Assembly (NCBI GenBank): GCA_902610905.1
Contig: CACLXS010000002.1
Span: 39,808 to 103,807 of the forward strand
Source: an uncultured SAR86 cluster bacterium
GTDB lineage: Bacteria; Pseudomonadota; Gammaproteobacteria; Magnimaribacterales; D2472
Direction: 5' to 3'
Length of the DNA: 64,000 bases
Part shown: one piece after another, positions 1 to 64,000 of the stretch
How positions within the stretch are numbered: the first letter of the stretch is position 1
How the letters are laid out: every line of letters begins with the position of its first letter
The notes under the pieces: generated by a model
The model's input: only the letters and a program-made list of their open reading frames with translations
What the model was told of the DNA's origin: nothing
Database searches by the model: none
Translations under genes and position numbers: made by a program

Positions 1-1245
1 ATATCTGTACGAATAAGTTTGATAATTTCCAGCTGCATGTAAAGAAGATAAAGGCTCAATAACACCCCTTAATTGCCAAGCGGCACTTCTGAAATAATTA
101 AAGGCTTCGAAAGATTCTTCATCTTTTAGTTTTACACGAGGAATTCCAAAAATTGAACCTATGATTGAAAAGTCAACTTCAACAAAATACTCCGCCAGTC
201 CTATCCAAAGTTTCACCTCATCTCTATTTGAACCAGCTATTAAAGGCACATTATTTAACATATCTTTTGTACCTAATGCTTTCTTTAAACCAATTGTAGG
301 AATTACAATTCCATCATTGGTTAACAAAGGAATTTCTGAATTATATTTACCTAAATAACTTCTAAAAAAATCATATGCTGAAAGATCTTTTAAAAAGGAG
401 TAAATATCCTTACCTTCATAGTTTATTTTAAGCAATTCATTTACAGTAAATTCACTTGTATGAGTATAAGTTGTCTTTGAATCTTGTTTATAAGCACTCA
501 CTAAATCTACAGATGTGGTATATCCAGATTGGCTAATAGCTTTATGAAATAAACCTCTTGCTTGGGGTGCAACAAGAAGAGATAAAACATTATGTCCGCC
601 AGCTGACTCACCAAATATAGTTATGTTTGACGGATCTCCTCCAAAAAGAATAATATTTTTATTTACCCACTCTAGTGCTTTGATTATATCAAGTGTTCCA
701 AAATTTGATGTCTTATCAAGGCCATTTTGTTTATTTTGTATAGATGGATGAGTAAACCAACCAAAAGGCCCTAATCTATAGTTGATAGAAACTATAATTA
801 CATCATGTTTTTTGACCATGGTAGAAAAGTCATAAATATCTTTTAGTCCTGATATATTTCCACCACCATGAATCCAAAACATGACTGGTAATAATTTTTC
901 AGATTTTTTAGTTGGTGCTTTTATATCTAAATATAGACAATCTTCAGTACCTACAATTTCATCATTACCTTCAGCTCCGCCCAATGTAGAAGGCTCTTGA
1001 ACACAAAAATTATCATTTTTAGGTCTAATCACATTTCTTTCATTTTTAAAATCTCTTGGTGCCTTCCATCTTAATTCACCAACAGGCGGTTCTGCATATG
1101 GTATATCATCCCAGGAAATCACTTTATTAGTGATTGAACCTACTGCACTTCCTGATGATGTATATATTTCTAAATTGTCATTTGAAAATAAATCAGCAGG
1201 CATTAAAAAAATAGCAAAAAATGAAAGTTTGTATTTTATTTGCAT
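1..1245 (-). CDS. Type-B carboxylesterase/lipase family protein, probably secreted; partial, C-terminus lies beyond the window start
   Basis: Absent from the supplied ORF track because it is open at the window edge. My translation from ATG 1245 gives MQIKYKLSFFAIFLMPADLFS (signal-like), then PYAEPPVGELRW, EDCLYLDI, FWIHGGG and the nucleophile elbow GESAGG, all hallmarks of PnbA-like type-B esterases. The frame stays open for 415 codons to base 1. Confidence 0.85.
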   Translation of the reverse strand, partial: MQIKYKLSFFAIFLMPADLFSNDNLEIYTSSGSAVGSITNKVISWDDIPYAEPPVGELRWKAPRDFKNERNVIRPKNDNFCVQEPSTLGGAEGNDEIVGTEDCLYLDIKAPTKKSEKLLPVMFWIHGGGNISGLKDIYDFSTMVKKHDVIIVSINYRLGPFGWFTHPSIQNKQNGLDKTSNFGTLDIIKALEWVNKNIILFGGDPSNITIFGESAGGHNVLSLLVAPQARGLFHKAISQSGYTTSVDLVSAYKQDSKTTYTHTSEFTVNELLKINYEGKDIYSFLKDLSAYDFFRSYLGKYNSEIPLLTNDGIVIPTIGLKKALGTKDMLNNVPLIAGSNRDEVKLWIGLAEYFVEVDFSIIGSIFGIPRVKLKDEESFEAFNYFRSAAWQLRGVIEPLSSLHAAGNYQTYSYRY

Positions 1246-1294
1246 AAGTGTTTATTATTAATTATATATAATTATAGTCAAAGTATTTAATAAT

Positions 1295-1371
1295 CGGGAT
1301 GTAGCGCAGCCTGGTAGCGCACTACACTGGGGGTGTAGTGGTCGTCGGTTCAAATCCGGCCATCCCGACCA
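1295..1371 (+). tRNA. tRNA-Pro (anticodon GGG), CCA encoded
   Basis: A 77-nt cloverleaf. Acceptor CGGGATG/CATCCCG, D arm GCGC-AGCCTGGTA-GCGC, anticodon stem CTACA/TGTAG with loop CTGGGGG, T arm GTCGG-TTCAAAT-CCGGC, then discriminator A and CCA. Confidence 0.9.
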
Positions 1372-1376
1372 AATAT

Positions 1377-1649
1377 TTAGTTCAAAAAAGATTTAATCTT
1401 ATTTGATGCTTTAAATGTAAGTTTTTTTCGAGCTCTGATCTCATACTCTTTTTTTGTTTTTGGATTTCTACCAATTCTTCTTGGAGTATTTATTAATAAG
1501 AAAGATCCAAATTTAGCAAGCTTAATATTTTTATTTTTATGTTTTTTTAAAATACAAAGAAAAGAATCTAGAATCTTTAAGCTATCCTTAGAAGAAATTA
1601 GGGTCTTGGAGGAGATATTGTTAACAATATCTTTCTTACCAAGACCCAC
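1377..1649 (-). CDS. ihfA: HU/IHF-family DNA-binding protein, probably integration host factor alpha
   Basis: 90 aa with the IHF/HU beta-arm signature KFGSF...[25 protein letters not shown]. It lies downstream of the pheST operon and beside tRNA-Pro, as ihfA does in Pseudomonas-type genomes. The alpha assignment rests on context only. Confidence 0.65.
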
Positions 1650-1666
1650 GTTTTATCTAAGTTCTA

Positions 1667-2950
1667 TTAAGTACCAGTTCCTGTGGCAGTTCCTGTGCCA
1701 GTTCCTGTTCCTGTGCCAGTTCCTGTACCAGTTCCTGTTCCTGTGCCAGTTCCTGTACCAGTTCCTGTTCCTGTTTCTGTGCTTGTATTTGTTGCTGTTC
1801 CGGTCTCATTATTATCATCAAGACCACCAACATCTCTAATGCTTACTGTGATTAATTGTGTAGCAGCATTTGAGCTAGAGTCTGTAGCAGTAACTGTAGC
1901 TGTTATATCATATGTACTTCCATCGTAAGGAAGTGTCACAGGATTGTCAGACTGAGCTTCATAATCAGATGCAGCTAAATCTATAGTTAATACACCTGCT
2001 GATGTTATAGAAAGAGCATCTGAAACTATAGAGAAAGTTACAGCTTGGATATCTGTAGCTGTTACTGTTCCAACGTCTGTGTCACCCTCATCAATTACAA
2101 ATGTTGAAGAAGACGTGAATACCGGAACTGTTGTATCAACAACGTTAACAGTTCTTGTTTCTGTACCAGCATTACCAGAGGCATCTGTAGATGTGTAGGT
2201 AATTGTATAAGTTCCGAGTGTATCTGCATCAACTGTATCGCCGCTTGTAACAACAGTTACATCACCAGAAGCATCAGTAGCAGTTGCTCCTGCATCAGTG
2301 TATGAAGTTCCAAGCTCTACTGTGGCTGGATTATTACCTGTGACTGTTAAGACGGGAGCTGTGGTATCAACAACGTTAACAGTTCTTGTTGCAGTTGCTG
2401 TATTACCATCTAAATCTGATGATGAATATGTAATGGTGTAAGTACCTACAGTATTCGCATCAACCGAACCACTAGAAGCAACATTAGTGCTACCACGATA
2501 AGCATCCATAGCAGTTGCACCTGCATCTACATAAGTTGTTCCAAGCTCTACTGTAGCTGGATTATCACCAAGTATGGTTATGACCGGAGGAGCACCATCA
2601 ACAAAACTATCATTAGTTAGAGCTGAAACAGCACCAACGGCAACCATAGCAGCTAGAACCTTTTGTATCGCAGATAATTCAGCAGTGATCTCAGCTATAC
2701 GTGTTCTTAGGGCTTTATTTGAAGATGGGCTTTGTGTATTTTCAGCACTTTGCTCAGCAACCATTAATTCTTTTTCTAATGAAGACTTTGCAGAAACAAG
2801 CTCTCTGTAATTCATAGAGCTCACTCTTTCATTAATAGTGTTAATAGATTGTTCAGTTAAAAAATCATCAGCTGCTGTAACAGGCGTCATAAAAAGCAAA
2901 AGGGCAATTGACGCAAGCAAAATGGTTTTTATATTTTTATAAAATTTCAT
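1667..2950 (-). CDS. Secreted surface/adhesin-like protein: signal peptide, coiled-coil-like segment, two tandem bacterial Ig-like (DUF5011/HYR-type) repeats, one cadherin-like repeat and a C-terminal (Thr-Gly)n tail
   Basis: The ORF track starts at 2971. I prefer Met8 (ATG 2950) because GGAGAC lies 8 nt upstream and the sequence MKFYKNIKTILLASIALLLFMTPVTA looks like a signal peptide. Repeats at track aa 127-204 and 205-281 both contain NPATVELGT.Y.DAGATA.D...GTYTITY...RTVNVVDTT. Residues 282-381 look cadherin-like (DYE, TATD, VSIRDV). Residues 400-434 are TGTG... Confidence 0.7.
   Translation of the reverse strand: MKFYKNIKTILLASIALLLFMTPVTAADDFLTEQSINTINERVSSMNYRELVSAKSSLEKELMVAEQSAENTQSPSSNKALRTRIAEITAELSAIQKVLAAMVAVGAVSALTNDSFVDGAPPVITILGDNPATVELGTTYVDAGATAMDAYRGSTNVASSGSVDANTVGTYTITYSSSDLDGNTATATRTVNVVDTTAPVLTVTGNNPATVELGTSYTDAGATATDASGDVTVVTSGDTVDADTLGTYTITYTSTDASGNAGTETRTVNVVDTTVPVFTSSSTFVIDEGDTDVGTVTATDIQAVTFSIVSDALSITSAGVLTIDLAASDYEAQSDNPVTLPYDGSTYDITATVTATDSSSNAATQLITVSIRDVGGLDDNNETGTATNTSTETGTGTGTGTGTGTGTGTGTGTGTGTGTGTATGTGT
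1670..1804. repeat. In-frame tandem repeat encoding the (Thr-Gly)n tail; includes two perfect 30-bp copies
   Basis: The unit ccagttcctgttcctgtgccagttcctgta occurs at 1698-1727 and again identically at 1728-1757, with partial copies on both sides. Positions 1670-1774 encode 35 residues of T/G with one A. Positions 1775-1804 are a degenerate extension (ETSTNTATGT). Confidence 0.95.
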
Positions 2951-3115
2951 TATTGTTGTCTCCATCTCCAATATGTAAATATACTAAGTTGCATATTTTA
3001 GTCTAATGCGAACTATATTGACACTTTTTTTTGTAAAAATAAAGATTTTTAAGTTTATTTTTAAAACATAATTGTTACATTATTGTTAAATATGTTCATC
3101 AACCAATGTTCTACA

Positions 3116-5059
3116 TTAATCTAAAGGTCTAAACCTTACTAACAAGTCATGTAAAGAATTTCGCCGAATTAGTTTTGCTCCTGGATCTTTTGTTAAAGGT
3201 CTCCATGTATAGTTTATGAAATTTCCGTATATAGGAATATTAAAAAAGATCCCTTTATCAAAACTACCTTCGCCAAAATCTTCTGTTGATACATCGGTGA
3301 AGGTAGCAAAAACACCAAAACTAACGCCACTTTTAAACCTTCTTGAGAATTCGATAGTAGACCCTTTATCTCCCGCTAAGTACTCACCAAAAGATAATTT
3401 CATGTCGAAAGGTATTAAGCCATAATTTCTATAGTATAAATTGGCACTATATGTTGTATTTTTATAATCTAAATGACCAAGACCCCAATCATAATCTCTT
3501 TTTTTAACATGAAATACCTCAAATCCAAGCGAGTAGTTAGTATTTGGTTTAAAATAGAGATATTCAGCGCCATAGCCAGAAAACATATCTTCAAGAATAC
3601 CTCCAGTAACCATAAAGTGATTATATTGATTATGTGAATAATGATAATCTAATTGGGCGCGACCAATTAAAACTCCATCGTCCATATTTTTTAAATACTG
3701 CTTAATATCTGAGCGAACTTGTTCTGGAAAAGTATCAACTGGTGGAAATCTGAGATCTTCGAAATTATTTGCAAGACTGTATTTGAGGTTTACATTAAAA
3801 AATAAGTTTTCTTTTAAGATAATTTCAGAATTATTTTCTATTAAAAAAGCTCCTTTAAAAAACTCTTCCCTTGAAGCAAGAAAAGGTTGAAATCTTAGAC
3901 CAGTATTTGTATTAAACGCTCTTTTTGTTTCTCTTTCGTATATTATTTTTGCCCTTCTCTCAAATGATTCGTCAATTTCATTAATAGCATCTAAATCAGC
4001 TATTTTTATATCTTTCTTAATATCTTTGTTAATGCCTGATTCTCTTCCAGCCTCTTTGATGATTTGCTCAACTAATGCAATATCTGAGTGAATGAATTGA
4101 GTTAGCTCAAGACCTAATGATCTTGAGGTTTCAGTAATTTTATTAACACCTATTCCATTTTCTTCTAGATTTTTTATAAGTTTTGTATAGCTATCATCAT
4201 TGGTATTTATTTTAGCTACTCTATATTCATATTTTTTCCTAGATGCTTTGGGGTTATTTTTGTAATTAACTCTTAACGAGAAATAACTGCCACGCTCATA
4301 AGACAACCCGATATTAAAATTATTGTTAATTTTATAATTTAGGCCATAAGAGTATTGATGCTCTTTGTCTGGGTATGGCATTTTTGGTCCATTGATTTTA
4401 GTAGGATCCTTTTCAAAGTTTAAAAATAAATTATTATTATACTTATAAGAAATCCCATAAAAATGTGAAGCCCTAGATCCTGAAAAATATTGGTCAGGAT
4501 TAAAACTACCTCCTTGATTAGTAGCTTTTACAGGTCTGTTGTTAAAACTATCAGATAGGTAACTTAAAGGGTTTTTAAGGTTTGGATCGCCACTTAACTG
4601 GCCCCAACCCATACCAACATGAAAGTCCACATTGTTTATACCATAGCTTGAAACTATGTATTCGGAGCTATAAAAACCAGTTCCAGCAAAATCATTTAAT
4701 CCAATAGCAATAGCTGGTAGATAACCTTCTTCTTTTAATCTAATTTTGAAGTTAAAACCTTTATCTTTGTAGTCTTGATATTCAAAACCTGGATATGGCC
4801 TGCCTTGTATATTTGTATAAAAAAAGGAGGCCTCAAACCAATCATAAGGATGTGAGGTTAAAGTAATTTTTTGATCTGGAGTTCCATCATATACTGTTAC
4901 ACCATGAACTTCTTCATCAAAAAATCTTGCTGTCGGAATATTTATAAGGCCTACTGACCCATGATTATTATAGAAGTTATTATCAAAACTATCTGAGCAA
5001 ACATAAGTGATTAAAAATAAGGGAATTAAAGACTTAAAAAAATTAACTTTGCTTTTCAT
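3116..5059 (-). CDS. yjbH: YjbH-family outer-membrane exopolysaccharide protein (GfcD/YjbH-like beta-barrel)
   Basis: 647 aa with a signal peptide. The N-terminus GSVGLINIPTARF...YKDKGFNFKIRLKEEGYLPAIAIGLNDFAGTGFYSSEYIV aligns with my remembered E. coli YjbH (GGVGLLQTPTARM...YKDKAFDLKLRLWEES..GARDIGGTGLFDAEYLV). The C-terminus GEYLAGDKGSTIEFSRRFKSGV...DFGEGSFDKG...WRPLTKD also aligns. Confidence 0.85.
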   Translation of the reverse strand: MKSKVNFFKSLIPLFLITYVCSDSFDNNFYNNHGSVGLINIPTARFFDEEVHGVTVYDGTPDQKITLTSHPYDWFEASFFYTNIQGRPYPGFEYQDYKDKGFNFKIRLKEEGYLPAIAIGLNDFAGTGFYSSEYIVSSYGINNVDFHVGMGWGQLSGDPNLKNPLSYLSDSFNNRPVKATNQGGSFNPDQYFSGSRASHFYGISYKYNNNLFLNFEKDPTKINGPKMPYPDKEHQYSYGLNYKINNNFNIGLSYERGSYFSLRVNYKNNPKASRKKYEYRVAKINTNDDSYTKLIKNLEENGIGVNKITETSRSLGLELTQFIHSDIALVEQIIKEAGRESGINKDIKKDIKIADLDAINEIDESFERRAKIIYERETKRAFNTNTGLRFQPFLASREEFFKGAFLIENNSEIILKENLFFNVNLKYSLANNFEDLRFPPVDTFPEQVRSDIKQYLKNMDDGVLIGRAQLDYHYSHNQYNHFMVTGGILEDMFSGYGAEYLYFKPNTNYSLGFEVFHVKKRDYDWGLGHLDYKNTTYSANLYYRNYGLIPFDMKLSFGEYLAGDKGSTIEFSRRFKSGVSFGVFATFTDVSTEDFGEGSFDKGIFFNIPIYGNFINYTWRPLTKDPGAKLIRRNSLHDLLVRFRPLD

Positions 5060-5068
5060 TCATCTTAA

Positions 5069-6889
5069 TTAATTATTATTAATAGATGATAGAGATGCCA
5101 AAGCTATTCCTAAGTTACCCAAGATGGATACATATGCTTGAGCAGCAAGCCTTCTTGGAGTTGATTCATCTAACTCTCTAGGAACAAAAATTATTGAACC
5201 AGGCTTAATAACAATTGTGCTTTTAGGAGAGCTTTCAAAAATATTTCTTTTTGCAGAATATAACTGTGATTCACCATTTGGATAAAGTATATAAATTGAT
5301 TTTTTATCGGCAAATCGCTTATAACCTCCAGATTTTTCAACAAAATAATCTACGCTTTTATCTTCAGAATACATGACAGCACCCTCTGATGAAGTCTCTC
5401 CATAAACATAGACAACATTATTAATTTCAGGAATAAATAAATGATCACTTTCATTAACAGAATATGTGTTGATCAAATCTTCATCTTCTAAATCAATTAT
5501 CACTCTTCCGTTAATATCGCTGTCTTTAATCTCCTTTGTTAGCTGAACTATTGGTGTTAAATCAAAATTTTCACCAATGTTCTGTTGGCTTACAGCAATT
5601 ATATTATCTAAAAATTCTTGATATAAAATATCATTAGCTTTTTCATTTATTTTTTTTGCATCCTCATTTATGTAGATCGCCCCATACAGATAAGCATTAT
5701 TTGTATAACCTCCTGCTTTATCAATAAGATCATTGATATTTTCATTAGCAGACATGGTGTAGGTTCCAGGCTTCAAAACAGCGCCTGAAATTTTTGCTTC
5801 TCTGTAAGGATGTTCTCTGATATAAATTAGATCACCATCCAATGCGGTAATGGTTTTAAACTGGGATTTATTTACTATCGGCACAGTATTTAGTGCTCCA
5901 TCAAGAATTCTTTCAAGAGAAACGTTTTGAAGGTCAGCAGTTCGCTTAATACCGTTTGCAAATTTAATTACGCTATCAAGATTTTGCCCATCAAGAACTT
6001 CATATTTTGCTGGTCTGTATACGGCGCCATCAATCGCAACTATAGACTTTCTAGCTTCAACAAAAACCACGTCTCCAGATCTTAACCTTTTTGATATATT
6101 ATATTGACCATTAATTAAAAGATCATAAACATCTAAAGATTCTATGACCTTATTATTTCTAATAAGATTGATTTCTCTGTATGATCCAAACTTGCTCACT
6201 CCACCGGCAGCTGTTATTGCATGAAGAATATTAGAGTTACCTGTGAAAGTATAGATACCGGGATTTTTTGCATTGCCAGTAACCAATACATTCACATCCC
6301 TTATTTCACTTAAACTGATAAAAGCATCTGTTCCAATATATGCAGAATTTATCTTCGATTTTACTAATGACGAGGCTTCCCCCAAAGACATTCCAGCTAT
6401 AGAAACTTTGCCAATATCCTCAAGAGAAATAGACCCACTCCCATCAATAATAAAATCATCAATAGTATCTTTTTGACCAACCATTTGAATATTTAAGACA
6501 TCACCAGTATCGAGGTAATAATCTGAACCAGGATTTGGTTCATTTGTTGGCATAAAAGAAGTTTGAAATGTATTAAAAAAATCACTCCCAAAAAGCTTTA
6601 AACCATCATCAATTATCAAGCCATCATCAAGTTTTAATCTTCTTTCAAGCTCTAATAAATCAAGTTCTAATCTTTCTTTAAGATCTATAAGCTCTTCTGC
6701 TTGATTAAGCTTAGATGAATAAAGATAAGGTTTATAATTTTCCTTAGCATTAAGGCCTTGTTTGGCATTCTTTTCCACTAAATCTTTTTTGATATCATCA
6801 GGTAAGCTATCTAAAAAATTTGGGTCTAGCTCTTGACCGTTAAAGGTCATTGTAAAAAGAGTGAGTATTAACAGAATCTTATTTTTCAT
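5069..6889 (-). CDS. Outer-membrane polysaccharide export protein (OPX; Wza/KpsD-like, Poly_export plus several SLBB domains)
   Basis: 606 aa with a signal peptide but no lipobox Cys. It has an FGSDFF...P..DYYLDTGDVLNI Poly_export-type N-terminal domain. Repeated beta-grasp segments follow (G.V..PG.Y....N..I.D.I..AGG). The C-terminal hydrophobic helix AAQAYVSILGNLGIALASL resembles the Wza pore helix. Confidence 0.75.
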   Translation of the reverse strand: MKNKILLILTLFTMTFNGQELDPNFLDSLPDDIKKDLVEKNAKQGLNAKENYKPYLYSSKLNQAEELIDLKERLELDLLELERRLKLDDGLIIDDGLKLFGSDFFNTFQTSFMPTNEPNPGSDYYLDTGDVLNIQMVGQKDTIDDFIIDGSGSISLEDIGKVSIAGMSLGEASSLVKSKINSAYIGTDAFISLSEIRDVNVLVTGNAKNPGIYTFTGNSNILHAITAAGGVSKFGSYREINLIRNNKVIESLDVYDLLINGQYNISKRLRSGDVVFVEARKSIVAIDGAVYRPAKYEVLDGQNLDSVIKFANGIKRTADLQNVSLERILDGALNTVPIVNKSQFKTITALDGDLIYIREHPYREAKISGAVLKPGTYTMSANENINDLIDKAGGYTNNAYLYGAIYINEDAKKINEKANDILYQEFLDNIIAVSQQNIGENFDLTPIVQLTKEIKDSDINGRVIIDLEDEDLINTYSVNESDHLFIPEINNVVYVYGETSSEGAVMYSEDKSVDYFVEKSGGYKRFADKKSIYILYPNGESQLYSAKRNIFESSPKSTIVIKPGSIIFVPRELDESTPRRLAAQAYVSILGNLGIALASLSSINNN

Positions 6890-6923
6890 GTGTCAATTAT
6901 ACCTACAATTTTGATTGATAATT

Positions 6924-8855
6924 TTAGTGATTTTCTTTATGCATACCAGGAATTGTCACACCCTTAATAGAATTAGTATATGTTATTATGTCTTTTATAA
7001 CATTATTTATTTCGTAATCTGTGATAGTTGCCTGATGCGATTGGAAAATAATTCTAAAGCCAATCTTAATTTCATTATTTTTTTTATTATTATAAAAATC
7101 GAATATAAATATTTCTTTTATCAAATTGCTCTTGTAAGATAAAAAATATTCTTGAACTTCATGGAATTTATCTGTATTTTTTATTGAAAAGGATAGGTCT
7201 CTTGAAGACGATGGATATTCTGAAACTGGACTATATTTGATGAAATCATTTTCTCTAGGTAGTTTTTTTTGATTGCTCTCTAATTCTGAACTTAAATCAT
7301 TTAATGAATTAAGTTCTAATTCAAGGTAGACAATCTCGTTTTTTAACTTTGTATTGAGGCTATTTCTATCAATATTAATTGGATTAATGCTTGTTTTGGG
7401 AGATAGCTTTTTCATAAGGTTTCGAATAAATTTAGTATTAATCTTTTTTGAGAAATCCAAATAATTTTTACCAACTCTGCCACTGCAAATTATTCCAAGA
7501 ACTTTTTTATTTTTTAAATTACTATAAGTAGAATAAACATCAGAAATTTCAAATAATTTAATAGAATCCTGCTGCCTCCTTTCGTTATATAAAAGATTTT
7601 CTACCAAAGAATTTTCTAGATTTGTCCTAATAAATTGTCTATTGGAATCAAGAGGATTGTCCACTTTAAATGCATTATCTCTTTCAATATTTACAAATGG
7701 ATTGTTTATTACCTCAAAAAAACCATTCTTTATTAAAAAATCTTTCACATTTTGTTCAAGTATTTTTATATCAGTAACTGCATTTGCAGGAGGCAGTTGA
7801 AAAGATGTGGCTGGAATATTGTTATACCCTATAACTCTTGCAATTTCTTCAGCTATATCATTTAAATTTTTTATATCATTTCTGTATGAAGGTACGATAA
7901 TTGTGTTATCTACAATGTTAAAACCTAACTTAAGTAAATACTCTTCAAAGACCTTTTTATCATTAGAAATACCTAAAATATCACTTATTTTATTTGCATC
8001 GAAGGGTATTTTAAAATGAGTATAGTCAACGAAAGTATCCTTGTATATTTCTACATTTTTTATATTTACATGATCAGAAACTATCTGAATAAATCTTCTT
8101 AGAACCTCTTCATGACAAAGTGGATCGATACCTCTTTCAAATTTGTGAGCAGCATCTGACTTGATATCATATTTAACAGATTTACCTATAATTTCTTCAG
8201 GATTAAAATGAGCGCATTCGATAATAACTGATTTCGTATTAGTTGAGCATGAGGTGCTTTTACCTCCCATGACTCCAGCAAGATTTATTACATTTCCATC
8301 CTCTAAAAATACAAGATTCCTGCCTTTTATAACTACCTCTTTTTCTAGCAAAGTATGAAACTTTTTGTCTTCTTCTATGATTTCTAATGAAAACAAATTA
8401 CTAATTTTTTTTGCATCATAGCAATGAGTTGGTTGACCCATCTCATATGAAATATAGTTAGAGATATCCGTAAAGAAATTATTTTTATTAATACTTAAAT
8501 CTTTAAAATATTCTTTAAGTTTTCCTCTATATGCAGCTATTTCACCTTCTATTTCTATTTTTAAAAATGAAATATGGGAACATGCTTCTGGAGCATGATT
8601 AACAAAACCTAGTTCTAATTCTTTTAATTCCTTTTCATAAATATCACTAGTTAAATCTATTTCATAAAAAGGGGCTAGATCTCTAACCAAACCATGGACG
8701 GATAAACAATCTCCTCTGTTTGGGGTAAGTTCCATGTTAAAAATTTCATCTTCTATTTCATGCTCATGTCCAAGCTGAAAAAATCTCTCAGAGATCTCAT
8801 CAATATTAGGTTTAGATGGGATGCAGCTTATTAAGTGTTTATATGCAACTTTCAT
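6924..8855 (-). CDS. pheT: Phenylalanine--tRNA ligase beta subunit, short form lacking the OB-fold tRNA-binding (B2) domain
   Basis: 643 aa. The N-terminal B1 segment runs directly into ELTPNRGDCLS. B3/4 (GVMGG..S), B5, the catalytic-like B6/7 and the C-terminal FDX-ACB-like domain are all present. It overlaps pheS by 4 nt. Confidence 0.9.
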   Translation of the reverse strand: MKVAYKHLISCIPSKPNIDEISERFFQLGHEHEIEDEIFNMELTPNRGDCLSVHGLVRDLAPFYEIDLTSDIYEKELKELELGFVNHAPEACSHISFLKIEIEGEIAAYRGKLKEYFKDLSINKNNFFTDISNYISYEMGQPTHCYDAKKISNLFSLEIIEEDKKFHTLLEKEVVIKGRNLVFLEDGNVINLAGVMGGKSTSCSTNTKSVIIECAHFNPEEIIGKSVKYDIKSDAAHKFERGIDPLCHEEVLRRFIQIVSDHVNIKNVEIYKDTFVDYTHFKIPFDANKISDILGISNDKKVFEEYLLKLGFNIVDNTIIVPSYRNDIKNLNDIAEEIARVIGYNNIPATSFQLPPANAVTDIKILEQNVKDFLIKNGFFEVINNPFVNIERDNAFKVDNPLDSNRQFIRTNLENSLVENLLYNERRQQDSIKLFEISDVYSTYSNLKNKKVLGIICSGRVGKNYLDFSKKINTKFIRNLMKKLSPKTSINPINIDRNSLNTKLKNEIVYLELELNSLNDLSSELESNQKKLPRENDFIKYSPVSEYPSSSRDLSFSIKNTDKFHEVQEYFLSYKSNLIKEIFIFDFYNNKKNNEIKIGFRIIFQSHQATITDYEINNVIKDIITYTNSIKGVTIPGMHKENH

Positions 8856-9577
8856 TTAAATTGATTTAAAAAATCTAAATTAGACTTGTAAAAGTCCCTT
8901 ATATCATTAACTCCATATTTCAGCATAGCTATTCTTTCTACGCCTAAACCAAAAGCAAGTCCGCTATATTTATTTGAATCTATGTTGCAGTTTTCAAGCA
9001 CAACAGGGTTAACAATGCCGCATCCTAAAACCTCAAGCCACTTGTCATTCTCTGAAAGAATATCAACTTCTGCCGATGGTTCTGTAAATGGAAAATATGA
9101 AGGCCTAAATCTAATTTGTATCTCTTGACCAAATATTGCATAAATAATTTGATGAATTAGGTCTTTAAGCTGGGAAAAAGTTACCTGTTTATCAATATAT
9201 ATACCTTCAACTTGATGAAACATTGGTAGATGAGTCGCATCATCATCTTTCCTAAAAACTTTTCCAGCAGAGGTTATAGCTAAAGGCGGTTTTGAATCGA
9301 GCATGCTTCTAATTTGAACAGGTGAAGTATGCGTTCTAAGGACTTTGGTTTTATTATTAACATAAAAGGTATCATGCATTTGCCTTGCAGGATGCGTTTT
9401 TTTGATATTTAACATATCAAAATTAAATTCTTCTGATTCTATTTCTGGTCCATCAACTTCAGTAAACCCGTAATCCTGAAGAAGATCAATTAGGAAATCT
9501 TTTACTTGATTTATTGGGTGTATAGCACCCAATTTCTGTCTTAACTTTGGAGGTTGGATATCGTTAAATGATGACAT
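8852..9577 (-). CDS. pheS: Phenylalanine--tRNA ligase alpha subunit, short form lacking the N-terminal coiled-coil
   Basis: 241 aa. The catalytic core aligns almost residue for residue with E. coli PheS from about residue 104 onward (HPARQMHDTF, RFRPSYFPFTEPSAEVD, WLEVLGCG, ends FLNQFK). Confidence 0.92.
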   Translation of the reverse strand: MSSFNDIQPPKLRQKLGAIHPINQVKDFLIDLLQDYGFTEVDGPEIESEEFNFDMLNIKKTHPARQMHDTFYVNNKTKVLRTHTSPVQIRSMLDSKPPLAITSAGKVFRKDDDATHLPMFHQVEGIYIDKQVTFSQLKDLIHQIIYAIFGQEIQIRFRPSYFPFTEPSAEVDILSENDKWLEVLGCGIVNPVVLENCNIDSNKYSGLAFGLGVERIAMLKYGVNDIRDFYKSNLDFLNQFK

Positions 9578-9589
9578 TTAACAAGTTTA

Positions 9590-9937
9590 TTATTTATTAG
9601 CAGATTGAACTATCTTTTCAAAAGTTGATGGATCTTGAATTGCAATATCTGAAAGAATTTTCCTATCAATAATAATATTATTTGTAGTCATTCCATTAAT
9701 TAACTTAGAGTATGAAACACCTATGGCTCTAGAAGCAGCATTAATTCTAGAAATCCAAAGAGATCTGAAAGCTCTTTTTTTATTTTTTCTATCCCTAAAT
9801 GCATACTGAAGAGATTTAATGTTAGATTGCTTAGCAGTTCTGAATAATCTGCTTCTAGCTCCGTAATGGCCTTTAGTAGCACTTAATACTTTCTTATGTT
9901 TAGCTTTAGCTGTGACTGATTTTGTTACTCTTGGCAT
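9590..9937 (-). CDS. rplT: 50S ribosomal protein L20
   Basis: 115 aa starting MPRVTKSVTAKAKHKKVL...GYYGARSR-type sequence. It sits in the conserved infC-rpmI-rplT position. Confidence 0.95.
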   Translation of the reverse strand: MPRVTKSVTAKAKHKKVLSATKGHYGARSRLFRTAKQSNIKSLQYAFRDRKNKKRAFRSLWISRINAASRAIGVSYSKLINGMTTNNIIIDRKILSDIAIQDPSTFEKIVQSANK

Positions 9938-9942
9938 ATTTG

Positions 9943-10137
9943 TTACCTTCTAATTAAAGCAGAAGCCATCTTAAGAACAGTCCCTGTCAACTTATTAAGG
10001 CCTCTATTATGTCTTTTTCTTTTGGTAGATTGCTTTGTAAGAATATGATTTCTATTAGCGCTTTTGCTTTTAACAGACGAACCTGTTTTCTTAAAGCGTT
10101 TGGCTGCTCCTGAATGTGTTTTAAGTTTATATCCCAT
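9943..10137 (-). CDS. rpmI: 50S ribosomal protein L35
   Basis: 64 aa, very basic, starting [19 protein letters not shown]. It lies between infC and rplT. Confidence 0.95.
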
Positions 10138-10160
10138 AATAATTTTCTTAATATTTCAAA

Positions 10161-10685
10161 TTAACTTTTCTTTTTTAGAGGAGATAAAACCATAAGCAGT
10201 TGTCGGCCTTCTAATGATGGCTCTTGGTCCACCAGGGCAATATCCACCAATTCGTCTCTTAATCTATTTAATAAATTAAGACCCATATCACTATTTAAAA
10301 TCTCTCTTCCTCTAAAACGGACGCTTATTTTAGTCTTATCTCCATCAAGAATAAAGCTTTTTATTTTTTTTAATTTTATATTGTAATCACCAACATCTGT
10401 TGATGGTCTGAATTTAATCTCTTTAGTGGTATTTCTTTTAACTTTAACCTTTGAAGACGAAATACTTTTCTTCTTATCAAAAAGATGTTTACCATAATCT
10501 AAAAGTTTGCAAACAACTGGTTTAGAATCAGATGGAGAAACCTGAACCAGGTCCAAGGATGCCGCTCTAGCTGATTCAATAGCCTGGCTGAATGGAACAA
10601 TACCCATCTTGTCTCCGTTACCAGCGATAAGCATGACCTCATCAGCTCTTATTTTTTCATTAATTGGGGTAATATTTTTCTTCAA
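10161..10685 (-). CDS. infC: Translation initiation factor IF-3, with a non-ATG start
   Basis: 174 aa containing INEKIRADEVMLIAGNGDKMGIV...LDLVQVSP...KEIKFRP.TD.GDY. The frame is closed by TAA at 10698-10700. Only TTG (10685) or ATA (10694) can serve as the start. Confidence 0.92.
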   Translation of the reverse strand: MKKNITPINEKIRADEVMLIAGNGDKMGIVPFSQAIESARAASLDLVQVSPSDSKPVVCKLLDYGKHLFDKKKSISSSKVKVKRNTTKEIKFRPSTDVGDYNIKLKKIKSFILDGDKTKISVRFRGREILNSDMGLNLLNRLRDELVDIALVDQEPSLEGRQLLMVLSPLKKKS

Positions 10686-10816
10686 AGGATTTATGAGTTA
10701 TAAAAGGAGAAAATGCTAAACATTAAAGAGCAAAAAAAATTTTTTTCGAGAAGTTAGAATTAGTTTAATAATAATCAAGTGGTGAATTTTATACTAAAAA
10801 ATATATTTGGCAATAT

Positions 10817-11413
10817 TTATGGCTGAAGAATCGATTGTTTCCAGATACCATCAATTTTTTGAAAAACCTCTCTTTTATTAATTCTTGATTCATGCCCTTC
10901 CCAAAATTCAAAATAATAAGGGGTAAATGAATAACCTCCCCAATATTCAGGACATTTTTTTAAATCATCATTTTTTAAAGATTTATTATAATTTTCTTTA
11001 ACTTGGTTATAAGAAACTATCTCATTTGATTGGTTGGATGAGATAGCTAATGCATTTTTTTCTTCTGATCTGTCAAAAAAATATTGTTGATTGAACTCAT
11101 CAGAAGTTTTTTTAATTTTAGCCTTCATTCTAATTTGCATGTTTGTGCTAGGCCAGTAAATTAATGCAGCTACCTGATTATGAGAATTAAAAGCTGCTGC
11201 TTTTGGTGACTCATAATTACTAAAAAAAATAAATTCATCATTTGAAATAAATTTAAGATTTACATATCTAGAATCAACCTCATTCATCTTATTGCTATAG
11301 GAAGAAATTGAAATAGCCTCAATATTGTTTTGACCTGCAACAATAGCCTCCTCATATTTTTCTTTGAGAATCAAATATGGTACTGCTTTATTTAAGTTAA
11401 TAAATTTAATCAT
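10817..11413 (-). CDS. pdxH: Pyridoxamine 5'-phosphate oxidase
   Basis: The C-terminal half matches PdxH (CPEYWGGYSF.P..FEFWEGHESRINKREVF......W....LQP). I place the start at Met39 of the track ORF (ATG 11413). The 38-aa upstream extension to 11527 is low-complexity and has no PdxH counterpart. Confidence 0.8.
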   Translation of the reverse strand: MIKFINLNKAVPYLILKEKYEEAIVAGQNNIEAISISSYSNKMNEVDSRYVNLKFISNDEFIFFSNYESPKAAAFNSHNQVAALIYWPSTNMQIRMKAKIKKTSDEFNQQYFFDRSEEKNALAISSNQSNEIVSYNQVKENYNKSLKNDDLKKCPEYWGGYSFTPYYFEFWEGHESRINKREVFQKIDGIWKQSILQP

Positions 11414-11622
11414 CGTTAAAATTATATATGTCTTATTATCAATTAAGAACTTTAAAAATAAAACCTTTAAAAAAGCTGAGATATGCAGCTTTTGATATAT
11501 GTGTAGAATAGCATCGTAATTGGTCATGTTGTTACAAGGAAAGCCCTTAAAAATTATACTTATATTGAGATGGTAAACAGTTTGGACTGCTATAAAGTAC
11601 CAAAAGAATTGGGTAAGTTAAA

Positions 11623-12300
11623 TCAATCTATGAAATTAAGTGCTTGCTTTAACTCTTTGGGCGGCTCTGGCAAATCTCTAAAAATCCTCCATGCAATCTT
11701 TGTGCTTGGAAAAACAACCGCCCATGCGGTTATAAAAATCGCCAAAAAATATATGGTTATGCCTTTATTAGATACAAACCACTGTTCTAGTAAACCTTTG
11801 TATGGAGCAATGATATTGTCATAGAAATCAACCGATGCTGAAGCACCATGCATAATTTCTTCTTCGCCTCGAAAGATTATAGAGCCGACACCTGATAAAC
11901 CAGGACGTACTTTTTTAACAATTTCTTGAGTTTCAGCCGAATAAGAACCAAAGGTTTGAGCCGTTAGCGGTCTAGGCCCTATAACACTCATATCACCAAA
12001 GAGGATATTTAATAACTGAGGTAATTCATTAATTTTAGTTTTACGCAAAAATTTTCCTACTGGCAAAATCCTAGGATCTCCTTTCATTGTTACTGTTCCA
12101 GTGCCAATATTTGGGCTATCTTTAAGCATAGTTGCAAATTTAAGTAGCTTAAATACCTTTCCATTTTTACCAATACGATCCTGCAAAAAGAAGATTTCAC
12201 CCTCCCCAGAAAACCTTAAAATCAAAACAATTGGAACTAGCAACGGTGATAAAACTAACAATGCTAAACCAGAAAAAAATAAATCAAAAAAACGCTCCAT
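11623..12300 (-). CDS. Initiating phosphoglycosyl transferase (small PglC/WbaP-C-type bacterial sugar transferase)
   Basis: 225 aa with an N-terminal re-entrant helix, then FFLQDRIGKNGKVFKLLKFATM...DPRILPVGKFLRKTKINELPQLLNILFGDMSVIGPRPL, the Bac_transf signature. Confidence 0.85.
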   Translation of the reverse strand: MERFFDLFFSGLALLVLSPLLVPIVLILRFSGEGEIFFLQDRIGKNGKVFKLLKFATMLKDSPNIGTGTVTMKGDPRILPVGKFLRKTKINELPQLLNILFGDMSVIGPRPLTAQTFGSYSAETQEIVKKVRPGLSGVGSIIFRGEEEIMHGASASVDFYDNIIAPYKGLLEQWFVSNKGITIYFLAIFITAWAVVFPSTKIAWRIFRDLPEPPKELKQALNFID

Positions 12301-12302
12301 AA

Positions 12303-13490
12303 TTACATCCTTTGATCTAAATATTTACCAGTTTCTTTATGAGAAAATTCAGGCAGAAGGCTAAAGTATAATTTAACAATATCCTCTTTATTCCATATGC
12401 CTTTTTCTTTCAGTTCGTTCATTCCATTCATGAATTCATCTAACTTAGCTTCATTATATTCAGGCTGATTAGGAATAACTCCAATGGTTTCAAAACGCTC
12501 CATATCTAAGATTTCAGTATCAGTGAAAAACTCTTCAAAATCTTTCTCACCGGTTGTATCACTTTTAAAGAAATAACATGGCCAAAGTTTACTGGCTATT
12601 AACTCTTCAGCTCTGTCGCGAGCCTCATCCTCAGACTCACACTCATAAGGCTTATAACCTTTTTCTTTTAAATAATGAGTAGCTATCTCAGAAAATTTAA
12701 TTAGATGTAGCTTTTCACTGAGTTTAGGAAAAAAGATATCTCTATTGTTACCTAGAATTCCAGATAATAAGCATAGCTCTCCTGATTCTTGTGGAGTTAA
12801 AAAATAACGCCTTACATCATTTGGCGCAGAGAAAGGTTGTTTTTTGTTATACCGTTGATTAAATCCATGCAGAAGAGAGCCATCAGAAAAAGCAACATTT
12901 GCAAATCGTGCCATAGAAATTTCTTGATCTAAGCTTTCTTTCATCAAGAACATTTCCATTATTCGTTTACTAGCTCCCATCATATTTACTGGATTCGCAG
13001 CTTTATCAGTAGAAACACAAAAGTACTTACTTGTGCCTAATTCTTTTGCTAGTCTTAGGGTATTAACAGTATTAAAAATATTCACTGTTATCATACGCAT
13101 TAGTGTATAAGGATCCTTTTCACTTCTAACATGTTTTAGTGCTGATAAATTAAATACATAGTCATATGGGCCTTCATTATGCATGAGGGCTTCAAATTCA
13201 ATAGACCCACAATCAATGGCAAAAGTCCTGAAGTCACCAGAACCATAACCCGATGTACTTCTTATTTCGCGAACAAGTTCAACCATGTTGTTTTCTGAGA
13301 TATCAACTACATGAAGTAACTTAGGATCACGCTTAAAAATTTCTTTAGTAACCGCCTGACCAATTGAGCCAGCACCACCAATAACAAGAAAGCTACTTTT
13401 AGAAATGATATTTTCAATGAATACAGACTGATTTTCTATATCTTTGCTAAATAGCTCTGAGGACCTACCAATTAGTGACAGTACATTCAT
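12303..13490 (-). CDS. CapD/WbpM/PglF-like NDP-sugar 4,6-dehydratase/epimerase (Polysacc_synt_2 family, soluble form)
   Basis: 395 aa with the Rossmann motif FLVIGGAGSIGQAVTKEI and a downstream SDR core (STDKAANPVNMMGASKR). It sits next to the initiating transferase, like wbpM/pglF. Confidence 0.7.
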   Translation of the reverse strand: MNVLSLIGRSSELFSKDIENQSVFIENIISKSSFLVIGGAGSIGQAVTKEIFKRDPKLLHVVDISENNMVELVREIRSTSGYGSGDFRTFAIDCGSIEFEALMHNEGPYDYVFNLSALKHVRSEKDPYTLMRMITVNIFNTVNTLRLAKELGTSKYFCVSTDKAANPVNMMGASKRIMEMFLMKESLDQEISMARFANVAFSDGSLLHGFNQRYNKKQPFSAPNDVRRYFLTPQESGELCLLSGILGNNRDIFFPKLSEKLHLIKFSEIATHYLKEKGYKPYECESEDEARDRAEELIASKLWPCYFFKSDTTGEKDFEEFFTDTEILDMERFETIGVIPNQPEYNEAKLDEFMNGMNELKEKGIWNKEDIVKLYFSLLPEFSHKETGKYLDQRM

Positions 13491-13552
13491 AATTATATTT
13501 AAAAATTATTCGTATATTATATTACTAATAAAAGTTATTGCTTTATTCTAAA

Positions 13553-14770
13553 TTAATGAGATATTTCTTTCAAAAGTGATTCTGTTATTGATTTATAGCA
13601 ATAATTATTAACAGCAAATTGTCTCCCTTTTTTGCCCATATTTGCAAGTTCTGTAGTAGAAGTTGCCGCAAATAATTCAATAGCATCTGCAATAGCGATT
13701 GGATCTTCAGCCGGTACTGTTATACCAGCGCCTGCCAGATTTACAGGGTCACCTGGCCCTGAGTAGCTATGCAATACAGGTTTGCCTGAAATAAAATATT
13801 CTGGAATCTTGTTAGGCGCAACTCCATATTCATAAAGTTTAGAGTTTTGCCATCCAATATAGCAAATATCGAAGATCTCAAGAACACTCGATATTTGATT
13901 TTTAGGTACTTTGGGTAAAAACAAAATATTTTTGAGTTCATTATGCTTTACGAGTGCTTTCAAATCGTTGAGCTTCTCACCTTCACCAACAATGATAAAA
14001 AAAACTTTACTGGTTTTTAATTTAAATGCAGCCTCAACGAAATATTCCAAAGCATTTGCTATTCCAACAGAACCAGCATATCCAACTATAAGGCTATCCT
14101 TAGGTATATTATTTTTAAAATCAATACTTAGAGGTTGTGAGTCAAGCATCTCAGTTTCATCGTAACCATTTGGTAACAAAATAAATTTTTTTTTCTTGCC
14201 CAAAACCTCATTTATTCTAATGGGTAAATTTGGAAGATTAGATGATATTATTTCTGCGTTCTTAATAGAAAAATGCTCGGCCCATGACATTACTTTAAAT
14301 GCAATTGATGATTCTTTAATATTTCCCAAAGCTTCCAATGTTGCAGGCCAAACGTCTCTTATATCAAAACAAGATTTAGCTGAATATGCCTTTGATAAAA
14401 TTACTAAGGGAATTCCAACAAAAGGTGATGGTGAAGAGGCAAATATAAAATGTGGTTTATTTTTAATAATAAAATTTATAAAAAGCAGTTGAAAATTAAA
14501 AATAAACCAATTCATAATTCTTTTAACTGATCTAGACTTTGAATAATCTATAGAACTGATTGAAACTACATTAACACCATCAATAATTTTGTGCTTTGGA
14601 TTAGATAATCCAGAATTTAATAGATGATGATTTCTGGAAACAACATAGTAAACAATATATCCAGCTTTAGACAGGTTCTTCGCTAAGTAAAAAACTCGCC
14701 CTCCATACCCGTTTTCTGGAATAGTTCCATATTCGTTAATTAACCAAACAACTTTATCTTTTGATTTCAT
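13553..14770 (-). CDS. Glycosyltransferase family 4 (WbuB-like)
   Basis: 405 aa with a GT-B fold pattern: N-terminal EYGTIPENGYGGRVFYLAK and a C-terminal GT4 region (GYAGSVGIANALE...PNKIPEYFISGKPVL). Confidence 0.8.
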   Translation of the reverse strand: MKSKDKVVWLINEYGTIPENGYGGRVFYLAKNLSKAGYIVYYVVSRNHHLLNSGLSNPKHKIIDGVNVVSISSIDYSKSRSVKRIMNWFIFNFQLLFINFIIKNKPHFIFASSPSPFVGIPLVILSKAYSAKSCFDIRDVWPATLEALGNIKESSIAFKVMSWAEHFSIKNAEIISSNLPNLPIRINEVLGKKKKFILLPNGYDETEMLDSQPLSIDFKNNIPKDSLIVGYAGSVGIANALEYFVEAAFKLKTSKVFFIIVGEGEKLNDLKALVKHNELKNILFLPKVPKNQISSVLEIFDICYIGWQNSKLYEYGVAPNKIPEYFISGKPVLHSYSGPGDPVNLAGAGITVPAEDPIAIADAIELFAATSTTELANMGKKGRQFAVNNYCYKSITESLLKEISH

Positions 14771-16034
14771 TACTATGAAAAAAATATTTAGAGTTGAATA
14801 TTATAAGTTGCAATAGCATCATAAATGCTACACCGTTAGATAAAATACCAACTAATAAATCTGATCCCAGCAAGGGTCTAAAGGTTAGAATACATAAGCA
14901 TATAAGAGCCTGTATGGGCAATCTGTCTTGAAAGGCCTTATTATAAATAATTAACATCATAGATAATAGAATGTTATACATCATTAATAGCAATATTCCC
15001 CCCTGCAGATAAGCATTAGCAATATAGCCTGTATTGGTGTACTCACCCTCACGCTGCATATAAGAACTTATGATGTTTGAAACTGGCTCTATGTTGTTAT
15101 AAAAACTAAAGCCATACTCAAGTGCAAAATTAACATATGAATCAGATATAAGAACTGGCCAAAAAAATAGTCTTCTGAAAAATAAACTACCTATTAATCC
15201 ATAATCTCCAAAGCTCATAAGCATTAAAAATAATGAGAATACAAAAAAGATAATCAAGATAAAATTAAATTTATTTATTTTTGGTTTATCTGCCAAGAAG
15301 TTAAATATGAAATATATAGCGAATATTAATATTATGTTAAAAAAATAAGATTTATGATTAGTAAATCCAAATATTAAAAATTGTCCTAAAACAGCAAAAA
15401 ATATAATTAAATTTTTTCTTGAGTATAAACCCCATACAAGTATGAATGGAAATATAGAATAAGATAACCATTTAATAATGTATGCTAACACCCCGCTAAA
15501 TGTTTCCCTTGACTCATCCCTGTATGAATAAATATCAACAAAACTAAAGTTGAGATTGCCGCCTTTGTATTTAAAAAAGATAGATACAGTAATTAACGAT
15601 AAAGAAATTAAAGATAAGGCGACATATTTTTTTTTAAATTCAAATGGAACTAATTTTAATTTTGGTATGTTTGATCCAAAATTAGTAATTAGCAGTAGTG
15701 TAATGTAAGAGAATATATAAATACCATACAATAAATACGATATTGCATTATATGCAACCATTACTGAAGCAGGAAGAAGGATAATAAAAAGAATATAAAC
15801 TAAAAAAAAGTCTGATGGTTTTTCAAATTTTTTTGAAGGTAATACTGTTAGCAATAAATAGATTGATAATGTAACAACATGTCTGCCAAGACTTGGGTAA
15901 TTTAAGTTATATCCATAATATGCAAAATGATAATAAATAAATTTCTCATATGAGAAAAAAAATATCTCAAAAATTGCTATTGAAAATACAATAGTGTTTA
16001 TTAGAGAGAAAAAACTTGATTTTCTTATAACCAC
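14754..16034 (-). CDS. wzy: Polytopic membrane protein, probable O-antigen/repeat-unit polymerase (Wzy-like)
   Basis: 426 aa, extremely hydrophobic, with about 10-12 predicted TM segments and low sequence conservation. It lies among GT and Wzx genes. The assignment rests on context and topology only. Confidence 0.55.
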   Translation of the reverse strand: MVIRKSSFFSLINTIVFSIAIFEIFFFSYEKFIYYHFAYYGYNLNYPSLGRHVVTLSIYLLLTVLPSKKFEKPSDFFLVYILFIILLPASVMVAYNAISYLLYGIYIFSYITLLLITNFGSNIPKLKLVPFEFKKKYVALSLISLSLITVSIFFKYKGGNLNFSFVDIYSYRDESRETFSGVLAYIIKWLSYSIFPFILVWGLYSRKNLIIFFAVLGQFLIFGFTNHKSYFFNIILIFAIYFIFNFLADKPKINKFNFILIIFFVFSLFLMLMSFGDYGLIGSLFFRRLFFWPVLISDSYVNFALEYGFSFYNNIEPVSNIISSYMQREGEYTNTGYIANAYLQGGILLLMMYNILLSMMLIIYNKAFQDRLPIQALICLCILTFRPLLGSDLLVGILSNGVAFMMLLQLIIFNSKYFFHSNEIKR

Positions 16035-17095
16035 TATAATTCTTCTAAAAACGAAAGAAGTTGATCATCAAAAAATTTTATAGAATCAAAAAAAGAGTTA
16101 ATTTCACCTATATTATAAAAATCTTTATCAGCATAAGCATTTAAGAAATTTTCTTTAATTGATTTTTTCTCTCCAAAATTAAATACATAGCCTAAATTAA
16201 ATTTATCAACAGCCTCTTTCATATATGGCATTGAGCTAACAATAACGTTTGAGCCATTAGCAAGATATTCAAAAAGCTTGGTTGGTCTAGAGTCTATATA
16301 GTTAGTCGTATTAGCTAAACTAACAATTCCATACCTACTCTTGCTAATTAATTTTTTAACTTTTTTTTGTGCTATAACTCCTAAATATGTAACATTATTT
16401 TTCCAAAAAGATGTCTTTTTACATTTTTCTTCATACTCTGATGATGAAAAGGGACCGCAAATAATTAATCTAATATTTGTATTTTCTAGCGAATACATTA
16501 AGTCTAAGATTCCTCTATTGGGAGAAATTAGACCAGCATAAATAAAATCATGGATTTTTTTTTCAGACACTATTTTTGGTCTTTCTCTGGGGCTATTTTC
16601 AATTAAATAAGTTGATTTTTTAAGTTTTTTAAAGCGCAAAAATATTTCATCCGTAGAAGCAATTACTTTATTGACGAATAATAGAATGAAAAAATTTTCA
16701 ACTATTTCTAAAAAAAGCTTAATAGGAAGATATTTCGGGTGGTGTGAGGTAAACTGCAAAGGAAAATTTTCATGTGAATCATAAATAACTTTTATTGAAA
16801 AAATTTTAAAAAAAGGCGAAGCAATTAAAAGCTCTGGATCATGCAGTTGAACATATTCTGGTTTTTCGTAAATTATTCTAAATGTTCCAACAACTAGATT
16901 TTTTATTCTAGTTAAAATTTTTGAACCAAATGATGTGCTAATTTTTATTACTTTTTCAGGAAAATCTAAATTAAAACTTCCACCACAATAATAAATAGCT
17001 TGATGAGATGATTTTTGATTTGTACAGGACACAAATTTATGAAAAATTCTTGTTGACTGAGGAGAGTGTAAGGTAGAAAAGTGAATAATTTTCAT
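16034..17095 (-). CDS. Glycosyltransferase (GT4-like)
   Basis: 353 aa whose C-terminal half has the GT4 donor-binding pattern (IYAGLISPNRGI...SRPTKLFEYLANGSNVIVS). Confidence 0.7.
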   Translation of the reverse strand: MKIIHFSTLHSPQSTRIFHKFVSCTNQKSSHQAIYYCGGSFNLDFPEKVIKISTSFGSKILTRIKNLVVGTFRIIYEKPEYVQLHDPELLIASPFFKIFSIKVIYDSHENFPLQFTSHHPKYLPIKLFLEIVENFFILLFVNKVIASTDEIFLRFKKLKKSTYLIENSPRERPKIVSEKKIHDFIYAGLISPNRGILDLMYSLENTNIRLIICGPFSSSEYEEKCKKTSFWKNNVTYLGVIAQKKVKKLISKSRYGIVSLANTTNYIDSRPTKLFEYLANGSNVIVSSMPYMKEAVDKFNLGYVFNFGEKKSIKENFLNAYADKDFYNIGEINSFFDSIKFFDDQLLSFLEEL

Positions 17096-17158
17096 TAATT
17101 AATTCGCTTAATGGATTGGTTCTTTTGGGATTAGAGAAGATGTCATTATTTTCATTGC

Positions 17159-18385
17159 TTATTTGAAAAGCTCTTTCTCATTAATATTATTATAAAAATA
17201 CATATTACTATTATGCCAAAGTAAATCAAAATGGCCCTTATATTTACTAACCTGACAAATAATGAATTTTAACTCTTCTATCAACTTATTTTTATTTAAT
17301 GAGAGATACCCAAGAGCTGTTGTATCCATAAATGCCAAGGGATAATAAAGAGTTTTACTTTGACATTCTTTATCTTCAATCCACTTTCTAAATGGATAAC
17401 ATGTTCCATTCCTAAAGCCTATTACAGATGCGAAACCACATGATGTGTCAGTTACAATCTCATATTTATCAAGATCTTCAGCTATGGACGTTGAGTCATA
17501 TCTTAGATAATGATAGCGCACATGCTCACATTTAATATGTGTAAGCTTTTTAAAATTTTTTATTTCTTTACTCAATATTGATGAGTCAAATCCAGCATCA
17601 TATGATGGATGCAAGCCTATAATTTGTTTTTTTTCTCTAAGCCTGGTGATTAAGTCAATATGATCTGCAAGATTATACCGCCCATCATACCTTGTAATGC
17701 CTCCAACCATAAAATAAAAGGTCGATCTCATATTATTAGAACGAGTTTCATTAATAATAAATTCAAAATTATAGTAAGGGTCTCTTTTTAAGATAAAGTC
17801 TTTAAATAAGATTAATGAAGACTTCAGTCTAAAAAGCATACTTCCCTTTGACAAAATACGCTTTAAAGCTCTCAATATATTTATAGGCTTGTCAAAAGCA
17901 CATATATTATCAATATCGTGTGATACTGAGCATGTGCCTGAAGTTTTATTGTATTGAATTTCTAACTTGTTTAAAGTTGATAACTGTAGCCTAATCTCTT
18001 CTACAATTTGATCAAGAACGGGATATTTATAATTAACAGAATCTAGAGGTAAATTTCTACCATGAGCATCTGTATGTGAACTAACTAAGTTAGGGAGTTC
18101 ATTAAGCATTGAAAATGTAAGATCAACCAAATCAAATTGAATATCTATAGATTCCGATGCTCTTACTTCTTTTTTTATATCAATATTGGATAAAAAATTA
18201 GAATAAGAGCCTGGCTTGTTCTCAGATATATGAATTAAGTTTTTACGGCGATTTAGATACTCAATATCACCATAGACTATTGTTATATCAATGTCTGATT
18301 TACTAAATCTATTAAACAAAAAATCAATTACATATTTAACTTTTTTATCACTTGTTTGAGTATTATTAATAATATTGATTTTCAT
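17159..18385 (-). CDS. Polysaccharide deacetylase-like protein (CE4 / beta-alpha-barrel deacetylase superfamily, with an N-terminal DUF7033-like domain)
   Basis: 408 aa with motifs SHDIDN, STFYFM, GLHPSYD and RYHYLR. These resemble the metal-binding and catalytic blocks of deacetylase-family proteins found in O-antigen loci. The assignment is from motif recall only. Confidence 0.45.
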   Translation of the reverse strand: MKINIINNTQTSDKKVKYVIDFLFNRFSKSDIDITIVYGDIEYLNRRKNLIHISENKPGSYSNFLSNIDIKKEVRASESIDIQFDLVDLTFSMLNELPNLVSSHTDAHGRNLPLDSVNYKYPVLDQIVEEIRLQLSTLNKLEIQYNKTSGTCSVSHDIDNICAFDKPINILRALKRILSKGSMLFRLKSSLILFKDFILKRDPYYNFEFIINETRSNNMRSTFYFMVGGITRYDGRYNLADHIDLITRLREKKQIIGLHPSYDAGFDSSILSKEIKNFKKLTHIKCEHVRYHYLRYDSTSIAEDLDKYEIVTDTSCGFASVIGFRNGTCYPFRKWIEDKECQSKTLYYPLAFMDTTALGYLSLNKNKLIEELKFIICQVSKYKGHFDLLWHNSNMYFYNNINEKELFK

Positions 18386-18873
18386 TTTCTTGAAGAAATA
18401 ACTTTAGCAGGATTACCAACTGAAATTGAATATGGCGGAGTATCTTTTGTGACTATGCTCCCCGCCCCAATAACACTACCTTTTCCAACTGTAACGCCTT
18501 GTAATATTATTGCTCCAGCACCGATCCAAACATCATCTTCTATAGTAATAGGTATGTCTTTTCTTCCCTGTTGATTAATAGGAATTTCAGTGTTTTCGAA
18601 AAGATGATTTTTAGACCATATTATTACCTTTGGTCCCAATAAGACATCATCACCAAGGTTTATGGTTCCGCATAAATGAGAATTACAATTTACATAAAAA
18701 TTTTTACCAATATTTATTTGAGAAGTGGGCATTATTCTTACTCCACTCTCAATAATTCCACTTTCAATAGTTACATTTTTTCCTAACTTAACTTTACTTT
18801 TTATTTTTATTCCAGACAGTCTTAATTTATTAACTCTGATTAACGAGATAATAGTTGATATTAAATTCTTCAC
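18382..18873 (-). CDS. Left-handed beta-helix (hexapeptide-repeat) acetyltransferase
   Basis: 163 aa containing IEDDVWIGAGAIILQGVTVGKGSVIGAGSIVTKDTPPYSISVGNPAKVI, typical of Mac/LacA-type acetyltransferases. Confidence 0.85.
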   Translation of the reverse strand: MKNLISTIISLIRVNKLRLSGIKIKSKVKLGKNVTIESGIIESGVRIMPTSQINIGKNFYVNCNSHLCGTINLGDDVLLGPKVIIWSKNHLFENTEIPINQQGRKDIPITIEDDVWIGAGAIILQGVTVGKGSVIGAGSIVTKDTPPYSISVGNPAKVISSRK

Positions 18874-20036
18874 TTTTTAAATCTCCCAAAAGTATTTTTT
18901 AAAAAAGGTTTCCAATCTCTAGTGCAAAAACTTGCATGAATGACAAATGGATTTAAAAAATATCTAAAAAATAAGATTAAATTTTTAAATATATGATCTC
19001 CTTTAATAACATTAACTAGATGTAATGTGTTATAGGTATATATTTTAGAGGTAACTGTTTGTTTTCTATTATTTAATTTACAGGTCAGCTTTTGGTTTGT
19101 CGCATTAAGCATATCAATATAAGGAATATTTACCCCAGCTAATTTTCCAGCATAATGCCACATCATATATCTAAAGTTTATTTCCATTAAAAAATATTTA
19201 TTTCTTTTAATACAATATTTAAACTCTGGCTGAACTATGCCTGTAAAGTTTCCTTCCTTTACAAGTCTTCGTGCAGATTCATAAACATCTTTATTCCACT
19301 TTGCTAATGATGATGCAAAAACGCCAAATTGCCAGGGTGACTGGCTAAGCTTTCTTCCTGTCCAATAGGCAATAATTTTTCCTTCGGAACATATACATAG
19401 ACAAGACCATACTTCTCTTGGATCAGCCTCGATTACTTCAGATACCAAAAAACTATCGTCCTCACTTTTTGAATTTAAAAATGAAATTAATTCAGAATTA
19501 CAGGAAAATTTTTTTGCTCTAAAATAGTTCTTGCTTGTGAGCTCTCGATTATCACGAGATTCAGGTTTAACTACGCAAGTAAAATCTTTAATTTTCTTAA
19601 TATTTTCAATTATACTTTTTCTAGTTCCACTATAGGTTTCTGGACAGTCTACCTGAGCACTTTTAGCTAATTTATACTGATTGATTTTTGAATTAAAGCT
19701 TGTATTAAATTGGTGGCTAGTCCAGAGAACATTTTGTTCTAGATTGCTTTGACAAATTTCATCTAAATGCCAATCTGCTGTTGCAAACAAAATAATTTTT
19801 TTTGAATTATTTTGTTTTGCGAAATCATTAATAGTTTTTAAAATAGAAGAATTTTTATTGTATGGAATAAAGGTGTCGATAAGCTTGCTGACTGAAACCA
19901 TTGCATTTGAATCAGCAACAATTGCAATGTTGCAATGTCCGTAAAGGCTTCTTACTATTCCATATGCATTTATATGTCCGCCCAAGACTAAAGCGATATT
20001 TTCTTCTAATTTAAGATTCTTTTTAAAATGTTCCAT
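18870..20036 (-). CDS. ATP-grasp family ligase (COG3919-type carboxylate-amine ligase)
   Basis: 388 aa. The N-terminus ALVLGGHINAYGIVRSLYGH matches the COG3919 pre-ATP-grasp pattern. Also present are VVKPESRD, EVIEAD and the Mg/ATP-site-like FLMEINFR (E-x-N). Confidence 0.65.
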   Translation of the reverse strand: MEHFKKNLKLEENIALVLGGHINAYGIVRSLYGHCNIAIVADSNAMVSVSKLIDTFIPYNKNSSILKTINDFAKQNNSKKIILFATADWHLDEICQSNLEQNVLWTSHQFNTSFNSKINQYKLAKSAQVDCPETYSGTRKSIIENIKKIKDFTCVVKPESRDNRELTSKNYFRAKKFSCNSELISFLNSKSEDDSFLVSEVIEADPREVWSCLCICSEGKIIAYWTGRKLSQSPWQFGVFASSLAKWNKDVYESARRLVKEGNFTGIVQPEFKYCIKRNKYFLMEINFRYMMWHYAGKLAGVNIPYIDMLNATNQKLTCKLNNRKQTVTSKIYTYNTLHLVNVIKGDHIFKNLILFFRYFLNPFVIHASFCTRDWKPFLKNTFGRFKK

Positions 20037-21127
20037 ACATGTTTATAACCAAATTGATTGAAGAGTTTTATAGCAATATAGCTCCAGCGAGTAAATTTTA
20101 CAGTATTTGAAACCAGAAAATATATTGATTTATAAAAATTGTTATTTGGTACAAGCTTAAGAATTAGTTTTTTAAAATGATATTTAATAAAAAATAATAA
20201 ATAGTATATTCCTTTAAGTGGTTTGACTGATGATGAAGAAAATGACTGAATCATAAAACTTTCTTTAAAAGAATGGTTATGAGTATCAAATTCACAAATT
20301 AAAGAGATTCTATTTTTTAATCTCCATTTTTTTAAGGTGAGTTCATTTACTTTATGATACGAGTATGTCTCCTTAAAATATTCTCTTTTTTTACTTAATT
20401 GTGTTGGAGGCTCGATAACGAAATTTGGGAATAAAAAATTACCTAATGAATAATATACAGGCTTATTATAAAATCTTTCAGATGGGAGAATTATATGAGG
20501 GTGCATTCCAATAATCGCTTTAACATTTTGATGATATAAAATTTTCTTTGCAAGATTTCTAGTATAGGGATGTGGAATTGGAACATGCTCAACACCCCAA
20601 TGAATAAATATAATAAAATCTTTCTCTTTATGTTTGTTCAATTGTAAACTTATACTCTTATAATCACCTGCCATTAACCCAGGCTTTGAATCTGTTGCTA
20701 AAGCTATATTATTAAGTGTAGGCTTATTAAATGCGCAACATCCCAATATCCATATATTGTTACTCAAAAGTGTTGGTTGCTCAGCTTCATCTTTGTTAGA
20801 ACCAGCACCAAATACTTTAGAGCCAGACGTTTCTATTATTCTTTTTATATATCCAATATTATCAAGCCCTCCGTCATGAATATGATTATTAGCAAGTCCG
20901 ATATGTGTTGGTTTTAGATTGCCAATTCCACGAATTAAACTATTTTCAGATGACAAAACTGTAGATTTATTTTTAATACTAGATGAATAAATTGATTGTT
21001 CAATATTTGTAATAAGGAAATCAAAATTCTTATTAGGATATTCAATTTCAAATGATTTATTTTCTAAGCAACCTACAAAACATGTATCACCAGTGAATAT
21101 AGCTTTTCTACTAATATTATTTATCAT
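20006..21127 (-). CDS. CapA/PgsA-like (PGA_cap) metallophosphoesterase-fold protein
   Basis: 373 aa with GDTCF, GLANNHIHDGG, FGAG, IFIHWGVEH, IIGMHPHI and YYSLGNFLF. These follow the order of conserved blocks in the poly-gamma-glutamate CapA family. Confidence 0.7.
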   Translation of the reverse strand: MINNISRKAIFTGDTCFVGCLENKSFEIEYPNKNFDFLITNIEQSIYSSSIKNKSTVLSSENSLIRGIGNLKPTHIGLANNHIHDGGLDNIGYIKRIIETSGSKVFGAGSNKDEAEQPTLLSNNIWILGCCAFNKPTLNNIALATDSKPGLMAGDYKSISLQLNKHKEKDFIIFIHWGVEHVPIPHPYTRNLAKKILYHQNVKAIIGMHPHIILPSERFYNKPVYYSLGNFLFPNFVIEPPTQLSKKREYFKETYSYHKVNELTLKKWRLKNRISLICEFDTHNHSFKESFMIQSFSSSSVKPLKGIYYLLFFIKYHFKKLILKLVPNNNFYKSIYFLVSNTVKFTRWSYIAIKLFNQFGYKHVWNILKRILN

Positions 21128-22340
21128 AATTATGTGTAATAAAATTTCTTAAAATTAATAGCAAAGCTAAATAAAATATAAATGAAACCGCAACATATGC
21201 GTTCAATAACAAAATATAGTTCCCTTCATAATTATTAAAAATATATAAAAGTAACATATTTGTAATGCCCAAATAAGTAATATTCCAATACAAAGAAATA
21301 TCCTGCTTACTATAAACATTTGTTGTCATGGAAACTGGTACAACAATGAGTTTTATAAAGAATATTGGAACAAGAATCGTAGCTAATTGAAAGATACCCT
21401 GCCAATTTTCATCAATGATCCCATGATTAATATTTTGAGAAAAAAAGTAAGCAGAGCTAAAAATTACTCCAGAGATAGCTACCAAAATTAAAGTTGTTTT
21501 GTTGAATAGCTTTAATGCTTTTACTTTACTTTCCTTAATTTTTGATGCGGATCTATAATAAACTCTTCCAACCGCTGATCCAATTAAAGCAGATGGAGCT
21601 CCCAATAACCTTTCTATGTATGCATAATGTCCTAATACAACCTCACCTCCAGAGCCTCCAATAAAAAATGGAATAGAGCTTTTTCCCATTGTATTAATGA
21701 AAATACTTGGTGCAGAAAATTTCGGAAATTTATAATGACGATTAAAAATTAATAATATTTTTTTTATTTTGAATTTAATTTTTAAATTAGGCCAAATTAA
21801 ATAATTAACTAGCATTAATGAAAGAATATGCGCCAAAAGCATCACATAAATATTGCTTATGAAAAGGTATCCAAAAATTATTTGAATTGATACCAATACA
21901 ATATTTTTAATAATTTGAGATTTAGCAATCTTAGAATATTTTTCTTGTCTGTTGTAAAAAGAATAGTTTATATTCCAGAGAGCTGTAAAAAATATTCCCA
22001 AAGGGACTGCAAAAAGAAATATTTCTAGATGATCATAAACTATTACGCTCAAGAGTGATGCAATTAAAGTAAATACAATAGAAATTAAAGAGGCTATAAA
22101 TGAGAGCAGAATTGTTGTGCTATACAAAATCTTTATATGATGATTTTTTGCTATCACAATTGCATGCTCTAACCTTAAGGAGGCTGCAGAAGAGACAAGA
22201 TTTACTATAGCGATATATAAGGCATATATTGCAAAGGCTTTTGGTTCGTATATCTTAATCAATATAGGTAAAGACAATACGACAATTATTTGAGATGCGG
22301 TAGATGCAGAGGCTAGGTTTATAACTGATCTAATAAACAT
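21117..22340 (-). CDS. wzx: Oligosaccharide flippase (Wzx, MOP superfamily)
   Basis: 407 aa with about 12 TM segments. The N-terminus NLASASTASQIIVVLSLPILIKIYEPKAFAIYALY is typical of Wzx/RfbX. Confidence 0.8.
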   Translation of the reverse strand: MFIRSVINLASASTASQIIVVLSLPILIKIYEPKAFAIYALYIAIVNLVSSAASLRLEHAIVIAKNHHIKILYSTTILLSFIASLISIVFTLIASLLSVIVYDHLEIFLFAVPLGIFFTALWNINYSFYNRQEKYSKIAKSQIIKNIVLVSIQIIFGYLFISNIYVMLLAHILSLMLVNYLIWPNLKIKFKIKKILLIFNRHYKFPKFSAPSIFINTMGKSSIPFFIGGSGGEVVLGHYAYIERLLGAPSALIGSAVGRVYYRSASKIKESKVKALKLFNKTTLILVAISGVIFSSAYFFSQNINHGIIDENWQGIFQLATILVPIFFIKLIVVPVSMTTNVYSKQDISLYWNITYLGITNMLLLYIFNNYEGNYILLLNAYVAVSFIFYLALLLILRNFITHNYDK

Positions 22341-22352
22341 TTCTAGCTAATT

Positions 22353-23486
22353 TTAATTTTTCAAAACTTCTTCTATAATTTTATTTTGTGCACTCTCTGA
22401 AAGATATGGATGCATTGGAAGACTAAGGACACTTTTAGAGAGCATTGCAGAAACTTCTACACCTGATGATACTCTTGGATAATGAGAATATCCCTTTTGT
22501 GAGGATAAAGGTATGGGATAATAAACAACAGAGGGTATTCCTGAAGATTTAAGGTTTTTTTGAAAAAGGTCCCTATCTTTATCATTTAAAATCAAAGTAT
22601 ATTGAGCCCATGCGCTAGACATATAATCTGGAATGTTGGGGGTAAGATATTTGACTGATAAAGCTTCTGTATAAATATTTGCAACGTTGTTTCTGAGTTT
22701 CAATTCTTCTTCAAATAGTTTTAATTTTTCAATTAAGATAGCTGCTTGAATGGTATCAAGCCTTGAATTCAAACCCACTATGACATTATCGTATTTTTCA
22801 GAGCCTTTGCCATGCAGCCTTAAAGAATTTATCTTCTGAGCATAATCATCGTTATTTGTAAAAATGGCACCTCCATCACCATAGCAACCCAAAGGTTTAG
22901 CGGGGAAAAAACTTGTAGTAGTTATGTCACCCAATGAACCTACTTTTGTATTCCTAAATGACGCACCAAAGCTTTGAGCACCGTCTACAAGAACTTTTAT
23001 ATTTTCTGAATGTGCTATTTTTGATATGACATCTATATCTGCTGGTCTTCCAAATAAATCAACCGCTATTACACATTTAGGGTTAAGCCCTTCGTTGCGG
23101 CAATCAATTATTGCCTGTTTAAAACTTTCAGAATCGATGTTAAAGGAATCTTTTGAAACATCAACAAAATATGGGGTTGCACCTAGTTGTGCTGGAGCTT
23201 CCGCAGATGCAACATATGTAAATGAGGGAATAAATACAACATCTCCTCTGCCAATACCCCAAGTCATCAAGGCAAGGGTAAGTGCATCAGTCCCGTTAGC
23301 ACAAGTGAGCGCATGCTTAGCTTTTGTAAAATTTTTCAGCTGCTCTTCAAAAGTTTTTACCTCTGGGCCCATAATATATTGACCATGATCTAGGACATTT
23401 TTTATGGCAATATCTAATTTTGATCTAATTAGTTTTTGTTGTGCAACTAAATCTATAAACTTTGCAGGTTCTGAGTATTCACTCAT
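22353..23486 (-). CDS. wbpE: DegT/DnrJ/EryC1-type PLP aminotransferase, WbpE-like (UDP-2-acetamido-2-deoxy-3-oxo-glucuronate aminotransferase)
   Basis: 377 aa containing GPEV..FE, CANGTDALTLAL and the FFPAKPLGCYGDGGA lysine block. It lies next to wbpD-, wbpB- and wbpA-like genes. Confidence 0.8.
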   Translation of the reverse strand: MSEYSEPAKFIDLVAQQKLIRSKLDIAIKNVLDHGQYIMGPEVKTFEEQLKNFTKAKHALTCANGTDALTLALMTWGIGRGDVVFIPSFTYVASAEAPAQLGATPYFVDVSKDSFNIDSESFKQAIIDCRNEGLNPKCVIAVDLFGRPADIDVISKIAHSENIKVLVDGAQSFGASFRNTKVGSLGDITTTSFFPAKPLGCYGDGGAIFTNNDDYAQKINSLRLHGKGSEKYDNVIVGLNSRLDTIQAAILIEKLKLFEEELKLRNNVANIYTEALSVKYLTPNIPDYMSSAWAQYTLILNDKDRDLFQKNLKSSGIPSVVYYPIPLSSQKGYSHYPRVSSGVEVSAMLSKSVLSLPMHPYLSESAQNKIIEEVLKN

Positions 23487-24063
23487 TATTTATCTCCACA
23501 AGGCTGTCTTGCTCTATAAGTTTATATTTTGTTCCTTCGATTGGGCATATTAAATCATCTCCTAGGCGCCCACCAGCTTTACTAATCCACCCTATCCTTT
23601 TTGCAGGAACGCCTGCCATCAATGCAAATGGTGGAACATCTTTAGTAACTAGTGCTCCAGCGCCAATAAAGCAATATTCACCTAAATTATTACCACAAAT
23701 GATAGTTGCATTTGCTCCTATAGATGCTCCTCTTTTAACAAGAGTTTTACGATACTCATGTTTACGAACTATCTCTGACCTAGGATTGTTAACATTAGTA
23801 AAGACACAAGAAGGCCCACAAAATACACCATCTTCTATGAAAACTCCCTCATATATACTTACATTATTTTGTATTTTTACACTATTTCCTATATTTACAT
23901 TTGGTCCAATGCAAACATTTTGACCTAACGAACAATCTTTACCAATATTACTATTTTGTAGAATATGGCTAAAATGCCATATTTTTGTACCGGTTCCAAT
24001 ATTCACATCACTATCAATATAAGACGACTCATGTATATATACATTTTTAAAAATACAACTCAT
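23479..24063 (-). CDS. wbpD: WbpD/WlbB-like hexapeptide N-acetyltransferase (UDP-2-acetamido-3-amino-2,3-dideoxy-glucuronate N-acetyltransferase)
   Basis: 194 aa containing IHESSYIDSDVNIGTGTKIWHFSHI...VFTNVNNPRS...GANATIICG..LGEYCFIGAGALVTKDVPPFALMAGVPAKRIGW. Confidence 0.8.
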   Translation of the reverse strand: MSCIFKNVYIHESSYIDSDVNIGTGTKIWHFSHILQNSNIGKDCSLGQNVCIGPNVNIGNSVKIQNNVSIYEGVFIEDGVFCGPSCVFTNVNNPRSEIVRKHEYRKTLVKRGASIGANATIICGNNLGEYCFIGAGALVTKDVPPFALMAGVPAKRIGWISKAGGRLGDDLICPIEGTKYKLIEQDSLVEINNE

Positions 24064-25055
24064 AAGTCTTTAATTTTAACTGATTTATTTTGAATTGAAG
24101 ATAGGGATGAGGCAGAAAGAACCTTTAATACTTTCAAGCCCTCGTTAAAATCTGTTAAGGGGGGCTGGCCTTTACAAACTACTTCTATAAAATGGTTACA
24201 CTCATTTTTTAATGGTTCAGATTTTTCAACCCTTATGTAATTTTGTTCGCCCTTTGTTATCGTTGGCAGTTCTTTGAGAGTCTTAATTGTATGATGGTAT
24301 ATAGAAAGTTTCTTTTCCCAGACTTGCGTATCATCAAATATAGCCATTCCTTTATTTCCTATAACAACTAATTTTTGTTCTTTGCAAGGATGAAGCCATG
24401 AAACGAATACATGAGCTGAAAATTGAGATTTAAAATCTAAATGTAAAATAGAAGTATCAGCAATATTTGGTTGGATAATGCATGATGATGTTGTCTTTAC
24501 TATCTGAGGCTCTTCTTCGGCCAACGATAAAATCATTGAAATATCATGAGGTGCAAAGCTCCAAATCACATCTTCTTCAGTACGGATTTTACCAAAACTC
24601 AAGCGATTAGAATAAATGTAATTTAAATCTCCTAATTCTCCTGATTTGACAATTTCTTTTAATTTAACAAAAACCGGATGATATTGAAGAAGATGTCCTA
24701 CCATAAGTTGCACATTATTTTTTTTTGCAGTTTCTATCATTAAATTGGCCTCACTTACATTCATAGCTAGAGGCTTTTCAACAAATACATGTTTTTTTGC
24801 ATTCATAACATCAATTGCCAAAGATGCATGAAACTCAGCTGGGACAGCTAAAACAACAGCATCGATATCTTTATTAGTAAGGACTTCTGAAAAATTGAAA
24901 TGTGGAACATCATATTCATTTGCAAAAAAATTAGCTACATCGTTGTTAGGATCGCATACCGCTCCTAATGCACCGATTTCAGCATAATTTCTTACTAAAT
25001 TTTTACCCCAATAACCACATCCAACAACGGCAATATTTCTTTTTATTTTAACCAT
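24060..25055 (-). CDS. wbpB: Gfo/Idh/MocA oxidoreductase, WbpB-like (UDP-GlcNAcA 3-dehydrogenase)
   Basis: 331 aa with Rossmann IAVVGCGYWGKN and VFVEKPLA. It sits between the wbpA-like and wbpD-like genes. Confidence 0.75.
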   Translation of the reverse strand: MVKIKRNIAVVGCGYWGKNLVRNYAEIGALGAVCDPNNDVANFFANEYDVPHFNFSEVLTNKDIDAVVLAVPAEFHASLAIDVMNAKKHVFVEKPLAMNVSEANLMIETAKKNNVQLMVGHLLQYHPVFVKLKEIVKSGELGDLNYIYSNRLSFGKIRTEEDVIWSFAPHDISMILSLAEEEPQIVKTTSSCIIQPNIADTSILHLDFKSQFSAHVFVSWLHPCKEQKLVVIGNKGMAIFDDTQVWEKKLSIYHHTIKTLKELPTITKGEQNYIRVEKSEPLKNECNHFIEVVCKGQPPLTDFNEGLKVLKVLSASSLSSIQNKSVKIKDL

Positions 25056-25082
25056 TCTTAGATATTAAAATTATGAGTGATA

Positions 25083-26378
25083 TTAAAGTCTAAAAACATC
25101 AAAACCTTCCTCGATTAAACTTTCTTTTTTGTAAATTGATTTTATGTCAGCTATTACTGGTGATAATCCTTTGCACATATCTCTTAAATACTCACAGCTA
25201 AGATTGCGGTACTCTTCATGTCCTACAGCAACAATGATTGAATCAAGCTTGTGTCTTACTTCATCTATTTTTGTTAATTTAATGCCGTAAGTTTGTTCAA
25301 CATCGACTGGATCAGCCCATTCATCTGAAACAATAACATTTGTACCCCATTTTTTAAGTTCAGCAATAACATCAATTATTTTAGTATTTCGAATATCAGG
25401 ACAATTTTCTTTAAAAGTGATTCCTAAAACACCTACATTACTACTATGAATATCAATCCTATTTAATACCATTTTTTGTATTAACTTATTGACCACATAT
25501 AAAGCCATATTATCGTTAATCCTCCTTCCAGCTAAAATTACTTCAGGGTTATATCCAACTTGTTCAGCCTTATGTGTTAAATAGTATGGATCTACTCCTA
25601 TACAATGTCCTCCTACAAGTCCTGGCTTAAAAGGCAAAAAATTCCACTTGCTTGCAGCTGCATCTAAAACATCAAGAGTATCAACCTCAAGTCTATTAAA
25701 AATTACTGAAAGTTCATTCACTAAAGCAATATTTAAATCTCTCTGAGTATTCTCAATAACTTTTGCAGCCTCTGCTACTTTGATACTTGAAGCCTTAAAG
25801 GTTCCTGCTGTAATAATAGTTTTATATAGATCATCAATTTTTTTACTAGTCTCTGGTGTTGAGCCACTTGTAATCTTAACAATTTTAGTGAGAGTATTTA
25901 CCTTATCACCAGGGTTAATTCTTTCTGGGCTATATCCACAAAAAAAGTCTTTATTAAATATTAACTGTGAATAGGATTCAAGTATTGGTACGCAAACTTC
26001 TTCAGTACAACCAGGATAAACAGTTGATTCGTAAATAACAATATCATCAACCTTTAGATATTTACCTATCATTTTACTTGCATTAATAATTGGATTTAAG
26101 TTTGGCCGATTAACTTCATCAATAGGAGTTGGAACTGTAACGATGTATACATTAACGTCTTTTAAATCATCAAGGTTATAGGTAAAGTTGAGATGTCTAG
26201 ATTTCTGAATATCCTCACTGTTTACTTCAAGGGTTTGGTCTATCCCTTTTTTTAAATCTTCAATTCTTGATTCACTTATATCAAAACCAATAGTTTCTAT
26301 AGAATTGCCAAATTCTACTGCTAGCGGTAAACCAACATACCCTAAACCAATTATTGCTACTTTTTGTTCATCTATCAT
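25083..26378 (-). CDS. wbpA: UDP-N-acetyl-hexosamine 6-dehydrogenase (WbpA/WbpO/TviB family nucleotide-sugar dehydrogenase)
   Basis: 431 aa containing VAIIGLGYVGLPLAVEF, YSPERINPGD and the catalytic GGHCIGVDPYYL. Confidence 0.85.
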   Translation of the reverse strand: MIDEQKVAIIGLGYVGLPLAVEFGNSIETIGFDISESRIEDLKKGIDQTLEVNSEDIQKSRHLNFTYNLDDLKDVNVYIVTVPTPIDEVNRPNLNPIINASKMIGKYLKVDDIVIYESTVYPGCTEEVCVPILESYSQLIFNKDFFCGYSPERINPGDKVNTLTKIVKITSGSTPETSKKIDDLYKTIITAGTFKASSIKVAEAAKVIENTQRDLNIALVNELSVIFNRLEVDTLDVLDAAASKWNFLPFKPGLVGGHCIGVDPYYLTHKAEQVGYNPEVILAGRRINDNMALYVVNKLIQKMVLNRIDIHSSNVGVLGITFKENCPDIRNTKIIDVIAELKKWGTNVIVSDEWADPVDVEQTYGIKLTKIDEVRHKLDSIIVAVGHEEYRNLSCEYLRDMCKGLSPVIADIKSIYKKESLIEEGFDVFRL

Positions 26379-26428
26379 AAAAACTTTTCCAAATATAAGA
26401 AATTAATTATCCCCTTGGATATTCTTTT

Positions 26429-27331
26429 TTATCTTTCTCTATATTGTTGGATAAAGATAAATATCAAAGATAAGAATGCTCCAAAAAACGTGCTGACTAT
26501 TACTATTATTGATCTTGATGGAGATGATTTATATTCAGGTACTATCGGTGGATCAATTATTTTAAAAACATAACTGTCGGTAGATGATGCAAGCATTAAT
26601 GTTCGCATTTGATTTTCAAGCAGCCTGGATGTTACCTCTTTGATAGATTGAATACTAGTAGTATTTTGAGCTTCATTTAAATAGTCAATTGATTTTTTAG
26701 CCAACATTTTATCTGCCTCACGCATACTTTCATTTATTTGTTCGATAATAATATTAAGCCATTTTTGAGCAATAATAGGAGATTTGTGATTAACGCTCAC
26801 TGAAATAAATGAGGTTCTACTATTTTCATTAACAGTTATATTTTCTTTGTATACTCTATAAGCTTCTTGAAGTGATGGTTGGTTTTTCTCACTATATTTT
26901 GAAGAACCTATCCAGGTTTGTGTATCATTTTTATAGATTTTATTGTCGTAAACTATAGTGTTATTTTCAGCATCCCATTTTTTTACAGCCATCAAGTTTT
27001 CTAATTGAATATTGGGTATAAAAAAATTAGCAAAAAAATCAAAAGATTTTATTCTTTCAATACCCTCTTTACTTTTACTAGTCTGATCAACTGGAATAGA
27101 AACTCCAGCCAAAGAGCCTAAAGAAGATAAACTTCCTAGTTTTGATGACATGGCATCTTGTGAATTTGATGGTAATAAAAGAACTTTAGATGAATATATG
27201 TTAGCCAAACTTAATGCATATAGAACTGAACAAACTGCAAAAAATGTAGATATACTTAGTATAGTAAGCTTTTTTTTCCACAGAATAGTAAAGATTTCCT
27301 TTAGATTAATTTCGTCACTAGCTGTATCCAT
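26429..27331 (-). CDS. wzz: Polysaccharide chain-length determinant (Wzz, PCP-1 family)
   Basis: 300 aa containing EINLKEIFTILWKKK plus TM1, a periplasmic coiled region, and a C-terminal P-rich segment plus TM2 (SPSRSIIVIVSTFFGAFLSLIFIF). Confidence 0.8.
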   Translation of the reverse strand: MDTASDEINLKEIFTILWKKKLTILSISTFFAVCSVLYALSLANIYSSKVLLLPSNSQDAMSSKLGSLSSLGSLAGVSIPVDQTSKSKEGIERIKSFDFFANFFIPNIQLENLMAVKKWDAENNTIVYDNKIYKNDTQTWIGSSKYSEKNQPSLQEAYRVYKENITVNENSRTSFISVSVNHKSPIIAQKWLNIIIEQINESMREADKMLAKKSIDYLNEAQNTTSIQSIKEVTSRLLENQMRTLMLASSTDSYVFKIIDPPIVPEYKSSPSRSIIVIVSTFFGAFLSLIFIFIQQYRER

Positions 27332-27399
27332 AATATATTACCACTTTCAATATGAATTAATTATATCAAGATATATATTAAAAATAATAAAAATTATGT

Positions 27400-27486
27400 T
27401 GGTACCCGAGGCCGGACTTGAACCGGCACGATATTTCTATCGAGGGATTTTAAGTCCCTTGTGTCTACCAATTCCACCACTCGGGC
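27400..27486 (-). tRNA. tRNA-Leu (anticodon UAA), CCA encoded
   Basis: 87 nt, read as the reverse complement: GCCCGAG TG GTGGAATTGGTAGACAC A AGGGA CTTAAAA TCCCT, a long variable arm CGATAGAAATATCGT, GCCGG TTCAAGT CCGGC CTCGGGT A CCA. Confidence 0.9.
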
Positions 27487-27512
27487 TGATATTTACTTGT
27501 CTCCAATTATTT

Positions 27513-27548
27513 AATTTATATAAATTATATAATTTATATAATTTATTA
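27513..27548. repeat. Four tandem 9-bp A/T repeats (AATTTATAT-like) just upstream of tRNA-Leu
   Basis: The units are aatttatat / aaattatat / aatttatat / aatttatta, read directly. They lie 27-62 nt upstream of the tRNA 5' end on the minus strand. Confidence 0.9.
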
Positions 27549-27630
27549 TACTTTTAACTGGAATCATTACTATAATTTTAATTATCTTGGTAAAGAAATT
27601 TTAAAAATAAATTGCTAAATTAATTGATGA

Positions 27631-28023
27631 TTATATAAGTTTTCCTTCATCTCTCATTTGTTTTCTTATTTTTGTAGCGCTTATATCAGTTACTGATTTT
27701 TCAAACACCTCTTCTTCGAAAACATAACCTACACCTCTTCCATAAGTAATATTAACAATATTTGGAACGAGCATAATTTCATAGTGTACTCCTCTCTCAA
27801 AACCACCTTTTATAAGTCCATCTTCAATATTGCTGCAAACAGTATCCCAGTCAAAAGGATTGTCATCTTGGCCATCGCCTCCAGATGCACCTTGGACATC
27901 TCTGACTTGAATAATTACTTGTCCTGTTTTATCAATACATCTTTTAAATAATTCTTGATGGCCATTGTGCCACGGTTGCCATCTACCAAGCATTTGGACT
28001 GTTGGTTTCTTCCAATTAAACAT
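27631..28023 (-). CDS. Small cytidylyltransferase-fold nucleotidyltransferase, NMN adenylyltransferase (NadM/NadR-N)-like
   Basis: It carries the (H/T)xGH motif in the NMNAT-type context LGRWQPWHNGH and the C-terminal ISATKIR motif. I start it at ATG 28023 (130 aa), which has TAAGGAGAAAT immediately upstream and overlaps the upstream stop as ATGTTTAA. The track start at 28041 lies inside that SD. Confidence 0.6.
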   Translation of the reverse strand: MFNWKKPTVQMLGRWQPWHNGHQELFKRCIDKTGQVIIQVRDVQGASGGDGQDDNPFDWDTVCSNIEDGLIKGGFERGVHYEIMLVPNIVNITYGRGVGYVFEEEVFEKSVTDISATKIRKQMRDEGKLI

Positions 28024-28429
28024 ATTTCTCCTTAATATCATATGCTAAATTTATATGGTTTTTGTCATTCCATTCTGTAATATGATAATCAACGTTACTA
28101 GGAGCTTGAAAGATTTTATTGGTATCCTCAAACCTGCACTCTTTTATTGTATCCAACCAAACTGTAATATCTGCATTAAAATTATTTCTAGTAGACTTTG
28201 TTGGACACACAAAATCACATATAACAAATCTTCCATGGCTTTTTTCAAAATCTGCAAAAGTTTTCATTCTATTAGATTGTCTTGACCTACCTTCATATGA
28301 AAAATCCCAGTCATTTGCCATTTCACGAACTTTATCCGCGTTATACCATGCTGCATTCAAAAGAGGTGCAAGTCTTTCTGTCAAATAAGTTTTTCCTGAG
28401 CCCGGTAGACCCATTACTAATATTTTCAT
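28016..28429 (-). CDS. Small P-loop kinase (APS-kinase / AAA_33-like)
   Basis: 137 aa with Walker A VMGLPGSGKTYL. The segment YNADKVRE...DFSYEGRSRQSNRM...GRFVICDFVCP parallels the CysC-type LDGDNVR...GFS..DR.EN.RR layout. The substrate is unknown. Confidence 0.55.
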   Translation of the reverse strand: MKILVMGLPGSGKTYLTERLAPLLNAAWYNADKVREMANDWDFSYEGRSRQSNRMKTFADFEKSHGRFVICDFVCPTKSTRNNFNADITVWLDTIKECRFEDTNKIFQAPSNVDYHITEWNDKNHINLAYDIKEKYV

Positions 28430-28514
28430 AAATATTTATTATATATTAGAGCGCATTATATACACACATCTTTAAAATAGAAGCTGTTTAAAATAAATAT
28501 AATATTAATTCTTG

Positions 28515-28588
28515 TGGAGGCTGAAGCCGGAATCGAACCGGCGTAAACGGCTTTGCAGGCCGCTGCATAACCACTCTGCCATCCAGCC
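28515..28588 (-). tRNA. tRNA-Cys (anticodon GCA), CCA encoded
   Basis: 74 nt, read as the reverse complement: GGCTGGA...GCGGC CTGCAAA GCCGT TTAC GCCGG TTCGATT CCGGC TTCAGCC T CCA. Confidence 0.9.
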
Positions 28589-28639
28589 TAAAAGTGTGTA
28601 TTGTATACAATAGATTTATTAATGAAAGCAAAAAATCAA

Positions 28640-29407
28640 TTATAAATTTTCAATTCTCTGAATATCACTTTCAATACACTTTTCTCCATATTGGATTTCA
28701 ATTATTCGAACAGGCTCTTTGAATGGATTTATAATTTGATGCCATTGTTCAACATGAACTATATAATGTTCAAATTTATTTAACTTTAATTCATTTATAC
28801 TTCCAGTATTATTTTTATTTGCATATTTGACATAACATGCACCCTCACTTACTAACCATATTTCACTTCTATTAAAATGTCTTTGAAAGCTTATCTCCTT
28901 ACCTGGATTAATAATCAATTCCTTTACTTTAATATTTTTGGTCTGAAATAAATTAAAAAAAGAACCCCAGCTCCTTTCTTCGAAATAATACTGCCATTTA
29001 TTAAGAATCCATGATGAAGAATTTTTTTTATCATCGCCGCCTACAGAAAATAAGAAATTAATACCTTCAACTGACATCTCTGGTATATTTTTATCATTTC
29101 TATCACCGCCATTTGCAAAATAAATTTCATCATTTGGGTATTGCTTTTTAATTTTCTCTAATGCTTTTATGCATGAACCTTTTTGGTCATCATCAAAATC
29201 AATAACTTCATCTACATAACTTATTGAACTAACTATTGAGCATCTCTCTAAGTAAGGCATGAAAAATTTTCCCTTCTTATTTTCAAGCCATTTATCACTG
29301 TTTAAGGCTACTATTAATTTATCTCCAAATTCTTTTGCGGATTTGAAATATTGAATATGTCCAGAATGAATTGGATCAAATCCACCGCTAACAACAACTA
29401 TTTTCAT
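28640..29407 (-). CDS. Fusion protein: N-terminal cytidylyl/adenylyltransferase domain (RfaE-II/TagD-like) plus C-terminal cupin (type-II phosphomannose-isomerase-like)
   Basis: 255 aa. The N-terminus is VVSGGFDPIHSGHIQYF...LIVALNSD. The C-terminus ERSWGSFFNLFQ...KVKELIINPGKEISFQRHFNRSEIWLVSEGA matches the ManC/PMI cupin pattern RPWG...vK.i.v.PG..lS.Q.H..R.E.W.vv.G. It overlaps pgsA by 4 nt. Confidence 0.65.
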   Translation of the reverse strand: MKIVVVSGGFDPIHSGHIQYFKSAKEFGDKLIVALNSDKWLENKKGKFFMPYLERCSIVSSISYVDEVIDFDDDQKGSCIKALEKIKKQYPNDEIYFANGGDRNDKNIPEMSVEGINFLFSVGGDDKKNSSSWILNKWQYYFEERSWGSFFNLFQTKNIKVKELIINPGKEISFQRHFNRSEIWLVSEGACYVKYANKNNTGSINELKLNKFEHYIVHVEQWHQIINPFKEPVRIIEIQYGEKCIESDIQRIENL

Positions 29408-29943
29408 TTTGGTTTAAAGGTATTTAATGTATAAATTAACCCTGTATAAAAAGTAATAAAAAGTGAAATGAATAAGAGAATATCCGCTATAACAATTATT
29501 AACATATTGTTTATGGTCAATCCTAATAAGTATATTGAAAGAGTTGATAGTTGAACGGTGGTCTTTATTTTTGCTAAAAATGTAACCTTGGTCGCATCAC
29601 TTTTTCCATTTCTAGCATTTAAATCTCTTAGAGCCCCCACCCAAATCTCTCTTGTTATAATTACTGCTCCAATAAAACCAATTAAGTAACTTGAAAGATT
29701 TATTGCAAGTCCAAATAAAACAAAAAGAATAAGTATTTTATCTGCAATTGGATCTAGTATTTCACCAAGTTGAGATACTGCATTATATTTTCGAGCTAAA
29801 TAACCATCAAAATAATCTGTGACTCCAGCTATAAAAAATAGCACTAGTGCCAAAAAGTACCCATCAGGTGACATTAACAGCACAAATATTATTGCTGCTA
29901 AGAGAATTCTTGATAATGTTAGTATATTAATTAAGGCTGTCAC
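29404..29943 (-). CDS. pgsA: CDP-diacylglycerol--glycerol-3-phosphate 3-phosphatidyltransferase
   Basis: 179 aa with the CDP-alcohol phosphotransferase motif DYFDGYLARK...G..LDPIADK. It lies downstream of uvrC, as in E. coli. Confidence 0.9.
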   Translation of the reverse strand: MTALINILTLSRILLAAIIFVLLMSPDGYFLALVLFFIAGVTDYFDGYLARKYNAVSQLGEILDPIADKILILFVLFGLAINLSSYLIGFIGAVIITREIWVGALRDLNARNGKSDATKVTFLAKIKTTVQLSTLSIYLLGLTINNMLIIVIADILLFISLFITFYTGLIYTLNTFKPK

Positions 29944-29946
29944 AAT

Positions 29947-31734
29947 TTAAAGCTTTTCTTTGATTAATTGTGCTATTTTGGCATTAATCCCTTTTACAGT
30001 CATTAAATCTTCTATTTTTGCTGATTTGATATTTTTTAAACTTTTAAAATTAAGCAATAATCTCTTCTTTAAAACCTTGCCAACTCCTTCAATTTTATCT
30101 AATTGAGATTTTCTATTTTTTGCATTCTTCTTTTTTCTTTGAGCATTAATTGCAAACCTATGAGACTCATCTCTTATTTCTTGCAATAATAAATAACCTT
30201 TAGATTCCTTTTTAAATTCAATTATTCCTTCTTGTGATAACACTGTTTCTGTTGCTCTTATTCTATTTATACCTTTAACAATTGATATAACTTTTATATC
30301 GTTATGTTCTGAATTATGAATTACTGATTGAGAAAAATTAAGTTGATTACTACCACCATCAATAAGAATTAAATCAGGTTTTGTATCTTTATTATCATAA
30401 TATTTAATTCTTCTTTGAATTACATGCTCTAAAGAACCAACATCATTTCCAGATAACTCTTTTGGTATATTGAATGTTCTATATTCTTTCTTAATAGGTC
30501 CCTCATTTGTATAAACAACACATGCTGTAACAGCATGATTTCCAGAGATGTGACTAACATCATATGCTTCAATTTTCTTTATATCCTTTTTATGTCCTAT
30601 ATGATTATTTAGGTCGTCAAAAGCAAAGTTGTATTTATCGGACTTGCTTAAATGATTTTCAATTATTTGTTTTGCATTTAACTTACATAAATTATAAATA
30701 GGTCGAAGGGATTTGCTTGGACTATGTGTAATTTGGACATTTGCATTAAACTTCTTTTTTAAGACCTTACATATCAATTCTTTGCTTTGAAGTGAGTGAG
30801 TGCATAAAACTTTTTTAGGAATATCCAACTGTGAATCATAAAAGTTAATAATTGCCATTTGATATAAAGAGTCTATAGATTCAAAAAAAGCTTTTTTAAC
30901 TAAATGAGTTTTGGTCCCTCTTATTTTTCCTTTTCTTACTACTATTATTGAAATACCAATATAGTTATTTTCTGAATATATAGAAAATATGTCTATGTCT
31001 CTTGCAATAGTAACCACAGATTGTTCTTCATGAATAAGTTCAATTCTTTTTAATTTATCTCTTATGTCAGCAGCTCTTTCAAAATCTAAATCATTAGATG
31101 CCTTTTGGATGTCATTTTTTAAACGCCCAATAGTCTTTGAGTCAGATGAAGATAAATATGATTTTGCAGATTCTACGTCTTCAAAGTAATCAATTGTCCT
31201 TATATTTTTTACACAGGGTGCCGAACATCTCTTCATTTGAAATTCTATGCAAGGCCTAGATCTGTTTGAAAATGTAGAGTCGTTGCAATTTCTGAGTTTG
31301 AAAACTTTTTGAATTTCCTTAATAGATTTTTTTACAGCGCCTGAACTTACAAAGGGACCAAAATAGTTTGAATTAACTGCTTTTTTTGTTCTTTTTAAAT
31401 ATATGCCTGGATAATCATGATCTAAGGAAAAATATATGTATGGGTATGTTTTATCATCTCGAAGAAGAATATTAAACTTAGGTTTATTTTCTTTGATTAA
31501 TGTTTGCTCTAGGAGCAGCGCCTCAACTTCATTTTTAGTTGTAAAAGTTTCAACCTTGTCTGTTAAGAATTTTATTTGTGAAGTTTTTCTGTCTTTAAAA
31601 GAGTTACCAAAATAACTTGAAACTCTTTTTTTTAAATTTTTAGCTTTTCCAATATAAATAATTTCAGTTTTGTTAAAAAATTTATATACGCCCGGTGTTG
31701 ATGGAACTTTTTTAAGATCAACCGCCATGTTCAT
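29947..31734 (-). CDS. uvrC: Excinuclease ABC subunit C
   Basis: 595 aa with a GIY-YIG N-terminus (PGVYKFFNKTEIIYIGKAKNLKKRV), a UVR domain, an endonuclease region and a C-terminal HhH. Confidence 0.93.
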   Translation of the reverse strand: MNMAVDLKKVPSTPGVYKFFNKTEIIYIGKAKNLKKRVSSYFGNSFKDRKTSQIKFLTDKVETFTTKNEVEALLLEQTLIKENKPKFNILLRDDKTYPYIYFSLDHDYPGIYLKRTKKAVNSNYFGPFVSSGAVKKSIKEIQKVFKLRNCNDSTFSNRSRPCIEFQMKRCSAPCVKNIRTIDYFEDVESAKSYLSSSDSKTIGRLKNDIQKASNDLDFERAADIRDKLKRIELIHEEQSVVTIARDIDIFSIYSENNYIGISIIVVRKGKIRGTKTHLVKKAFFESIDSLYQMAIINFYDSQLDIPKKVLCTHSLQSKELICKVLKKKFNANVQITHSPSKSLRPIYNLCKLNAKQIIENHLSKSDKYNFAFDDLNNHIGHKKDIKKIEAYDVSHISGNHAVTACVVYTNEGPIKKEYRTFNIPKELSGNDVGSLEHVIQRRIKYYDNKDTKPDLILIDGGSNQLNFSQSVIHNSEHNDIKVISIVKGINRIRATETVLSQEGIIEFKKESKGYLLLQEIRDESHRFAINAQRKKKNAKNRKSQLDKIEGVGKVLKKRLLLNFKSLKNIKSAKIEDLMTVKGINAKIAQLIKEKL

Positions 31735-33136
31735 CTAGATACTTTTTGGCAAAAATTTTTCCTGCACTAACACCGTATTGGTCGAAGGGATTGATTTGAA
31801 GCATTTTTGCAGTCACATATGTTCTATGCTCCCAGGTTGCAATTAAAAACCCTAGAGTTTTTGGATTTAATTCTTTGAGTGTAAATAGGTTCGTAGGAAT
31901 ATTTCCATTTACTTGCTCAAATGATTCTAGTTTCTCATGAGGTCCATTTGATAAAAGACTTGCTTGTGCCTGTGATTGAGCATATAACAATTTATTTGTG
32001 TCTTTATTTGATTCAATTGTAAAAATATCCGCACATGCAGAAGCTGTACCTTGGTGTAGTAATTGAAAGTAGCTGTGTTGGGCTGTAGAACCAAAACCAC
32101 CAAAAATTATCTGACCAGTATTTTTAAATATTGAATTAGGGTTTGCTTGCTTTCCAATAGATTCCATTTCAAGTTGCTGAGCATAATCAGAAAAAAATCT
32201 CATTTTCCAGCTATATAAGAGAAGAACTCTTGTATGTTTATTATCAAAATTGTTATACCAGATATCACTAAAAGATAATAAATTTATAAAATCATTATAA
32301 TCATCATCGTTAAGCAGAAGATTGTCTGCTTCATGTCCTCCAACCAAGAACTCTTTAAAATTTTCTTCAAGTTCTAATATTGCCGGAAGTGCTATTGGAG
32401 ACCACATTGAATACCTTCCTCCAATTTCATTTGGAAATTCAATTATGTTTTCTTTGAAGCCAAAGTTTTGAGCTTTATCTGGCTGGGAGGTAATAGCTAT
32501 AAAATGATCTTCAAATTTACATTTTTTTTCTAGCCATGCTTTTGATAAAGCCATACTTTGCAGAGTTTCATCAGTGCTGAATGACTTAGAGGAAACAATA
32601 AAAAAAGTATCTTCTTGATTTAATGGTATAACTGTTTCATTAAATTCAGCTGTATCTGGTCCAGTTAAAAAAATATGCTTAAAGTTTCTATCATTCTCAC
32701 TTGTTAGTGTTTCAATTAACAATTTAGGTCCTTCAAAAGAACCACCAATACCAATAGTAACAATGTTTTTAATACCTTTTTTAATTAAGTCCTGTTTAAG
32801 TCTTATACACTTTTCAATATTTAAACGACAAAATTCTATTAATTCTACAGAAGCAAAATTGTTTGAAGAGGAAGCATACATATCTCTGTAAACATGATGC
32901 AATGCTGACTGATTTTCAGTTTCGTTGACAATATCGCCCTTAAATAAAGATTGAATTGATTGAGAAACCTTTAGATCATCATAGTGAGATTTAAACAGGG
33001 AAAAAAGCTTACTATTAAATCCCCTTAATGAAGATTTATATTCTAAATTATTGTTTGAGTATAAATGCTGATAAACCTCATCTTTGCATTGAGAAGTCTC
33101 ATCAATAATTTTATTAAATATGCTCATGTTTGCCAT
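31718..33136 (-). CDS. pgi: Glucose-6-phosphate isomerase (short form)
   Basis: 472 aa containing IGIGGS, SKSFSTDET, GGRYSMWS, MESIGK and GSTAQHSYFQLLHQG. Confidence 0.9.
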   Translation of the reverse strand: MANMSIFNKIIDETSQCKDEVYQHLYSNNNLEYKSSLRGFNSKLFSLFKSHYDDLKVSQSIQSLFKGDIVNETENQSALHHVYRDMYASSSNNFASVELIEFCRLNIEKCIRLKQDLIKKGIKNIVTIGIGGSFEGPKLLIETLTSENDRNFKHIFLTGPDTAEFNETVIPLNQEDTFFIVSSKSFSTDETLQSMALSKAWLEKKCKFEDHFIAITSQPDKAQNFGFKENIIEFPNEIGGRYSMWSPIALPAILELEENFKEFLVGGHEADNLLLNDDDYNDFINLLSFSDIWYNNFDNKHTRVLLLYSWKMRFFSDYAQQLEMESIGKQANPNSIFKNTGQIIFGGFGSTAQHSYFQLLHQGTASACADIFTIESNKDTNKLLYAQSQAQASLLSNGPHEKLESFEQVNGNIPTNLFTLKELNPKTLGFLIATWEHRTYVTAKMLQINPFDQYGVSAGKIFAKKYLDEHGG

Positions 33137-33801
33137 ATGGAATTATGAATTTCTTGGAGTGCTTCACTAATGTTTGGTGCATTAGTGATAGGTCTTCCTA
33201 TCACAATATAGTCTGCACCTTTTGAAATTGCATCTTTTGGAGTCATCACCCTGCTTTGATCATCAGAAGATTCAGAAAGTCTTATCCCCGGAGTTATAGA
33301 CAACAATGATTTTTGTGCAACAACCAAATCAAGTTCATGAGGTGAACATACAACTCCATCAATTTGTGCTTCTTGAGCTAAATCTAGCATTGCTTTTACC
33401 TGATTGAATGCAGTTCTTTGAAAGATAGCGCTAGTATCATCATCAGATAAACTGGTTAAAGCCGTAACACCAAATATTTTAATGTTGGTGCCCTCAACAG
33501 CTTTCTTTGCAGCTTTCATCATCTCCAGACCACCAGAAGTGTGAATAGTCATCATGCCTATTGGCAATGAAATCAGCCCCTCGATAGATTTTTTTACAGT
33601 ATTAGGTATGTCATGTAATTTGAGATCTAAAAAAATTTCAAACCCCTTGGAGGCAACATATGTTAAAGCCTCATGCCCTATAGCATTAAAACTTACACTT
33701 CCTACCTTTATCATACATAAGTTGCTATCAAGAGAATCAACAGTTTGCTTGAAAGAGCTTGGTTGAGTCTCATCGACCGCTACGATGATTGGTTTTGACA
33801 T
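33124..33801 (-). CDS. pyrF: Orotidine 5'-phosphate decarboxylase
   Basis: 225 aa containing IVAVD, FLDLKLHDIPNT and DYIVIGRPI. Confidence 0.92.
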   Translation of the reverse strand: MSKPIIVAVDETQPSSFKQTVDSLDSNLCMIKVGSVSFNAIGHEALTYVASKGFEIFLDLKLHDIPNTVKKSIEGLISLPIGMMTIHTSGGLEMMKAAKKAVEGTNIKIFGVTALTSLSDDDTSAIFQRTAFNQVKAMLDLAQEAQIDGVVCSPHELDLVVAQKSLLSITPGIRLSESSDDQSRVMTPKDAISKGADYIVIGRPITNAPNISEALQEIHNSIWQT

Positions 33802-33824
33802 AGTTTGTAAATGTTAAACTTAAG

Positions 33825-34118
33825 TTACTTTTCTATCAATGATTTTGATGGCTTGAAGTGCATTGTTGCAGTCTCGCCTAAATATGATACTTCTTTAGTT
33901 TTAGGATTAATAAACTTTCTTGGCCTTATATATTTCTTTGAAAAGGTACCAAATCCTCTTATTTCAACCTTTTCATCTAGCGCAACAGCATCAACAATTG
34001 ATTCTAAAATAGAATCAATCGCTAATGAAATTTGTGATTTATTAAGATTTGGAAACTCTTGACTTAAAGCTAGCTCAATATCCGAACGATTGAAAGTCTG
34101 TTGTTTCTTGTTACTCAC
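33825..34118 (-). CDS. ihfB: Integration host factor beta subunit
   Basis: 97 aa. The segment [11 protein letters not shown]...R...NPKT...V.L......HFKPSK matches E. coli IhfB. It lies immediately downstream of rpsA, the conserved position. Confidence 0.88.
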
Positions 34119-35418
34119 TCAGCTTTAAAGATATTCTTTCTCTCTCTGCATCAACGGCAAAAACTATACAATCAAGTTTATCACCCTTCTTGTATTGCTC
34201 CAGTGCTTCTTTTGGATCTTCGTCTTCAGAAATATCGGACAAATGAATTAATCCATCAATATCACCCTCAAGTCCAACAAATATACCAAAATCAGTAATG
34301 GACTTTATTTGACCATCAACCTTATCACCAATGCCATATTTATTAGCAAATTCAGTCCAAGGATTTGCTTTAGTTTGTTTTAGACCAAGTGAAATTCTTC
34401 TTTTATCATGATCAATTTCAAGAATCATAACTTTAATTTTTTGATCCATCTCGACAACCTTCGAAGGGTGGATATTTTTGCTTGTCCAGTCGAGTTCAGA
34501 TAAATGTATTAAACCTTCAATACCCTCTTCTAATTGTGCGAAACATCCATAATCAGTAATATTGGAAACAGATGCTTCGTATACACCACCAACTGCATAA
34601 TTACTCTCAACGTTTTCCCATGGATCATTTTGAATCTGCTTTAACCCCAGAGATACTCTTAATTTTTCTTTATCAAAACTAAGAATTTTTACATCTATTT
34701 CATCCCCAAGATTAAGGAATTCTGCAGGGTTCGTTACTCTTGACCATGAGATATCAGTGATGTGAAGTAAGCCATCTAAACCACCTAAGTCTACAAAAGC
34801 TCCATAATCAGTAATATTTTTAACAACACCCTTAACTATTTGACCCTCTTCAAGATTCTTTAATAGCTCTACTTTTACTGCAGAGTTATTTTTCTCAAGA
34901 ACAGCTTTTCTCGAAAGGACTACATTATTTCTTTTGTAATCAAGTTTGATTACCTTAAATTCTTGAACCGTATTTTCTATATCAGGAGCTTCTTTTACAG
35001 GCCTGACATCAACAAGAGAACCTGGTAAAAATGCTTTTACAACCTCTACCTCAACAGCAAATCCACCCTTAACTCTATTATGAATTTTACCAGTAACAAA
35101 CTCTCCAGTTTCAAGTGCTTCTTCGAGCATTTTCCAAGTTGTTATTTTTCTTGCTTTTTCACGAGAAATTCTTGTTTCTCCATATCCATCTTCAACAGCT
35201 TCTAAGGCAACTTCAACCTCGTCACCAACAGATATGTTAACTTCTCCTTCGTTATTTCTGAATTCATCTAGAGGTACGACTCCTTCTGATTTTAAACCTA
35301 CATGGACTGTTACCCAGTCGTTATCTACATCCAATACAACTCCAGAGACTATTGATCCAGGTTGCATATCTAAAGTGCTTAAACTGTCATCAAGTAAAGC
35401 GGCAAATGATTCTGTCAT
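34111..35418 (-). CDS. rpsA: 30S ribosomal protein S1, five-domain form (sixth S1 motif and C-terminal tail absent)
   Basis: 435 aa starting [13 protein letters not shown] (E. coli: MTESFAQLFEESL). Five S1 repeats are recognisable, and the protein ends ...ERISLKLSE where E. coli domain 5 ends (about residue 434). Confidence 0.92.
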
Positions 35419-36074
35419 TTATTAAATTCCTTTTTTGTGAGCTTTTTAGTAAAACTCAGTACTTCTTCAGGGGTCATTTCAGATGAATCAATTACTATTG
35501 AATCTTCTGCTGGAATTAAAGGCGATAACTTTCTAGTTTTATCCTTTAAGTCTCTTTGCTTAATGTCCTCAATCAGATCGAGCATATTAACTTCTTGACC
35601 TCGATTCTGCAACTCTAATTGTCTTCTTTTTGCTCTTATTTCAGGTGAAGCATTTAGAAAGATTTTCAACTTAGCGTTAGGGAATACTACTGTGCCCATA
35701 TCTCTTCCATCAGCTACCAGTCCTTTTGGTGCATAAAAACCTCGTTGAAGTAACAGCAGGTTTTCTCTAGTCTCAGGAAGTGCGCTAATTTTAGACGCAG
35801 CTTTAGCTGTAGATTCTTTTCTTAATTCATCAGTAATATTATTTTTTTCTTTTAAAACAACAATTCCACTCTCATCAGACTTGAAGGTAATATCCTGATT
35901 GATAGTTTTTGTTATTTGCGCATGTTCAATCCCGCTGTCATATAAGTAAGCATAAACTCTATATAACAAACCACTATCAAGAATTTTAAAACCTAAATAT
36001 TTTGCAATATTTCTTGCTAGAGTACCTTTTCCTGAAGCAGAGGGCCCATCAATGGTAAGGATATTATCTTTCAT
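35415..36074 (-). CDS. cmk: Cytidylate kinase
   Basis: 219 aa containing [13 protein letters not shown] and [13 protein letters not shown]. Confidence 0.92.
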
Positions 36075-37374
36075 TTATTGCAATACCTATTGAGCTCATT
36101 ACTTCAATAAAATTAGGAAACGAAGTTAAGATATTTTTACAGTCTTCAACATAGATTCCCTTCTTAGATCTTAAGCTAGCAATAAGAAAACTCATTGCAA
36201 TTCTATGATCACCATGAGAGTCAATTTCAGCCATTACAGATATATCTTCAGAGGAACCAATAATTTTGATTCCATCATGAAATAACTCGTGATGTATATT
36301 TATTTTTTGAAGCCCATCTGATATTGCTTGAAGCCTATCAGATTCCTTAACTCTCAGCTCTTCTGCCTCAGTAATTAATGTTTCTCCTTCAGCAAAAGAT
36401 GCAGCAATACTTATGATTGGAATTTCATCAATTATATTTGGAATAATATCTCCACTTATAACAATACCATGCAACTCTGATGAGACAATATCAATATCTC
36501 CAACCTCTTCATTGGATATAAGACGTTCATTTTTTATTTCTATTTTTGCTCCCATCGACCTTAAGACACTTATTAACCCGCATCTTGTTGGATTAAGTCC
36601 AACATTTTTTATCAGTAAATTTGATTCTTTTGCAATTAAACCAGCAACTATTAAAAATGATGCTGATGAAAAGTCACCAGCTACTTCATATGTTTTTGTT
36701 GGAATTAATTTTGAAGGCATGAGTGTAATTTTATTACCCAGGTGATGTGATTCAGTGTGAATATCTCCATTAAAGTAACTTATCATTCTTTCTGTATGAT
36801 TTCTGGTTGGGTGTTTTTCGATAACAGTTACTTTTTTATTTGCAGCTAAAGCTGCGAGAATAATACTAGATTTAACTTGCGCACTTGCTATAGGCATCTC
36901 GTAAAAAAAATTATCTTTAATTAATCCATCTAAGATTTTTACAGGCGGTTTACCCTCATTACAAGTTACTATTGCACCCATATCATTTAAGGGATTCGCA
37001 ACCCTTAACATCGGGCGCTTTGTTAAAGATTCATCTCCAACAAGAGTTGCTTTAATGCCAAGACTTGAAATTAAACCCATCATTAATCTCATGCCAGTGC
37101 CTGAATTTCCAAGATCAACATTTACAGAAGGATCTTTAAAAGGAATATCTCTTTTTTTTATTGAAACTGAGGTGCCATTAATTTTAATACTGGAGCCTAT
37201 TGCATTTAAAGCATTTGCTGTAGATATTGGATCTTCTCCGTTTAAGAAGCCACTAATTTCAATATCCTCATTTAGAAGCGAACCTATGATTACCGCTCTT
37301 TGAGAAATAGATTTATCACCTGGACACAAAATTTCGCCTGAAATTGAAGGGGTATATTGTGCAACTAAATTCAA
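36064..37374 (-). CDS. aroA: 3-phosphoshikimate 1-carboxyvinyltransferase (EPSP synthase)
   Basis: 436 aa containing PGDKSISQRA, LGNSGTGMRL, KESDRL and DHRIAMSF. Confidence 0.93.
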   Translation of the reverse strand: MNLVAQYTPSISGEILCPGDKSISQRAVIIGSLLNEDIEISGFLNGEDPISTANALNAIGSSIKINGTSVSIKKRDIPFKDPSVNVDLGNSGTGMRLMMGLISSLGIKATLVGDESLTKRPMLRVANPLNDMGAIVTCNEGKPPVKILDGLIKDNFFYEMPIASAQVKSSIILAALAANKKVTVIEKHPTRNHTERMISYFNGDIHTESHHLGNKITLMPSKLIPTKTYEVAGDFSSASFLIVAGLIAKESNLLIKNVGLNPTRCGLISVLRSMGAKIEIKNERLISNEEVGDIDIVSSELHGIVISGDIIPNIIDEIPIISIAASFAEGETLITEAEELRVKESDRLQAISDGLQKINIHHELFHDGIKIIGSSEDISVMAEIDSHGDHRIAMSFLIASLRSKKGIYVEDCKNILTSFPNFIEVMSSIGIAINER

Positions 37375-38246
37375 AACGTATCTTCTTTATATTTTTTGAT
37401 TTCTTCTAGTTCGTTTTTAAGAATGTCTGAATGAGAGAATGAGCTTGGTATCTCTTTAATTTTTGTTATTAATTCTAATAAATTATTTATTGATAATTGG
37501 AAGCTGGCTAATGATTTAATAATATTTTTCTCATTAAGCTCAAATATATCTTTCCACATTTCGGGATTTGATCCGCTCAGTCTTATAAATTCTTTAAGTC
37601 CTCCACCCGCATTATCACCTATGTCTTTTTCAGCCAATCTAATAGAATCGATAAGTGCATATGAAATCAAATGAGGCAAGTGACTTGTCATAGCAAATAA
37701 AAGATCATGTTCTTTAACAGACATTTCGCTTACTCTCATTGAAAGCGCATGCTGCCAGAAATTTTTTATCTTGGTCATATGTGCTTCATTTGCATTATAC
37801 GGATTACAAATGATTGTCTTTTTATTGAGAAATAGTTCTTCATCTATACCGCCAATACCAGACTTATCTGAACCAGCTATGGGATGAGAGAAGATTATAT
37901 TATTGGGTGAGTCAAAGTTAAGTTGATTTTTAACACTTGATGTTTCAGTTATTGTTATTTCTGTGTTCCATAGGTTCTTTAACTCAGAAATCACAACCTG
38001 GGTTGCTCTAGGAGAAACAGCAACTATTAATATATCTATCTTTCCTACTAAACTTTTATCATTTATATCTTTTAAAGATTCAAATGAGTTATCTATGATG
38101 TTTTTATTTAATGCTTCCTCAAGGCTATTTTTATCTTCATCGAAACCGTGAACGACTAATCCTTTATTTTTTGCAGCCTTTGCAAGAGAGGAACCTATTA
38201 AGCCTAGACCAATTACTAATATTTCCTTAGCTGGATTGCTCATCAA
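37371..38246 (-). CDS. tyrA: Prephenate/arogenate dehydrogenase
   Basis: 291 aa with Rossmann VIGLGLIGSSLA, HPIAGS and TSHLPHLISYAL. It sits between hisC and aroA. Confidence 0.88.
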   Translation of the reverse strand: MMSNPAKEILVIGLGLIGSSLAKAAKNKGLVVHGFDEDKNSLEEALNKNIIDNSFESLKDINDKSLVGKIDILIVAVSPRATQVVISELKNLWNTEITITETSSVKNQLNFDSPNNIIFSHPIAGSDKSGIGGIDEELFLNKKTIICNPYNANEAHMTKIKNFWQHALSMRVSEMSVKEHDLLFAMTSHLPHLISYALIDSIRLAEKDIGDNAGGGLKEFIRLSGSNPEMWKDIFELNEKNIIKSLASFQLSINNLLELITKIKEIPSSFSHSDILKNELEEIKKYKEDTF

Positions 38247-39334
38247 GCAAGCTCCTTTAATTTTTTAAGAAAATATAAGTTTTCATCTTCTGTTCCAACT
38301 GTTACACGGATATATTCAGGCATATCGTATAATGCTACAGGCCTTACAATTACTCCCTGCTTCATCAATTCAGTAAATAACTCTTGAGCATTAAAATTGC
38401 CCTTGAAAGAAATAAAATTCCCTTGTGATGGAATGCACTCCATTCCTAAATCAGTAAGTTCTTTAAATAAAAATTCTCGTTGAGAATAATTTAATTCAAT
38501 ACTTTTTGTAATATGTTCTTTATCCAAAATAGCATTGCATGCTGCCTCCTGAGCAATAGCATTAGAATTAAAAGGTTGTCTAATTTTATTTAAAACACCA
38601 ATCAAGTCCTGACATGCAAGACCGTAACCAATTCTTAGACTTGCAAGACCTTGTATTTTTGAAAATGTTTTTGTAATTAATAAATTTTGATATTTATCCA
38701 GCAGTTCATTAATTTTTATATAGTCATCAACCTTAACGTATTCAAAATACGCTAAATCAAGAATTACTAAAATTGAAGGAGATATCTTTTCCATCAATAA
38801 TTCAAATTCTGAATGTGAGTTGTATGTACCTGTTGGATTGTTTGGATTAGCAATAAAACATACTCTAGTATTTTCTTTAGTAGCTGAGGGAAAGCCATCT
38901 AGATCATGCTTCCAGTCTTTTGCTGGGACTTCAATTATTTCTGATCCACATGCTTTAGTTACTATTTTATATACTGCAAATGCATGCTTAGACATAATTG
39001 CACTTGCGTCTTTATTAAGAAATGCTCTTGCTGCAAGTTCTAATATTTCATTAGATCCGTTACCAACAATAATATTTTCAGTCCCAACTGATTCATGGTC
39101 TGCAATTAAAGATTTGAGTTTTTTAGAATCGCCATCAGGATATAAATGCAAATCATTATTCGAAGCTAGTGTTTCAATAGCTTTTGGAGATGGCCCTAGT
39201 GGATTTTCATTACTGGCTAGTTTTACAACTTTATCAGGGTTATATTCTGCAACGACCTCATCTATCGAGCGGCCAGGCTCGTAAGGGTGAAGATCAGATA
39301 TTCCTTCATTGAGATAATTTAAAAGTTTACTCAT
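38243..39334 (-). CDS. hisC: Histidinol-phosphate / aromatic aminotransferase
   Basis: 363 aa containing KLASNENPLGPSP, NPNNPTG, TFSKIQGLASLRIGY and RVTVG. Confidence 0.88.
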   Translation of the reverse strand: MSKLLNYLNEGISDLHPYEPGRSIDEVVAEYNPDKVVKLASNENPLGPSPKAIETLASNNDLHLYPDGDSKKLKSLIADHESVGTENIIVGNGSNEILELAARAFLNKDASAIMSKHAFAVYKIVTKACGSEIIEVPAKDWKHDLDGFPSATKENTRVCFIANPNNPTGTYNSHSEFELLMEKISPSILVILDLAYFEYVKVDDYIKINELLDKYQNLLITKTFSKIQGLASLRIGYGLACQDLIGVLNKIRQPFNSNAIAQEAACNAILDKEHITKSIELNYSQREFLFKELTDLGMECIPSQGNFISFKGNFNAQELFTELMKQGVIVRPVALYDMPEYIRVTVGTEDENLYFLKKLKELA

Positions 39335-40419
39335 ACATGTTGTGGATACGATCCTAATATTCGTACCAAAGAACCTGTTGTTTTAACTTCTTTTATTGCC
39401 AGTCTAAGCTTTTGATCATTTTGATGACCTTCACAGTCAATGAAAAAATCATGAGAATTAATATTTCCTCTCGATGGTCGTGTTTCAATCTTGCTTAAAT
39501 TAATTTTTCTTTTTTCAAAAGGCCTAAGAATATTTATTAAAGCTCCTGGGGTATTCGTGGTCTGAATTAAAAATGAAGTTTTATCTTTTCCAGTTGAAGC
39601 TAAATCATTTTGACCAATAACTAGAAATCTAGTTTTGTTATCTGAATAATCTTGAATATCTTTTTTCTGAAATCTTAGCTTATATTTTTCAACAGCAAGA
39701 GAATTGACTATACATAAAATATTCTTGTTTTCTTTTGCGTATTTAGCAGCAACTGCAGAGCTTGGCATTTCTAACCGTTTGATTGAACCAATATTTTTTT
39801 CTATCCATTTGTTACATTGGCCTAGAGCTTGAGGGTGTGACGCGATTGCAAAAGCATCTTTAATATCAAATTTATTACCAGATGCTAGCTGATGATTGAT
39901 ATCTAGATATATTTCACCGATTATAGAAAGAGAATCATTGTCTGCTAAACAATTTAATGTTGTATTAATAACTCCTTCAGAAGAATTTTCTACGGGCACA
40001 ACACCTATATCTGCTTCCCCTTTTAAAACTTGATGAAAAACATCATCAATAGTTGGTGATGGGATTCTGGAAACTAAAGATCCAAAGTGACCATGAACTG
40101 CAGCTTCTGAATGAGTTCCCTCAGGACCCAAATAGGAAATTCTTAAAGCCTCTTCTAATGAGAGACATCCTGAAATAAGTTCTTTATAGATAGTTCTCAC
40201 TTTCTCATTAGAAAGGGCCCCTTTTTCATTTGCTTTAAGTATGTTCCTAAGAATAGTAGCTTCTCTATCTGGTTTGTAAAAAGAGGTGTTGGGGCTAATT
40301 TTTGATTTAATTTTTCCTATGCTAACTGCAAGAGCTGCTCTTTTTTGTATAAGTTTTAAAAGGTCTTTATCGATTTTATCTATTTTTGACCTTAAAGATT
40401 TTAAGTTTTCCTTAGACAT
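39331..40419 (-). CDS. pheA: Bifunctional chorismate mutase / prephenate dehydratase (P-protein)
   Basis: 362 aa with an N-terminal CM domain (LRSKIDKIDKDLLKLIQKRA), then PDT (YLGPEGTHSE...VPVENSSEGV), a TRF motif and an ACT domain (ESRP-like IETRPSR). Confidence 0.92.
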   Translation of the reverse strand: MSKENLKSLRSKIDKIDKDLLKLIQKRAALAVSIGKIKSKISPNTSFYKPDREATILRNILKANEKGALSNEKVRTIYKELISGCLSLEEALRISYLGPEGTHSEAAVHGHFGSLVSRIPSPTIDDVFHQVLKGEADIGVVPVENSSEGVINTTLNCLADNDSLSIIGEIYLDINHQLASGNKFDIKDAFAIASHPQALGQCNKWIEKNIGSIKRLEMPSSAVAAKYAKENKNILCIVNSLAVEKYKLRFQKKDIQDYSDNKTRFLVIGQNDLASTGKDKTSFLIQTTNTPGALINILRPFEKRKINLSKIETRPSRGNINSHDFFIDCEGHQNDQKLRLAIKEVKTTGSLVRILGSYPQHV

Positions 40420-40425
40420 TTTTAG

Positions 40426-41499
40426 TTAGCCATATTTAGCTTCAAAGACTTTCATAAAGTCTACAAGCTCGTTAATTCCCTCTAAAGGCATTGCATTATA
40501 TATGCTTGCTCTCATTCCGCCAACAGATCTATGGCCTTTGAGGTTTAATAATCCATTATCTTCAGATTCTTTCAAGAATACGCTATCTAGATCATTATCA
40601 GCAAGTATAAAAGGAACGTTCATAATAGACCTATTTTCAATCTTAACTGGATTTGAATAAAAATCTGAGTTGTCTATGTAGTTATAAAGAGTTGATGCTT
40701 TTAAATGATTTTGTTCTTTGAAAAACTCTAAACCGCCTGACTGCTTTATCCATTTGAAAACTTTTCCTGCCATATACCATGCAAAGGTTGGTGGCGTATT
40801 TAACATAGAATCAGATTCTGAGTGTTTGGAGTATCTTAATATATTCGGCAAATTTTCATTTTCTAGTTCCATTAAGTCCTTTTTAATAAGGACCATAGTC
40901 AGGCCTGCTGGTCCAATATTTTTTTGAGCTCCTGCATAAATTAATGAAAATTTAGATACATCTAGAGGCTCACTTAATATAACTGATGACATGTCAGCAA
41001 TTAAGTGGTTGTTTGTATCTGGGGCTTTATGTATTGCAACTCCTTGAATGGTTTCATTAGGGCAATAATGAACATATGCAGAGTCCTCTGAATATTTCCA
41101 ATTCTCTTCAGACGGAGCATATGAAAAGCCATGATTTTCTGAAGAGGCAATAGTGTTTACATTAGTTAATTTAGATGCTTCTGCAATTGCTTTTTTAGAC
41201 CACGAGCCTGATAAAACATAATCAGCATTATTGTTATGAGCAAAATTTAATGGAACCATAGAAAATTGATGCGTTGCTCCTCCCTGAAGAAAAAGAACTT
41301 CATGTGATGATGGAATATTTAAGATATCTATGAAATCTTGTTTTGCGTCTACAGCAACACCGTCATAGATTTTTGATCTATGACTCATTTCCATAATTGA
41401 CATGCCTGAGTCACCCCATTCTAGTAGCTCATCTTTTACTTCAGACAGTACCTGTTCAGATATGACAGCGGGGCCAGCGCAGAAATTCCACTTACGCAT
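40426..41499 (-). CDS. serC: Phosphoserine aminotransferase
   Basis: 357 aa containing NFCAGPA, EMSHRSK, GAQKNIGPAG and GHRSVGGMRASIYNA. Confidence 0.93.
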   Translation of the reverse strand: MRKWNFCAGPAVISEQVLSEVKDELLEWGDSGMSIMEMSHRSKIYDGVAVDAKQDFIDILNIPSSHEVLFLQGGATHQFSMVPLNFAHNNNADYVLSGSWSKKAIAEASKLTNVNTIASSENHGFSYAPSEENWKYSEDSAYVHYCPNETIQGVAIHKAPDTNNHLIADMSSVILSEPLDVSKFSLIYAGAQKNIGPAGLTMVLIKKDLMELENENLPNILRYSKHSESDSMLNTPPTFAWYMAGKVFKWIKQSGGLEFFKEQNHLKASTLYNYIDNSDFYSNPVKIENRSIMNVPFILADNDLDSVFLKESEDNGLLNLKGHRSVGGMRASIYNAMPLEGINELVDFMKVFEAKYG

Positions 41500-44054
41500 T
41501 ATCCGTCCTCTTCGTTATCTTCGTTATCTTCGTTTGGAATTGTTACACATTCGATGAGTTTTTCTCCTTCCTTTGGAGTAATAACTTTAACACCTTGTGT
41601 ATTTCTGCTTAATGTAGGTACTTGTGAAACACTTGTTCTAATCATGGTTCCTTTGTCACTAATTAACATTATTCCATCTTCATCTTCTACCAATGCTGCT
41701 GAAACCATAGAGCCATTTCTTTCACTGGTTTTCATTGAAATAACTCCTTGCCCGCCTCTATTGTGTGAAGGAAAATCATCTAAAGCAGTTTTTTTACCAT
41801 ATCCATTTTCAGAAACACACAATATAGTTTTTTCTGGATCAGCAATCATCAGAGAAATTAGTTTTTCATTTTTTTTAAGTTTAATCCCTCTGACACCTCT
41901 TGCAGTTCTGCCCATTGGCCTAACATGTGATTCATTAAATCTAATTAATTTTCCAGATGATGATGCTAATAGAATTTCATTATCTCCTGAAGTAATTGCT
42001 GTACCAACAAGCTTGTCATTCTCGTCTAAATTTATTGCTTTAATTCCTGATTTATATTTTTTAGAAAACAAACTTAGGTTTGTCTTTTTAGTAGTACCAT
42101 TTCTAGTAGCCATGAAAACAAACTGATCATCTGAAAACTCACTTACCGGAAGAATATCACTTACAGATTCATCATCGTCAAGATTTAACATGTTTACTAA
42201 AGGTCTTCCTTTCGAGGTTCTAGAGGCCACGGGAATTTCATAAACTTTTAACCAAAAAACTTTACCTTTAGTTGTAAAACATAAAATTTGCATATGACTG
42301 CTAAGTACATAAAGATTCTGAATTAAATCCTCTTCTTTTACAGCAGCTGCAGCTTTACCTTGTCCTCCTCTTCTCTGCTCTCTATATTCGTCGAGAGGTT
42401 GAGTTTTTGCATATCCACTTCTTGATACAGTTAAAACTCTCATCTCCTCAGGTATAAGATCCTCGTTAGTTATCCCTCTTCTTGTATCATTAATTAAAGT
42501 TCTTCTTTCGTCTCCAAAATTAGTTTTTACCTCTTCAAGCTCTTCTATCATCAAATTCTTTAGTGTCTCTTTGTCATCTAATATTTTTTGAAGATCTATA
42601 ATTTTTGCAACTATGTCAGAAAATTCATTACTTAAATTATCTTGCTCTAAACCAGTTAGTCTTCCCAATCTTAGTTCTAAAATTGCTTTTGCTTGATCAG
42701 GAGAAAGTTTATATTTTTTGCCATTGATACCAAGATCTTTGCTAAGGCCCTTAGGCTTGCATGCATCTTTACCAACTTTTTTAAGAATAGCCTCAACTGG
42801 TCCCGCTTTCCAAACTTTTTTACACAGAGCATCAGCAGCTAATTTTGGATCTTTTGACTTCTTAATAATTGTTATAACTTCATCAATATTAGCTATAGCA
42901 ACCATAAGTCCCTCAACAATGTGACCTCTATCCTTAGCCTTTTTTAAATCGTATTTTGTACGTTTAGTTATGATGTCCTTTCGATGCTTAATGAAAGCTA
43001 CGAGCATTTCTTTTAGATTTACTTCCTTTGGCTGTCCATCAACTAAAACGGTAAAATTGATACCAAATGATTGTTCTAATTGAGTTTGTGCAAAAAGGTT
43101 ATTTTCTAAAACCTCTACAGAATCTCCTTTTCTTACTTCAATGACGACTCGCAACCCATCCTTATCAGACTCATCTCTTATTTCTGTAATTCCTTCTATC
43201 TTTTTCTCTTTGACTAATTCAGCAATTTTTTCAAGCATCTTAGCTTTATTAACCATAAAGGGAATTTCATTGATTATGAGCGATTGTTTGCCTGATTTCT
43301 CATCTTCTTCAATGGAAGTATTAGATCTAATGTGAATAATACCTCTTCCAGTCTTGTAGGCTTCATATATGCCAGCTTTTCCGTCAATTGTTCCACCCGT
43401 TGGAAAATCCGGACCGGAGATATCTTTAATAAGATCATCAATGGAAAGCTTAGGGTCATTTATTAAGTTAACGCTTGCATTAAGAACTTCAGTAAGATTA
43501 TGCGGCGGAATATTTGTAGCCATACCCACAGCTATACCCGATGAACCATTTACTAAGAGATTTGGAATTTTTGTAGGTAAAACATCAGGAATAAATTCAC
43601 TTCCATCATAGTTTGGTGAATACGAGACTGTTTCTTTTTCAATATCTCCATACATCTGATCAGTGATCTTCGCCATCCTTACTTCTGTATATCTCATCGC
43701 AGCAGGTGGATCACCGTCTATTGAACCAAAATTTCCCTGCCCCTCAACTATCGGATATCTCATTGAAAAATCTTGAGCCATTCTAACCATTGCGTCATAT
43801 ACAGCACTATCGCCATGAGGGTGATATTTACCAATAACATCACCAACTACTCTCGCTGATTTTTTATAGGGTTTGTTGTAAGAATTTTTAAGATCATACA
43901 TCGCATATAAAATACGTCTGTGAACTGGTTTTAAGCCATCTCTTATATCTGGGAGAGCTCTTCCATGAATAACGCTAAGAGCATAACTTAGATAAGATTG
44001 CTTAAGCTCATCTTCAATATTTACTGAAATTATTTCTTTTGCGAAGTCACTCAT
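41499..44054 (-). CDS. gyrA: DNA gyrase subunit A
   Basis: 851 aa containing [33 protein letters not shown]-terminal beta-pinwheel repeats and an acidic tail. Confidence 0.96.
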
Positions 44055-44124
44055 ATGCTATGTATTTTTGATGTAAAAAAAAGTCCCTAATTTAGGGTAT
44101 ATTTTAGCATATTTTATGTAGTAA

Positions 44125-45504
44125 TTAGTCTTTAAATTCGGAAACTAAGCCACCAATTGACTCTTTTGCATCACCGAATAACATTCTAGTATTTTGTTTA
44201 AAAAATAATGGATTTTGAACACCTGCAAAGCCTGAAGACATTGATCTTTTTAGAACAAAAACTGTTTTTGCGTTATGTACTTCAATGATTGGCATTCCAT
44301 ATATCGGGCTACCTGGCTCCTCAGTGGCAGAGGGGTTAACAACATCATTAGCGCCAATAACTACAGCTACATCGACTGAGTCCATAATTGGATTAACATC
44401 ATCGGGTTCAGCTAAAACATCGTAAGGAACATTTGCTTCTGCTAATAAGACATTCATATGGCCTGGCATTCTACCTGCAACAGGATGTATGCCATATTTT
44501 ACTTCTGTACCATTTTCTTCAAGTAACTCACCCAGCTCTCTAACTACATGCTGAGCTTGAGCAACAGCCATGCCGTAACCAGGAATAATTAATACTGAGC
44601 TTGCACTCTCTAAAATTAAAAATGCATCAGCAACATTAATTGGGCTTACTTCACCCTGCTCTTCTGATGATGAACCTTTAGATACGCTAGCGTAACCAAC
44701 GAATAAAATATTGTTGATAGATCTATTCATTGCTTTTGCCATTATCACTGTAAGAATAAGTCCACTTGCACCTACAAGTGACCCAGCAACAATTAAAACA
44801 TTATTTAATAGCAAAAGACCGGCAAATGCAGCAGCAATTCCTGAAAATGAATTTAACAAAGATATAACTACTGGCATATCGCCGCCTCCAATAGGCAAAA
44901 CGAAACCTATACCACCAAGAAGAGTAATCGCTAGCAGCACTGTAAAGAAATTAAAGCCTAATTCAGGCAAAAATGGCAGCAAGATACTAAAAATTAAAAA
45001 TAATATTGATCCATAAAAAATAGTAGTAAAAATTTTTGTGACAATAGAAGTTTTAGCTACTTTTAATTTTTCAGATAACTTTCCATAAGCTATCAAGCTC
45101 CCTGTAAAGGTAACGCCTCCAATGTATAATGTGACCATGACCAATAAATACTGGAAATAATTATCTGGAATTGAGTTATATTCAGACCATGCAATTAAAA
45201 ATGTTGCCAGTCCACCAAAACCATTAAATAAAGCTACCATTTCAGGTATTGAAGTCATCTTCACTTTTAATGCTATTGTTGAACCAATAATAGCCCCAAG
45301 TAAAATACCACCAAGTAATATAACTGGATCAACTATAAAGATAATAGTTGCTAAAACAGCAATAAACATTGCAAAAGCTGACAAGAAGTTACCTTTTACA
45401 GCTGTGTCCTCTTTACCGAGCATTTTAATACCTGATATAAAAAGAATAGAAGCAACAATATAAATGATATTTTGTATTGCAGTTATGTCTTCAAAAATAC
45501 TCAT
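44125..45504 (-). CDS. pntB: NAD(P) transhydrogenase beta subunit
   Basis: 459 aa with a polytopic N-terminus and a C-terminal dIII domain (PGYGMAVAQAQH...HPVAGRMPGHMNVLLAEA...GANDVVNP). Confidence 0.93.
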   Translation of the reverse strand: MSIFEDITAIQNIIYIVASILFISGIKMLGKEDTAVKGNFLSAFAMFIAVLATIIFIVDPVILLGGILLGAIIGSTIALKVKMTSIPEMVALFNGFGGLATFLIAWSEYNSIPDNYFQYLLVMVTLYIGGVTFTGSLIAYGKLSEKLKVAKTSIVTKIFTTIFYGSILFLIFSILLPFLPELGFNFFTVLLAITLLGGIGFVLPIGGGDMPVVISLLNSFSGIAAAFAGLLLLNNVLIVAGSLVGASGLILTVIMAKAMNRSINNILFVGYASVSKGSSSEEQGEVSPINVADAFLILESASSVLIIPGYGMAVAQAQHVVRELGELLEENGTEVKYGIHPVAGRMPGHMNVLLAEANVPYDVLAEPDDVNPIMDSVDVAVVIGANDVVNPSATEEPGSPIYGMPIIEVHNAKTVFVLKRSMSSGFAGVQNPLFFKQNTRMLFGDAKESIGGLVSEFKD

Positions 45505-45506
45505 AA

Positions 45507-45797
45507 CTATTTCTTCTTAAACATTTTCAGCATTCTATTAGTAACAAGATATCCACCAAATACGTTAATTGAAGCAAAAAGGACAGCTAAAAAAGCTATT
45601 GCGCTTTGAAGATTTGAATCTGTTGACAAGACTAAAGCTCCTACCAATGCAATACCTGAAATAGCGTTTGCTCCAGACATTAAAGGAGTATGAAGAGTAC
45701 TTGGCACTTTTGATATTAACTCTAGGCCCAAATAAATAGAAAGGATAAGAACGAAACCTAATAAAGCATATATTTCCATGTTACTGGAACCTCTCAT
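45507..45797 (-). CDS. pntA: NAD(P) transhydrogenase alpha subunit, part 2 (membrane dII fragment)
   Basis: 96 aa (90 aa from the alternative start at Met7, ATG 45779) with three TM helices. It lies between pntAA and pntB. Confidence 0.85.
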   Translation of the reverse strand: MRGSSNMEIYALLGFVLILSIYLGLELISKVPSTLHTPLMSGANAISGIALVGALVLSTDSNLQSAIAFLAVLFASINVFGGYLVTNRMLKMFKKK

Positions 45798-46899
45798 TTA
45801 AAATTTTACTATTAAATACAATGACGCTGCTTTTAATGATCTCGTCATCGAAATCAAAGTTGATCGAACTTTCTTCTTTGTTAAAAAAATCTGTAATCCA
45901 ATGATTAAAATTATTTGATAGTGCTAAAGATGCGTGATTGGAAACCGAAGACGCTAAGTTGGAAATACCAATAATTTTCACACCATTTTTAATTACTAAT
46001 TCATCGGCCACAGATTCTTCAACATTACCACCTGATTCAACAGCCATATCAAAAATTACACTACCAGGTTTCATTTTTTCTATCGTAGCAGTATCAATCA
46101 ATTTTGGTGCCGGTCTTCCGAATAATTGTGCAGTTGTAATAACAATGTCAGACCTTGCACAAACATCAGCTTGCAAATCTTTTTGTTTTTGAACCTGTTC
46201 TGGTGTTAACTCTTTTGCATAGCCTTGATCTGTCTGGCCTGTTTCTCCAAGATCGATTTTTATAAATTTAGCTCCTAAAGATTGTACCTGTTCTTCTACA
46301 ACATCTCTTGTATCAAAAGCATCAACTCTGGCACCAAGCCTTTTTGCTGTTGCAATAGCTTGAAGGCCAGCAACTCCAACGCCAATTACAAAAACTCTTG
46401 CGGGCTTTAAAGTACCAGCAGCCGTCATCATCATTGGAAGAGCTGTAGATAAATGTTTAGCTGATTCTATAACTGCAGCATAACCTGCAAGATTTGCTTG
46501 TGAGCTAAGTACATCCATTTTTTGTGCTCTGGTAATTCTTGGAATAAACTCCATGCTAACTAAATTAATGTTATTTGCTGCACAAGCATTTATTAACTCT
46601 TGATTTGAAAATGGACTGACCATTCCAATTAATGTTGAGCCTTTTTTCATAGATGATATTTCTTCTACTGAAATTGGTTGATTGGTAATCAGTAAATCTG
46701 ATTTTTCAATGCACTCGGGCCTTGAAAAACTTTTGAGGCCAAGGTTCTCAAAAACGCTATCGTCTGAATTTATACCCTCTCCAATGCCACACTCAAAATT
46801 TATTTCAGCTTTTAGGCTCGTTAAAGTACTAATAGTATCTGGGTGGATTGGTGACCTGTGATCTTTTGGGTCAATAGATTTTAATGCTGAAATAATCAC
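45781..46899 (-). CDS. pntA: NAD(P) transhydrogenase alpha subunit, part 1 (dI, alanine-dehydrogenase-like)
   Basis: 372 aa containing SSQANLAGY and VIGVGVAGLQAIATAKRLGA, plus a dI fold pattern. Confidence 0.9.
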   Translation of the reverse strand: MIISALKSIDPKDHRSPIHPDTISTLTSLKAEINFECGIGEGINSDDSVFENLGLKSFSRPECIEKSDLLITNQPISVEEISSMKKGSTLIGMVSPFSNQELINACAANNINLVSMEFIPRITRAQKMDVLSSQANLAGYAAVIESAKHLSTALPMMMTAAGTLKPARVFVIGVGVAGLQAIATAKRLGARVDAFDTRDVVEEQVQSLGAKFIKIDLGETGQTDQGYAKELTPEQVQKQKDLQADVCARSDIVITTAQLFGRPAPKLIDTATIEKMKPGSVIFDMAVESGGNVEESVADELVIKNGVKIIGISNLASSVSNHASLALSNNFNHWITDFFNKEESSINFDFDDEIIKSSVIVFNSKILNERFQ

Positions 46900-47076
46900 T
46901 ATTATTTTTTAGAATTTGTATGTAGTGAAGTAAAACGTAATAAAAATAAAAAGTCAATTTAATTAAAATATACCCAATTTTAATTGATTAAAGCACTTTT
47001 TAAACTGTAGTTTTGCTACACATAGTTAATTTTCTGCCCTATGTCTAAATAGTTCTATTAAGGGTAAAATTCTCTC

Positions 47077-47769
47077 ATGAATATAGACCAACAAGAAGTT
47101 CAGAAATTCGCAGACCTTGCAGAGAAATGGTGGGATGCATCAGGAGACTTTAAGCCTCTTCATGTAATCAACCCTCTTAGAGCTGAATACATATCATCTA
47201 AAGTTGAATTAGAAGGGAAAACATTACTTGATGTTGGTTGTGGCGGCGGCATATTGGCAGAAGCTTTACACGATAAAGGAGCTATCGTAACAGGTATTGA
47301 TGCTGCTGGTCCTGGTATTGAAATTGCAAAACATCATGCAAAAAAAAATAATAAATCAATAGACTATCAAGAAAGTACAGCGGAAGATTTGATTCAGAAA
47401 AGTTCAGAAAAATATGATGTTGTAACATGCCTTGAGGTTCTAGAGCATGTTCCTGATCCTAAATTATTAGTAAAAACGTGTATTGATCTTTTAAAGCCAA
47501 ATGGTGATCTATTTTTATCTACCATAAATAAAAATCCTAGATCCTGGATTACTGCAATAGTTGGAGCTGAATATATATTTAACATATTACCAAAAGGCAC
47601 TCATGAATTTGATAAATTCATAAAACCTTCATCACTTGGATCATACATTAGGGAGGGTTCTGCAGAGTTAGTTGAAACCAAAGGAATGTTTTACAATCCA
47701 ATAACTCATAAGGCTAATCTAAATAATGATTTAGGTGTTAATTATTTAATGTATGCAAAAAAGCCTTAG
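47077..47769 (+). CDS. ubiG: Ubiquinone biosynthesis O-methyltransferase
   Basis: 230 aa containing EVQKFADLAEKWWD..G.FKPLH..NP.R and the SAM motif LLDVGCGGGILAE. Confidence 0.9.
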   Translation: MNIDQQEVQKFADLAEKWWDASGDFKPLHVINPLRAEYISSKVELEGKTLLDVGCGGGILAEALHDKGAIVTGIDAAGPGIEIAKHHAKKNNKSIDYQESTAEDLIQKSSEKYDVVTCLEVLEHVPDPKLLVKTCIDLLKPNGDLFLSTINKNPRSWITAIVGAEYIFNILPKGTHEFDKFIKPSSLGSYIREGSAELVETKGMFYNPITHKANLNNDLGVNYLMYAKKP

Positions 47770-48418
47770 TTCAAAATTAGTTTTATTTGATCTTGATGGA
47801 ACAATTATAGATACTGCTCCTGATTTTGTTCTATCTCTGAATAATATTTTAAAAAGAAATGGAAGAACTACTCTAGAGTTTGATCATATAAGGTCTTTTG
47901 TTTCAGAAGGGTCTGTAAAATTTACTGAAATTGGATTTGAGATCACAAGAGACCATCCAGACTTTAATAAATACAGGAATGAGTTTCTTTTAGAATATAA
48001 AAATAACCTGACAAATAAATCAGAGCTATTTACCGGCATATCATCATTATTAAATAAATTAGATGAAATTAGCATTCCTTATGGAATAGTAACTAATAAA
48101 CCTTTCGATTATGCAGAACCTCTTATTAATTATTTCGATGATTTAAAAAATTGCAGAACACTTATATGCCCTGATCATCTTCAAAATAGTAAACCCAGCC
48201 CAGAAGGTATACTTTTAGCATGTAAAAAAATAGGAGTTGATCCGAAAGAAAGCGTTTATATTGGAGACCATCCTAACGATTTAATTGCTGGTAAAAATGC
48301 AGGAACAAAAACTATTGGTTGTCTTTATGGCTATAGTTTAGACAAAGATGGAATATATCCTGAATCAATATTAGTTAACAAGGCAGATGAAATAATCAAT
48401 GCTCTAAAATTGTTATGA
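47753..48418 (+). CDS. HAD-superfamily phosphatase (phosphoglycolate phosphatase / MupP-like)
   Basis: 221 aa containing LFDLDGTIIDT, VTNKP and GDHPNDLIAGKNAG. Its position after ubiG matches the Pseudomonas ubiG-mupP-SDR arrangement. Confidence 0.8.
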   Translation: MQKSLSSKLVLFDLDGTIIDTAPDFVLSLNNILKRNGRTTLEFDHIRSFVSEGSVKFTEIGFEITRDHPDFNKYRNEFLLEYKNNLTNKSELFTGISSLLNKLDEISIPYGIVTNKPFDYAEPLINYFDDLKNCRTLICPDHLQNSKPSPEGILLACKKIGVDPKESVYIGDHPNDLIAGKNAGTKTIGCLYGYSLDKDGIYPESILVNKADEIINALKLL

Positions 48419-49161
48419 AAATAAAAAATACATTTGAAAAGAATTTTCTCAATAATAAAAATATTTTAGTCACAGGTGCATCTAAAGGAATAGGTAAAGA
48501 ATTAGCAGTAACATTAAGCTCCTATGGGGCAAATATTATTTTACATGGCCGTGATGAACAGGCTTTGGATAAGGTCTATGATGAAATTATAGATAAAACA
48601 GAAACCTCACCCCTAATTATTCAATGCGATTTAAATGATTTAGATGAAAATAAATCACAAAACATTGCAAATGTTATTTCTGAGAATATAAATATATTAG
48701 ATGGGATTATTCATAATGCAGCAATAATTGGAAAAATGTCATCAATTCATGATTTTGATTTAAAGACCTGGAACAAAGTTATTAATACAAACTTAACTAG
48801 TACATATCTGTTAACAAAATATCTCACTCCTTTAATGGCTGACTCTAAAAATCCGAGAGTAATATTTACCTCCTCTGGGGTTGTAAGGAAAGGTAGAGCA
48901 TTTTGGGGAGCATATGCAATCTCTAAGACTGCTTTGAAATCTTTAGCTGAGATATTAAATGATGAACTTGAGCCCATAACAAATATAAAAGTGTTTAATT
49001 TTGATCCAGGAGCAACCAGAACATCAATGAGAGCTTTTGCTTATCCTGCAGAAAATGCTTCAACTCTTAAAGAGCCATCATCGCTTATGAAATATTATTT
49101 ATGGATGCTATCAAAAGAAAGTTCAAAATCAGATATGAGATACATAGAATTTACAAATTAA
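48415..49161 (+). CDS. Short-chain dehydrogenase/reductase (YciK-like)
   Basis: 248 aa containing VTGASKGIGKE, NAA and catalytic YAISKTAL. Confidence 0.85.
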   Translation: MKIKNTFEKNFLNNKNILVTGASKGIGKELAVTLSSYGANIILHGRDEQALDKVYDEIIDKTETSPLIIQCDLNDLDENKSQNIANVISENINILDGIIHNAAIIGKMSSIHDFDLKTWNKVINTNLTSTYLLTKYLTPLMADSKNPRVIFTSSGVVRKGRAFWGAYAISKTALKSLAEILNDELEPITNIKVFNFDPGATRTSMRAFAYPAENASTLKEPSSLMKYYLWMLSKESSKSDMRYIEFTN

Positions 49162-49751
49162 TCATTAAGACTTTTCCATAGATACATGCATAGATATGTC
49201 CTGTATGGTGAGTAGTCTTTCGCTTCATAATTATCTGATTTAAAAAAATTTAATCCTGCTTTTTTTATTCCCAAGTCACCAGTCAAGTAAATATCTTCTT
49301 GTCCAAGGTAAAACATCTGAATTATTCCTAAAGTCCATGGTCCTATTCCTTTAATTTTTAAAAATAGATCTGAAATACCAACCTGATTCATTTTTTTCAA
49401 ATCTTTTTTTGTATAACAGTCTAAATTTTGATTGCTCAAAACCTCATTAATGTAACTGGCTTTTGGTTTTGATAAACCACAATCAGTAAGACCTCCTAAT
49501 GAAATTCTTTTTTTATCATTAAGCAACTTTTCAGTTTTTTTCCATATTGATGCAGCTGCTCCTATTGAGACTTGCTGGCCTATGATTGTCTTAATAATAA
49601 AAAACTTTAGTGATAAGTTTTTATTCCGCCTAGAGTCTATAGATATTATTTCTGTTTCTTTTAAGAATTTATTAAGTTGATGATGTTTTTTATTTTTTGA
49701 AGTCTTTAATAAAGCTTTATAAGCGGTTTCTGATTTAACATCACTTGCCAT
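49158..49751 (-). CDS. DNA-3-methyladenine glycosylase II family (HhH-GPD, AlkA-like, short)
   Basis: 197 aa containing IIGQQVSIGAAASIW and the helix-hairpin-helix LKIKGIGPWT, followed by a conserved Asp (GDLGI). Confidence 0.75.
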   Translation of the reverse strand: MASDVKSETAYKALLKTSKNKKHHQLNKFLKETEIISIDSRRNKNLSLKFFIIKTIIGQQVSIGAAASIWKKTEKLLNDKKRISLGGLTDCGLSKPKASYINEVLSNQNLDCYTKKDLKKMNQVGISDLFLKIKGIGPWTLGIIQMFYLGQEDIYLTGDLGIKKAGLNFFKSDNYEAKDYSPYRTYLCMYLWKSLND

Positions 49752-50466
49752 AATTCTTTAATTCATTAATTTCTTTTTCACTTAATTCAAGAGTTTTACC
49801 CTTTTTTAAAGTTGAGGGTAAGAAAATCGGTCCGAATCTAGTTCTTTTTAATCTGCTTACTTCCATATCTAAAGATTGAAATAATTTTCTTACTTCTCTA
49901 TTTTTTCCACTTATTAAACATACTGAAAACCACTGATTGCTTCCATTTCTTTCTCCTTCAACAACATCGGTAAATTGATGAAGTTCACCATCAATTGTTA
50001 TGCCTTCAATCATTGATTTTTTTTTATCTTGAGAAAATTCACCTCTAGCACGAACTAAATATTCTCTATCAATGGTATTTGATGGGTGCATACAATAATT
50101 TGCAAAATTACCATCATTAGTAAATAACATTAATCCTGAAGTATTAATATCAAGCCTTCCGATAGAAATCCAGTTTCTTTGATTTCTTGAATTTGGTAAA
50201 TAATCATAAACAATAGGAATCTTTTTTTCTCTTGCAGAAGATGAGAGCACTCCCTCAGGTTTATTTAGCGCAATAAGTTTTATTTCACTCTGTTTGACTT
50301 GAATTATTTTATTATCAAACTCAACAATATCTTTTTCTGAGACAGTAGTTCCAAGTTCTGCAACTTTGCCATTTACAATAACCTTCCCATCTTTAATTAA
50401 CTGTTCACAACCTCTTCTCGATCCTATACCAGCACTGGCAAGAAACTTTTGCAATCTTTCAGTCAT
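49741..50466 (-). CDS. rluB: 23S rRNA pseudouridine synthase RluB (RsuA/RluB family)
   Basis: 241 aa with an S4 domain (RLQKFLASAGIGSRR) and the catalytic GRLDINTSGL. Confidence 0.85.
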   Translation of the reverse strand: MTERLQKFLASAGIGSRRGCEQLIKDGKVIVNGKVAELGTTVSEKDIVEFDNKIIQVKQSEIKLIALNKPEGVLSSSAREKKIPIVYDYLPNSRNQRNWISIGRLDINTSGLMLFTNDGNFANYCMHPSNTIDREYLVRARGEFSQDKKKSMIEGITIDGELHQFTDVVEGERNGSNQWFSVCLISGKNREVRKLFQSLDMEVSRLKRTRFGPIFLPSTLKKGKTLELSEKEINELKNYGK

Positions 50467-50475
50467 TAAAGATTT

Positions 50476-51045
50476 TTATACCGCTTGAGGTATGGTCTGA
50501 TGATCATCATCCTGAACAATATTATCTGCAGGATCAGGTAACTCAGGTAAATCAGATAATCTTTTTAAATTCATGTCGTCTAAAAACTCTTTGGTAGTCG
50601 AGTACAACGCTGGTCTACCAGGCGCATCTTTAAATCCTGATACTTTAATCCAATTCCTTTCAAGAAGAGATCTGATGCTTTGGGTGCTGACACTCACTCC
50701 TCTAATGTCTTCAATATCGCCGCGAGTTACAGGTTGCTTGTACGCAATAATCGAAATTGTTTCCATTAATGCTTTTGAAATTCTTGGGGCGCGTTCATTC
50801 CAAAGATGTGATAATGCAGGACTAAACTCTTTTCTTATTTGAAGTCTATATCCTGAAGCTATTTCAACAACCTCAAGAGATGAATCTATATATCTAGTTT
50901 CTAACTCATTAAGACACTGTTTTATCTCAGACAGCTCGGCTGTAACACCATCAAATTCTAGCAAGCTTCTAATTTCAGATATTCTTAAGGGTCTTCCAGA
51001 GCCAAATAATAAGGCTTCAACAGTATTAATCATTTTAATGTTCAA
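50476..51045 (-). CDS. scpB: Segregation and condensation protein B
   Basis: 189 aa containing EALLF......L.......GY.L; IAYKQPVTRGDIE.IRGV. It lies downstream of scpA. Confidence 0.88.
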   Translation of the reverse strand: MNIKMINTVEALLFGSGRPLRISEIRSLLEFDGVTAELSEIKQCLNELETRYIDSSLEVVEIASGYRLQIRKEFSPALSHLWNERAPRISKALMETISIIAYKQPVTRGDIEDIRGVSVSTQSIRSLLERNWIKVSGFKDAPGRPALYSTTKEFLDDMNLKRLSDLPELPDPADNIVQDDDHQTIPQAV

Positions 51046-51845
51046 CTTATCGCTCCTTTTGATTTTAAAAAAATCTCTTCAGTTTCGTTTTGTATTAATT
51101 CAAGATGCCCATCTTTGGCTAGTTCTAAAGATGCGAGAAAGGTCACTACCACTCCTTGCCTGCCTTCAGTTTTTCTTAGAGTTTTAGAAAAACTAATAAC
51201 ATTTCTTTTTGAAAGTATCTCAAGAATAATTTGTATTCTTTCTTGAGTTGATAGTTCTTCAAAATCTATTTGGTGATTAGATTTTAAGTCAGGCCTATTT
51301 TTAACTTCATGAAAAATAGCAACAAGTTCATCTTTGGTAATTTGTATATCTTTTTTTTCTACTTCGATTTTCGGTAACGACGCCGATGCAAGAAAGAAAT
51401 CTCTATCAACTCTTGGTAGAATTGCTATTTTTTCTGATACAGTCTTATACCTTTGATATTCTTGAAGTCTTTTTATGAGTGCAGACTTAGGATCATCTTC
51501 CTCTTCCTCATGCACATCTTGAGGCAACATCATTCTTGATTTAATTTCAGCTAATGTTGCTGCCATTACTAAATATTCAGCAGCTAGCTCAAACTGCAAA
51601 GCATCCATCAAGTCTATGTATTCAATATATTGATCAGTAATTTTAGATACATCTAAATCAAGAATATTAATATTTTCTTTCTTTATTAAATATAACAATA
51701 AATCCATTGGTCCAGAAAAAGTTTCTAGACAAAGCTCTAATGCATTTGGTGGTATAAAAAGATCGTCAGGAATAGTCTCGTATGGTTGACCCATTACGGT
51801 TGGAAACTCTAGCTGTGTTTGAGTATTATTTTGCATGATAAACAC
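51042..51845 (-). CDS. scpA: Segregation and condensation protein A
   Basis: 267 aa containing FSGPMDLLLYLIKKENINILDLDVSKITDQY, the kleisin N-terminal motif. Confidence 0.88.
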   Translation of the reverse strand: MFIMQNNTQTQLEFPTVMGQPYETIPDDLFIPPNALELCLETFSGPMDLLLYLIKKENINILDLDVSKITDQYIEYIDLMDALQFELAAEYLVMAATLAEIKSRMMLPQDVHEEEEDDPKSALIKRLQEYQRYKTVSEKIAILPRVDRDFFLASASLPKIEVEKKDIQITKDELVAIFHEVKNRPDLKSNHQIDFEELSTQERIQIILEILSKRNVISFSKTLRKTEGRQGVVVTFLASLELAKDGHLELIQNETEEIFLKSKGAIS

Positions 51846-51975
51846 TACATAGTGTAAGGTTTAGAGCTTATTAATACAACATATTGTGTCTTTTAGCTTT
51901 TTTTAATTTTCTAGAGAAAATGATGAAAAAATTATTCTTATACAAAAATTCATATAACCTCTACTAATTTTATTT

Positions 51976-51994
51976 CATTCATTTAATATGAATG
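51976..51994. promoter_or_regulatory. Perfect 7-5-7 inverted repeat (CATTCAT-TTAAT-ATGAATG) 27 bp upstream of the DAHP synthase start; candidate operator
   Basis: Read directly from the sequence. It lies in the 175-bp divergent scpA/aro intergenic region. No known operator consensus was recognised. Confidence 0.3.
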
Positions 51995-52020
51995 CGCAAT
52001 TAAGAAAAAAATAATTAAAA

Positions 52021-53070
52021 ATGAATTATTCAACAGATAACACTAGGATTATTGATAGGCAAAAAGTTCCTGCTCCATATGAATTGGTAAATAAGCACCC
52101 TATAAATAATGACATTGCTAAGCTTGTATATGGAACAAGACAGGAAATTAGCCAAATTTTGCATAACAAGGATGATCGCTTATTAGTGGTTGTTGGTCCA
52201 TGTTCTATTCACGATCCTGACAGTGCGATTGAATATGGAAAAAAATTAATCGAACAAAATATTAAATTCAAAGAAGAGCTGTTAATAGTGATGAGGGTTT
52301 ATTTTGAAAAACCCAGAACAACTGTTGGATGGAAAGGTCTTATAAACGATCCTGACCTCAATGAAAGCTTCAAAATTGGTAAAGGTGTTGAGATGGCTAG
52401 GAAGCTTTTAATAGATCTAGCTAAATTAAATCTACCTGCAGGTACAGAGTTTCTTGACCCTATTTCTCCTCAATATATTACTGATATAATTTCTTGGGGA
52501 GCTATTGGTGCTAGAACGGCTGAAAGTCAAATACATAGAGAATTAGCATCAGGACTTTCTTGCCCTATTGGTATAAAAAATGCTACAAACGGTGGTCTTA
52601 AAGCAGCTATAGATGGAATTCAAGCAGCAAATCACTCTCACGTTTTCCTTGGCGCTACCAAAGAATCTGATATAGCTATGTTAAAAACAACAGGTAATAA
52701 TGATGCCCATATTATTCTTAGAGGTGGCAAAGAGCCAAATTATGATAGTGATTCTATTAATGAGACTTCAATAGCGCTTAGAGAAGCTGAAGTTAATGAA
52801 TCAATTATGATTGATGCTAGTCATGGTAATAGTCAAAAACAATTTAAACAGCAACTGCCTGTAATTGAGAATATCTCTAGTCAAATTTCAGATGGTAATA
52901 AAAACATCAAAGGTGTAATGATAGAGAGTCACTTGGTCGAAGGTAATCAAAAAATTTCCGATTCTCTTGTTTATGGTCAAAGCATCACTGATGCATGTAT
53001 TGGCTGGGATGATACTGTTTCATGTCTGCAAAGTTTGAGCGACGCAGTTGCAAAAAGAAGGAGCTCATAA
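52021..53070 (+). CDS. aroG: 3-deoxy-7-phosphoheptulonate (DAHP) synthase, class I (AroF/G/H type; feedback specificity not determinable)
   Basis: 349 aa containing LLVVVGPCSIHD, YFEKPRTTVGWKGLINDP, GARTAESQIHRE and DASHGNS. Confidence 0.9.
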   Translation: MNYSTDNTRIIDRQKVPAPYELVNKHPINNDIAKLVYGTRQEISQILHNKDDRLLVVVGPCSIHDPDSAIEYGKKLIEQNIKFKEELLIVMRVYFEKPRTTVGWKGLINDPDLNESFKIGKGVEMARKLLIDLAKLNLPAGTEFLDPISPQYITDIISWGAIGARTAESQIHRELASGLSCPIGIKNATNGGLKAAIDGIQAANHSHVFLGATKESDIAMLKTTGNNDAHIILRGGKEPNYDSDSINETSIALREAEVNESIMIDASHGNSQKQFKQQLPVIENISSQISDGNKNIKGVMIESHLVEGNQKISDSLVYGQSITDACIGWDDTVSCLQSLSDAVAKRRSS

Positions 53071-53878
53071 GCTATTGAAAGATTCTGATAGAATTTCCTT
53101 CTCAAAAGATGTAGCTGAAACACTAGGCATCGAAGCTGCAATAATACTTGAGCTTTACCAGCAAAATAAAATCACCTATTCCGATGATTCTGAGCTCTTT
53201 AAAAGTTTAGTAAAGCAAGAATTGCCTTTCATTGAGCATGCACTTATTGAAGCATCTCTAAAAAAACTTCTGCATTACAAGCTGATTTCAAATACACAAA
53301 AAATAATAAACAAAAAGAATTATGATATAAAACCCGCTCAAGCTAACAACGCAAAAAAATTAAAAATTGATTCAAATTGGTCACCATCCAATGAAGCTTT
53401 AGAAATTCTAAATATGGGCGAAATTCCAGAAGTTTTCATTTCAAGCAAGGTAAAAGAATTTATATTATATTGGTCAGAGAGAGGACAAGAGCGAAATAAC
53501 TGGAATACTTCTTTTATTGATTACATTAGGAGAGAATGGGCAAAAGAACAAAGTTCAACCAAAGGGCTTCCTCATACTATAGATTTTGAATGGTCTCCAA
53601 GTAACGATGCTTATGATATCCTTGAGTTATCTGATATCTCAAAAGAATCTGCTTCAAAATATTTGAGAGAATTTATACTATACTGGAAAGAGAATGGTTC
53701 TGCTTTCACAACTTGGAACTCTAAATTTATTGAGCATGTAAAAAGAAGGCATATACCAGACAACCAAAATTTAAAAAATGAAGAAAATCAAAAACATACT
53801 GAACCAGGAAAATATGGAAAAGACTTTTCAGCAAGAAAAGGTGACTCCTCTTGGGCATCAGAAATTAAGTTCGAGTAA
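53048..53878 (+). CDS. Protein with two tandem DnaT-C-terminal-like (DnaT_2) domains; lambda-type replication accessory protein
   Basis: 276 aa. The two repeats are WSPSNEALEILNMGEIPEVFISSKVKEFILYWSERGQERNNWNTSFIDYIRREW and WSPSNDAYDILELSDISKESASKYLREFILYWKENGSAFTTWNSKFIEHVKRRH. Both follow the DnaT pattern W.P......L...G........F..YW...G.....W..KF. An alternative TTG start at 53075 would remove the 23-nt overlap with the aro gene. Confidence 0.6.
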   Translation: MQKEGAHKLLKDSDRISFSKDVAETLGIEAAIILELYQQNKITYSDDSELFKSLVKQELPFIEHALIEASLKKLLHYKLISNTQKIINKKNYDIKPAQANNAKKLKIDSNWSPSNEALEILNMGEIPEVFISSKVKEFILYWSERGQERNNWNTSFIDYIRREWAKEQSSTKGLPHTIDFEWSPSNDAYDILELSDISKESASKYLREFILYWKENGSAFTTWNSKFIEHVKRRHIPDNQNLKNEENQKHTEPGKYGKDFSARKGDSSWASEIKFE

Positions 53879-54425
53879 AGAAAAATATATTGAGTGCATC
53901 GACAATTTATTTCTTAAGCTAGAATTGGCATATCACTATCAATTTTATAAAGTCTTTGGAACCGATGATAGGCTTAACGAGGGTAAAAAACTCTGGGCAA
54001 TAAGTTTGAAATCTTTTTCTCCAGAAACAATCACAGAAGCAACTGAAAATGTAATAGGTGCTCAGTCATATTTACCGACACTAACAGACTTTCTTAAAGC
54101 TTGTTCAGAAATAAATAGCCATAACGGCTTTCCTTCAGTAGAAGAGGCATATATTGAAGCAAGAAAATCATACGCACCAAGAACAGAATATTCATGGAGC
54201 CACCCTATCGTTTATTTTGCGGGAAAAAAACTAGGTTGGAATTTCTTAGATGAAAAAGATAGTAGAGAATTGTTTTCTTCTTTTAAGAAAATTTTTAATA
54301 AACTTAAAGAAGATATCTTAGATGGCAAAGAGTTGCAGATTCCAACTCCAGACTTTAATAAATCTGAAAATAAGCCAATGAACAAGAAGCTTTTTGAAAG
54401 CCTCAGAAAAAAGCACAACGTATAG
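53814..54425 (+). CDS. Lambda replication protein P-like (putative replicative-helicase loader)
   Basis: It is collinear with my remembered lambda P sequence. IDNLFLKLELAY..., LPTLTDFLKACSE, NGFPSVEEAYIEA, YSWSHPIVYFAGKKLG and DEKDSRELFSSFKKIF match lambda INGVFSQLLATF..., LPSPGQFVAWCRE, AGLPNVSELVDMV, YPWKSNAHYWLVTNL and TDAELRRKAADEL. I prefer ATG 53814 (AGGAAAAT upstream) over the track start at 53778. Confidence 0.6.
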   Translation: MEKTFQQEKVTPLGHQKLSSSKEKYIECIDNLFLKLELAYHYQFYKVFGTDDRLNEGKKLWAISLKSFSPETITEATENVIGAQSYLPTLTDFLKACSEINSHNGFPSVEEAYIEARKSYAPRTEYSWSHPIVYFAGKKLGWNFLDEKDSRELFSSFKKIFNKLKEDILDGKELQIPTPDFNKSENKPMNKKLFESLRKKHNV

Positions 54426-54487
54426 AATTAAACTGAACCATTGGTTTAACATTTTTGTCTAAAGAAAAAATGATAAAATAATTAAAT

Positions 54488-55357
54488 ATGACCAAGAATA
54501 TAAGAATATCTTTATATATCCTCATACCAATAGTTCTTTGGATGTTCTCCGGTTTTTTTGTGACAGATAAAAAAGAACCAGAGAATATAAAAAATGAGCT
54601 CTATGCTGTGGGCATTTCCACAAGCAATGCGATTGATTATCAGCCTACAATTAAATTAAAAGCTACTTCTCAATCTGAAGCTAGAGTTAATGTTAAAGCA
54701 AAGACCTCAGGTGAGGTAGTAAAAATTGGTTCAACTCAAGGACAATTTGTAAAAAAAGATTCTGTTCTTTGTAGTTTGGGTGTTGTCGAGTTAAATAGAA
54801 CAGAGGTAAAGGCACCCTTTTCTGGATTCATTGAACAAATTGTAAAACCTGGAAATTTTCTTGAAAGAGGACAGGTATGTGCAACGATCATCCAACTTAA
54901 CCCAATTATATTTTCTGCTGAGGTTCCTGAATTTAATATTAATAAAGTTGAAACAGGTCAAGAGGTTCTTATAAGTTTAATTACAGGTGAAATCATTAAG
55001 GGTGATTTAACATTTGTTTCAAAAAGTGCTTCACCTTCAACAAGAACATTTAAAGTTGAATCTGAAATTGAAAATAAAGATGGAGCGGTAAGAGACGGTA
55101 TTACTGCAGAAATGATAATAAAAACAAAATTTGTAAAGGCACACAAAATTTCGCCATCAATTTTGCTATTAAATGATAATGGAAAAATTGGCGTTAGATC
55201 TGTTATAGATGGAACTGTTGTTTTTCATAATGTGACAATACTAGAGGACTCTGAATCAGGATTATGGATTACTGACATACCTGATTCGCTTGATCTTATT
55301 ATCCAAGGTCAAGGGTTTGTTGAGGACGGTCAAAAAGTGGTTACGAACCAAATATGA
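54488..55357 (+). CDS. RND efflux periplasmic adaptor (membrane fusion protein), short
   Basis: 289 aa with an N-terminal TM anchor, a lipoyl/beta-barrel pattern (G.V..i....G..VKKD.VL..L) and a 4-nt overlap with the RND pump gene. Confidence 0.8.
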   Translation: MTKNIRISLYILIPIVLWMFSGFFVTDKKEPENIKNELYAVGISTSNAIDYQPTIKLKATSQSEARVNVKAKTSGEVVKIGSTQGQFVKKDSVLCSLGVVELNRTEVKAPFSGFIEQIVKPGNFLERGQVCATIIQLNPIIFSAEVPEFNINKVETGQEVLISLITGEIIKGDLTFVSKSASPSTRTFKVESEIENKDGAVRDGITAEMIIKTKFVKAHKISPSILLLNDNGKIGVRSVIDGTVVFHNVTILEDSESGLWITDIPDSLDLIIQGQGFVEDGQKVVTNQI

Positions 55358-58300
55358 CAAAAATTATTGATTTTGCTTTATCAAAAGCAAAAACAACTTT
55401 AATGATTGCATTTATGATCATTATTGCTGGATCATATGCAAGGCAAGAAATATCTATTGCTGCTTCTCCTAACGTTCAACTACCCTTTATAAGCGTTTCG
55501 GTTTATTTAGATGGAGCATCCCCTAGCGATACTTCAAGATTAATAGCTAAGCCACTTGAAAATAGATTAATGACAGTGTCTGGAGTGAAAAGCATCAGTT
55601 CAAGAAGTACCTTAAGTTTTGCGAGAATATTTCTTGAGTTTGAAGTTGGTTACGATATGGATGAAGCTTTGGTGGATATTAAACAAGCTGTCGAAGAAAC
55701 TAAATATGAGCTGCCAAGGGAAGCAGAAGATCCTCAAATTTCTGAATACTCAGAAGCAAGTTTTCCCGTAATGAATATTAGTATTGTTGGTAATAGCTCA
55801 ATTAGACAAAAAGTATTTTATGCAAAAGAATTAAAAGATAAAGTTGAGAGCCTTGAAGAAATCTTACAAGCTAATCTTTCTGGAGCACCTGAAGAAGTTC
55901 TTGAAGGAGTAATAAATAAATCTCGAATGGAATCTTATGAAGTTACTCTAAGTGATATTTATTATTCAGTATCAAATAATAATTTAATTATACCTGGAGG
56001 CACACAAGATACGGGTAAAGGTAGTTTTAATATCGAAGTGCCTAGCGTTATTGAAACAGCTCAGGATGTTTACTCTATTCCGATTAAAGTTACCAAAGAT
56101 GCCATAGTTACTCTAGGGGATATTGCAGATATTAAAAGGACTTTTAAAGATTTTACATCTTATGCAAGAATTAACGGCCAAGATGCAGTTACATTAGAGG
56201 TTCAACTAAGAGATGGAGCAAATTCTATAGATGCTTCTTATGCAATAAAGGATATATTAAAGGACTATGAAAAAACTCTTCCAGAAAATTTAGAAATATT
56301 AGTCACCCAGGACGATACTTTGTACTCCATTGATATGGTTAAAGAGCTAAATGGAAATATTATAGCTGCGGTTGTTTTAATCATGGTTCTCGTTATAGCA
56401 AGTATGGGATTTAGAGTGTCGATGCTAGTAGGTCTCTCAATACCTTTTTGTTTTCTATTTACTTATCTGGTTTTCTTTTCTCTTGGTATGGAGATAAATT
56501 TCCTTGTGATGATGGGGCTGCTTCTTGGCATGGGTATGTTAATCGATGGTGCAATTGTAATTACTGAATATGCAGACAAAAAAATTGGAGAAGGTCTTTC
56601 AAGATCAGAGGGTTATAAAATGGCATCTAAAAGGATGTTTTATCCAATAGTAGCTTCCACAGGAACAACTATGGCTGCTTTTATACCAGTAATGTTGTGG
56701 CCAGGTTTTACTGGTCAATTTATGCGATACCTTCCAATAACTGTTTTTACAGTATTAGTAGGCTCTCTTATTTATTCACTGATTATGATTCCTGTTTTAG
56801 GGTCATATCTTGGACAACAAGATTCAGCACTTAATAAAGATGAAGGCAGGGATTCTATATTTAAAAAATTAACTGAAATATATGGAAAAAGAATTACAAA
56901 ATTTGTAAAAAATCCAATTGAAACTTGCATAGCGGTTGCTTCAGTATTATTAATAATAATTATGAGTTATTCCTTTTTTGGAAAAGGAACAATTTATTTT
57001 GCCCTGGTTGATCCTGTAGAAGCAAATGTGACTATTAAGGCTAGAGGCAATTATTCTGCAATAGAGACAAAAGAAATAGTTCAACAAGTCGAAGAAAGAT
57101 TCTTAGAAGTCCCAGGATTAGGTAGTGTTTATTTAAGAGCAGGTAGTGAATGGTGGAATAGAGAAGCAGATAAAATTGGTGGAGGATACGTAGAAGTCGC
57201 GCCTGCAAGCAAAAGAGGAATATCAGGATTAAAAATAATGGAGCTTCTAAGTGAATCAGTAAATGATATGCCAGGCATATTTGTTGAAATTTCTCCTGAT
57301 TTAGGAGGACCATCTTTCGATAATCCAATTGAATTAGATCTCTATGGTAATAGTGAAAATGATGTGAATGCAGCTGCAGATATTATTGAGACTCACATGA
57401 GAAATAATATCAAAGGTCTAAAGAATATTACTTCATCAAAATCATATCCATCAGTTGAATGGAGTGTTGAAGTAGATAAACAAAAGGCGGCTCAATTAGG
57501 TGTTAGTGTTGCTGATGTAGGGGCATTAGTTCAAATGCTAACTAATGGATTCAAAGTTGGTCAATATAGGCCAGATGATTCAAGAGATGAGGTGGAAATC
57601 AGAGCTCGGTTCCCTCAATCTGATAGAACAATTACCGGAATAAGAAATTTAAATGTAATAACTCTAGAGGGTTTGGTTCCAGTTAGTTCTTTTATTTCAG
57701 TGATGCCAAAAGAAAATAGACAATCTGTAAATAGAAGAGATGGAAAATTTACACAACAGATTGGTGCTGCAACTATAGATGAATCTAAAGTTTCAGAAAA
57801 AGTCAAAGAAATTGATTTATGGCTAAAATCTAGTGATTTTGGCGAAGGGATAACCTATAAATTTACTGGCATGGCAGAAGAAACTGAAGATGTGAATAAC
57901 TTTATGATAGCTGCAGGTATTATGGCTGTATTTATAATGCTGCTAATGCTTTTAACCCAATTTAATAGCTTTTATCAGTCGTTCATAATACTTACATCGG
58001 TAACAATTTCTTTTGTTGGTGTCCTATTAGGTTTATTAATAACAGGAAAGCCATTTAGTACAACAATGACTGGTTTGTCGATTGTTACCCTGGCTGGGAT
58101 TGTAGTTAATAATAATATTGTACTAATTGATACCTTTAATAAACTAAGAGAAGAATCTCCACATATTGAAAACTCAATTCATATAATAAATGCATGTAAA
58201 CAAAGATTAAGGCCAATCTTACTTACATCCCTCACAACTATTTTTGGTCTGTTGCCCTTAGCGATGGGAGTTAGTCTAGACATTATTGCAAGGGATATTG

Positions 58301-58464
58301 CCCTTGGAAGCCCAATTGTAGATTGGTGGTCAAATCTAGCAGTTTCTATTGTTTTTGGTTTGGCATTCAGCACATTTATAACTTTGATATTAACGCCAGC
58401 TGTATTATCTCTGCCGTATGCTTTAAGAAATGATTTCAAAAAGTTTTTTAAAACCGCTAATTAA
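55354..58464 (+). CDS. RND efflux transporter (AcrB/AcrD/AcrF family)
   Basis: 1036 aa with 12-TM architecture, two large periplasmic loops and typical GMLIDGAIV and NNNIVLID motifs. Confidence 0.92.
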   Translation: MTKIIDFALSKAKTTLMIAFMIIIAGSYARQEISIAASPNVQLPFISVSVYLDGASPSDTSRLIAKPLENRLMTVSGVKSISSRSTLSFARIFLEFEVGYDMDEALVDIKQAVEETKYELPREAEDPQISEYSEASFPVMNISIVGNSSIRQKVFYAKELKDKVESLEEILQANLSGAPEEVLEGVINKSRMESYEVTLSDIYYSVSNNNLIIPGGTQDTGKGSFNIEVPSVIETAQDVYSIPIKVTKDAIVTLGDIADIKRTFKDFTSYARINGQDAVTLEVQLRDGANSIDASYAIKDILKDYEKTLPENLEILVTQDDTLYSIDMVKELNGNIIAAVVLIMVLVIASMGFRVSMLVGLSIPFCFLFTYLVFFSLGMEINFLVMMGLLLGMGMLIDGAIVITEYADKKIGEGLSRSEGYKMASKRMFYPIVASTGTTMAAFIPVMLWPGFTGQFMRYLPITVFTVLVGSLIYSLIMIPVLGSYLGQQDSALNKDEGRDSIFKKLTEIYGKRITKFVKNPIETCIAVASVLLIIIMSYSFFGKGTIYFALVDPVEANVTIKARGNYSAIETKEIVQQVEERFLEVPGLGSVYLRAGSEWWNREADKIGGGYVEVAPASKRGISGLKIMELLSESVNDMPGIFVEISPDLGGPSFDNPIELDLYGNSENDVNAAADIIETHMRNNIKGLKNITSSKSYPSVEWSVEVDKQKAAQLGVSVADVGALVQMLTNGFKVGQYRPDDSRDEVEIRARFPQSDRTITGIRNLNVITLEGLVPVSSFISVMPKENRQSVNRRDGKFTQQIGAATIDESKVSEKVKEIDLWLKSSDFGEGITYKFTGMAEETEDVNNFMIAAGIMAVFIMLLMLLTQFNSFYQSFIILTSVTISFVGVLLGLLITGKPFSTTMTGLSIVTLAGIVVNNNIVLIDTFNKLREESPHIENSIHIINACKQRLRPILLTSLTTIFGLLPLAMGVSLDIIARDIALGSPIVDWWSNLAVSIVFGLAFSTFITLILTPAVLSLPYALRNDFKKFFKTAN

Positions 58465-58480
58465 TAAATTACAATAAGGT

Positions 58481-58705
58481 ATGTCTAGTTCAAATAAAGG
58501 AATTGATTTTGAGTCCTCATTGAAAGAGCTTGAATCAATAGTTAAAAAACTTGAGGATGAAAATATTAATTTAGAAGATTCTGTAAAATCATTTGAAGCA
58601 GGAATTAATCTAGTCAAAGAATGCCAGAAACAACTGGAAGATGCTGAGTTAAAGGTTAAAGAATTATTAGATGATGGAACTTCACAAGAATTAGATAATT
58701 CATAA
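58481..58705 (+). CDS. xseB: Exodeoxyribonuclease VII small subunit
   Basis: 74 aa containing FESSLKELESIVKKLE......LEDSVK.FE.G..L...C...L..AE.KV. It lies upstream of ispA-dxs, as in E. coli. Confidence 0.9.
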   Translation: MSSSNKGIDFESSLKELESIVKKLEDENINLEDSVKSFEAGINLVKECQKQLEDAELKVKELLDDGTSQELDNS

Positions 58706-58712
58706 AATTTTA

Positions 58713-59588
58713 ATGCTTCCAAGATACTTATCTCAAGTAAAAAAACTTGTAAAAGATAAGATGCTTAAATCGATAGGCAACAACAATAAAATAGAAGAAG
58801 CTATGGCCTATTCTGCACTTGCAGATAGCAAAATGATAAGAGCTGGATTAGTGTTTGCTTCATCTGAGACAAATAAAAATATAGCTAAAGAAAGTATCAT
58901 CACATTATCTTCAGCTGTTGAGTTAATACACACCTACTCACTTATTCATGATGATATACCATGTATGGATGATGATGATTTAAGAAGAAATCAGCCATCA
59001 AGCCATATAAAATATGGAGAAGCTAATGCTGTTTTAGCTGGAGATGCTCTTCAAGCATTAGCATATGAAATTATAGTTGATGATATTTTTTTAAGCTCAG
59101 ATGATAAAGTAAATGCTATCAACCTTTTATCAAAAGCATGCGGCAAAAATGGAATGGTCTTTGGTCAATACCTAGATGTTAAAAATGAAAATAATCAAAA
59201 CATAGATATGCAGAAACTTGATGATATTCATAACTTAAAAACAGGAAAATTAATTGAGTGTGCTGTAATGCTAGGTCAAACTGGATCAAGTTTAGAATCA
59301 GAATCCTTAAATACCTTAAGAGATTTTAGCTCTAAAATAGGTTTAGCATTTCAAATTACAGACGATATCCTAGACGTAACTCAAATAGAAAGTGTATTAG
59401 GTAAAAATAAAAATTCTGATGCAAAAAATAATAAACTTACTTACATAGATATTATTGGTTTGGATGAAGCTAAAGTAAAAGTAAACAAATTGACTAATTC
59501 CGCTTTAAATTCTTTAAGTCAATCAAATATATCTAATATTAATAAATTGGTTGAAATGGCTAAATATTTAATCGACAGAGAGAGTTAA
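58713..59588 (+). CDS. ispA: (2E,6E)-farnesyl diphosphate synthase
   Basis: 291 aa with the first DDxxD motif in LIHDDIPCMDDDDLRR and the second in FQITDDILD. Confidence 0.92.
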   Translation: MLPRYLSQVKKLVKDKMLKSIGNNNKIEEAMAYSALADSKMIRAGLVFASSETNKNIAKESIITLSSAVELIHTYSLIHDDIPCMDDDDLRRNQPSSHIKYGEANAVLAGDALQALAYEIIVDDIFLSSDDKVNAINLLSKACGKNGMVFGQYLDVKNENNQNIDMQKLDDIHNLKTGKLIECAVMLGQTGSSLESESLNTLRDFSSKIGLAFQITDDILDVTQIESVLGKNKNSDAKNNKLTYIDIIGLDEAKVKVNKLTNSALNSLSQSNISNINKLVEMAKYLIDRES

Positions 59589-61462
59589 TGAAAATTTTTA
59601 AGAAAATTCCTGAAACTAAACCAAAAACTCCTATGCTAGATAAAGTTTCAGTACCATCTGATATCAGATCATTCTCTTTTAGTGAGCTTGAAATTTTATC
59701 TGATGAATTAAGAGAATTTTTGTTATTTTCTGTTGGGCAAACTGGCGGTCATCTTGGAGGTGGGCTTGGTGTTATTGAATTAACTGTAGTTCTTCATCAT
59801 TTATACAACACTCCATATGATAATTTAGTATGGGATGTTGGGCATCAAGCGTATCCTCATAAAATCTTAACTGGAAGAAAAGATAAAATTCATACAGTGC
59901 GTAAAAAAGACGGATTAGCACCCTTTCCAACAATAAGTGAAAGTGAATATGATGCTTTTGGTGTTGGTCACTCTAGTACTTCGATAAGCGCAATATTAGG
60001 TATGGCTGTGGGTGCGCAGAAAAATGATTCAAATAAAAAGCATGTTGCGGTAATTGGAGATGGAGCAATGACTGCAGGTATGTCATTTGAAGCCTTAAGC
60101 CATAGCGGACATCTAAAACCTAATATTCTTGTAATTTTAAATGATAATGATATGTCCATTTCAGAAAATATTGGTGGTCTTTCTAACTATTTTTCAAGAA
60201 TTTGGGCATCAAAAATCTATAAAGGCATTAAGAAAAGTGGTGCAAGTGTATTAAAGCCATTGCCTCAAGCCTATCATTTAGCAAGAAAAGTTGAGACACA
60301 GATGAAGGCGATGGTAGCTCCTGGAACAATATTCGAAGAACTAGGATTTAACTATGTTGGTCCTATTGATGGTCATAATATAAAAGAGATGGTAGATGTA
60401 ATTAGTAATCTCAAAGATTTCGAGGGTCCTCAATTCCTTCATGTAATTACAAAAAAGGGTGCTGGCCTCGACCCTGCTGAATCAGATAGAATAGGGTTTC
60501 ATGCTATAGGTAAAATTAACAGCATAAAATCAGATTCAAGCCCAAAACCAAAGTATCAAGATATTTTTAGTGATTGGATAGTTGATATGGCTGAAAAGGA
60601 TGAAAGCTTGGTTGCAATCACCCCAGCTATGCGGGAAGGTTCTGGACTTGTTGATTTTAGTCAAAAATATCCCGATAGATATTTTGATGTTGCCATAGCA
60701 GAACAACACTCAGTCACATTTGCAGCCGGTCTATCTTTAGAAAAGAAAAAACCTGTTGTTGCCATTTACTCAACATTTCTTCAAAGAGCATATGATCAAT
60801 TTATTCATGATGTAGCAGTTCAAAATTTAGATGTTACCTTTGCCCTTGATAGAGCTGGATTGGTTGGAGAAGATGGACCAACACATTCTGGTAATTATGA
60901 TATTGCTTATTTGAGGTGTATACCAAATATAATCCTAATGACTCCTTCAGATGAAAATGAAACAAGATTACTTTTAACAACAGCCTTTAAACATGAAGGC
61001 CCAGCAGCTGTTCGATATCCAAGAGGAACTGGTCCTAACACATTAGTTAGTTCTTATCTTGAGGGTATAGAAATTGGTAAAGCTAGGGTATTAAGAGAAA
61101 GTGAATCTAAAGTTGTTTTCTTAAACTTTGGAGCTTTATTAGATAAAGCGATAGAAGTTTCAGAAAAAATGGATTTTACTTTAATTGATATGAGATTTGT
61201 TAAACCTCTTGATCGTGAAATACTAAAAAAATACTTATCTAAAGCAGACTATTTTGTTACTTTGGAAGACGGATCAATTGCTGGAGGTGCTGGGAGTGCA
61301 GTACAGGAGTTTTGTTCGATTGAATCCATAAATGTAAAATCAATTCTCTTAGGAATACCTGATAGGTTTATTGAGCATGCATCAAGAGAGGAAATGCTTG
61401 AATCTGCCGGTCTTTCAGTTACTAAAATATTAGATAGATTAAAGCCATTGCTGGAAAAATAG
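59588..61462 (+). CDS. dxs: 1-deoxy-D-xylulose-5-phosphate synthase
   Basis: 624 aa containing GGHLGGGLGVIELT, VWDVGHQAYPHKILTGR, GDGAMTAGM and DRAGLVGEDGPTH. Confidence 0.95.
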   Translation: MKIFKKIPETKPKTPMLDKVSVPSDIRSFSFSELEILSDELREFLLFSVGQTGGHLGGGLGVIELTVVLHHLYNTPYDNLVWDVGHQAYPHKILTGRKDKIHTVRKKDGLAPFPTISESEYDAFGVGHSSTSISAILGMAVGAQKNDSNKKHVAVIGDGAMTAGMSFEALSHSGHLKPNILVILNDNDMSISENIGGLSNYFSRIWASKIYKGIKKSGASVLKPLPQAYHLARKVETQMKAMVAPGTIFEELGFNYVGPIDGHNIKEMVDVISNLKDFEGPQFLHVITKKGAGLDPAESDRIGFHAIGKINSIKSDSSPKPKYQDIFSDWIVDMAEKDESLVAITPAMREGSGLVDFSQKYPDRYFDVAIAEQHSVTFAAGLSLEKKKPVVAIYSTFLQRAYDQFIHDVAVQNLDVTFALDRAGLVGEDGPTHSGNYDIAYLRCIPNIILMTPSDENETRLLLTTAFKHEGPAAVRYPRGTGPNTLVSSYLEGIEIGKARVLRESESKVVFLNFGALLDKAIEVSEKMDFTLIDMRFVKPLDREILKKYLSKADYFVTLEDGSIAGGAGSAVQEFCSIESINVKSILLGIPDRFIEHASREEMLESAGLSVTKILDRLKPLLEK

Positions 61463-61904
61463 CCATAATCCCTGCTATTAAGTCATCAAGAACTATTCCA
61501 AGCCCATTTTTAAAATTTTTGTCAAAATAAGATACTGGAAAGGGTTTTAAGATATCAAACAGTCTAAAAAAAATAAGAGCTAAAACTGCATACGATGTTC
61601 TTGAAGTTTGTGTTGATAGATATAAAGCAGGAACTAGAGCTATCCAAATACCAACTAATTCATCTATTACAATTGATTTATGATCTTTTTCTATGAGATT
61701 GACTGATGCTTTTTCACATATCCATATTGAAAATGGTATTGATAAAATAACAACTATAAGCATATCTACATAATGTGAAATGTAGATAAAAACAAAAAAT
61801 GCAAATATAGATCCCCATGTACCTGGAGCAATAGGAATTTTTCCAATACCTCCTAGTGTAGCTATAAAATGAATAGGATTTTTTAGATCTGGAAAGTTGC
61901 TCAT
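61422..61904 (-). CDS. pgpA: Phosphatidylglycerophosphatase A
   Basis: 160 aa containing LGGIGKIPIAPGTWGS, DELVG, FRLFDILKP and LDDLIAG. It lies downstream of thiL. Confidence 0.9.
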   Translation of the reverse strand: MSNFPDLKNPIHFIATLGGIGKIPIAPGTWGSIFAFFVFIYISHYVDMLIVVILSIPFSIWICEKASVNLIEKDHKSIVIDELVGIWIALVPALYLSTQTSRTSYAVLALIFFRLFDILKPFPVSYFDKNFKNGLGIVLDDLIAGIMAIFPAMALIYLIF

Positions 61905-62780
61905 TTAATAATGCTCATATCCTTTAATTTCAATATCATAACCTTTATTAGAACAAAGGTTTATTTCCTTGTCCTCTTTTACAACTCCAATTTTAATAAA
62001 ATTACTGGCAACCATTTCTTCAGGTAGAGTAAAACATAAATCATAATCATCTCCAGCATTTAAATCATTTATACCTGAAGTTATAGGTATATCATCTATA
62101 TAAATATCTGCTCCAGAGTTAGATGCATCTAGCATCTTTTTTAAATCTGCAAGCAATCCATCAGAGGTGTCAATACATGCATTTGCACTCAAAGAAATTT
62201 CTTTACCAAGTTCAATTTTAGCTTTTGGTCTTAAATAATAATCAATAAATGAAGAATCTATATTGTTGTTCCAATCTTTTAGCCCTTTTAATGCTTTACC
62301 AACTTGAGAACTAATACATATAATATCTCCAGGCTTTGCGCCACTTCTTGTAAGAATTTTTTCTGAAAAAGGCGAACCGTATACAACAACATTTACATTA
62401 AGAGGCCCTGAAGTTAAATCTCCGCCAATTAATGAAATTTTATACTCATCGGATATATCTTTAGCTCCTTCTTGAAAACTTTCAAACCAATCATATTCAT
62501 TATGCGGTACTGTAATTGACAGACTAAATGCAAGAGGTTTACATGCCATAGCAGCAATATCACTTAAAGCTACCGCAATCGATCTGTATGCAATATCAGA
62601 GGGTTTAGCGTTTTTTGGAAAATGAACACCCTCAATAGAAGCATCAATGGATGTAACGATAGATTTGTTAAATTTAAATGCAGCACAATCATCACCAGGA
62701 GAGATGATTATGCCATTATCTTTGTAGTATTCTGAGCCAATATTTTTAAATAATTCTATGAGCTCAAATTCAGAATTCAA
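61905..62780 (-). CDS. thiL: Thiamine-monophosphate kinase
   Basis: 291 aa containing EFELIE, GDDCA, D...EGVHF, SDIAAM, GGDLT and DTSDGL. Confidence 0.9.
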   Translation of the reverse strand: MNSEFELIELFKNIGSEYYKDNGIIISPGDDCAAFKFNKSIVTSIDASIEGVHFPKNAKPSDIAYRSIAVALSDIAAMACKPLAFSLSITVPHNEYDWFESFQEGAKDISDEYKISLIGGDLTSGPLNVNVVVYGSPFSEKILTRSGAKPGDIICISSQVGKALKGLKDWNNNIDSSFIDYYLRPKAKIELGKEISLSANACIDTSDGLLADLKKMLDASNSGADIYIDDIPITSGINDLNAGDDYDLCFTLPEEMVASNFIKIGVVKEDKEINLCSNKGYDIEIKGYEHY

Positions 62781-62788
62781 GGGAGTCC

Positions 62789-63976
62789 TTAGCTAGGATA
62801 TCTTTCAAACAAACCTGATGCGCCCATTCCACCACCGACACACATTGTTACTACTCCAAATTGTTTGTCACTTCTAACCAGTTCTCTTGTTAGGTGACCT
62901 ACGCATCTTGAGCCTGTCATTCCAAAGGGATGACCAATTGATATAGAACCACCATTAACATTCAATTTATCCATTGGTATACCTAATGTATCTCTGCAAT
63001 GAGCAACTTGAACAGCAAAAGCTTCATTAAGCTCCCATAAATCAATATCTTCAACTGCCATGTTGTAGTTCTTTAATAACTTAGGCACTGAATAAATTGG
63101 TCCAATGCCCATCTCATCTGGCTCACATCCCATAGTAGTAAAACCTCTAAAGTAAGCAATAGGTTTTAATCCAAGCTCTAAAGCCTTTTCTTCTGACATT
63201 ACTAAATTAATTGATGCTCCATCTGATAATTGAGAAGAATTACCAGCAGTTACAGTACCATTCTCAGGATCAAAAACAGGCTTTAAACCACTTAAACCTT
63301 CCATAGTTGTTTCAGGTCTATTACATTCATCTTTTTCTACTGTAACCTCGACTTCTTTGGAATCACCTGTCTCTTTATTAACTAGCAACATTTTTGTATT
63401 CATCGGAACAATTTCATCCAAAAATAAACCTGCTTCTTGTGCAGAAGCTGTTCTTTTTTGGCTTTCAAGCGCAAGTTCATCTTGAGTTTCTCTTGAAACA
63501 TTATATCTTTTTGCAACTACCTCAGCTGTCATACCCATTGGATAATATATACCTGGAGACTGTTCTGCCAATCTTTCGTTTACAAAATTATCCATATTCA
63601 TTTTCATCATGGATATAGTTTCTGCGCCTCCAGCAATTACGGTATCGTAACAGCCAGCCATAATTTGGCCTGCTGCCATAGAAACAGATTGGAGACCCGA
63701 AGAACAATATCTATTAATTGTTGTTCCACCTACAGTAATTGGAAGGTTTGATAATACTGCAGCATTTCTGGCAATATTGTGACCTTGAGCACCCTCAGGA
63801 TTTCCACACCCCATAATAATATCTTCTACGACTTCTGGAGATAGATTTGGATTTCTTTCAAGTAAAGTATTAATGAGATGAGCGAGCATTTCATCAGGCC
63901 TTGTCATATTAAAACCACCTCTATGTGATTTTGCTAAGCCTGTTCTAACACTATCAACAATAACTACATTTTTCAT
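62789..63976 (-). CDS. Acetyl-CoA C-acyltransferase / thiolase
   Basis: 395 aa with the active-site region NRYCSSGLQS, C-terminal NVNGGSISIGHPFGMTG and CVGGGMG. Confidence 0.92.
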   Translation of the reverse strand: MKNVVIVDSVRTGLAKSHRGGFNMTRPDEMLAHLINTLLERNPNLSPEVVEDIIMGCGNPEGAQGHNIARNAAVLSNLPITVGGTTINRYCSSGLQSVSMAAGQIMAGCYDTVIAGGAETISMMKMNMDNFVNERLAEQSPGIYYPMGMTAEVVAKRYNVSRETQDELALESQKRTASAQEAGLFLDEIVPMNTKMLLVNKETGDSKEVEVTVEKDECNRPETTMEGLSGLKPVFDPENGTVTAGNSSQLSDGASINLVMSEEKALELGLKPIAYFRGFTTMGCEPDEMGIGPIYSVPKLLKNYNMAVEDIDLWELNEAFAVQVAHCRDTLGIPMDKLNVNGGSISIGHPFGMTGSRCVGHLTRELVRSDKQFGVVTMCVGGGMGASGLFERYPS

Positions 63977-64000
63977 AATTTCTCCAGTTGGGTAAAAATT

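Follow-up and report, generated by a model that had tools for sequence, protein, structure and literature searches.

A four-gene cassette in a SAR86 polysaccharide locus as a candidate unit for remodeling the N-acyl group of a nucleotide sugar

What might a CapA-like protein, an ATP-grasp ligase, a small acetyltransferase, and a deacetylase do together in a polysaccharide locus? The question is raised by four overlapping genes in a 64,000-nucleotide stretch of DNA from an uncultured SAR86 cluster bacterium (hereafter, the window). A sequence-only reading of the window had proposed a scheme in which the deacetylase frees an amine of GlcNAc3NAcA, the ligase forms an amide bond with an amino acid on that amine or on the uronate carboxylate, and the acetyltransferase caps the new amine; it had put the system forward as a candidate for an undescribed one.

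Gene layout and a proposed pathway

The four genes, here called A to D, lie between wzx and the glycosyltransferases, in the following order along the minus strand:

27400-27486, minus strand, tRNA-Leu, locus boundary
26429-27331, minus strand, wzz-like chain-length regulator, locus boundary
25083-26378, minus strand, WbpA-like, TviB/WbpA-type UDP-GlcNAc 6-dehydrogenase (NCBIfam, 557 bits)
24060-25055, minus strand, WbpB-like, UDP-GlcNAc 3-dehydrogenase (NCBIfam, 193 bits)
23479-24063, minus strand, WbpD-like, NeuD/PglB-type left-handed beta-helix (LbH) N-acetyltransferase (NCBIfam)
22353-23486, minus strand, WbpE-like, DegT-type aminotransferase (NCBIfam)
21117-22340, minus strand, wzx-like flippase directly upstream of A (from its ORF and polytopic sequence)
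20006-21127, minus strand, A, 373 aa, predicted cytoplasmic metalloenzyme of the CapA/PGA_cap family
18870-20036, minus strand, B, 388 aa, ATP-grasp carboxylate-amine ligase, COG3919 / "D-aspartate ligase"-like family
18382-18873, minus strand, C, 163 aa, GTG start, small LbH (hexapeptide-repeat) acetyltransferase
17159-18385, minus strand, D, 408 aa, VimE-like CE4-fold N-deacetylase with an N-terminal DUF7033 region
16034-17095, minus strand, glycosyltransferase (NCBIfam)
14754-16034, minus strand, wzy-like polymerase (NCBIfam)
13553-14770, minus strand, glycosyltransferase (NCBIfam)
12303-13490, minus strand, Polysacc_synt_2-type dehydratase (NCBIfam)
11623-12300, minus strand, Bac_transf initiating transferase (NCBIfam)

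The ORF listing bore out the four minus-strand reading frames and the overlaps first described for them (wzx/A, 11 nt; A/B, 31 nt; B/C, 4 nt; C/D, 4 nt), and 63 nt lie between D and the glycosyltransferase gene that follows it. Because all four proteins have conserved homologues encoded in the same order elsewhere, A to D are genuine genes rather than chance ORFs. Directly upstream lies a complete WbpA/B/D/E set (22353-26378), which presumably supplies UDP-GlcNAc3NAcA, the presumed substrate of the cassette. The order of the downstream assembly genes (11623-17095) is kept in two related loci (L093 and L001). In related loci, wzx-homologous ORFs mostly stand upstream of A, and those that are called genes match Pfam Polysacc_synt/Polysacc_synt_3.

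On balance, and by a little more than an even chance, we read the cassette as one nucleotide-sugar tailoring unit that remodels an N-acyl group of UDP-GlcNAc3NAcA before its use in a Wzx/Wzy-type O-antigen or capsule. In this pathway, D would act as a metallo-deacetylase that strips the 2-N-acetyl group; N-2 is taken as the site in line with the published argument for VimE. B would then activate a carboxylate as an acyl-phosphate and join it to the freed sugar amine; this carboxylate would most likely be that of an amino acid, with the alpha-carboxyl or, in Asp or Glu, the side-chain carboxyl taking part. C would acetylate the new residue on its amino group, a step that a formyltransferase may take over in sister loci. 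A would act on the ligase product, most likely by epimerizing the attached residue at C-alpha (L to D), as MslH does. This would yield a 2-N-(N-acetyl-aminoacyl)-3-N-acetyl-glucuronic acid residue. O-antigens are known to contain N-acetyl- or N-formyl-aminoacyl amino sugars, in both L and D configuration. In effect, the cassette appears to follow Wbp/Vim logic, with an ATP-grasp ligase in place of the FemAB-type VimA.

The deacetylase and the ligase

The best NCBIfam match of D is [quoted passage not shown] (3e-28, 98.6 bits versus a cut-off of 440), which makes D, by sequence, a distant VimE homologue. VimE itself has been proposed to remove the 2-N-acetyl group before VimA adds Ser or Gly, its activity being inferred from genetics and mass spectrometry (PMC7468200). 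The AF2 model of D (pLDDT 89.3) has CE4-fold deacetylases as its best structural matches (3rxz, ArnD 8t0j, the NDST1 N-deacetylase 8ccy, and HP0310 3qbu), and the invariant residues, which mark CE4-like motifs, are D157 and D159 (SHDID), H259 and S261 (GLHPSY), R290 and H292 (RYHYLR), and H391 (LWHN). A premature in-frame stop in the window's D removes 17 C-terminal residues relative to its 99%-identical relatives.

For B, Pfam gave ATP-grasp matches below threshold only, and no TupA-type match at E<=1. With its AF2 model (pLDDT 89.5), Foldseek found 553 PDB chains at E<=1e-3, and all among the matches listed were ATP-grasp enzymes. JGI labels B homologues as "D-aspartate ligase / predicted ATP-grasp carboligase." Invariant residues comprise K117, K157, K229, E271, K273, E285, N287, and R289, and the stretch MEINFR is an E-x-N-x-R motif that aligns to that of biotin carboxylase. 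The ATP-grasp fold and the invariant ATP/Mg motif thus support B as an active ligase; catalytic residues were found intact in A, B, and D alike.

Gene neighborhoods point to a functional link between B and D. Among 80 genome loci with B, a D-type gene lies within 3 kb in 36, and these loci span Bacillota, Bacteroidota, Gammaproteobacteria, Actinomycetota, Patescibacteria, and methanogens; no D occurs within 8 kb in 39 of the 80, especially in Methanosarcina. In Brevibacillus, D and B are embedded in a wbpABD...E operon, and a Methanosarcina plasmid carries B with genes for a "polysaccharide deacetylase family protein" and a flippase behind it. Fusions join the ATP-grasp domain to a Polysacc_deac_1 deacetylase (P0356), to a deacetylase, a second ATP-grasp domain, and a glycosyltransferase (P0302), to a DegT aminotransferase (P0378), and to Wzx (P0238), and as judged from these sequences they point to a sugar amine as the acceptor. 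At one locus (L173), a VimA-type (FemAB) Acetyltransf_6 gene stands directly before the D homologue, in the place of the ATP-grasp gene.

The CapA-like protein, the acetyltransferase, and competing explanations

A matches Pfam PGA_cap (PF09587) with 105 bits (cut-off 27), and its only PDB relative by sequence is MslH (8gq9), at low similarity (E 1e-4 with the single sequence, 1e-12 with a profile). Across 29 sequences, Bacillus CapA included, D14, N41, E43, N81, H82, D85, H176, E180, H209, H211, and N230 are invariant, and these align to MslH D11, E44, N87, H88, D91, H292, and H295. With every metal and catalytic residue of MslH kept, A is, by this alignment, catalytically competent. It lacks the N-terminal hydrophobic region or anchor of the Bacillus type and is predicted to be cytoplasmic. 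The extra C-terminal region first described for A proved real: after a KKWRLxNRxS motif, the extension ends in a basic amphipathic tail of about 80-100 aa, counted in A as 78 aa with 13 K/R and 0 D/E and with no transmembrane-grade segment. MslH is the C-alpha epimerase of a lasso-peptide C-terminal Trp; it binds the C-terminal carboxylate via a single metal, epimerizes an N-acylated residue, and is not a phosphatase (PDB 8GQ9; PMC10406935). That the solved relative of A is a C-alpha epimerase suggests a role other than in poly-amino-acid or glutamyl synthesis.

The sequence-only reading had taken the pairing of a CapA-like protein with an ATP-grasp enzyme for an oddity. Co-occurrence analysis instead revealed that both ATP-grasp/CapA-like and ATP-grasp/deacetylase pairs are widespread, the former being a near-rule for the CapA subfamily of A. 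A good A match followed by at least 1.2 kb of sequence was available in 37 loci, and 28 of these carry a B-like ATP-grasp gene; among the other nine, six have a family-typical ATP-grasp N-terminus one or two genes further on, and the three that were scanned with Pfam all match ATP-grasp families, two with scores under the gathering threshold. As A is missing from most B loci, it is an accessory component.

C matches Pfam Hexapep (64 bits, cut-off 27), with LacA, WbbJ, and Maa as the nearest families. In 11 of the 80 genome loci, and in most loci that contain A, it lies directly 3' of B. In two loci (L122 and L130) a Formyl_trans_N gene occupies its place, while A, the ATP-grasp gene, and D still follow the Wbp genes in that order. 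We propose, by analogy with this displacement, that C caps the amine of the ligated residue; the closest characterized relatives are O-acetyltransferases, so N-capping derives from the displacement, and C might instead O-acetylate the sugar or a Ser/Thr hydroxyl. Comparative evidence thus favors the scheme as first sketched, through the upstream Wbp set, the distant kinship of D with VimE, the ATP-grasp/deacetylase co-occurrence, the fusions, and the two formyltransferase replacements.

The alternative that survives best, itself unlikely, divides the cassette into two two-gene modules acting on the same sugar: B would amidate the uronate at C-6 with an amino acid that keeps its alpha-carboxylate free and that A epimerizes, and D would, independently, deacetylate so that C or the formyltransferase can add a different N-acyl group. 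A uronoyl-amino acid has the same chemistry as the residue on which MslH acts, and the tie of A to the ATP-grasp gene is far closer than its tie to C or D. Amino-acid uronamides exist, e.g., the ManNAc3NA of Treponema medium amidated with L-ornithine; the ATP-grasp domain of Cj1438 amidates glucuronate in the Campylobacter jejuni HS:2 capsule; and a formyltransferase could directly N-formylate a sugar amine. However, the fusion partners of the B family, deacetylases and an aminotransferase, both make amines, and a 6-dehydrogenase was found in none of the ten fusions scanned. A WbpA-like dehydrogenase occurs within 10 kb of B in only 12 of the 80 loci, as opposed to the 36 with a nearby D. AsnB-type amidotransferases, which are also encoded in L001, L003, and L006, usually take the uronate carboxyl, and re-acetylation by C of the amine freed by D would be futile unless a different acyl-CoA were used. 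Of the two ligase targets initially considered, the amine is therefore favored, and the fusions speak against the carboxylate.

A further explanation, which we hold to be distinctly improbable, keeps the rest of the preferred pathway and makes A a hydrolase (phosphoesterase or amidase) that, for instance, dephosphorylates a ligated amine donor or cleaves a pyrophosphate. Its model is the C. jejuni HS:2 pathway, where phosphate is removed after ligation of a phosphorylated amine donor. The fold of A is that of a calcineurin-like metallophosphoesterase, the residues it conserves are those common to metallophosphoesterases in general, and demonstrated activity in PGA_cap is limited to MslH. Yet the single-metal, non-phosphatase MslH alone among solved structures matched A by sequence, and a kinase or phospho-donor gene is absent from the cassette.

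We give little credence to the idea, raised by the sequence-only reading, of a short oligo-amino-acid side chain (e.g., gamma-glutamyl) made by an iterative B, with A serving as CapA does in poly-gamma-glutamate synthesis. Membership of A in PGA_cap fits this idea, as do tandem or fused double ATP-grasp genes in the B family, which suggest that addition need not end with one residue; RimK and cyanophycin synthetase are examples of ATP-grasp enzymes that work iteratively. Against it, the cassette has a single ATP-grasp gene, no CapB/CapC-type (Mur-ligase-type) gene stands beside A in this locus or in the related loci with listed called genes, A lacks the Bacillus CapA anchor, and a capping acyltransferase directly 3' of the ligase argues for a stop after one residue. 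Finally, that four unrelated tailoring enzymes became chance neighbors in a variable polysaccharide island is very improbable: such loci are mosaics and many B-containing loci lack A and C, but 20 fetched loci from distant taxa share the A-B-C-D order (among them Vibrio vulnificus, Pseudidiomarina, Psychrosphaera, an Akkermansiaceae genome, and marine metagenome contigs), the reading frames overlap, and fusions and function-preserving gene displacements connect the functions. Strains that bear the cassette include V. vulnificus with ELR8704293.1 and Pseudidiomarina aestuarii.

The single-unit pathway itself faces points of tension. MslH and, by analogy, the poly-gamma-glutamate system use N-acylated residues that keep a free alpha-carboxylate, which would fit attachment through a side-chain carboxyl or to the uronate, not an alpha-carboxyl-linked aminoacyl group. 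The score of D far under the VimE cut-off, its premature stop, the O-acetyltransferase kin of C, the many B loci without D, and the accessory nature of A also count against this pathway.

Relation to known systems

CapA/PgsA of the poly-gamma-glutamate synthetase PgsBCA belongs to the same Pfam family as A, shares its conserved metal and catalytic residues, and likewise has as its partner an amide-forming ligase that handles amino acids. In contrast to PgsBCA, the partner of A is an ATP-grasp enzyme rather than the Mur-ligase-type CapB/PgsB, CapC is absent, and A, without a membrane anchor and with its own C-terminal extension, is set in a sugar pathway.

The D-aspartate ligase of Enterococcus faecium is a COG3919 ATP-grasp enzyme, the label that JGI gives B homologues; it is by this label, not by sequence, that the two are compared. 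That enzyme couples the carboxylate of an amino acid to an amine of a UDP-linked sugar derivative, namely the epsilon-amine of Lys in UDP-MurNAc-pentapeptide, and its gene is linked to that of a racemase, which supplies the D-isomer by converting the amino acid in its free form. By contrast, the acceptor proposed for B is a sugar ring amine, and its partner is the CapA-like protein.

Capsule loci also hold the C-terminal domain of Cj1438 (C. jejuni HS:2) and the TupA-like "ATP-grasp fold amidoligase" (V. alginolyticus orf2, PMC11382117), which add an amine or amino-acid decoration, as proposed for B. Both represent ATP-grasp subfamilies other than that of B and work without a deacetylase or CapA-like partner, and Cj1438, unlike the proposed B, activates the sugar's own carboxylate.

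MslH (PDB 8GQ9; PMC10406935) has D11, E44, N87, H88, D91, and H295 conserved in A, and by analogy both may share metal-assisted C-alpha deprotonation of an N-acylated residue. MslH, however, acts on a ribosomal peptide in complex with a RiPP recognition partner, and the C-terminal region of A differs from that of MslH.

The closest counterpart in logic is the Wbp/Vim pathway of Porphyromonas gingivalis and Tannerella forsythia (WbpA/B/E/D plus VimE and VimA), in which the 2-N-acetyl group of the Wbp product is removed and the freed amine is then aminoacylated (Veith et al. 2020, PMC7468200). The precursor genes WbpA/B/D/E are common to both, the deacetylases are homologous if only distantly, the same deacetylation and aminoacylation at N-2 would apply here, and the D homologue in L173 is partnered with a VimA-type gene. 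The core logic was hence already published; what is new is the ATP-grasp ligase standing in for the VimA/FemAB-type transferase, which is absent here, together with the additional capping and CapA-like genes, a version that we did not find in the literature searched. With this replacement, activation would proceed through an acyl-phosphate and not by VimA's route. The setting differs as well, since a Wzx/Wzy O-antigen or capsule of a marine planktonic bacterium takes the place of the T9SS anchor glycan. The VimE/VimA route of Porphyromonas has been described as tRNA-dependent, and the cassette appears to be its ATP-driven counterpart.

Four overlapping genes in a Wzx/Wzy-type locus

The four genes of the cassette lie between a wzx-like gene and the glycosyltransferases, and every gene of the cassette region is on the minus strand. 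The main features are as follows.

27400-27486: tRNA-Leu(taa), bounding the polysaccharide locus
26429-27331, minus: wzz, first in the transcription order of the locus
22353-26378, minus: WbpA, WbpB, WbpD and WbpE-type genes, adjoining the deacetylase-containing cassette
21117-22340, minus: wzx-like gene, upstream of the CapA-like gene
20006-21127, minus: CapA-like (PGA_cap) gene, 373 aa in the ORF listing
18870-20036, minus: ATP-grasp ligase gene, 388 aa in the ORF listing
18382-18873, minus: LbH (hexapeptide) acetyltransferase gene, 163 aa with a GTG start in the ORF listing
17159-18385, minus: VimE-like deacetylase gene, 408 aa in the ORF listing

Successive genes overlap by 11 nt (wzx/CapA-like), 31 nt (CapA-like/ligase), 4 nt (ligase/acetyltransferase), and 4 nt (acetyltransferase/deacetylase), and a 63-nt gap separates the deacetylase gene from the next glycosyltransferase gene; the coordinates, overlaps, and gene order of the sequence-only reading agree exactly with the ORF listing. 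Downstream of wzz, the Wbp genes follow in the order WbpA/TviB-type UDP-GlcNAc 6-dehydrogenase (557 bits), WbpB-type 3-dehydrogenase, WbpD-type LbH N-acetyltransferase, and WbpE-type aminotransferase; several of these genes score lower than the equivalog cut-off, although the families assigned to them are consistent. After wzx and the cassette come a glycosyltransferase, a wzy-like polymerase, a second glycosyltransferase, a Polysacc_synt_2 dehydratase, and a Bac_transf initiating transferase, i.e., this is a Wzx/Wzy-type polysaccharide locus. Its G+C content (window 10000-27400) is 27-30%, versus about 29-35% for most of the window, and low G+C together with a tRNA-Leu border is typical of a hypervariable glycan island. 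Identical proteins are present in Tara surface-ocean assemblies. No GTDB species representative belongs to this lineage; a search of GTDB found 432 loci, and the best ligase match there shared 32% identity.

Two further observations concern the surroundings of the cassette. A 153-aa ORF on the plus strand (23462-23923) runs opposite the WbpD/WbpE-like genes and can almost certainly be dismissed as a shadow ORF. Past the tRNAs, three small genes on the minus strand (27631-29407) encode a 136-aa protein with a nucleotidyltransferase-like "GHQ" motif, a 137-aa P-loop kinase-like protein (GLPGSGKT), and a 255-aa protein resembling a cytidylyl/adenylyltransferase fused to a cupin-like domain, and, to judge from the sequences alone, they may supply another activated sugar.

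Predicted ligase, deacetylase, and capping enzyme

Neither the ligase nor the deacetylase scored above threshold in Pfam, where the ligase gave sub-threshold matches only, and single-sequence PDB searches with both returned only noise, so that structure prediction was needed. For the AF2 model of the ligase (pLDDT 89.5), Foldseek found 553 PDB matches at E<=1e-3; all of the matches listed were ATP-grasp enzymes, including biotin carboxylase, PurK, PurD, CPS, and RizA, and the model indicates a three-domain ATP-grasp fold. Eight residues, the ATP-binding lysines among them, are invariant in 27 sequences (K117, K157, K229, E271, K273, E285, N287, and R289), and the "MEINFR" segment, a Mg-binding E-x-N-x-R motif, falls opposite "MEMNTR" of biotin carboxylase 2vpq. 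We therefore predict an ATP-dependent carboxylate-amine ligase. Its family is large (an exhaustive profile search yielded 3,799 cluster representatives at E<=1e-30, and 18,426 when the threshold was relaxed to E<=1e-3), and its RefSeq members are named either "hypothetical protein" or "carbamoyl-phosphate synthase," the latter a misleading label; tblastn against plasmids gave uninformative annotations only.

The acceptor of the ligase can be approached through gene fusions, which we took from the long proteins among the best family representatives and some of which are possibly gene-calling artefacts on metagenome contigs. The ligase domain was found joined to Polysacc_deac_1 (P0356), to a DegT aminotransferase (P0378), to Wzx (P0238), and to GT4 (P0313 and P0234), as well as in an ATP-grasp, Polysacc_deac_1, ATP-grasp, and glycosyltransferase array (P0302) and in double ATP-grasp proteins (P0235, P0260, P0272, and P0301). 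Two of these partners, the deacetylase and the aminotransferase, hint at the substrate, and since each generates an amine on a sugar, a sugar amine is the most likely acceptor.

The deacetylase has its best family match in NCBIfam VimE (NF053580, UDP-2,3-diacetamido-2,3-dideoxy-alpha-D-glucuronate deacetylase; 3e-28), at 98.6 bits versus an equivalog cut-off of 440, and by this measure it is a distant VimE homologue rather than an orthologue. Its AF2 model (pLDDT 89.3) gave best Foldseek matches, at E 5e-5 to 2e-4, to 3rxz, 8t0j (ArnD, the lipid-linked Ara4FN deformylase), 8ccy (the N-deacetylase domain of NDST1), 3qbu, and the CE4 pseudoenzyme 6hm9. The motifs SHDID, GLHPSY, RYHYLR, and LWHN are invariant in 28 homologues, as are D157, D159, H259, R290, H292, and H391. 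Model and motifs together point to a CE4-fold, predicted metal-dependent deacetylase, with residues mapped to the Asp-His-His triad by motif position and not by superposition. In the window the gene stops in frame at 17108-17161 (minus; '...NEKELFK*AMKIMTSSLIPKEPIH*'), and 99%-identical relatives read on to 425 aa; the copy here is a nonsense-truncated allele that misses 17 C-terminal residues, while the conserved motifs all lie upstream of the premature stop and are all retained. In one related locus (L173), an Acetyltransf_6 (FemAB/VimA-type) gene stands directly upstream of a 29%-identical deacetylase homologue; vimA and vimE have been described as a pair of this kind, and the partner of this deacetylase family is thus a VimA-type transferase in some cases and an ATP-grasp enzyme in others.

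The hexapeptide protein matches Pfam Hexapep PF00132 at 64 bits (cut-off 27). Its closest characterised relatives are O-acetyltransferases (LacA and Maa at about 85 bits, with WbbJ also among them), and it also matches the N-acetyltransferases DapH and QdtC (60-67 bits). Two variant cassettes bear on its role. In L122 (9104-11004) and L130 (8868-10855), the order is Wbp genes, wzx, CapA-like gene, Formyl_trans_N, a more divergent ATP-grasp, and a VimE-like deacetylase, so that a formyltransferase stands where the LbH acetyltransferase stands elsewhere. This replacement argues that the task of the acetyltransferase is N-acylation of an amine and favours N-capping over O-acylation.

Proposed reaction order and the CapA-like protein

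In the Wbp/Vim pathway, WbpA/B/E/D make UDP-GlcNAc3NAcA; the proposal is that VimE then takes off the 2-N-acetyl, after which VimA adds Ser or Gly. VimE was argued to act at N-2 because removal of the 3-N-acetyl would merely undo the work of WbpD (PMC7468200). Since a WbpD-type gene is present here too, the same reasoning would place the target of our deacetylase at N-2. The steps that we infer for the cassette follow this analogy: The deacetylase would remove the 2-N-acetyl of UDP-GlcNAc3NAcA, the ligase would convert an incoming carboxylate to an acyl-phosphate and transfer it to the freed sugar amine, the acetyltransferase would cap the amino group of the attached residue, and the CapA-like protein would act on the product after capping.

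The CapA-like protein matches Pfam PF09587 (PGA_cap) at 105.4 bits (cut-off 27). Across 29 aligned sequences that include Bacillus CapA, D14, N41, E43, N81, H82, D85, H176, E180, H209, H211, and N230 are invariant, and the metallophosphoesterase-type metal ligands (D14, E43, N81, H82, D85, H176, H209, and H211) are kept. Its sole solved relative by sequence is MslH (PDB 8gq9), the epimerase of the C-terminal Trp of a lasso peptide, whose metal ligands and catalytic dyads His88/Asp91 and His295/Asp11 were defined by mutagenesis (PMC10406935). A profile alignment sets D14, E43, N81, H82, D85, and H211 opposite the MslH metal and catalytic residues D11, E44, N87, H88, D91, and H295. By this alignment the MslH metal and catalytic residues are retained; as these are generic to the fold, they are necessary but not sufficient for the activity, and the score against the MslH equivalog NF038314 is 20 bits (cut-off 700). 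Members of the subfamily found in polysaccharide loci do not have the hydrophobic N-terminal region of Bacillus CapA, and they are extended at the C-terminus by ~100 aa in which a KKWRLxNRxS motif is conserved. In the window, the final 78 residues are amphipathic, with 13 K/R and 0 D/E, and contain no transmembrane-grade segment. Given the missing hydrophobic region and this basic tail, we predict a cytoplasmic protein, possibly bound peripherally to the membrane. In the Akkermansiaceae locus (L091), a second, partial PGA_cap gene (16990-17493) lies a few kb downstream of the cassette.

MslH provides the one experimentally defined activity in this family: assisted by a metal, it epimerises the C-alpha of an N-acylated residue whose carboxylate is free (PMC10406935). 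If that chemistry carries over, then the attached residue should keep a free alpha-carboxylate, which could arise if Asp or Glu were joined via the side-chain carboxyl; Providencia offers examples in Qui4N that bears an N-acetyl-D-aspartyl or N-acetyl-L-aspartyl group. We tentatively suggest, with considerable doubt, that the cytoplasmic CapA/MslH-type protein is a post-ligation epimerase acting on the amino acid that the ATP-grasp enzyme joins to a nucleotide- or lipid-linked sugar. If true, O-antigen sugars that carry N-acetyl- or N-formyl-D-aminoacyl groups could be made without tRNA, and members of the large PGA_cap family would have a general role as partners of amide ligases, inverting the stereochemistry of the residue just added.

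A free alpha-carboxylate would also result if the residue sat on the uronate carboxyl, with the ligase amidating C-6, the CapA-like protein epimerising that residue, and the deacetylase and acetyltransferase remodelling the N-acyl group. This arrangement fits the MslH chemistry better, but it fits the ligase fusions and the weak linkage to 6-dehydrogenases more poorly, and the deacetylase and aminotransferase fusions lead us to consider it unlikely. That the CapA-like protein is instead a hydrolase, a reading that concerns this protein alone, seems rather improbable.

A role as the CapA of a poly-gamma-glutamate synthetase was rejected. CapA/PgsA of that system combines an N-terminal anchor with CapB/PgsB (Mur-ligase type) and CapC, whereas the protein here lacks the anchor, its partner is an ATP-grasp enzyme, and none of the genes of this locus, all of which are assigned, is CapB/CapC-like; because both anchor and CapB/C are missing, the cassette does not belong with the PGA synthetases. 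The oligo-amino-acid chain on the sugar that the sequence-only reading had raised is, in our estimate, very improbable.

Distribution, precedent, and relation to known systems

The order CapA-like, ligase, acetyltransferase, deacetylase was found in 20 fetched loci, among them a marine contig (L093) that is 53% identical and fully syntenic, a Vibrio vulnificus capsule locus (L090), Pseudidiomarina aestuarii (L035), a Psychrosphaera MAG (L030), and an Akkermansiaceae genome (L091). Wherever sequence suffices, Wbp genes and/or wzx lie upstream. Culturable carriers include V. vulnificus isolates that encode ELR8704293.1 or EIV8488850.1, and P. aestuarii. Among 80 genome loci anchored on the ligase, 36 have a deacetylase gene of this type within 3 kb, in taxa that include Syntrophomonas, Brevibacillus, Balneola, Flavobacterium, Patescibacteria, many Actinomycetota, Methanococcoides, Methanolobus, and Methanosarcina. 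Brevibacillus has both genes inserted inside a wbpA-B-D...E operon, and a Methanosarcina plasmid shows the order ligase, "polysaccharide deacetylase family protein," flippase. Conversely, in 37 metagenome loci with a good CapA-like match and at least 1.2 kb of sequence downstream, an ATP-grasp gene was detectable with the window's ligase in 28; six of the other nine have an ORF with the N-terminal signature of the ligase family one or two genes downstream, and all three of those scanned with Pfam match ATP-grasp families (two below the gathering score). The CapA-like gene is present in only 2 of the 80 ligase-anchored loci. With ATP-grasp genes common near CapA-like genes and the reverse rare, the CapA-like protein seems to need the ATP-grasp enzyme, which does not need it. 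Mere co-location of the four genes is very unlikely.

Some loci depart from this pattern. Seven Thermoleophilia MAGs (L054, L062, L064, L076, L079, L085, and L087) carry two ATP-grasp paralogues in tandem, then a VimE-like deacetylase gene and glycosyltransferase genes; they lack any Wbp gene within 10 kb and may make a dipeptidyl decoration on a simpler amino sugar. In several loci (L001, L003, and L006) a gene for an AsnB-type amidotransferase accompanies the cassette, and HisH/HisF-like pairs are encoded in L006 and L091. These genes suggest that the same sugar, or one next to it, is modified to a uronamide or acetamidino form; neither kind of gene is present in the window's locus.

Precedent for the proposed class of product is abundant. 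In Vibrio, Proteus, Providencia, E. coli, Shigella, and marine bacteria, the epitopes that define O-antigen and capsule serotypes commonly include N-aminoacyl and N-(acyl-aminoacyl) amino sugars. Known examples comprise L-alanyl-GlcN and N-acetylglycyl, N-acetyl-L-seryl, N-acetyl-L-threonyl, N-acetyl-D-aspartyl, and (3-hydroxybutyryl)-D-alanyl substituents, and V. anguillarum O2 carries N-formyl-L-alanyl alongside 2-acetamido-3-amino-glucuronamide and ManNAc3NAcA. The searchable literature contained no paper linking an ATP-grasp enzyme, a CapA-like gene, or DUF7033 to N-aminoacyl decorations or GlcNAc3NAcA, and nothing relevant on DUF7033/PF23019/NF053580, on ATP-grasp with GlcNAc3NAcA/ManNAc3NAcA/WbpD, on ATP-grasp with CapA, wzx, and deacetylase, or on AglU with threonine and ATP-grasp. 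The concept of deacetylation followed by aminoacylation is already known; what was not found in that literature is an ATP-grasp enzyme as the acylating enzyme, a tightly coupled cytoplasmic CapA-like partner, and an interchangeable acetyl/formyl capping enzyme.

The genes responsible for N-aminoacyl sugar epitopes have long been missing, and the cassette is a concrete candidate for them. As a conserved and portable unit, it could serve as a direct genetic marker for genome-based prediction of such epitopes, V. vulnificus capsule types among them, and it offers a defined enzyme set, testable in vitro and present in a culturable pathogen. It may also reveal a new role for CapA-like proteins, possibly their first functional context outside poly-gamma-glutamate and lasso peptides. 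It resembles the Wbp/Vim system, where, as in the window, WbpA, WbpB, WbpE, and WbpD stand beside a deacetylase. Since the deacetylase scores below the VimE equivalog cut-off and the window's locus has no VimA (FemAB/Acetyltransf_6-type) gene, with an ATP-grasp gene in that place, the cassette is not a strict VimE/VimA system and would represent an ATP-dependent counterpart to the VimA route.

Follow-up and report, generated by a model that had tools for sequence, protein, structure and literature searches.

A tRNA-interleaved segment 3' of pgsA as the probable proximal edge of a hypervariable surface-polysaccharide island in SAR86

Organization of the uvrC-wzz region

The window is the whole 64,000-nt stretch of DNA from an uncultured SAR86 cluster bacterium that was analysed here. 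Its minus strand carries, in this order, uvrC, pgsA, NTcup, tRNA-Cys(GCA), the gene pair kin-NT2, tRNA-Leu(UAA) and wzz. The tRNA genes were called with ARAGORN and Rfam, and both tools agree on tRNA-Leu and tRNA-Cys. The features are:

29947-31734, minus strand: uvrC (ORF)
29404..29943, minus strand: pgsA, the last core gene (TIGR00560, 123 bits, cutoff 109)
28640..29407, minus strand: NTcup, 255 aa, two domains, overlapping pgsA by 4 nt (PF01467 and PF01050)
28600..28607, minus strand: TATACAAT, -10-like box 11 nt 5' of tRNA-Cys (motif resemblance)
28515..28588, minus strand: tRNA-Cys(GCA) (ARAGORN; Rfam RF00005, 63.9 bits)
28455..28462, minus strand: TATATAAT, -10-like box 5' of kin (consensus resemblance only)
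28016..28429, minus strand: kin, 137-aa APS-kinase-like P-loop kinase, gene 1 of the cassette (Pfam APS_kinase)
27631..28023, minus strand: NT2, 130-aa minimal HxGH nucleotidyltransferase, gene 2 of the cassette (PHROG 10255)
27545..27555, minus strand: AAAAGTATAAT, promoter-like box of tRNA-Leu (spacer comparison with relatives)
27505-27545: expanded AT-rich repeat 3' of the tRNA-Leu box (palindromic AT repeats I8, I10 and I12)
27400..27486, minus strand: tRNA-Leu(UAA) (ARAGORN; Rfam, 57 bits)
26429..27331, minus strand: wzz-type chain-length determinant, first gene of the main polysaccharide block (Pfam Wzz 45.8 bits, GNVR 28.1 bits)
11623..26378, minus strand: rest of the glycan island, from Ugd to Bac_transf (Pfam, ORFs)

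The order uvrC-pgsA-Cys-Leu described in the initial annotation is recovered by ARAGORN, Rfam and the ORFs. The same holds for the 255-aa nucleotidyltransferase-cupin gene between pgsA and tRNA-Cys with its 4-nt overlap (ORF and Pfam) and for the kinase/nucleotidyltransferase pair between the two tRNA genes (ORFs and profiles), which are 1028 nt apart. The start of NT2 was moved from the mechanical ORF start at 28041 to the GGAG-preceded ATG at 28023 because its homologues are ~130 aa long and the resulting 8-nt overlap with the kinase stop codon (ATGTTTAA) is the same in relatives. The genes 3' of wzz code for Ugd, a GFO oxidoreductase, hexapeptide acetyltransferases, a DegT aminotransferase, a flippase-like protein, GT1 glycosyltransferases and Bac_transf (Pfam). 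The distal core flank of the island, seen in the window only, is formed by pdxH, infC, rpmI, rplT, pheS and pheT.

The pgsA stop codon as the end of the core genome

The locus was compared with 40 SAR86 genome loci and with the 80 metagenome loci closest by pgsA; the comparisons cover 10-kb flanks, and presence or absence of NTcup and kin-NT2 refers to this position only. The pgsA side is conserved in ~120 loci. The backbone uvrC-pgsA-tRNA-Cys-tRNA-Leu-wzz is kept across ~40 species-level SAR86 loci and the content of the slots between its elements differs. The two closest relatives, L001 and L002, have UvrC proteins 88-91% identical to that of the window and align with it by blastn at 92-93% identity over 12.3 kb. 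These alignments end at positions 29424 and 29414, 10-20 nt before the pgsA stop codon, beyond which the two loci match the window in the tRNAs only, plus NTcup (71% DNA identity) in L002. A similar break separates L026 and L027, whose 92% identity extends through kpsF and then falls suddenly to ~65%. Everything past the pgsA stop codon is flexible and the core genome ends there. The initial annotation had considered the genes to be embedded in a conserved tRNA cluster. This has to be revised: with the core/flexible border at the 3' end of pgsA, the tRNA genes themselves lie inside the hypervariable island, and in some relatives they are duplicated or reordered.

The three slots (pgsA|Cys, Cys|Leu and Leu|wzz) are occupied by interchangeable sugar-nucleotide genes. 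Relatives carry there genes for a short UDP-glucose dehydrogenase (UGDH), SDR epimerases, GalU-like, RfbF-like, KpsF and NeuB-like proteins, and also a NusG/RfaH-like regulator and wHTH genes. The tRNA-Cys to tRNA-Leu spacing is 29-94 nt in ~30 of the ~40 metagenome loci covering both tRNAs, and ~60 nt in most close relatives. Four loci (L162, L167, L144 and L186) have the arrangement of the window without kin-NT2, which is found at the locus in none of the 80 metagenome loci. The pgsA-to-wzz interval varies strongly at exactly the positions of the inserted genes, none of which is universal at the site among SAR86 relatives. Close relatives (L001 and L002) carry different genes of similar function at the same location, all of polysaccharide type, next to a conserved flank on the pgsA side (~120 loci) and, as observed in the window only, on the distal side. 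The earlier proposal that the inserted genes are an outlying precursor module of the polysaccharide locus gains from the recognisable sugar-nucleotide genes in the slots of relatives; for kin-NT2 the sugar role is contextual.

NTcup

The two domains of NTcup score above the Pfam cutoffs for PF01467 (CTP_transf_like, 50.9 bits) and PF01050 (MannoseP_isomer cupin, 67.2 bits, cutoff 23.6). The amino-terminal domain matches TIGR02199 (rfaE_dom_II, 1.9e-17) at 63.4 bits versus a cutoff of 181.5, short of assignment to HldC/RfaE domain II, and passes the generic cyt_tran_rel model only (52.3 vs 27.7). The carboxyl-terminal cupin is of PMI type with Gln175, His177, Glu182 and His223 invariant in the alignment columns; a carboxyl-terminal PMI cupin with metal ligands is a feature shared with ManC. 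In Foldseek searches with the AF2 model (pLDDT 78.7) the amino-terminal domain retrieves TagD (2b7l/1coz, 28-30% identity), the carboxyl-terminal domain cupin-type PGI/PMI, and the whole chain CapF. Assignment to type II PMI/GMP (ManC) was rejected: the amino-terminal domain is PF01467 and not NTP_transferase, and TIGR01479 matches the carboxyl-terminal 100 residues only. A well-grounded prediction is that NTcup is a bifunctional protein, an HldC/TagD-like sugar-phosphate nucleotidyltransferase joined to a PMI-like cupin, with a role in sugar activation. In most loci, the 80 closest metagenome loci all included, NTcup is found without kin-NT2, and it must therefore work independently of the pair.

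The kin-NT2 family

Kin scores 28.1 bits with Pfam APS_kinase PF01583 (cutoff 21.1), covering profile positions 5-95 of 152 only, and 20.7 with NCBIfam TIGR00455, far from its cutoff of 138.7. Its alignment with the APS kinase of PDB 2yvu (7e-7) brings the FS..R..R and F(V/I)xP motifs together. Across 177 family members, kin keeps APS-kinase motifs beyond the P-loop (D..R, F...R.rQ..RM and FVcPT..R). No ATP sulfurylase, PAPS reductase or sulfotransferase was found in Pfam scans of the tested island ORFs.

NT2 features the motifs GRWQPWHNGH, YGRGVGY and ISATKIR. The first and last, invariant family-wide, conform to the GRxQPxHxGH and IS(G/S)TxIR signature of archaeal (NadM-type) NMNATs. NT2 also matches archaeal-type NMNAT in NCBIfam (7e-7, far below cutoff) and PDB 1f9a. 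It falls short of an NMNAT assignment on scores (PRK01153 29 vs 127, TIGR01527 25 vs 181) and on length (130 aa vs 168 aa). With its AF2 model (pLDDT 87), Foldseek places archaeal NMNAT best (TM 0.53-0.66, E-values no better than 6e-3), with nearly the same scores for PPAT, TagD, HldC and ATP sulfurylase. PHROG 10255 spans kin (profile positions 2-116) and NT2 (124-228) colinearly, and the curated NMNAT, PPAT and APS-kinase equivalogs all score far below cutoff. By these profile and motif comparisons, kin-NT2 appears as a compact and very widespread phage/host family with conserved catalytic motifs and no characterised relative.

Distribution of kin-NT2 in SAR86 and in phages

Kin-NT2 is present in 10 SAR86 loci, always inside the glycan island and by a sugar-phosphate isomerase (the NTcup cupin or KpsF, the latter in one clade only). 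No transferase accompanies it as a partner in the SAR86 islands. Two allele types occupy three positions, a distribution discordant with UvrC divergence; the neighbour-joining tree of the family is crude. L027 and L026 have UvrC 98% identical, kin 61% identical and the cassette on opposite sides of tRNA-Cys, and in L019 the cassette follows tRNA-Leu. Conversely, kin of the window is 80-82% identical to that of L019, L027, L031 and L040, whose UvrC proteins are only 56-69% identical to its own. Homology between cassette copies ends ~2-15 nt from the coding sequences and there are no flanking repeats at these edges, a pattern expected neither from simple homologous exchange nor from a known site-specific system.

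A scan of IMG/VR gave 491 stretches matching kin-NT2 at 58-74% identity, from uncultured marine phages, of which 80 loci were kept. The annotated ones are assigned to T4-like phages by their UvsX-like recombinase, DnaB-like helicase or major head protein families. Fused kin-NT2 proteins of 245 aa are found in Xylella, Stenotrophomonas and Xanthomonas phages, and the fused form has 5242 relatives. UvsX and the replicative helicase are encoded on either side of kin-NT2 in the phage genomes, with ThyX, dCMP deaminase and MazG genes nearby; in other phages it follows a PurA-like gene, and IMPDH-like neighbours also occur. C48C1, a related phage, has no cassette at the corresponding site. Several phage loci carry in addition short UGDH, epimerase and NTcup homologues, and in phage contigs L096 and L101 NTcup is directly upstream of kin-NT2 with one or two small ORFs between. 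Marine myophages have been reported to carry rfaE and UDP-glucose dehydrogenase as LPS-type auxiliary genes (PMC7029224). The sequence comparisons show that the cassette has moved horizontally between lineages of SAR86 and that marine T4-like phages share it.

Promoter-like boxes and transcription

The motif TA[TC]A[CT]AAT ends 9-19 nt 5' of tRNA-Cys in 26 of 38 SAR86 loci, with a background of 0.66% of 40-nt windows, and TATACAAT is a candidate promoter for tRNA-Cys alone, moving together with its gene. The TATATAAT box is common to all four loci with a type-A cassette after tRNA-Cys (the window, L040, L027 and L031). The tRNA-Leu box AAAAGTATAAT lies in relatives within the ~60-nt Cys/Leu spacer (comparison of L162, L167, L144, L186, L148, L143, L006, L010 and L045) and in the window downstream of kin-NT2, which is found between tRNA-Cys and the tRNA-Leu promoter-like box. 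Each of the two tRNA genes comes with a conserved -10-like box, so one promoter common to all is not needed. All units in the window carry such a box, and 51-144 nt lie between them; in relatives, coding genes and tRNAs are 1-13 nt apart. These short gaps and the absence of terminator-like sites at the locus make shared transcripts likely, and tRNAs and mRNAs are probably co-transcribed, as the initial annotation had suggested.

Interpretation

The observed anatomy, boundary, slot variability, cassette mobility and phage homologues are best accounted for, with a probability of about 70%, if the 27.4-29.4 kb segment is the proximal edge of the SAR86 hypervariable surface-polysaccharide island (O-antigen or capsule type), in which the tRNAs are retained and the slots swapped. 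Its tRNA-Cys and tRNA-Leu(UAA) would be relics of the gammaproteobacterial uvrC-pgsA-tRNA cluster, kept as small conserved units with their own boxes, and each lineage would fill the three slots around them with interchangeable small genes that make nucleotide-activated sugar precursors. In the window, slot 1 holds NTcup, whose layout parallels ManC/AlgA, and slot 2 the translationally coupled kin-NT2 inserted into the ~60-nt inter-tRNA spacer. Exchange may proceed by homologous or illegitimate recombination with pgsA and the tRNAs as anchors and no integrase. Transcripts would run through tRNAs and mRNAs, to be separated by tRNA processing, and NTcup, kin and NT2 would supply activated glycan precursors, kin-NT2 probably by coupled nucleotidyl transfer and phosphorylation. 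A secondary and rather doubtful reading is that the tRNAs would act as punctuation, RNase P and 3' processing cutting a read-through island transcript into separately stable mRNAs; they would also double as portable recombination anchors for cassette exchange.

The tRNA genes are classic att sites, and an origin of the inserts from an integrase-mediated island or prophage aimed at tRNA-Cys or tRNA-Leu could also draw on the close phage homologues of kin-NT2 and on L197, where two tRNA-Cys copies surround a 3.8-kb insert. Such a remnant is highly improbable. The L197 insert codes for GalU-like, GT1 and flippase-like proteins and no mobility genes, both tRNA-Cys calls are complete 74-nt genes, and the phages bearing kin-NT2 are T4-like. 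T4-like phages are lytic. No integrase, excisionase, transposase or phage structural gene was found in the window region or in the ~120 related loci. The window region also has no tyrosine or serine integrase by a tRNA, no tRNA 3' end repeated directly at the distal border, no GC or composition anomaly and no defence-system match. The sole tRNA-related repeat is the T-arm common to the two tRNAs (D1). The ORFs and the repeat search agree with the initial annotation on the lack of integrase, partial tRNA 3'-end duplicate and mobile remnant.

The putative glycan role of kin-NT2 is deduced from genomic context, and the genes most closely related to the pair belong to phages, in modules for replication and nucleotide metabolism. 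Kin-NT2 could instead be a phage-derived nucleotide or cofactor module in a permissive hotspot, unrelated to polysaccharide. Its product would be PAPS- or CoA-like (adenylyl or cytidylyl transfer, then ribose 3'-phosphorylation), or the pair would act in NAD salvage (nicotinamide riboside kinase plus NMN adenylyltransferase). The APS-kinase motifs of kin, the archaeal NMNATs as closest sequence and fold relatives of NT2 (GRxQPxHxGH and IS(A/G)TxIR), a fusion that mirrors PAPS synthase and CoA synthase, the phage neighbourhoods and the lack of a co-varying glycan transferase make this a serious minority possibility. It is held back by the equivalog scores, by the 130 aa of NT2 (~168 aa in NMNAT), by the lack of an ATP-sulfurylase Pfam match and of a sulfotransferase in the island of the window, by the glycan-island position beside a sugar-phosphate isomerase in 10 of 10 SAR86 loci, and by the NTcup, short UGDH and epimerase homologues near the phage copies. 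Less likely still is a reading of NTcup, kin and NT2 together as a full non-canonical pathway to an NDP-heptose or NDP-pentose, with the cupin as aldose-ketose isomerase, kin as C1 kinase and the HxGH domains as nucleotidyltransferases, on the model of GmhA-HldE-GmhB or of the arabinose pathway KpsF-AfhE-AfhF of phages. This would agree with the resemblance of the NTcup amino-terminal domain to HldC/RfaE domain II above all, with the Gln-His-Glu-His site retained in the cupin, with the fused kinase and nucleotidyltransferase that is a hallmark of HldE and AfhE (PMC13326640), and with the constant company of NTcup or KpsF in SAR86 and of NTcup in L096 and L101. The module, however, has no phosphatase and two redundant nucleotidyltransferases, NTcup mostly occurs alone, the KpsF link is confined to one clade, and the kinase fold is unlike HldA and AfhE.

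It is conceivable, though we consider it rather doubtful, that kin-NT2 and its fused phage form, with thousands of members, are a new two-step activation enzyme that makes a previously unknown activated donor. A small substrate, phosphorylated or acidic, would be joined to a nucleotide by the minimal HxGH nucleotidyltransferase, and the kinase would then phosphorylate the ribose 3'-OH, following a PAPS/CoA/CDP-amidate logic. If so, the donor would serve decoration of the SAR86 surface glycan and, in phages, modification of DNA or of the host surface. Kin-NT2 is an accessible target for enzymology and is relevant to gene flow between phages and hosts in the ocean. SAR86 ranks with the most abundant of the uncultured bacteria in the sea, and its glycan island is thought to govern phage susceptibility and breaks metagenome assemblies. 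The island borders (the pgsA stop codon and pdxH-infC-rpmI-rplT-pheST) provide an anchor for recovering and comparing islands from long reads. The slot-and-tRNA organization is finer-grained than whole-island replacement, with single cassettes hopping around tRNA genes.

Relation to known systems

In the annotated record of E. coli K-12 the order is uvrY-uvrC-pgsA-glyW-cysT-leuZ. SAR86 shares the order and orientation of uvrC, pgsA, tRNA-Cys(GCA) and tRNA-Leu(UAA), and the two tRNA genes are also adjacent in most SAR86 relatives. It differs in the interleaved protein-coding genes, in the polysaccharide island that follows the cluster where E. coli has yecA, and in the lack of tRNA-Gly(GCC), so that the window has no contiguous Gly-Cys-Leu tRNAs 3' of pgsA. 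The absence of tRNA-Gly noted in the initial annotation extends to all 40 SAR86 loci; its loss is lineage-wide and unconnected with the gene insertions. No 3'ETS-leuZ-like RNA was detected at the locus.

NTcup resembles ManC/AlgA/CpsB type II PMI-GMP in combining a nucleotide-sugar domain with a carboxyl-terminal PMI-type cupin whose metal ligands are kept, but ManC has an amino-terminal GT-A-like NTP_transferase where NTcup has a non-homologous cytidylyltransferase-like HxGH fold. Its best whole-chain fold match, S. aureus CapF, joins a Rossmann-type domain to a cupin, the amino-terminal domain being an SDR in CapF and an HxGH fold in NTcup. Kin-NT2 has in common with HldE (heptose-7-P kinase plus heptose-1-P adenylyltransferase), PAPS synthase and CoA synthase a kinase coupled or fused to a nucleotidyltransferase; HldE domain II, PPAT and ATP sulfurylase are of the same HxGH fold class as NT2, and kin resembles APS kinase. 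None of these enzymes, nor phage AfhE (arabinose-5-P kinase plus UDP-arabinose pyrophosphorylase, PMC13326640), has the combination of an APS-kinase-like P-loop kinase with a 130-aa NMNAT-like HxGH protein.

Earlier work describes a hypervariable region of SAR86 that carries genes for outer-membrane modification (Rusch et al. 2013, PMC3569297; PMC3358033); the exact position determined here (pgsA stop codon; pdxH-infC) is not given in the cited island papers. Replacement flexible surface-glycan islands without integrases are described in Alteromonas, SAR11 and Prochlorococcus (Lopez-Perez et al. 2014, PMC4033161). The SAR86 island is like them in its fixed site between conserved flanks, its differing gene sets of similar function, its lack of integrases and IS elements, and its glycosyltransferases and sugar-nucleotide enzymes. 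It differs in that the proximal 2 kb behave like a series of small separate slots with two tRNA genes among them, with single genes or two-gene cassettes hopping between slots and tRNA genes moved or duplicated. The island is thus of a known kind, and its unusual features are the interleaving with tRNAs and the uncharacterised cassette shared by phage and host.

Organization of the pgsA-wzz region

The stretch has a G+C content of ~31% (composition profile) and originates from a SAR86-clade gammaproteobacterium; its UvrC-anchored relatives in the genome collection (UvrC identity 45–91%) are almost all labelled SAR86. The minus-strand gene order is pyrF, pgi, uvrC, pgsA, NTcup, tRNA-Cys(GCA), kin, NT2, tRNA-Leu(UAA), wzz, where NTcup codes for a nucleotidyltransferase-cupin protein, kin for a P-loop kinase and NT2 for a small HxGH nucleotidyltransferase.

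Features of the region and of the genes beyond the distal border of the island
29947-31734, minus strand, uvrC
29404-29943, minus strand, pgsA
28640-29407, minus strand, NTcup (255 aa), overlapping pgsA by 4 nt
28515-28588, minus strand, tRNA-Cys(GCA)
28016-28429, minus strand, kin (137-aa P-loop kinase)
27631-28023, minus strand, NT2 (small nucleotidyltransferase), start ATG at 28023
27400-27486, minus strand, tRNA-Leu(UAA)
26429-27331, minus strand, wzz
10161-10685, minus strand, infC, beyond the distal border
9943-10137, minus strand, rpmI, beyond the distal border
9590-9937, minus strand, rplT, beyond the distal border
8852-9577, minus strand, pheS, beyond the distal border
6924-8855, minus strand, 643-aa ORF at the expected position of pheT (assigned by position)

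The initial annotation had described this order from uvrC to tRNA-Leu, the NTcup/pgsA overlap and the lack of tRNA-Gly, and had cited the E. coli order uvrC-pgsA-glyW-cysT-leuZ for comparison; all were found to be correct, the K-12 order being uvrY-uvrC-pgsA-glyW-cysT-leuZ. The NT2 start is most probably the GGAG-preceded ATG at 28023, which gives an 8-nt overlap with the kinase stop that is also present in relatives (the mechanical ORF start is 28041). The only other tRNA gene of the window, tRNA-Pro(GGG) (1295-1371, plus strand), is unconnected with the island borders.

The glycan island extends to a Bac_transf gene at 11623, followed by pdxH, infC, rpmI, rplT, pheS and pheT. According to Dupont et al. 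(2012; PMC3358033), IF3, L20, L35 and both PheRS subunits were missing from each of the four early SAR86 assemblies. Because their genes adjoin the hypervariable region, their absence suggests an assembly-gap artefact and not gene loss.

Variable slots around two tRNA genes

The backbone pyrF-pgi-uvrC-pgsA-tRNA-Cys-tRNA-Leu-wzz is kept in 40 SAR86 species-level loci, tRNA-Gly being missing from every one of them, while the content between pgsA and wzz is variable throughout. NTcup is located between pgi and uvrC instead in five loci.

Occupants of the three slots in SAR86 loci, assigned by Pfam
pgsA to tRNA-Cys: empty (36–61 nt), NTcup, short UDP-glucose-dehydrogenase-like (UGDH) gene, KpsF, or a 3-5-kb block
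tRNA-Cys to tRNA-Leu: empty (16–162 nt), short UGDH, GalU-like, epimerase+UGDH, kin-NT2, or a multi-kb block
tRNA-Leu to wzz: empty, NusG/RfaH-like plus winged-helix regulator pair, RfbF-like or NeuB-like genes, or kin-NT2 (one locus, L019)

The two nearest relatives of the window (L001 and L002) are 92–93% identical to it in DNA across 12.3 kb, until 10–20 nt before the pgsA stop; beyond pgsA they match it at the tRNAs only, plus NTcup in L002 (71%). Since identity breaks at this point, the pgsA 3' end is the border between core and flexible DNA, and both tRNAs lie within the flexible island. A similarly abrupt break is found after kpsF between two other SAR86 loci, L026 and L027.

A metagenome scan anchored on pgsA added 80 close loci, none of which carries kin-NT2. 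The two tRNAs are spaced by 29–94 nt in ~30 of the ~40 that cover both. Four metagenome loci (L144, L162, L167, L186) have pgsA overlapping an NTcup gene (82–83% identity) and then tRNA-Cys, followed after 58–60 nt by tRNA-Leu in the three that reach it; this is the arrangement of the window minus kin-NT2. The comparison of the pgsA-to-wzz interval proposed in the initial annotation thus revealed strong variability among the 40 SAR86 and 80 metagenome loci. A universally conserved ancestral operon is rejected, as the content of the interval varies across the 40 SAR86 loci.

The tRNA genes also change place. Their order is altered in two metagenome loci (pgsA-wzz-tRNA-Leu-tRNA-Cys in L163, pgsA-tRNA-Leu-NTcup-tRNA-Cys in L215), tRNA-Cys is missing from its slot in another locus (L028), and the 21-kb piece compared from the complete genome CP097973 (L037) has pgsA-tRNA-Cys-wzz with tRNA-Leu not nearby. 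The locus L017 (CAJPUS010000065.1; UvrC 69% identical to that of the window), labelled as an uncultured Flavobacteriaceae MAG, shows the SAR86-type order pyrF-pgi-uvrC-pgsA-NTcup-tRNA-Cys-UGDH-tRNA-Leu-wzz and is probably a binning contaminant.

The metagenomic SAR86 contig L197 carries two complete tRNA-Cys(GCA) genes (1441-1514 and 5351-5424) that bracket a 3.8-kb insert coding, as judged by eye from translations, for a GalU-like protein (gene frameshifted), a GT1 glycosyltransferase-like protein and a flippase-like protein. A FAD-oxidase-like gene and then tRNA-Leu follow; no integrase was found in the insert. This organization suggests that cassettes arrive carrying their own tRNA copy.

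Mobility of the kin-NT2 cassette

Two allele types of the cassette occur: type A follows either tRNA-Cys or tRNA-Leu, and type B comes before tRNA-Cys. L026 and L027 have UvrC proteins 98% identical, but their kinases share 61% identity, and one of the two cassettes precedes tRNA-Cys while the other follows it. The window kinase is 80–82% identical to those of four SAR86 loci (L019, L027, L031, L040) whose UvrC is 56–69% identical to that of the window. Homology between type-A copies at differing positions runs from ~2 nt before the kin ATG to ~15 nt past the NT2 stop; the moving unit is essentially a bare two-gene cassette.

The tRNA-Leu box AAAAGTATAAT (27545-27555) is downstream of the cassette in the window, whereas in relatives it is inside the ~60-nt inter-tRNA spacer; kin-NT2 has therefore inserted between tRNA-Cys and the promoter-like element of tRNA-Leu. 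Between this -10-like box and tRNA-Leu there is an AT-rich near-palindromic repeat (27505-27545; units like TATAAATTATATAA, arms 89–95% complementary), which may be an insertion scar or result from slippage. The corresponding interval in relatives is ~25 nt long and has no repeat.

Transcription

A terminator scan of 26.3–30.0 kb found no terminator-like sites. A generic promoter scan performed no better than on shuffles in this AT-rich DNA, and cross-locus conservation of -10-like boxes was used in its place. The motif TA[TC]A[CT]AAT ends 9–19 nt upstream of tRNA-Cys in 26/38 loci irrespective of the upstream gene (background 0.66%), tRNA-Leu has a TATAAT box ahead of it where tRNA-Cys is its immediate upstream neighbour, and TATATAAT precedes kin in all four type-A cassettes placed after tRNA-Cys. 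The boxes are missing where coding genes abut the tRNAs (gaps of 3 nt from NT2 to tRNA-Cys and 1 nt from NT2 to tRNA-Leu; 2–21 nt, mostly ≤13 nt, from the short UGDH to tRNA-Leu; 6–21 nt, mostly 6–9 nt, from tRNA-Leu to nusG), so that there the tRNAs would be made from the transcript of the neighbouring gene or from a promoter inside it. Probably, tRNAs and mRNAs have common read-through transcripts with several internal promoters. Co-transcription with the tRNAs, as put forward in the initial annotation, can be inferred for relatives with abutting genes; for the window itself it is plausible and not required.

The NTcup and kin-NT2 proteins

The amino terminus domain of NTcup is cytidylyltransferase-like with an HxGH motif; among specific models RfaE domain II/HldC matches it best, though below cutoff, and its best solved structures are TagD (28–30% identity). 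The carboxyl terminus is a PMI-type cupin (PF01050, above cutoff) whose Gln175, His177, Glu182 and His223, which we take to be the PMI-type metal site, are invariant in 20 relatives and one phage homologue (45% identity). ManC/AlgA likewise combine a nucleotidyltransferase with a PMI cupin, but the nucleotidyltransferase domain of NTcup is non-homologous to theirs. The best whole-chain fold match is CapF, a capsule enzyme with a Rossmann-type domain and a cupin. That the genes between pgsA and wzz form an outlying precursor module of the polysaccharide locus, as proposed in the initial annotation, is a reasonable reading of NTcup and may also hold for kin-NT2, whose context agrees with it.

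Kin and NT2 form one functional unit. The first half of the PHROG 10255 profile matches kin and the second half NT2, and fused ~245-aa proteins are found in Xylella, Stenotrophomonas, Xanthomonas and Clavibacter phages, the fused form having 5242 database relatives at E ≤1e-5. Among 177 split and fused members the kinase motifs GLPGxGK, D..R, F...R..Q..RM and FVcPT..R and the nucleotidyltransferase motifs GRxQPxHxGH, NP, YGRxVGY and IsATxiR are invariant. Domain-fusion mining with 150 NT2 representatives identified the APS-kinase-like kinase as the only recurrent partner; fusions with chorismate synthase, DHQS, PTA and UCH look like chimeric metagenome calls. A literature search found no paper characterising this family.

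Three chemistries can be considered for the pair. Nucleotidyl transfer followed by 3'-phosphorylation, as in PAPS, CoA and CDP-amidate, is suggested by the APS-kinase-like motifs, the alignment with APS kinase continuing past the P-loop, and by the fusion of kinase and nucleotidyltransferase; kin is probably not a CysC family member, and the PAPS version is disfavoured by the window's island, where neither sulfotransferase nor ATP sulfurylase was found. A sugar-phosphate kinase acting before a pyrophosphorylase is suggested by the association with sugar-phosphate isomerases and by analogy with HldE and phage AfhE (PMC13326640). A Fisher test for association of kin-NT2 with the remaining genes of the island singled out KpsF alone, which is a clade effect, and no partner transferase emerged. 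NAD salvage is possible in view of the archaeal-NMNAT-like motifs GRWQPWHNGH and ISATKIR of NT2; this protein has just 130 aa, falls below every curated cutoff and is rejected as an NMNAT family member. Its predicted model, of high confidence (pLDDT 87), gives equivocal Foldseek matches among NMNAT, PPAT, TagD, HldC and ATP sulfurylase.

Homologs in phages

The window kinase matches 491 viral stretches of IMG/VR with 58–74% identity. A separate NT2 gene follows kin in 74/80 kept viral loci, some of the remaining six ending at a contig edge. The pair occurs in two recurring settings, either between UvsX-like recombinase and DnaB-like helicase genes or close to a major head gene of gp23 type. 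With the window kinase as query, tblastn against the phage genome collection retrieved only 15 records, and no marine phage was among them. In the related sequenced phage C48C1 the order is epimerase-UGDH-UvsX-hypothetical-helicase and the pair is missing; it is thus an accessory cassette in phages too. In a crude neighbour-joining tree SAR86 type A is the sister of the marine phage clade and type B falls outside.

Several viral contigs carry homologs of other slot genes, namely the short UGDH (34–43%), an SDR epimerase and NTcup (43%); in L096 and L101 the latter is directly upstream of kin-NT2 with one or two small ORFs between. Some also code for an HldC-like nucleotidyltransferase and a small cupin. 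The sugar-nucleotide-type genes adjoin thymidylate-synthase-like, dCMP-deaminase and MazG-like genes, a clustering with pyrimidine metabolism seen in L094, L096, L101, L113, L123 and other IMG/VR loci of uncultured marine T4-like phages. This gene combination resembles that of phages glycosylating modified cytosines in their own DNA (PMC13326640).

Other uncultured phages have the fused gene immediately after a PurA-like gene, with IMPDH-like and B12-radical-SAM genes close by. In the metagenomic contigs L051-L057 it overlaps the end of a 341-aa adenylosuccinate-synthase (PurA) homolog, which could be PurZ-like, in a nucleotide-metabolism setting (IMPDH-like, B12-binding radical-SAM, Fe-S-assembly and UvdE genes). 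Xylella phage Sano gp28 (L049, 2202-2879), a cupin annotated as 'cysteine dioxygenase' (PHROG 7851), is encoded 3 kb upstream of the fused gp35; PHROG 7851 weakly matches the NTcup cupin half (6e-5), and cysteine dioxygenase is also among the Foldseek cupin matches.

Comparison with known islands

The region is best read as the proximal edge of a surface-glycan island of the replacement type. A prophage or ICE remnant is rejected: no integrase-like ORF was detected in the window region, the composition profile gave no GC or other compositional anomaly, and the repeat search for att-like duplicates of tRNA 3' halves returned the shared T-arm only. ORFs and repeats of the window thus bear out the earlier remark on the lack of an integrase and of a tRNA 3'-end repeat. 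The Rfam scan matched the two tRNAs alone, with no 3'ETS-leuZ-like RNA or riboswitch, and PADLOC assigned no defence system.

Replacement-type surface-glycan islands have already been described in marine bacteria and noted for SAR86 (PMC4033161, PMC3569297, PMC3358033); our literature search found no paper that places the SAR86 island at pgsA and the tRNAs. What is unusual here is the fine-grained slot structure of the first 2 kb around two retained tRNA genes, the mobility of the tRNA units themselves, and one cassette common to SAR86 and marine T4-like phages, between which kin-NT2 has possibly been exchanged. The main interest lies in this uncharacterised phage/host kinase-nucleotidyltransferase family and in the tRNA-punctuated cassette organization.

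Follow-up and report, generated by a model that had tools for sequence, protein, structure and literature searches.

What a lambda-type pair of replication genes does among the housekeeping genes of a marine bacterium is the question raised by a 64-kb stretch of DNA (the window, in which all positions below are given). The source is a genome of SAR86 (Magnimaribacterales), a lineage not covered by Brezellec et al. 2017 (PMC5509034), who proposed the gene pair dopC/dopE as a third kind of replicative-helicase loader. The pair in the window is of this already-described kind, now found in SAR86. From sequence comparison the locus is probably a resident, vertically inherited, domesticated phage replication pair, whose most likely task would be to recruit and load the replicative helicase DnaB.

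The initial annotation had described two open reading frames on the plus strand, the first with two DnaT-type domains, lying between a DAHP synthase and an RND efflux operon; an ORF check with Pfam PF17948 and Pfam assignments of the flanking genes agreed with this description (Table 1). The gene order scpA / aroG-dopC-dopE-RND is maintained across SAR86, and the relatives that share it have DopE proteins of 37–92% identity. The aroG-type gene is the upstream neighbour of dopC and is probably co-transcribed with it; the RND adaptor and pump genes downstream of dopE are context only and lie outside the dopC-dopE system. The Rfam scan of 51.5–55 kb gave no match, and promoter and terminator scans gave chance-level signals only. 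The dopC start was corrected from TTG 53048, as first annotated, to TTG 53075; a TTG at the aligned position is kept in the 19 SAR86 loci examined, 1–8 nt past the aroG stop, and is directly preceded by an in-frame stop in 4 of them. A Shine-Dalgarno-like AAGGAG at 53058–53063, within the last aroG codons, serves dopC, and the purine-rich motif directly 5' of the TTG is conserved in other SAR86 loci.

Table 1. Features of the dopC-dopE locus and its flanks (positions in the window)
Feature	Position	Strand	Basis or remark
aroG-type DAHP synthase gene	52021..53070	+	Pfam DAHP_synth_1, E 1.2e-90
dopC	53075..53878	+	267 codons; TTG start 4 nt past aroG stop
DopC N-terminal four-helix domain (residues 10–67)	53102..53275	+	AlphaFold pLDDT 78–86
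DnaT repeat 1 (W.P ... F.LYW.ERG ... NW)	53366..53560	+	best PF17948 stretch, residues 107–171 of 276-aa ORF
DnaT repeat 2 (W.P ... F.LYWKE.G ... TWNSKF)	53573..53752	+	second PF17948 stretch
dopE	53778..54425	+	215 codons; lambda-P-like putative DnaB loader
Dual-coding overlap	53778..53878	+	101 nt; DopC tail in frame 0, DopE N-terminal helix in frame +1
DopE core (residues 40–187)	53895..54338	+	PF06992 envelope; corresponds to lambda P domains II and III
DopE C-terminal helix KPMNKKLFESLRKKHNV	54363..54422	+	aligns with C-terminal lasso of lambda P
RND membrane-fusion adaptor (HlyD-type) and AcrB-type pump genes	54488..58464	+	Pfam; position conserved

The product of dopC consists of an N-terminal helical domain, a linker, two DnaT-type three-helix ssDNA-binding repeats and a conserved C-terminal tail. 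Profile searches suggested earlier for this locus were significant for both proteins: the DopC ORF contained two Pfam DnaT stretches (E 2.8e-38, 129.9 bits against a cutoff of 25), and DopE matched Phage_lambda_P (PF06992; E 1.5e-8, 35 bits against a gathering cutoff of 26) over profile positions 2–160 of 162. NCBIfam had no model matching either protein, and a sequence search of PDB chains returned nothing for DopE and chance matches only for DopC. The AlphaFold model of DopC (pLDDT 75) had as its best Foldseek match the DnaT84-153/ssDNA crystal structure 4ou6 (probability 0.99). In the first repeat W102, P104, Y132, W133 and W143 are invariant; the second aligned with E. coli DnaT residues 89–148 (hhalign E 4e-4). 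Mutation has shown that Y127, W128 and K143 of E. coli DnaT matter for ssDNA binding (PMC4132743), and on this alignment they map to Y203, W204 and K217 of DopC, so that the contact residues are kept in part: the Y-W pair and K143 are present, K133 and R146 are not. W260 in the tail is invariant across the family. The N-terminal domain is modelled as helices 11–17, 19–29, 39–49 and 55–67 and carries the conserved motif FS..vAeTlG.e.AIiL; the N-terminus had no Pfam match at E<=1 and a fold search gave weak Fur/Zur-like matches only. In the model the domain is possibly of winged-helix type.

The second gene had been called collinear with phage lambda P, and besides PF06992 this was borne out by PHROG 109 'P-like helicase loader' (4e-15) and by hhalign, in which a DopE family profile built without lambda P aligned to lambda P residues 34–228 (E 7e-6, probability 84%). 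The shared blocks quoted at that stage are real (YLPTLTDFLKAC versus FLPSPGQFVAWC; GFPSVEE versus GLPNVSE). With the domain boundaries of lambda P (PMC12661323), the collinearity extends over domains I to IV: the N-terminal helix, the two core domains and the C-terminal helix, in which L201 and L209 of DopE are conserved. The structure model of DopE (pLDDT 45), computed from a shallow alignment of 70–91% identity, was unusable and did not support a fold search. Since the model is too poor, the fold of DopE and its putative DnaB interface rest on sequence; binding of DnaB and ring opening via the lasso would be predicted functions, the sequence of DopE being collinear with the lasso helix, which in lambda P binds the DH-LH site of DnaB (PMC12661323).

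The overlap of the two genes was correctly given at the outset as 101 nt from ATG 53778 or 65 nt from ATG 53814, and comparison of loci placed the dopE start at ATG 53778. The DopC tail NEEN..EPGKY..D-S-S-W-A, which includes the DSSWA motif at 53843–53857, is read in frame 0 of the overlap, and the DopE N-terminal helix MKKIKNILNQ in frame +1; the N-terminal peptide of DopE encoded inside dopC is MKKIKNILNQENMEK. In 70 of 71 loci an ATG lay 86–101 nt ahead of the dopC stop, and the frame of dopE was +1 in every case. When the window was compared with 38 related SAR86 loci, the codon-position entropy pattern of the pair was that of genes under selection; third-position entropy fell from 1.22–1.44 outside the overlap to 0.81–0.85 within it, in both frames, and indels were absent from 53790 to 53879. 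The +1-frame overlap of roughly 90–100 nt is thus family-wide and constrained in both frames. The obligatory coupling of the two genes read from it initially would be a further step: the overlap is real and conserved, whereas coupling itself is an interpretation. Programmed +1 frameshifting that would yield a DopC-DopE fusion, as the frame relation might suggest, was considered, and no signal in its favour was found.

That the pair fits the dopC/dopE family, as initially proposed, was confirmed by a DopC-seeded genome scan, which retrieved loci from Thalassolituus, Oceanobacter, Halioglobus/Haliea and Zhongshania. These taxa are genera or families belonging to the published clades, and in their loci the genes follow one another in the same order and overlap in the same +1 frame. 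The SAR86 locus shares with the pairs of Cellvibrionales and dciA-lacking Oceanospirillales (PMC5509034) a lambda-P-profile protein encoded directly after a DnaT-domain protein, a non-prophage housekeeping context without iterons, the overlap with its ATG 86–101 nt inside dopC, and the conserved DopC C-terminal D-x-S-W-A motif. It differs in its host, SAR86/Magnimaribacterales being a deep order-level branch outside Pseudomonadales, in its genomic neighbours, in a DopE C-terminal helix that is four residues shorter in SAR86, and in the number of DnaT repeats. Published DopC proteins have three repeats, in ORFs of about 390–430 codons from stop to stop, whereas DopC of this SAR86 subgroup has two in about 267 aa; the tandem architecture, initially taken for a possible variant, does differ from the published form, but as a shortened form and not as a gain. 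The supposed derivation from lambda O and P held for DopE, which is lambda-P-like; lambda O ancestry of the DopC N-terminus, described by Brezellec et al. 2017 as a lambda-O-like HTH (HTH_36, HHpred; PMC5509034), was not reproduced for this protein (an hhalign comparison of its family with lambda O gave a probability of 0.1%); viral relatives do carry HTH_36 plus DnaT.

Compared with phage lambda O/P itself, DopE is collinear with domains I–IV of P, including both terminal helices, and its partner gene lies immediately upstream; in contrast, DopC has no Phage_rep_O domain and dopC no internal iterons or origin, the overlaps of lambda and of phage O-like/P-like genes are 1–8 nt and not 101 nt, and dopC-dopE has become a fixed part of a cellular chromosome. 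The VdhL1/VdhL2 proteins of Vibrionaceae (Tominaga et al. 2024, PMC11087808) are likewise phage-derived dciA replacements, distantly lambda-P-like and with a putative O-like partner. Their DnaB-stimulating activity was measured, PF06992 does not detect them and they were acquired repeatedly; dopCE, in contrast, passes PF06992 and is vertically inherited in SAR86. The dnaT-dnaC pair of E. coli resembles the locus in having the gene for a DnaT-domain ssDNA binder immediately before that of a DnaB loader, and DopC has the DnaT C-terminal fold with the Y-W and K contact residues. Here, however, a P-like loader takes the place of the AAA+ protein DnaC, two tandem DnaT domains lie in one chain, and the N-terminus of DopC is unrelated, only DnaT residues 89–148 being aligned by hhalign; the DnaT N-terminal oligomerisation domain and PriB-binding linker were not found in DopC.

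These likenesses allow a mechanism to be proposed. Like lambda P, DopE would open the DnaB ring, with its C-terminal lasso bound to the docking-helix/linker-helix site of the hexamer. DopC would bind exposed ssDNA at a DnaA-opened oriC or at PriA-recognised abandoned forks; PriA, DnaA and DnaK are carried by SAR86 genomes (Supplementary Table 1, PMC11582366). [quoted passage not shown] DopC would then hand the DopE-DnaB complex to ssDNA, as O does for P in lambda and DnaT for DnaC in E. coli. With a weak TTG start for dopC and a dopE start nested inside it, both proteins might be made from one mRNA and kept scarce. Loading of DnaB by DopE was put forward as a proposal (PMC5509034), and papers of 2024 and 2025 still call dopE only a suggested loader, in line with the experimentally unconfirmed status noted initially.

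A different emphasis would make the pair mainly a replication-restart system, with DopC as a DnaT-like adaptor acting after PriA and DopE as the loader at abandoned forks, perhaps beside another genome-encoded loader. This option was raised by Brezellec et al. (PMC5509034); the DnaT domain is a signature of the PriA-PriB-DnaT pathway and PriA is present across SAR86 genomes (PMC11582366), but dopE is the sole gene that tracks the loss of dciA/dnaC in the published clades (PMC5509034), which points to a general loader role, and restart and initiation roles are non-exclusive. We regard a mainly restart function as rather unlikely. Considerably less probable still is a domesticated anti-phage or exclusion function, in which the P-like protein would hold DnaB against incoming phage loaders and would not be the cell's own loader. 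Lambda P does out-compete DnaC for DnaB (PMC5509034, PMC12661323), and exclusion was speculated to be a side benefit by Brezellec et al. (PMC5509034); against this, PADLOC defence models matched neither protein, the locus is a housekeeping operon and not a defence island, and its universal and vertical retention is unlike that of typical defence genes.

The locus and its flanks were alike in 44 SAR86 species, so that the distribution is not patchy with phage remnants, a check of conservation and synteny that had been called for at the outset. Across these 44 species the pairwise distances of DopC and DopE followed those of AroG (r 0.88) and also one another (r 0.91), with Mantel p 0.001. Because the gene order is the same in all 44 and divergence is in step with the neighbours, the pair is considered a resident one rather than a prophage in decay. 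Read by eye, the remaining ORFs of the window are housekeeping-like and include no integrase, repressor or structural gene; att repeats, atypical composition (the GC of the region, 0.34, matches that of the window) and patchy distribution were likewise not found, and the view that the locus is not a prophage therefore stands. No iterons or multi-copy repeat family were found at the locus, and DnaA boxes were at or below chance in the window, with none near the locus. An origin at the locus, considered on account of a turn in cumulative GC skew near 52 kb, was rejected: the turn falls together with a 10-kb block of plus-strand genes, the skew turns back at 62 kb, and DnaA boxes do not cluster. 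In a tblastn search of 50,697 cultured phage genomes DopC had no match; cultured phages encode P-like proteins at 24–27% identity, and on uncultivated viral contigs genes for HTH_36+DnaT proteins precede weak P-like ORFs. Although these viral relatives give both proteins a phage pedigree, the remnant of a decaying prophage or mobile element that does nothing for the cell is barely credible for a locus whose reading frames and overlap are intact throughout, whose position and AroG-congruent divergence hold in 44 species, and whose window lacks phage genes, repeats and a GC anomaly.

For the putative loader pair, further hints come from other members of the lineage. In genome scans, in which SAR86 locus counts are to be read as minima, dopE was absent from at least nine other SAR86 genomes; in these, DopC is fused to a tail resembling the C-terminal segment of DopE, the part aligned with the lasso by which lambda P binds DnaB. 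This natural fusion in at least nine SAR86 genomes links DopC physically to a putative DnaB-binding element. A bolder reading, which we offer tentatively and think less likely to be right than wrong, is that DopCE is the sole replicative-helicase loader of SAR86 and that DopC, not the lambda-P-like core, is its indispensable part. One widespread SAR86 sublineage would have deleted dopE except for the last ~30 codons, fused in frame to a three-repeat DopC, leaving a minimal loader in which a covalent DnaT-type ssDNA mini-filament is joined to a single DnaB-binding lasso helix; with the conserved ~100-nt overlap of the canonical form, present in this window, as its precursor, such a fusion could have arisen in one step. 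The literature examined contained no paper mentioning both SAR86 and DciA, and the SAR86 marker tables have no rows for DciA (PF05258), DnaC or lambda P. The predicted absence of dciA and dnaC/dnaI is directly checkable, because SAR86 has a cultured isolate whose genome is closed.

Few bacterial clades are as abundant in the surface ocean as SAR86. It is a standing question whether a dedicated helicase loader is needed by all bacteria, and among free-living lineages dopCE is the candidate that would fill the one remaining gap. Hypotheses as to which parts contact DnaB and which are dispensable follow from the overlap, present family-wide, and from the DopC-lasso fusion. Fixation of dopCE across SAR86, an order-level lineage outside the original clades, gives the system a wider reach and raises the alternatives of an earlier domestication or of passage between marine lineages.

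Two overlapping open reading frames on the plus strand of the window, dopC and dopE, were assigned by profile and structure comparison. DopC contained two Pfam DnaT domains (E 2.8e-38; 130 bits, cutoff 25). Its AlphaFold model, built with 41 homologues as input (mean pLDDT 75), showed a four-helix domain at the N-terminus and, after a disordered linker, two three-helix bundles; the top structural matches were E. coli DnaT84-153 with ssDNA (4ou6, Foldseek probability 0.99) and Salmonella DnaT (6aeq). DopE scored 35 bits with the Pfam profile Phage_lambda_P (gathering threshold 26; profile positions 2–160 of 162 covered) and matched PHROG 109 'P-like helicase loader' (4e-15); a DopE family profile made without lambda P aligned to lambda P residues 34–228 (E 7e-6), and the blocks noted initially as shared with lambda P were visible in the DopE/lambda P alignment. 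By sequence, the window pair is a member of the published dopCE family, known but unproven as a loader. The initial annotation was confirmed in what it observed, apart from one gene start, and was largely correct in its interpretation.

Gene starts were determined by comparison with related loci. For dopC, TTG 53048 had been proposed, which lies too far 5': in 19 SAR86 loci examined a TTG occupied the position aligned with window 53075, 1–8 nt past the aroG stop, with an in-frame stop immediately 5' of it in four, and the gene was therefore taken to begin there. In the SAR86 loci examined this TTG is preceded by a purine-rich Shine-Dalgarno-like motif within the aroG 3' end, an arrangement that suggests translational coupling to the DAHP synthase gene and low expression. 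For dopE, overlaps with dopC of 65 nt or 101 nt had both been considered. Of 80 related genome loci, 71 carried dopE, in every case in frame +1 with respect to dopC, and in 70 of the 71 its ATG lay 86–101 nt before the dopC stop (exactly 101 nt in 47), whereas the ATG giving 65 nt was restricted to the closest relatives. The N-terminal peptide MKKIKNILNQ... was kept family-wide and aligned with the lambda P N-terminus, a segment that forms domain I, the N-terminal lasso helix (PMC12661323). Because of the conserved ATG and this aligned peptide, the 101-nt overlap was retained.

Features of the dopCE locus and of related loci
Feature	Position	Strand	Remarks
dopC	53075-53878	+	TTG start from aligned SAR86 loci; two Pfam DnaT domains
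dopE	53778-54425	+	ATG conserved in family; Phage_lambda_P match
AAGGAG/AGAGG, Shine-Dalgarno-like, and dopC TTG	53058-53077		motif inside last aroG codons; aligned positions in related loci L009-L057
dopE-less SAR86 loci	L064-L069, L074, L078, L083		including long-read MAG LRMED-380
Fused-form dopC, examples	L083:6001-7050, L064:5986-7077
nadE-like glutamine-dependent NAD synthetase (by eye)	L064:3097-4707, L083:3134-4765		between scpA and aroG
HTH_36+DnaT protein directly followed by weak lambda-P-like ORF	L102:1065-2445, L108:1477-2917, L104:5395-7141		IMG/VR contigs

The overlap is dual-coding. When the window was aligned with 38 related SAR86 loci, third-codon-position entropy within the overlap fell to 0.85 (dopC frame) and 0.81 (dopE frame), against 1.22–1.25 in dopC-only and 1.23–1.44 in dopE-only sequence, and positions 53790–53879 were free of indels. 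Read in the dopC frame, this stretch gives a conserved tail with D-x-S-W-A at its end, the tryptophan of which is invariant from SAR86 through Halioglobus and Thalassolituus. Overlaps of only 1–8 nt are seen in lambda O/P and in the O-like/P-like pairs of Pseudomonas phage PAJU2 and Marinomonas phage P12026, and the long overlap is therefore a feature of the chromosomal dopCE family; it is not mentioned in the text of Brezellec et al. 2017 (PMC5509034). The conserved TTG and the nested dopE start would be consistent with low, linked expression.

In the published family dopE is lambda-P-like and dopC combines an O-like N-terminus with a DnaT C-terminal motif (Brezellec et al. 2017, PMC5509034); papers of 2024 and 2025 still cite the loader role as a suggestion, and no mention of SAR86 together with DciA was found in the literature searched. 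Membership of the dopC/dopE family, as proposed initially, was borne out, but the O-like nature of the DopC N-terminus was not reproduced for this protein by Pfam or in comparison with lambda O. The tandem DnaT architecture, regarded at first as a possible variant, does differ from the published one, but as a shortened form and not a gain: DopC of Zhongshania, Thalassolituus, Halioglobus and Pseudohongiella has three Pfam DnaT stretches and that of the window's SAR86 group, SAR86A and SAR86E included, has two. The window pair is a new SAR86 member of dopCE in a two-repeat form. On uncultivated viral contigs, genes for HTH_36+DnaT proteins precede weak P-like ORFs, which suggests that the HTH-DnaT-plus-P arrangement was already present in phages; small tandem-DnaT proteins were seen on other viral contigs (L093-L101). 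The phage ancestor may therefore already have had the DnaT domain, which would then not have been added after domestication.

DopC and DopE homologues came overwhelmingly from marine metagenomes and SAR86 genomes. With a DopC alignment as seed, a scan in which each GTDB species was represented by one genome yielded 571 matching stretches. Most of the best 80 were from SAR86 single-cell and metagenome-assembled genomes, SAR86A and SAR86E among them; next came Pseudohongiella, Halioglobus/Haliea, Zhongshania, Thalassolituus, Parathalassolituus and Oceanobacter. One typical SAR86-type dopCE locus (L055, PCAW01000055.1) is labelled 'Methanobacteriota archaeon NP128', and a 321-aa DopC-like protein on 66 contigs (P0404, in the cluster of P0243) carries the label Chloroflexota; errors of binning or labelling probably account for both, a wider host range being the less probable reading.

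The order rluB-scpB-scpA, then aroG-dopC-dopE-RND adaptor-RND pump-xseB-ispA-dxs, was repeated in relatives with 71–77% DopE identity, and 44 SAR86 species share the central aroG-dopC-dopE-adaptor block. Among them, DopC and DopE pairwise distances were correlated both with AroG distances (r 0.88) and mutually (r 0.91), at Mantel p 0.001. No iteron family was found in or near dopC, and DnaA-box matches were at or below chance, the nearest lying more than 3 kb away within the pump gene. By its synteny, congruent distances and lack of iterons and of a DnaA-box cluster the pair therefore classes as a 'resident' dopE in the sense of Brezellec et al. The initial view that it is not a prophage held: a decaying prophage is excluded by the kept gene order, the AroG-congruent distances, the absence of iterons and a normal GC content (32% in the window, with no local anomaly). 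The immediate neighbours were confirmed by Pfam; the other ORFs of the window appeared by eye housekeeping-like (such as pheST, gyrA, rpsA, aro and his genes, dxs), together with a polysaccharide cluster. The latter, about 15 minus-strand genes at 11600–27400 with the lowest GC of the window (0.27–0.30), resembled by eye a surface-polysaccharide cluster, with sugar dehydrogenases, an aminotransferase, glycosyltransferases and flippase-like and chain-length-determinant-like ORFs. Within 44000–64000, GC skew changed sign near 52 kb and reverted near 62 kb. A replication origin at this turn was rejected, since the turn coincides with a 10-kb plus-strand gene block (aroG to dxs) and has no DnaA-box cluster; it is therefore a strand-of-transcription effect.

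Nine SAR86 genomes with the same flanks lacked dopE at the syntenic locus. The RND adaptor gene directly followed dopC in seven, and the remaining two contigs stopped short of the adaptor; nadE lay between scpA and aroG, which in the window are just 176 nt apart. DopC of these genomes has three DnaT repeats (346–377 aa) and about 30 residues beyond the conserved S-S-W, ending ...L(S/D)....L..LK.KH.I, which match the C-terminal lasso of DopE (KPMNKKLFESLRKKHNV in the window). In six of eight complete fused-form DopC proteins the score against the DopE C-terminus profile was beaten by at most 0.06% of composition-matched shuffles; canonical DopC tails gave no comparable match over such shuffles. 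The arrangement resembles the outcome of a deletion that removed DopE domains I–III and joined the lasso onto DopC. The fused form is abundant in marine metagenomes: many independent data sets together contribute more than 120 protein clusters with at least 70% identity and 99–100% query coverage. Arias-Palomo et al. (2013, Cell) are reported to have found that the helicase-binding domain of DnaC, on its own, can load and activate DnaB in vitro, in which case a lasso-only loader would not be implausible.

The C-terminal lasso helix of lambda P has its binding site between neighbouring DnaB subunits, flanked by their docking and linker helices; it probably makes the first contact with DnaB, and it helps ring opening (PMC12661323). 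DopE has a C-terminal helix aligned with it. The C-terminal domains of E. coli DnaT form an ssDNA filament with two nucleotides per domain-domain interface, and DnaT is a suggested recruiter of DnaB/DnaC (PMC13377028, PMC4132743). Residues Y127, W128 and K143, important for ssDNA binding by mutation (PMC4132743), mapped to invariant or near-invariant DopC positions, whereas K133 and R146 had no such counterparts. On the basis of the lasso, the filament and the kept contact residues, we propose that DopC would act as a covalently linked two-unit DnaT mini-filament marking exposed ssDNA, to which DopE would deliver DnaB, its ring opened via the DopE lasso; DopC may be coupled to DopE by its tail or its N-terminal domain. 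What is observed here are the domain assignments, the order of the genes, their starts and their overlap; the remainder is drawn from homologues. PriA, DnaA and DnaK are found across SAR86 genomes (PMC11582366, Supplementary Table 1); the pair may serve loading at oriC, restart at PriA-bound forks, or both. The same table shows SAR86 genomes to be systematically without Rep helicase and without the MutS domain II marker, with PriA, DnaA, RecF and DnaK kept; such a reduced set of replication and repair functions bears on fork restart in the clade. Two new leads stand out as the most useful: the dual-coding overlap seen throughout the family, and the fusion of DopC to the lasso in a sister lineage of SAR86.
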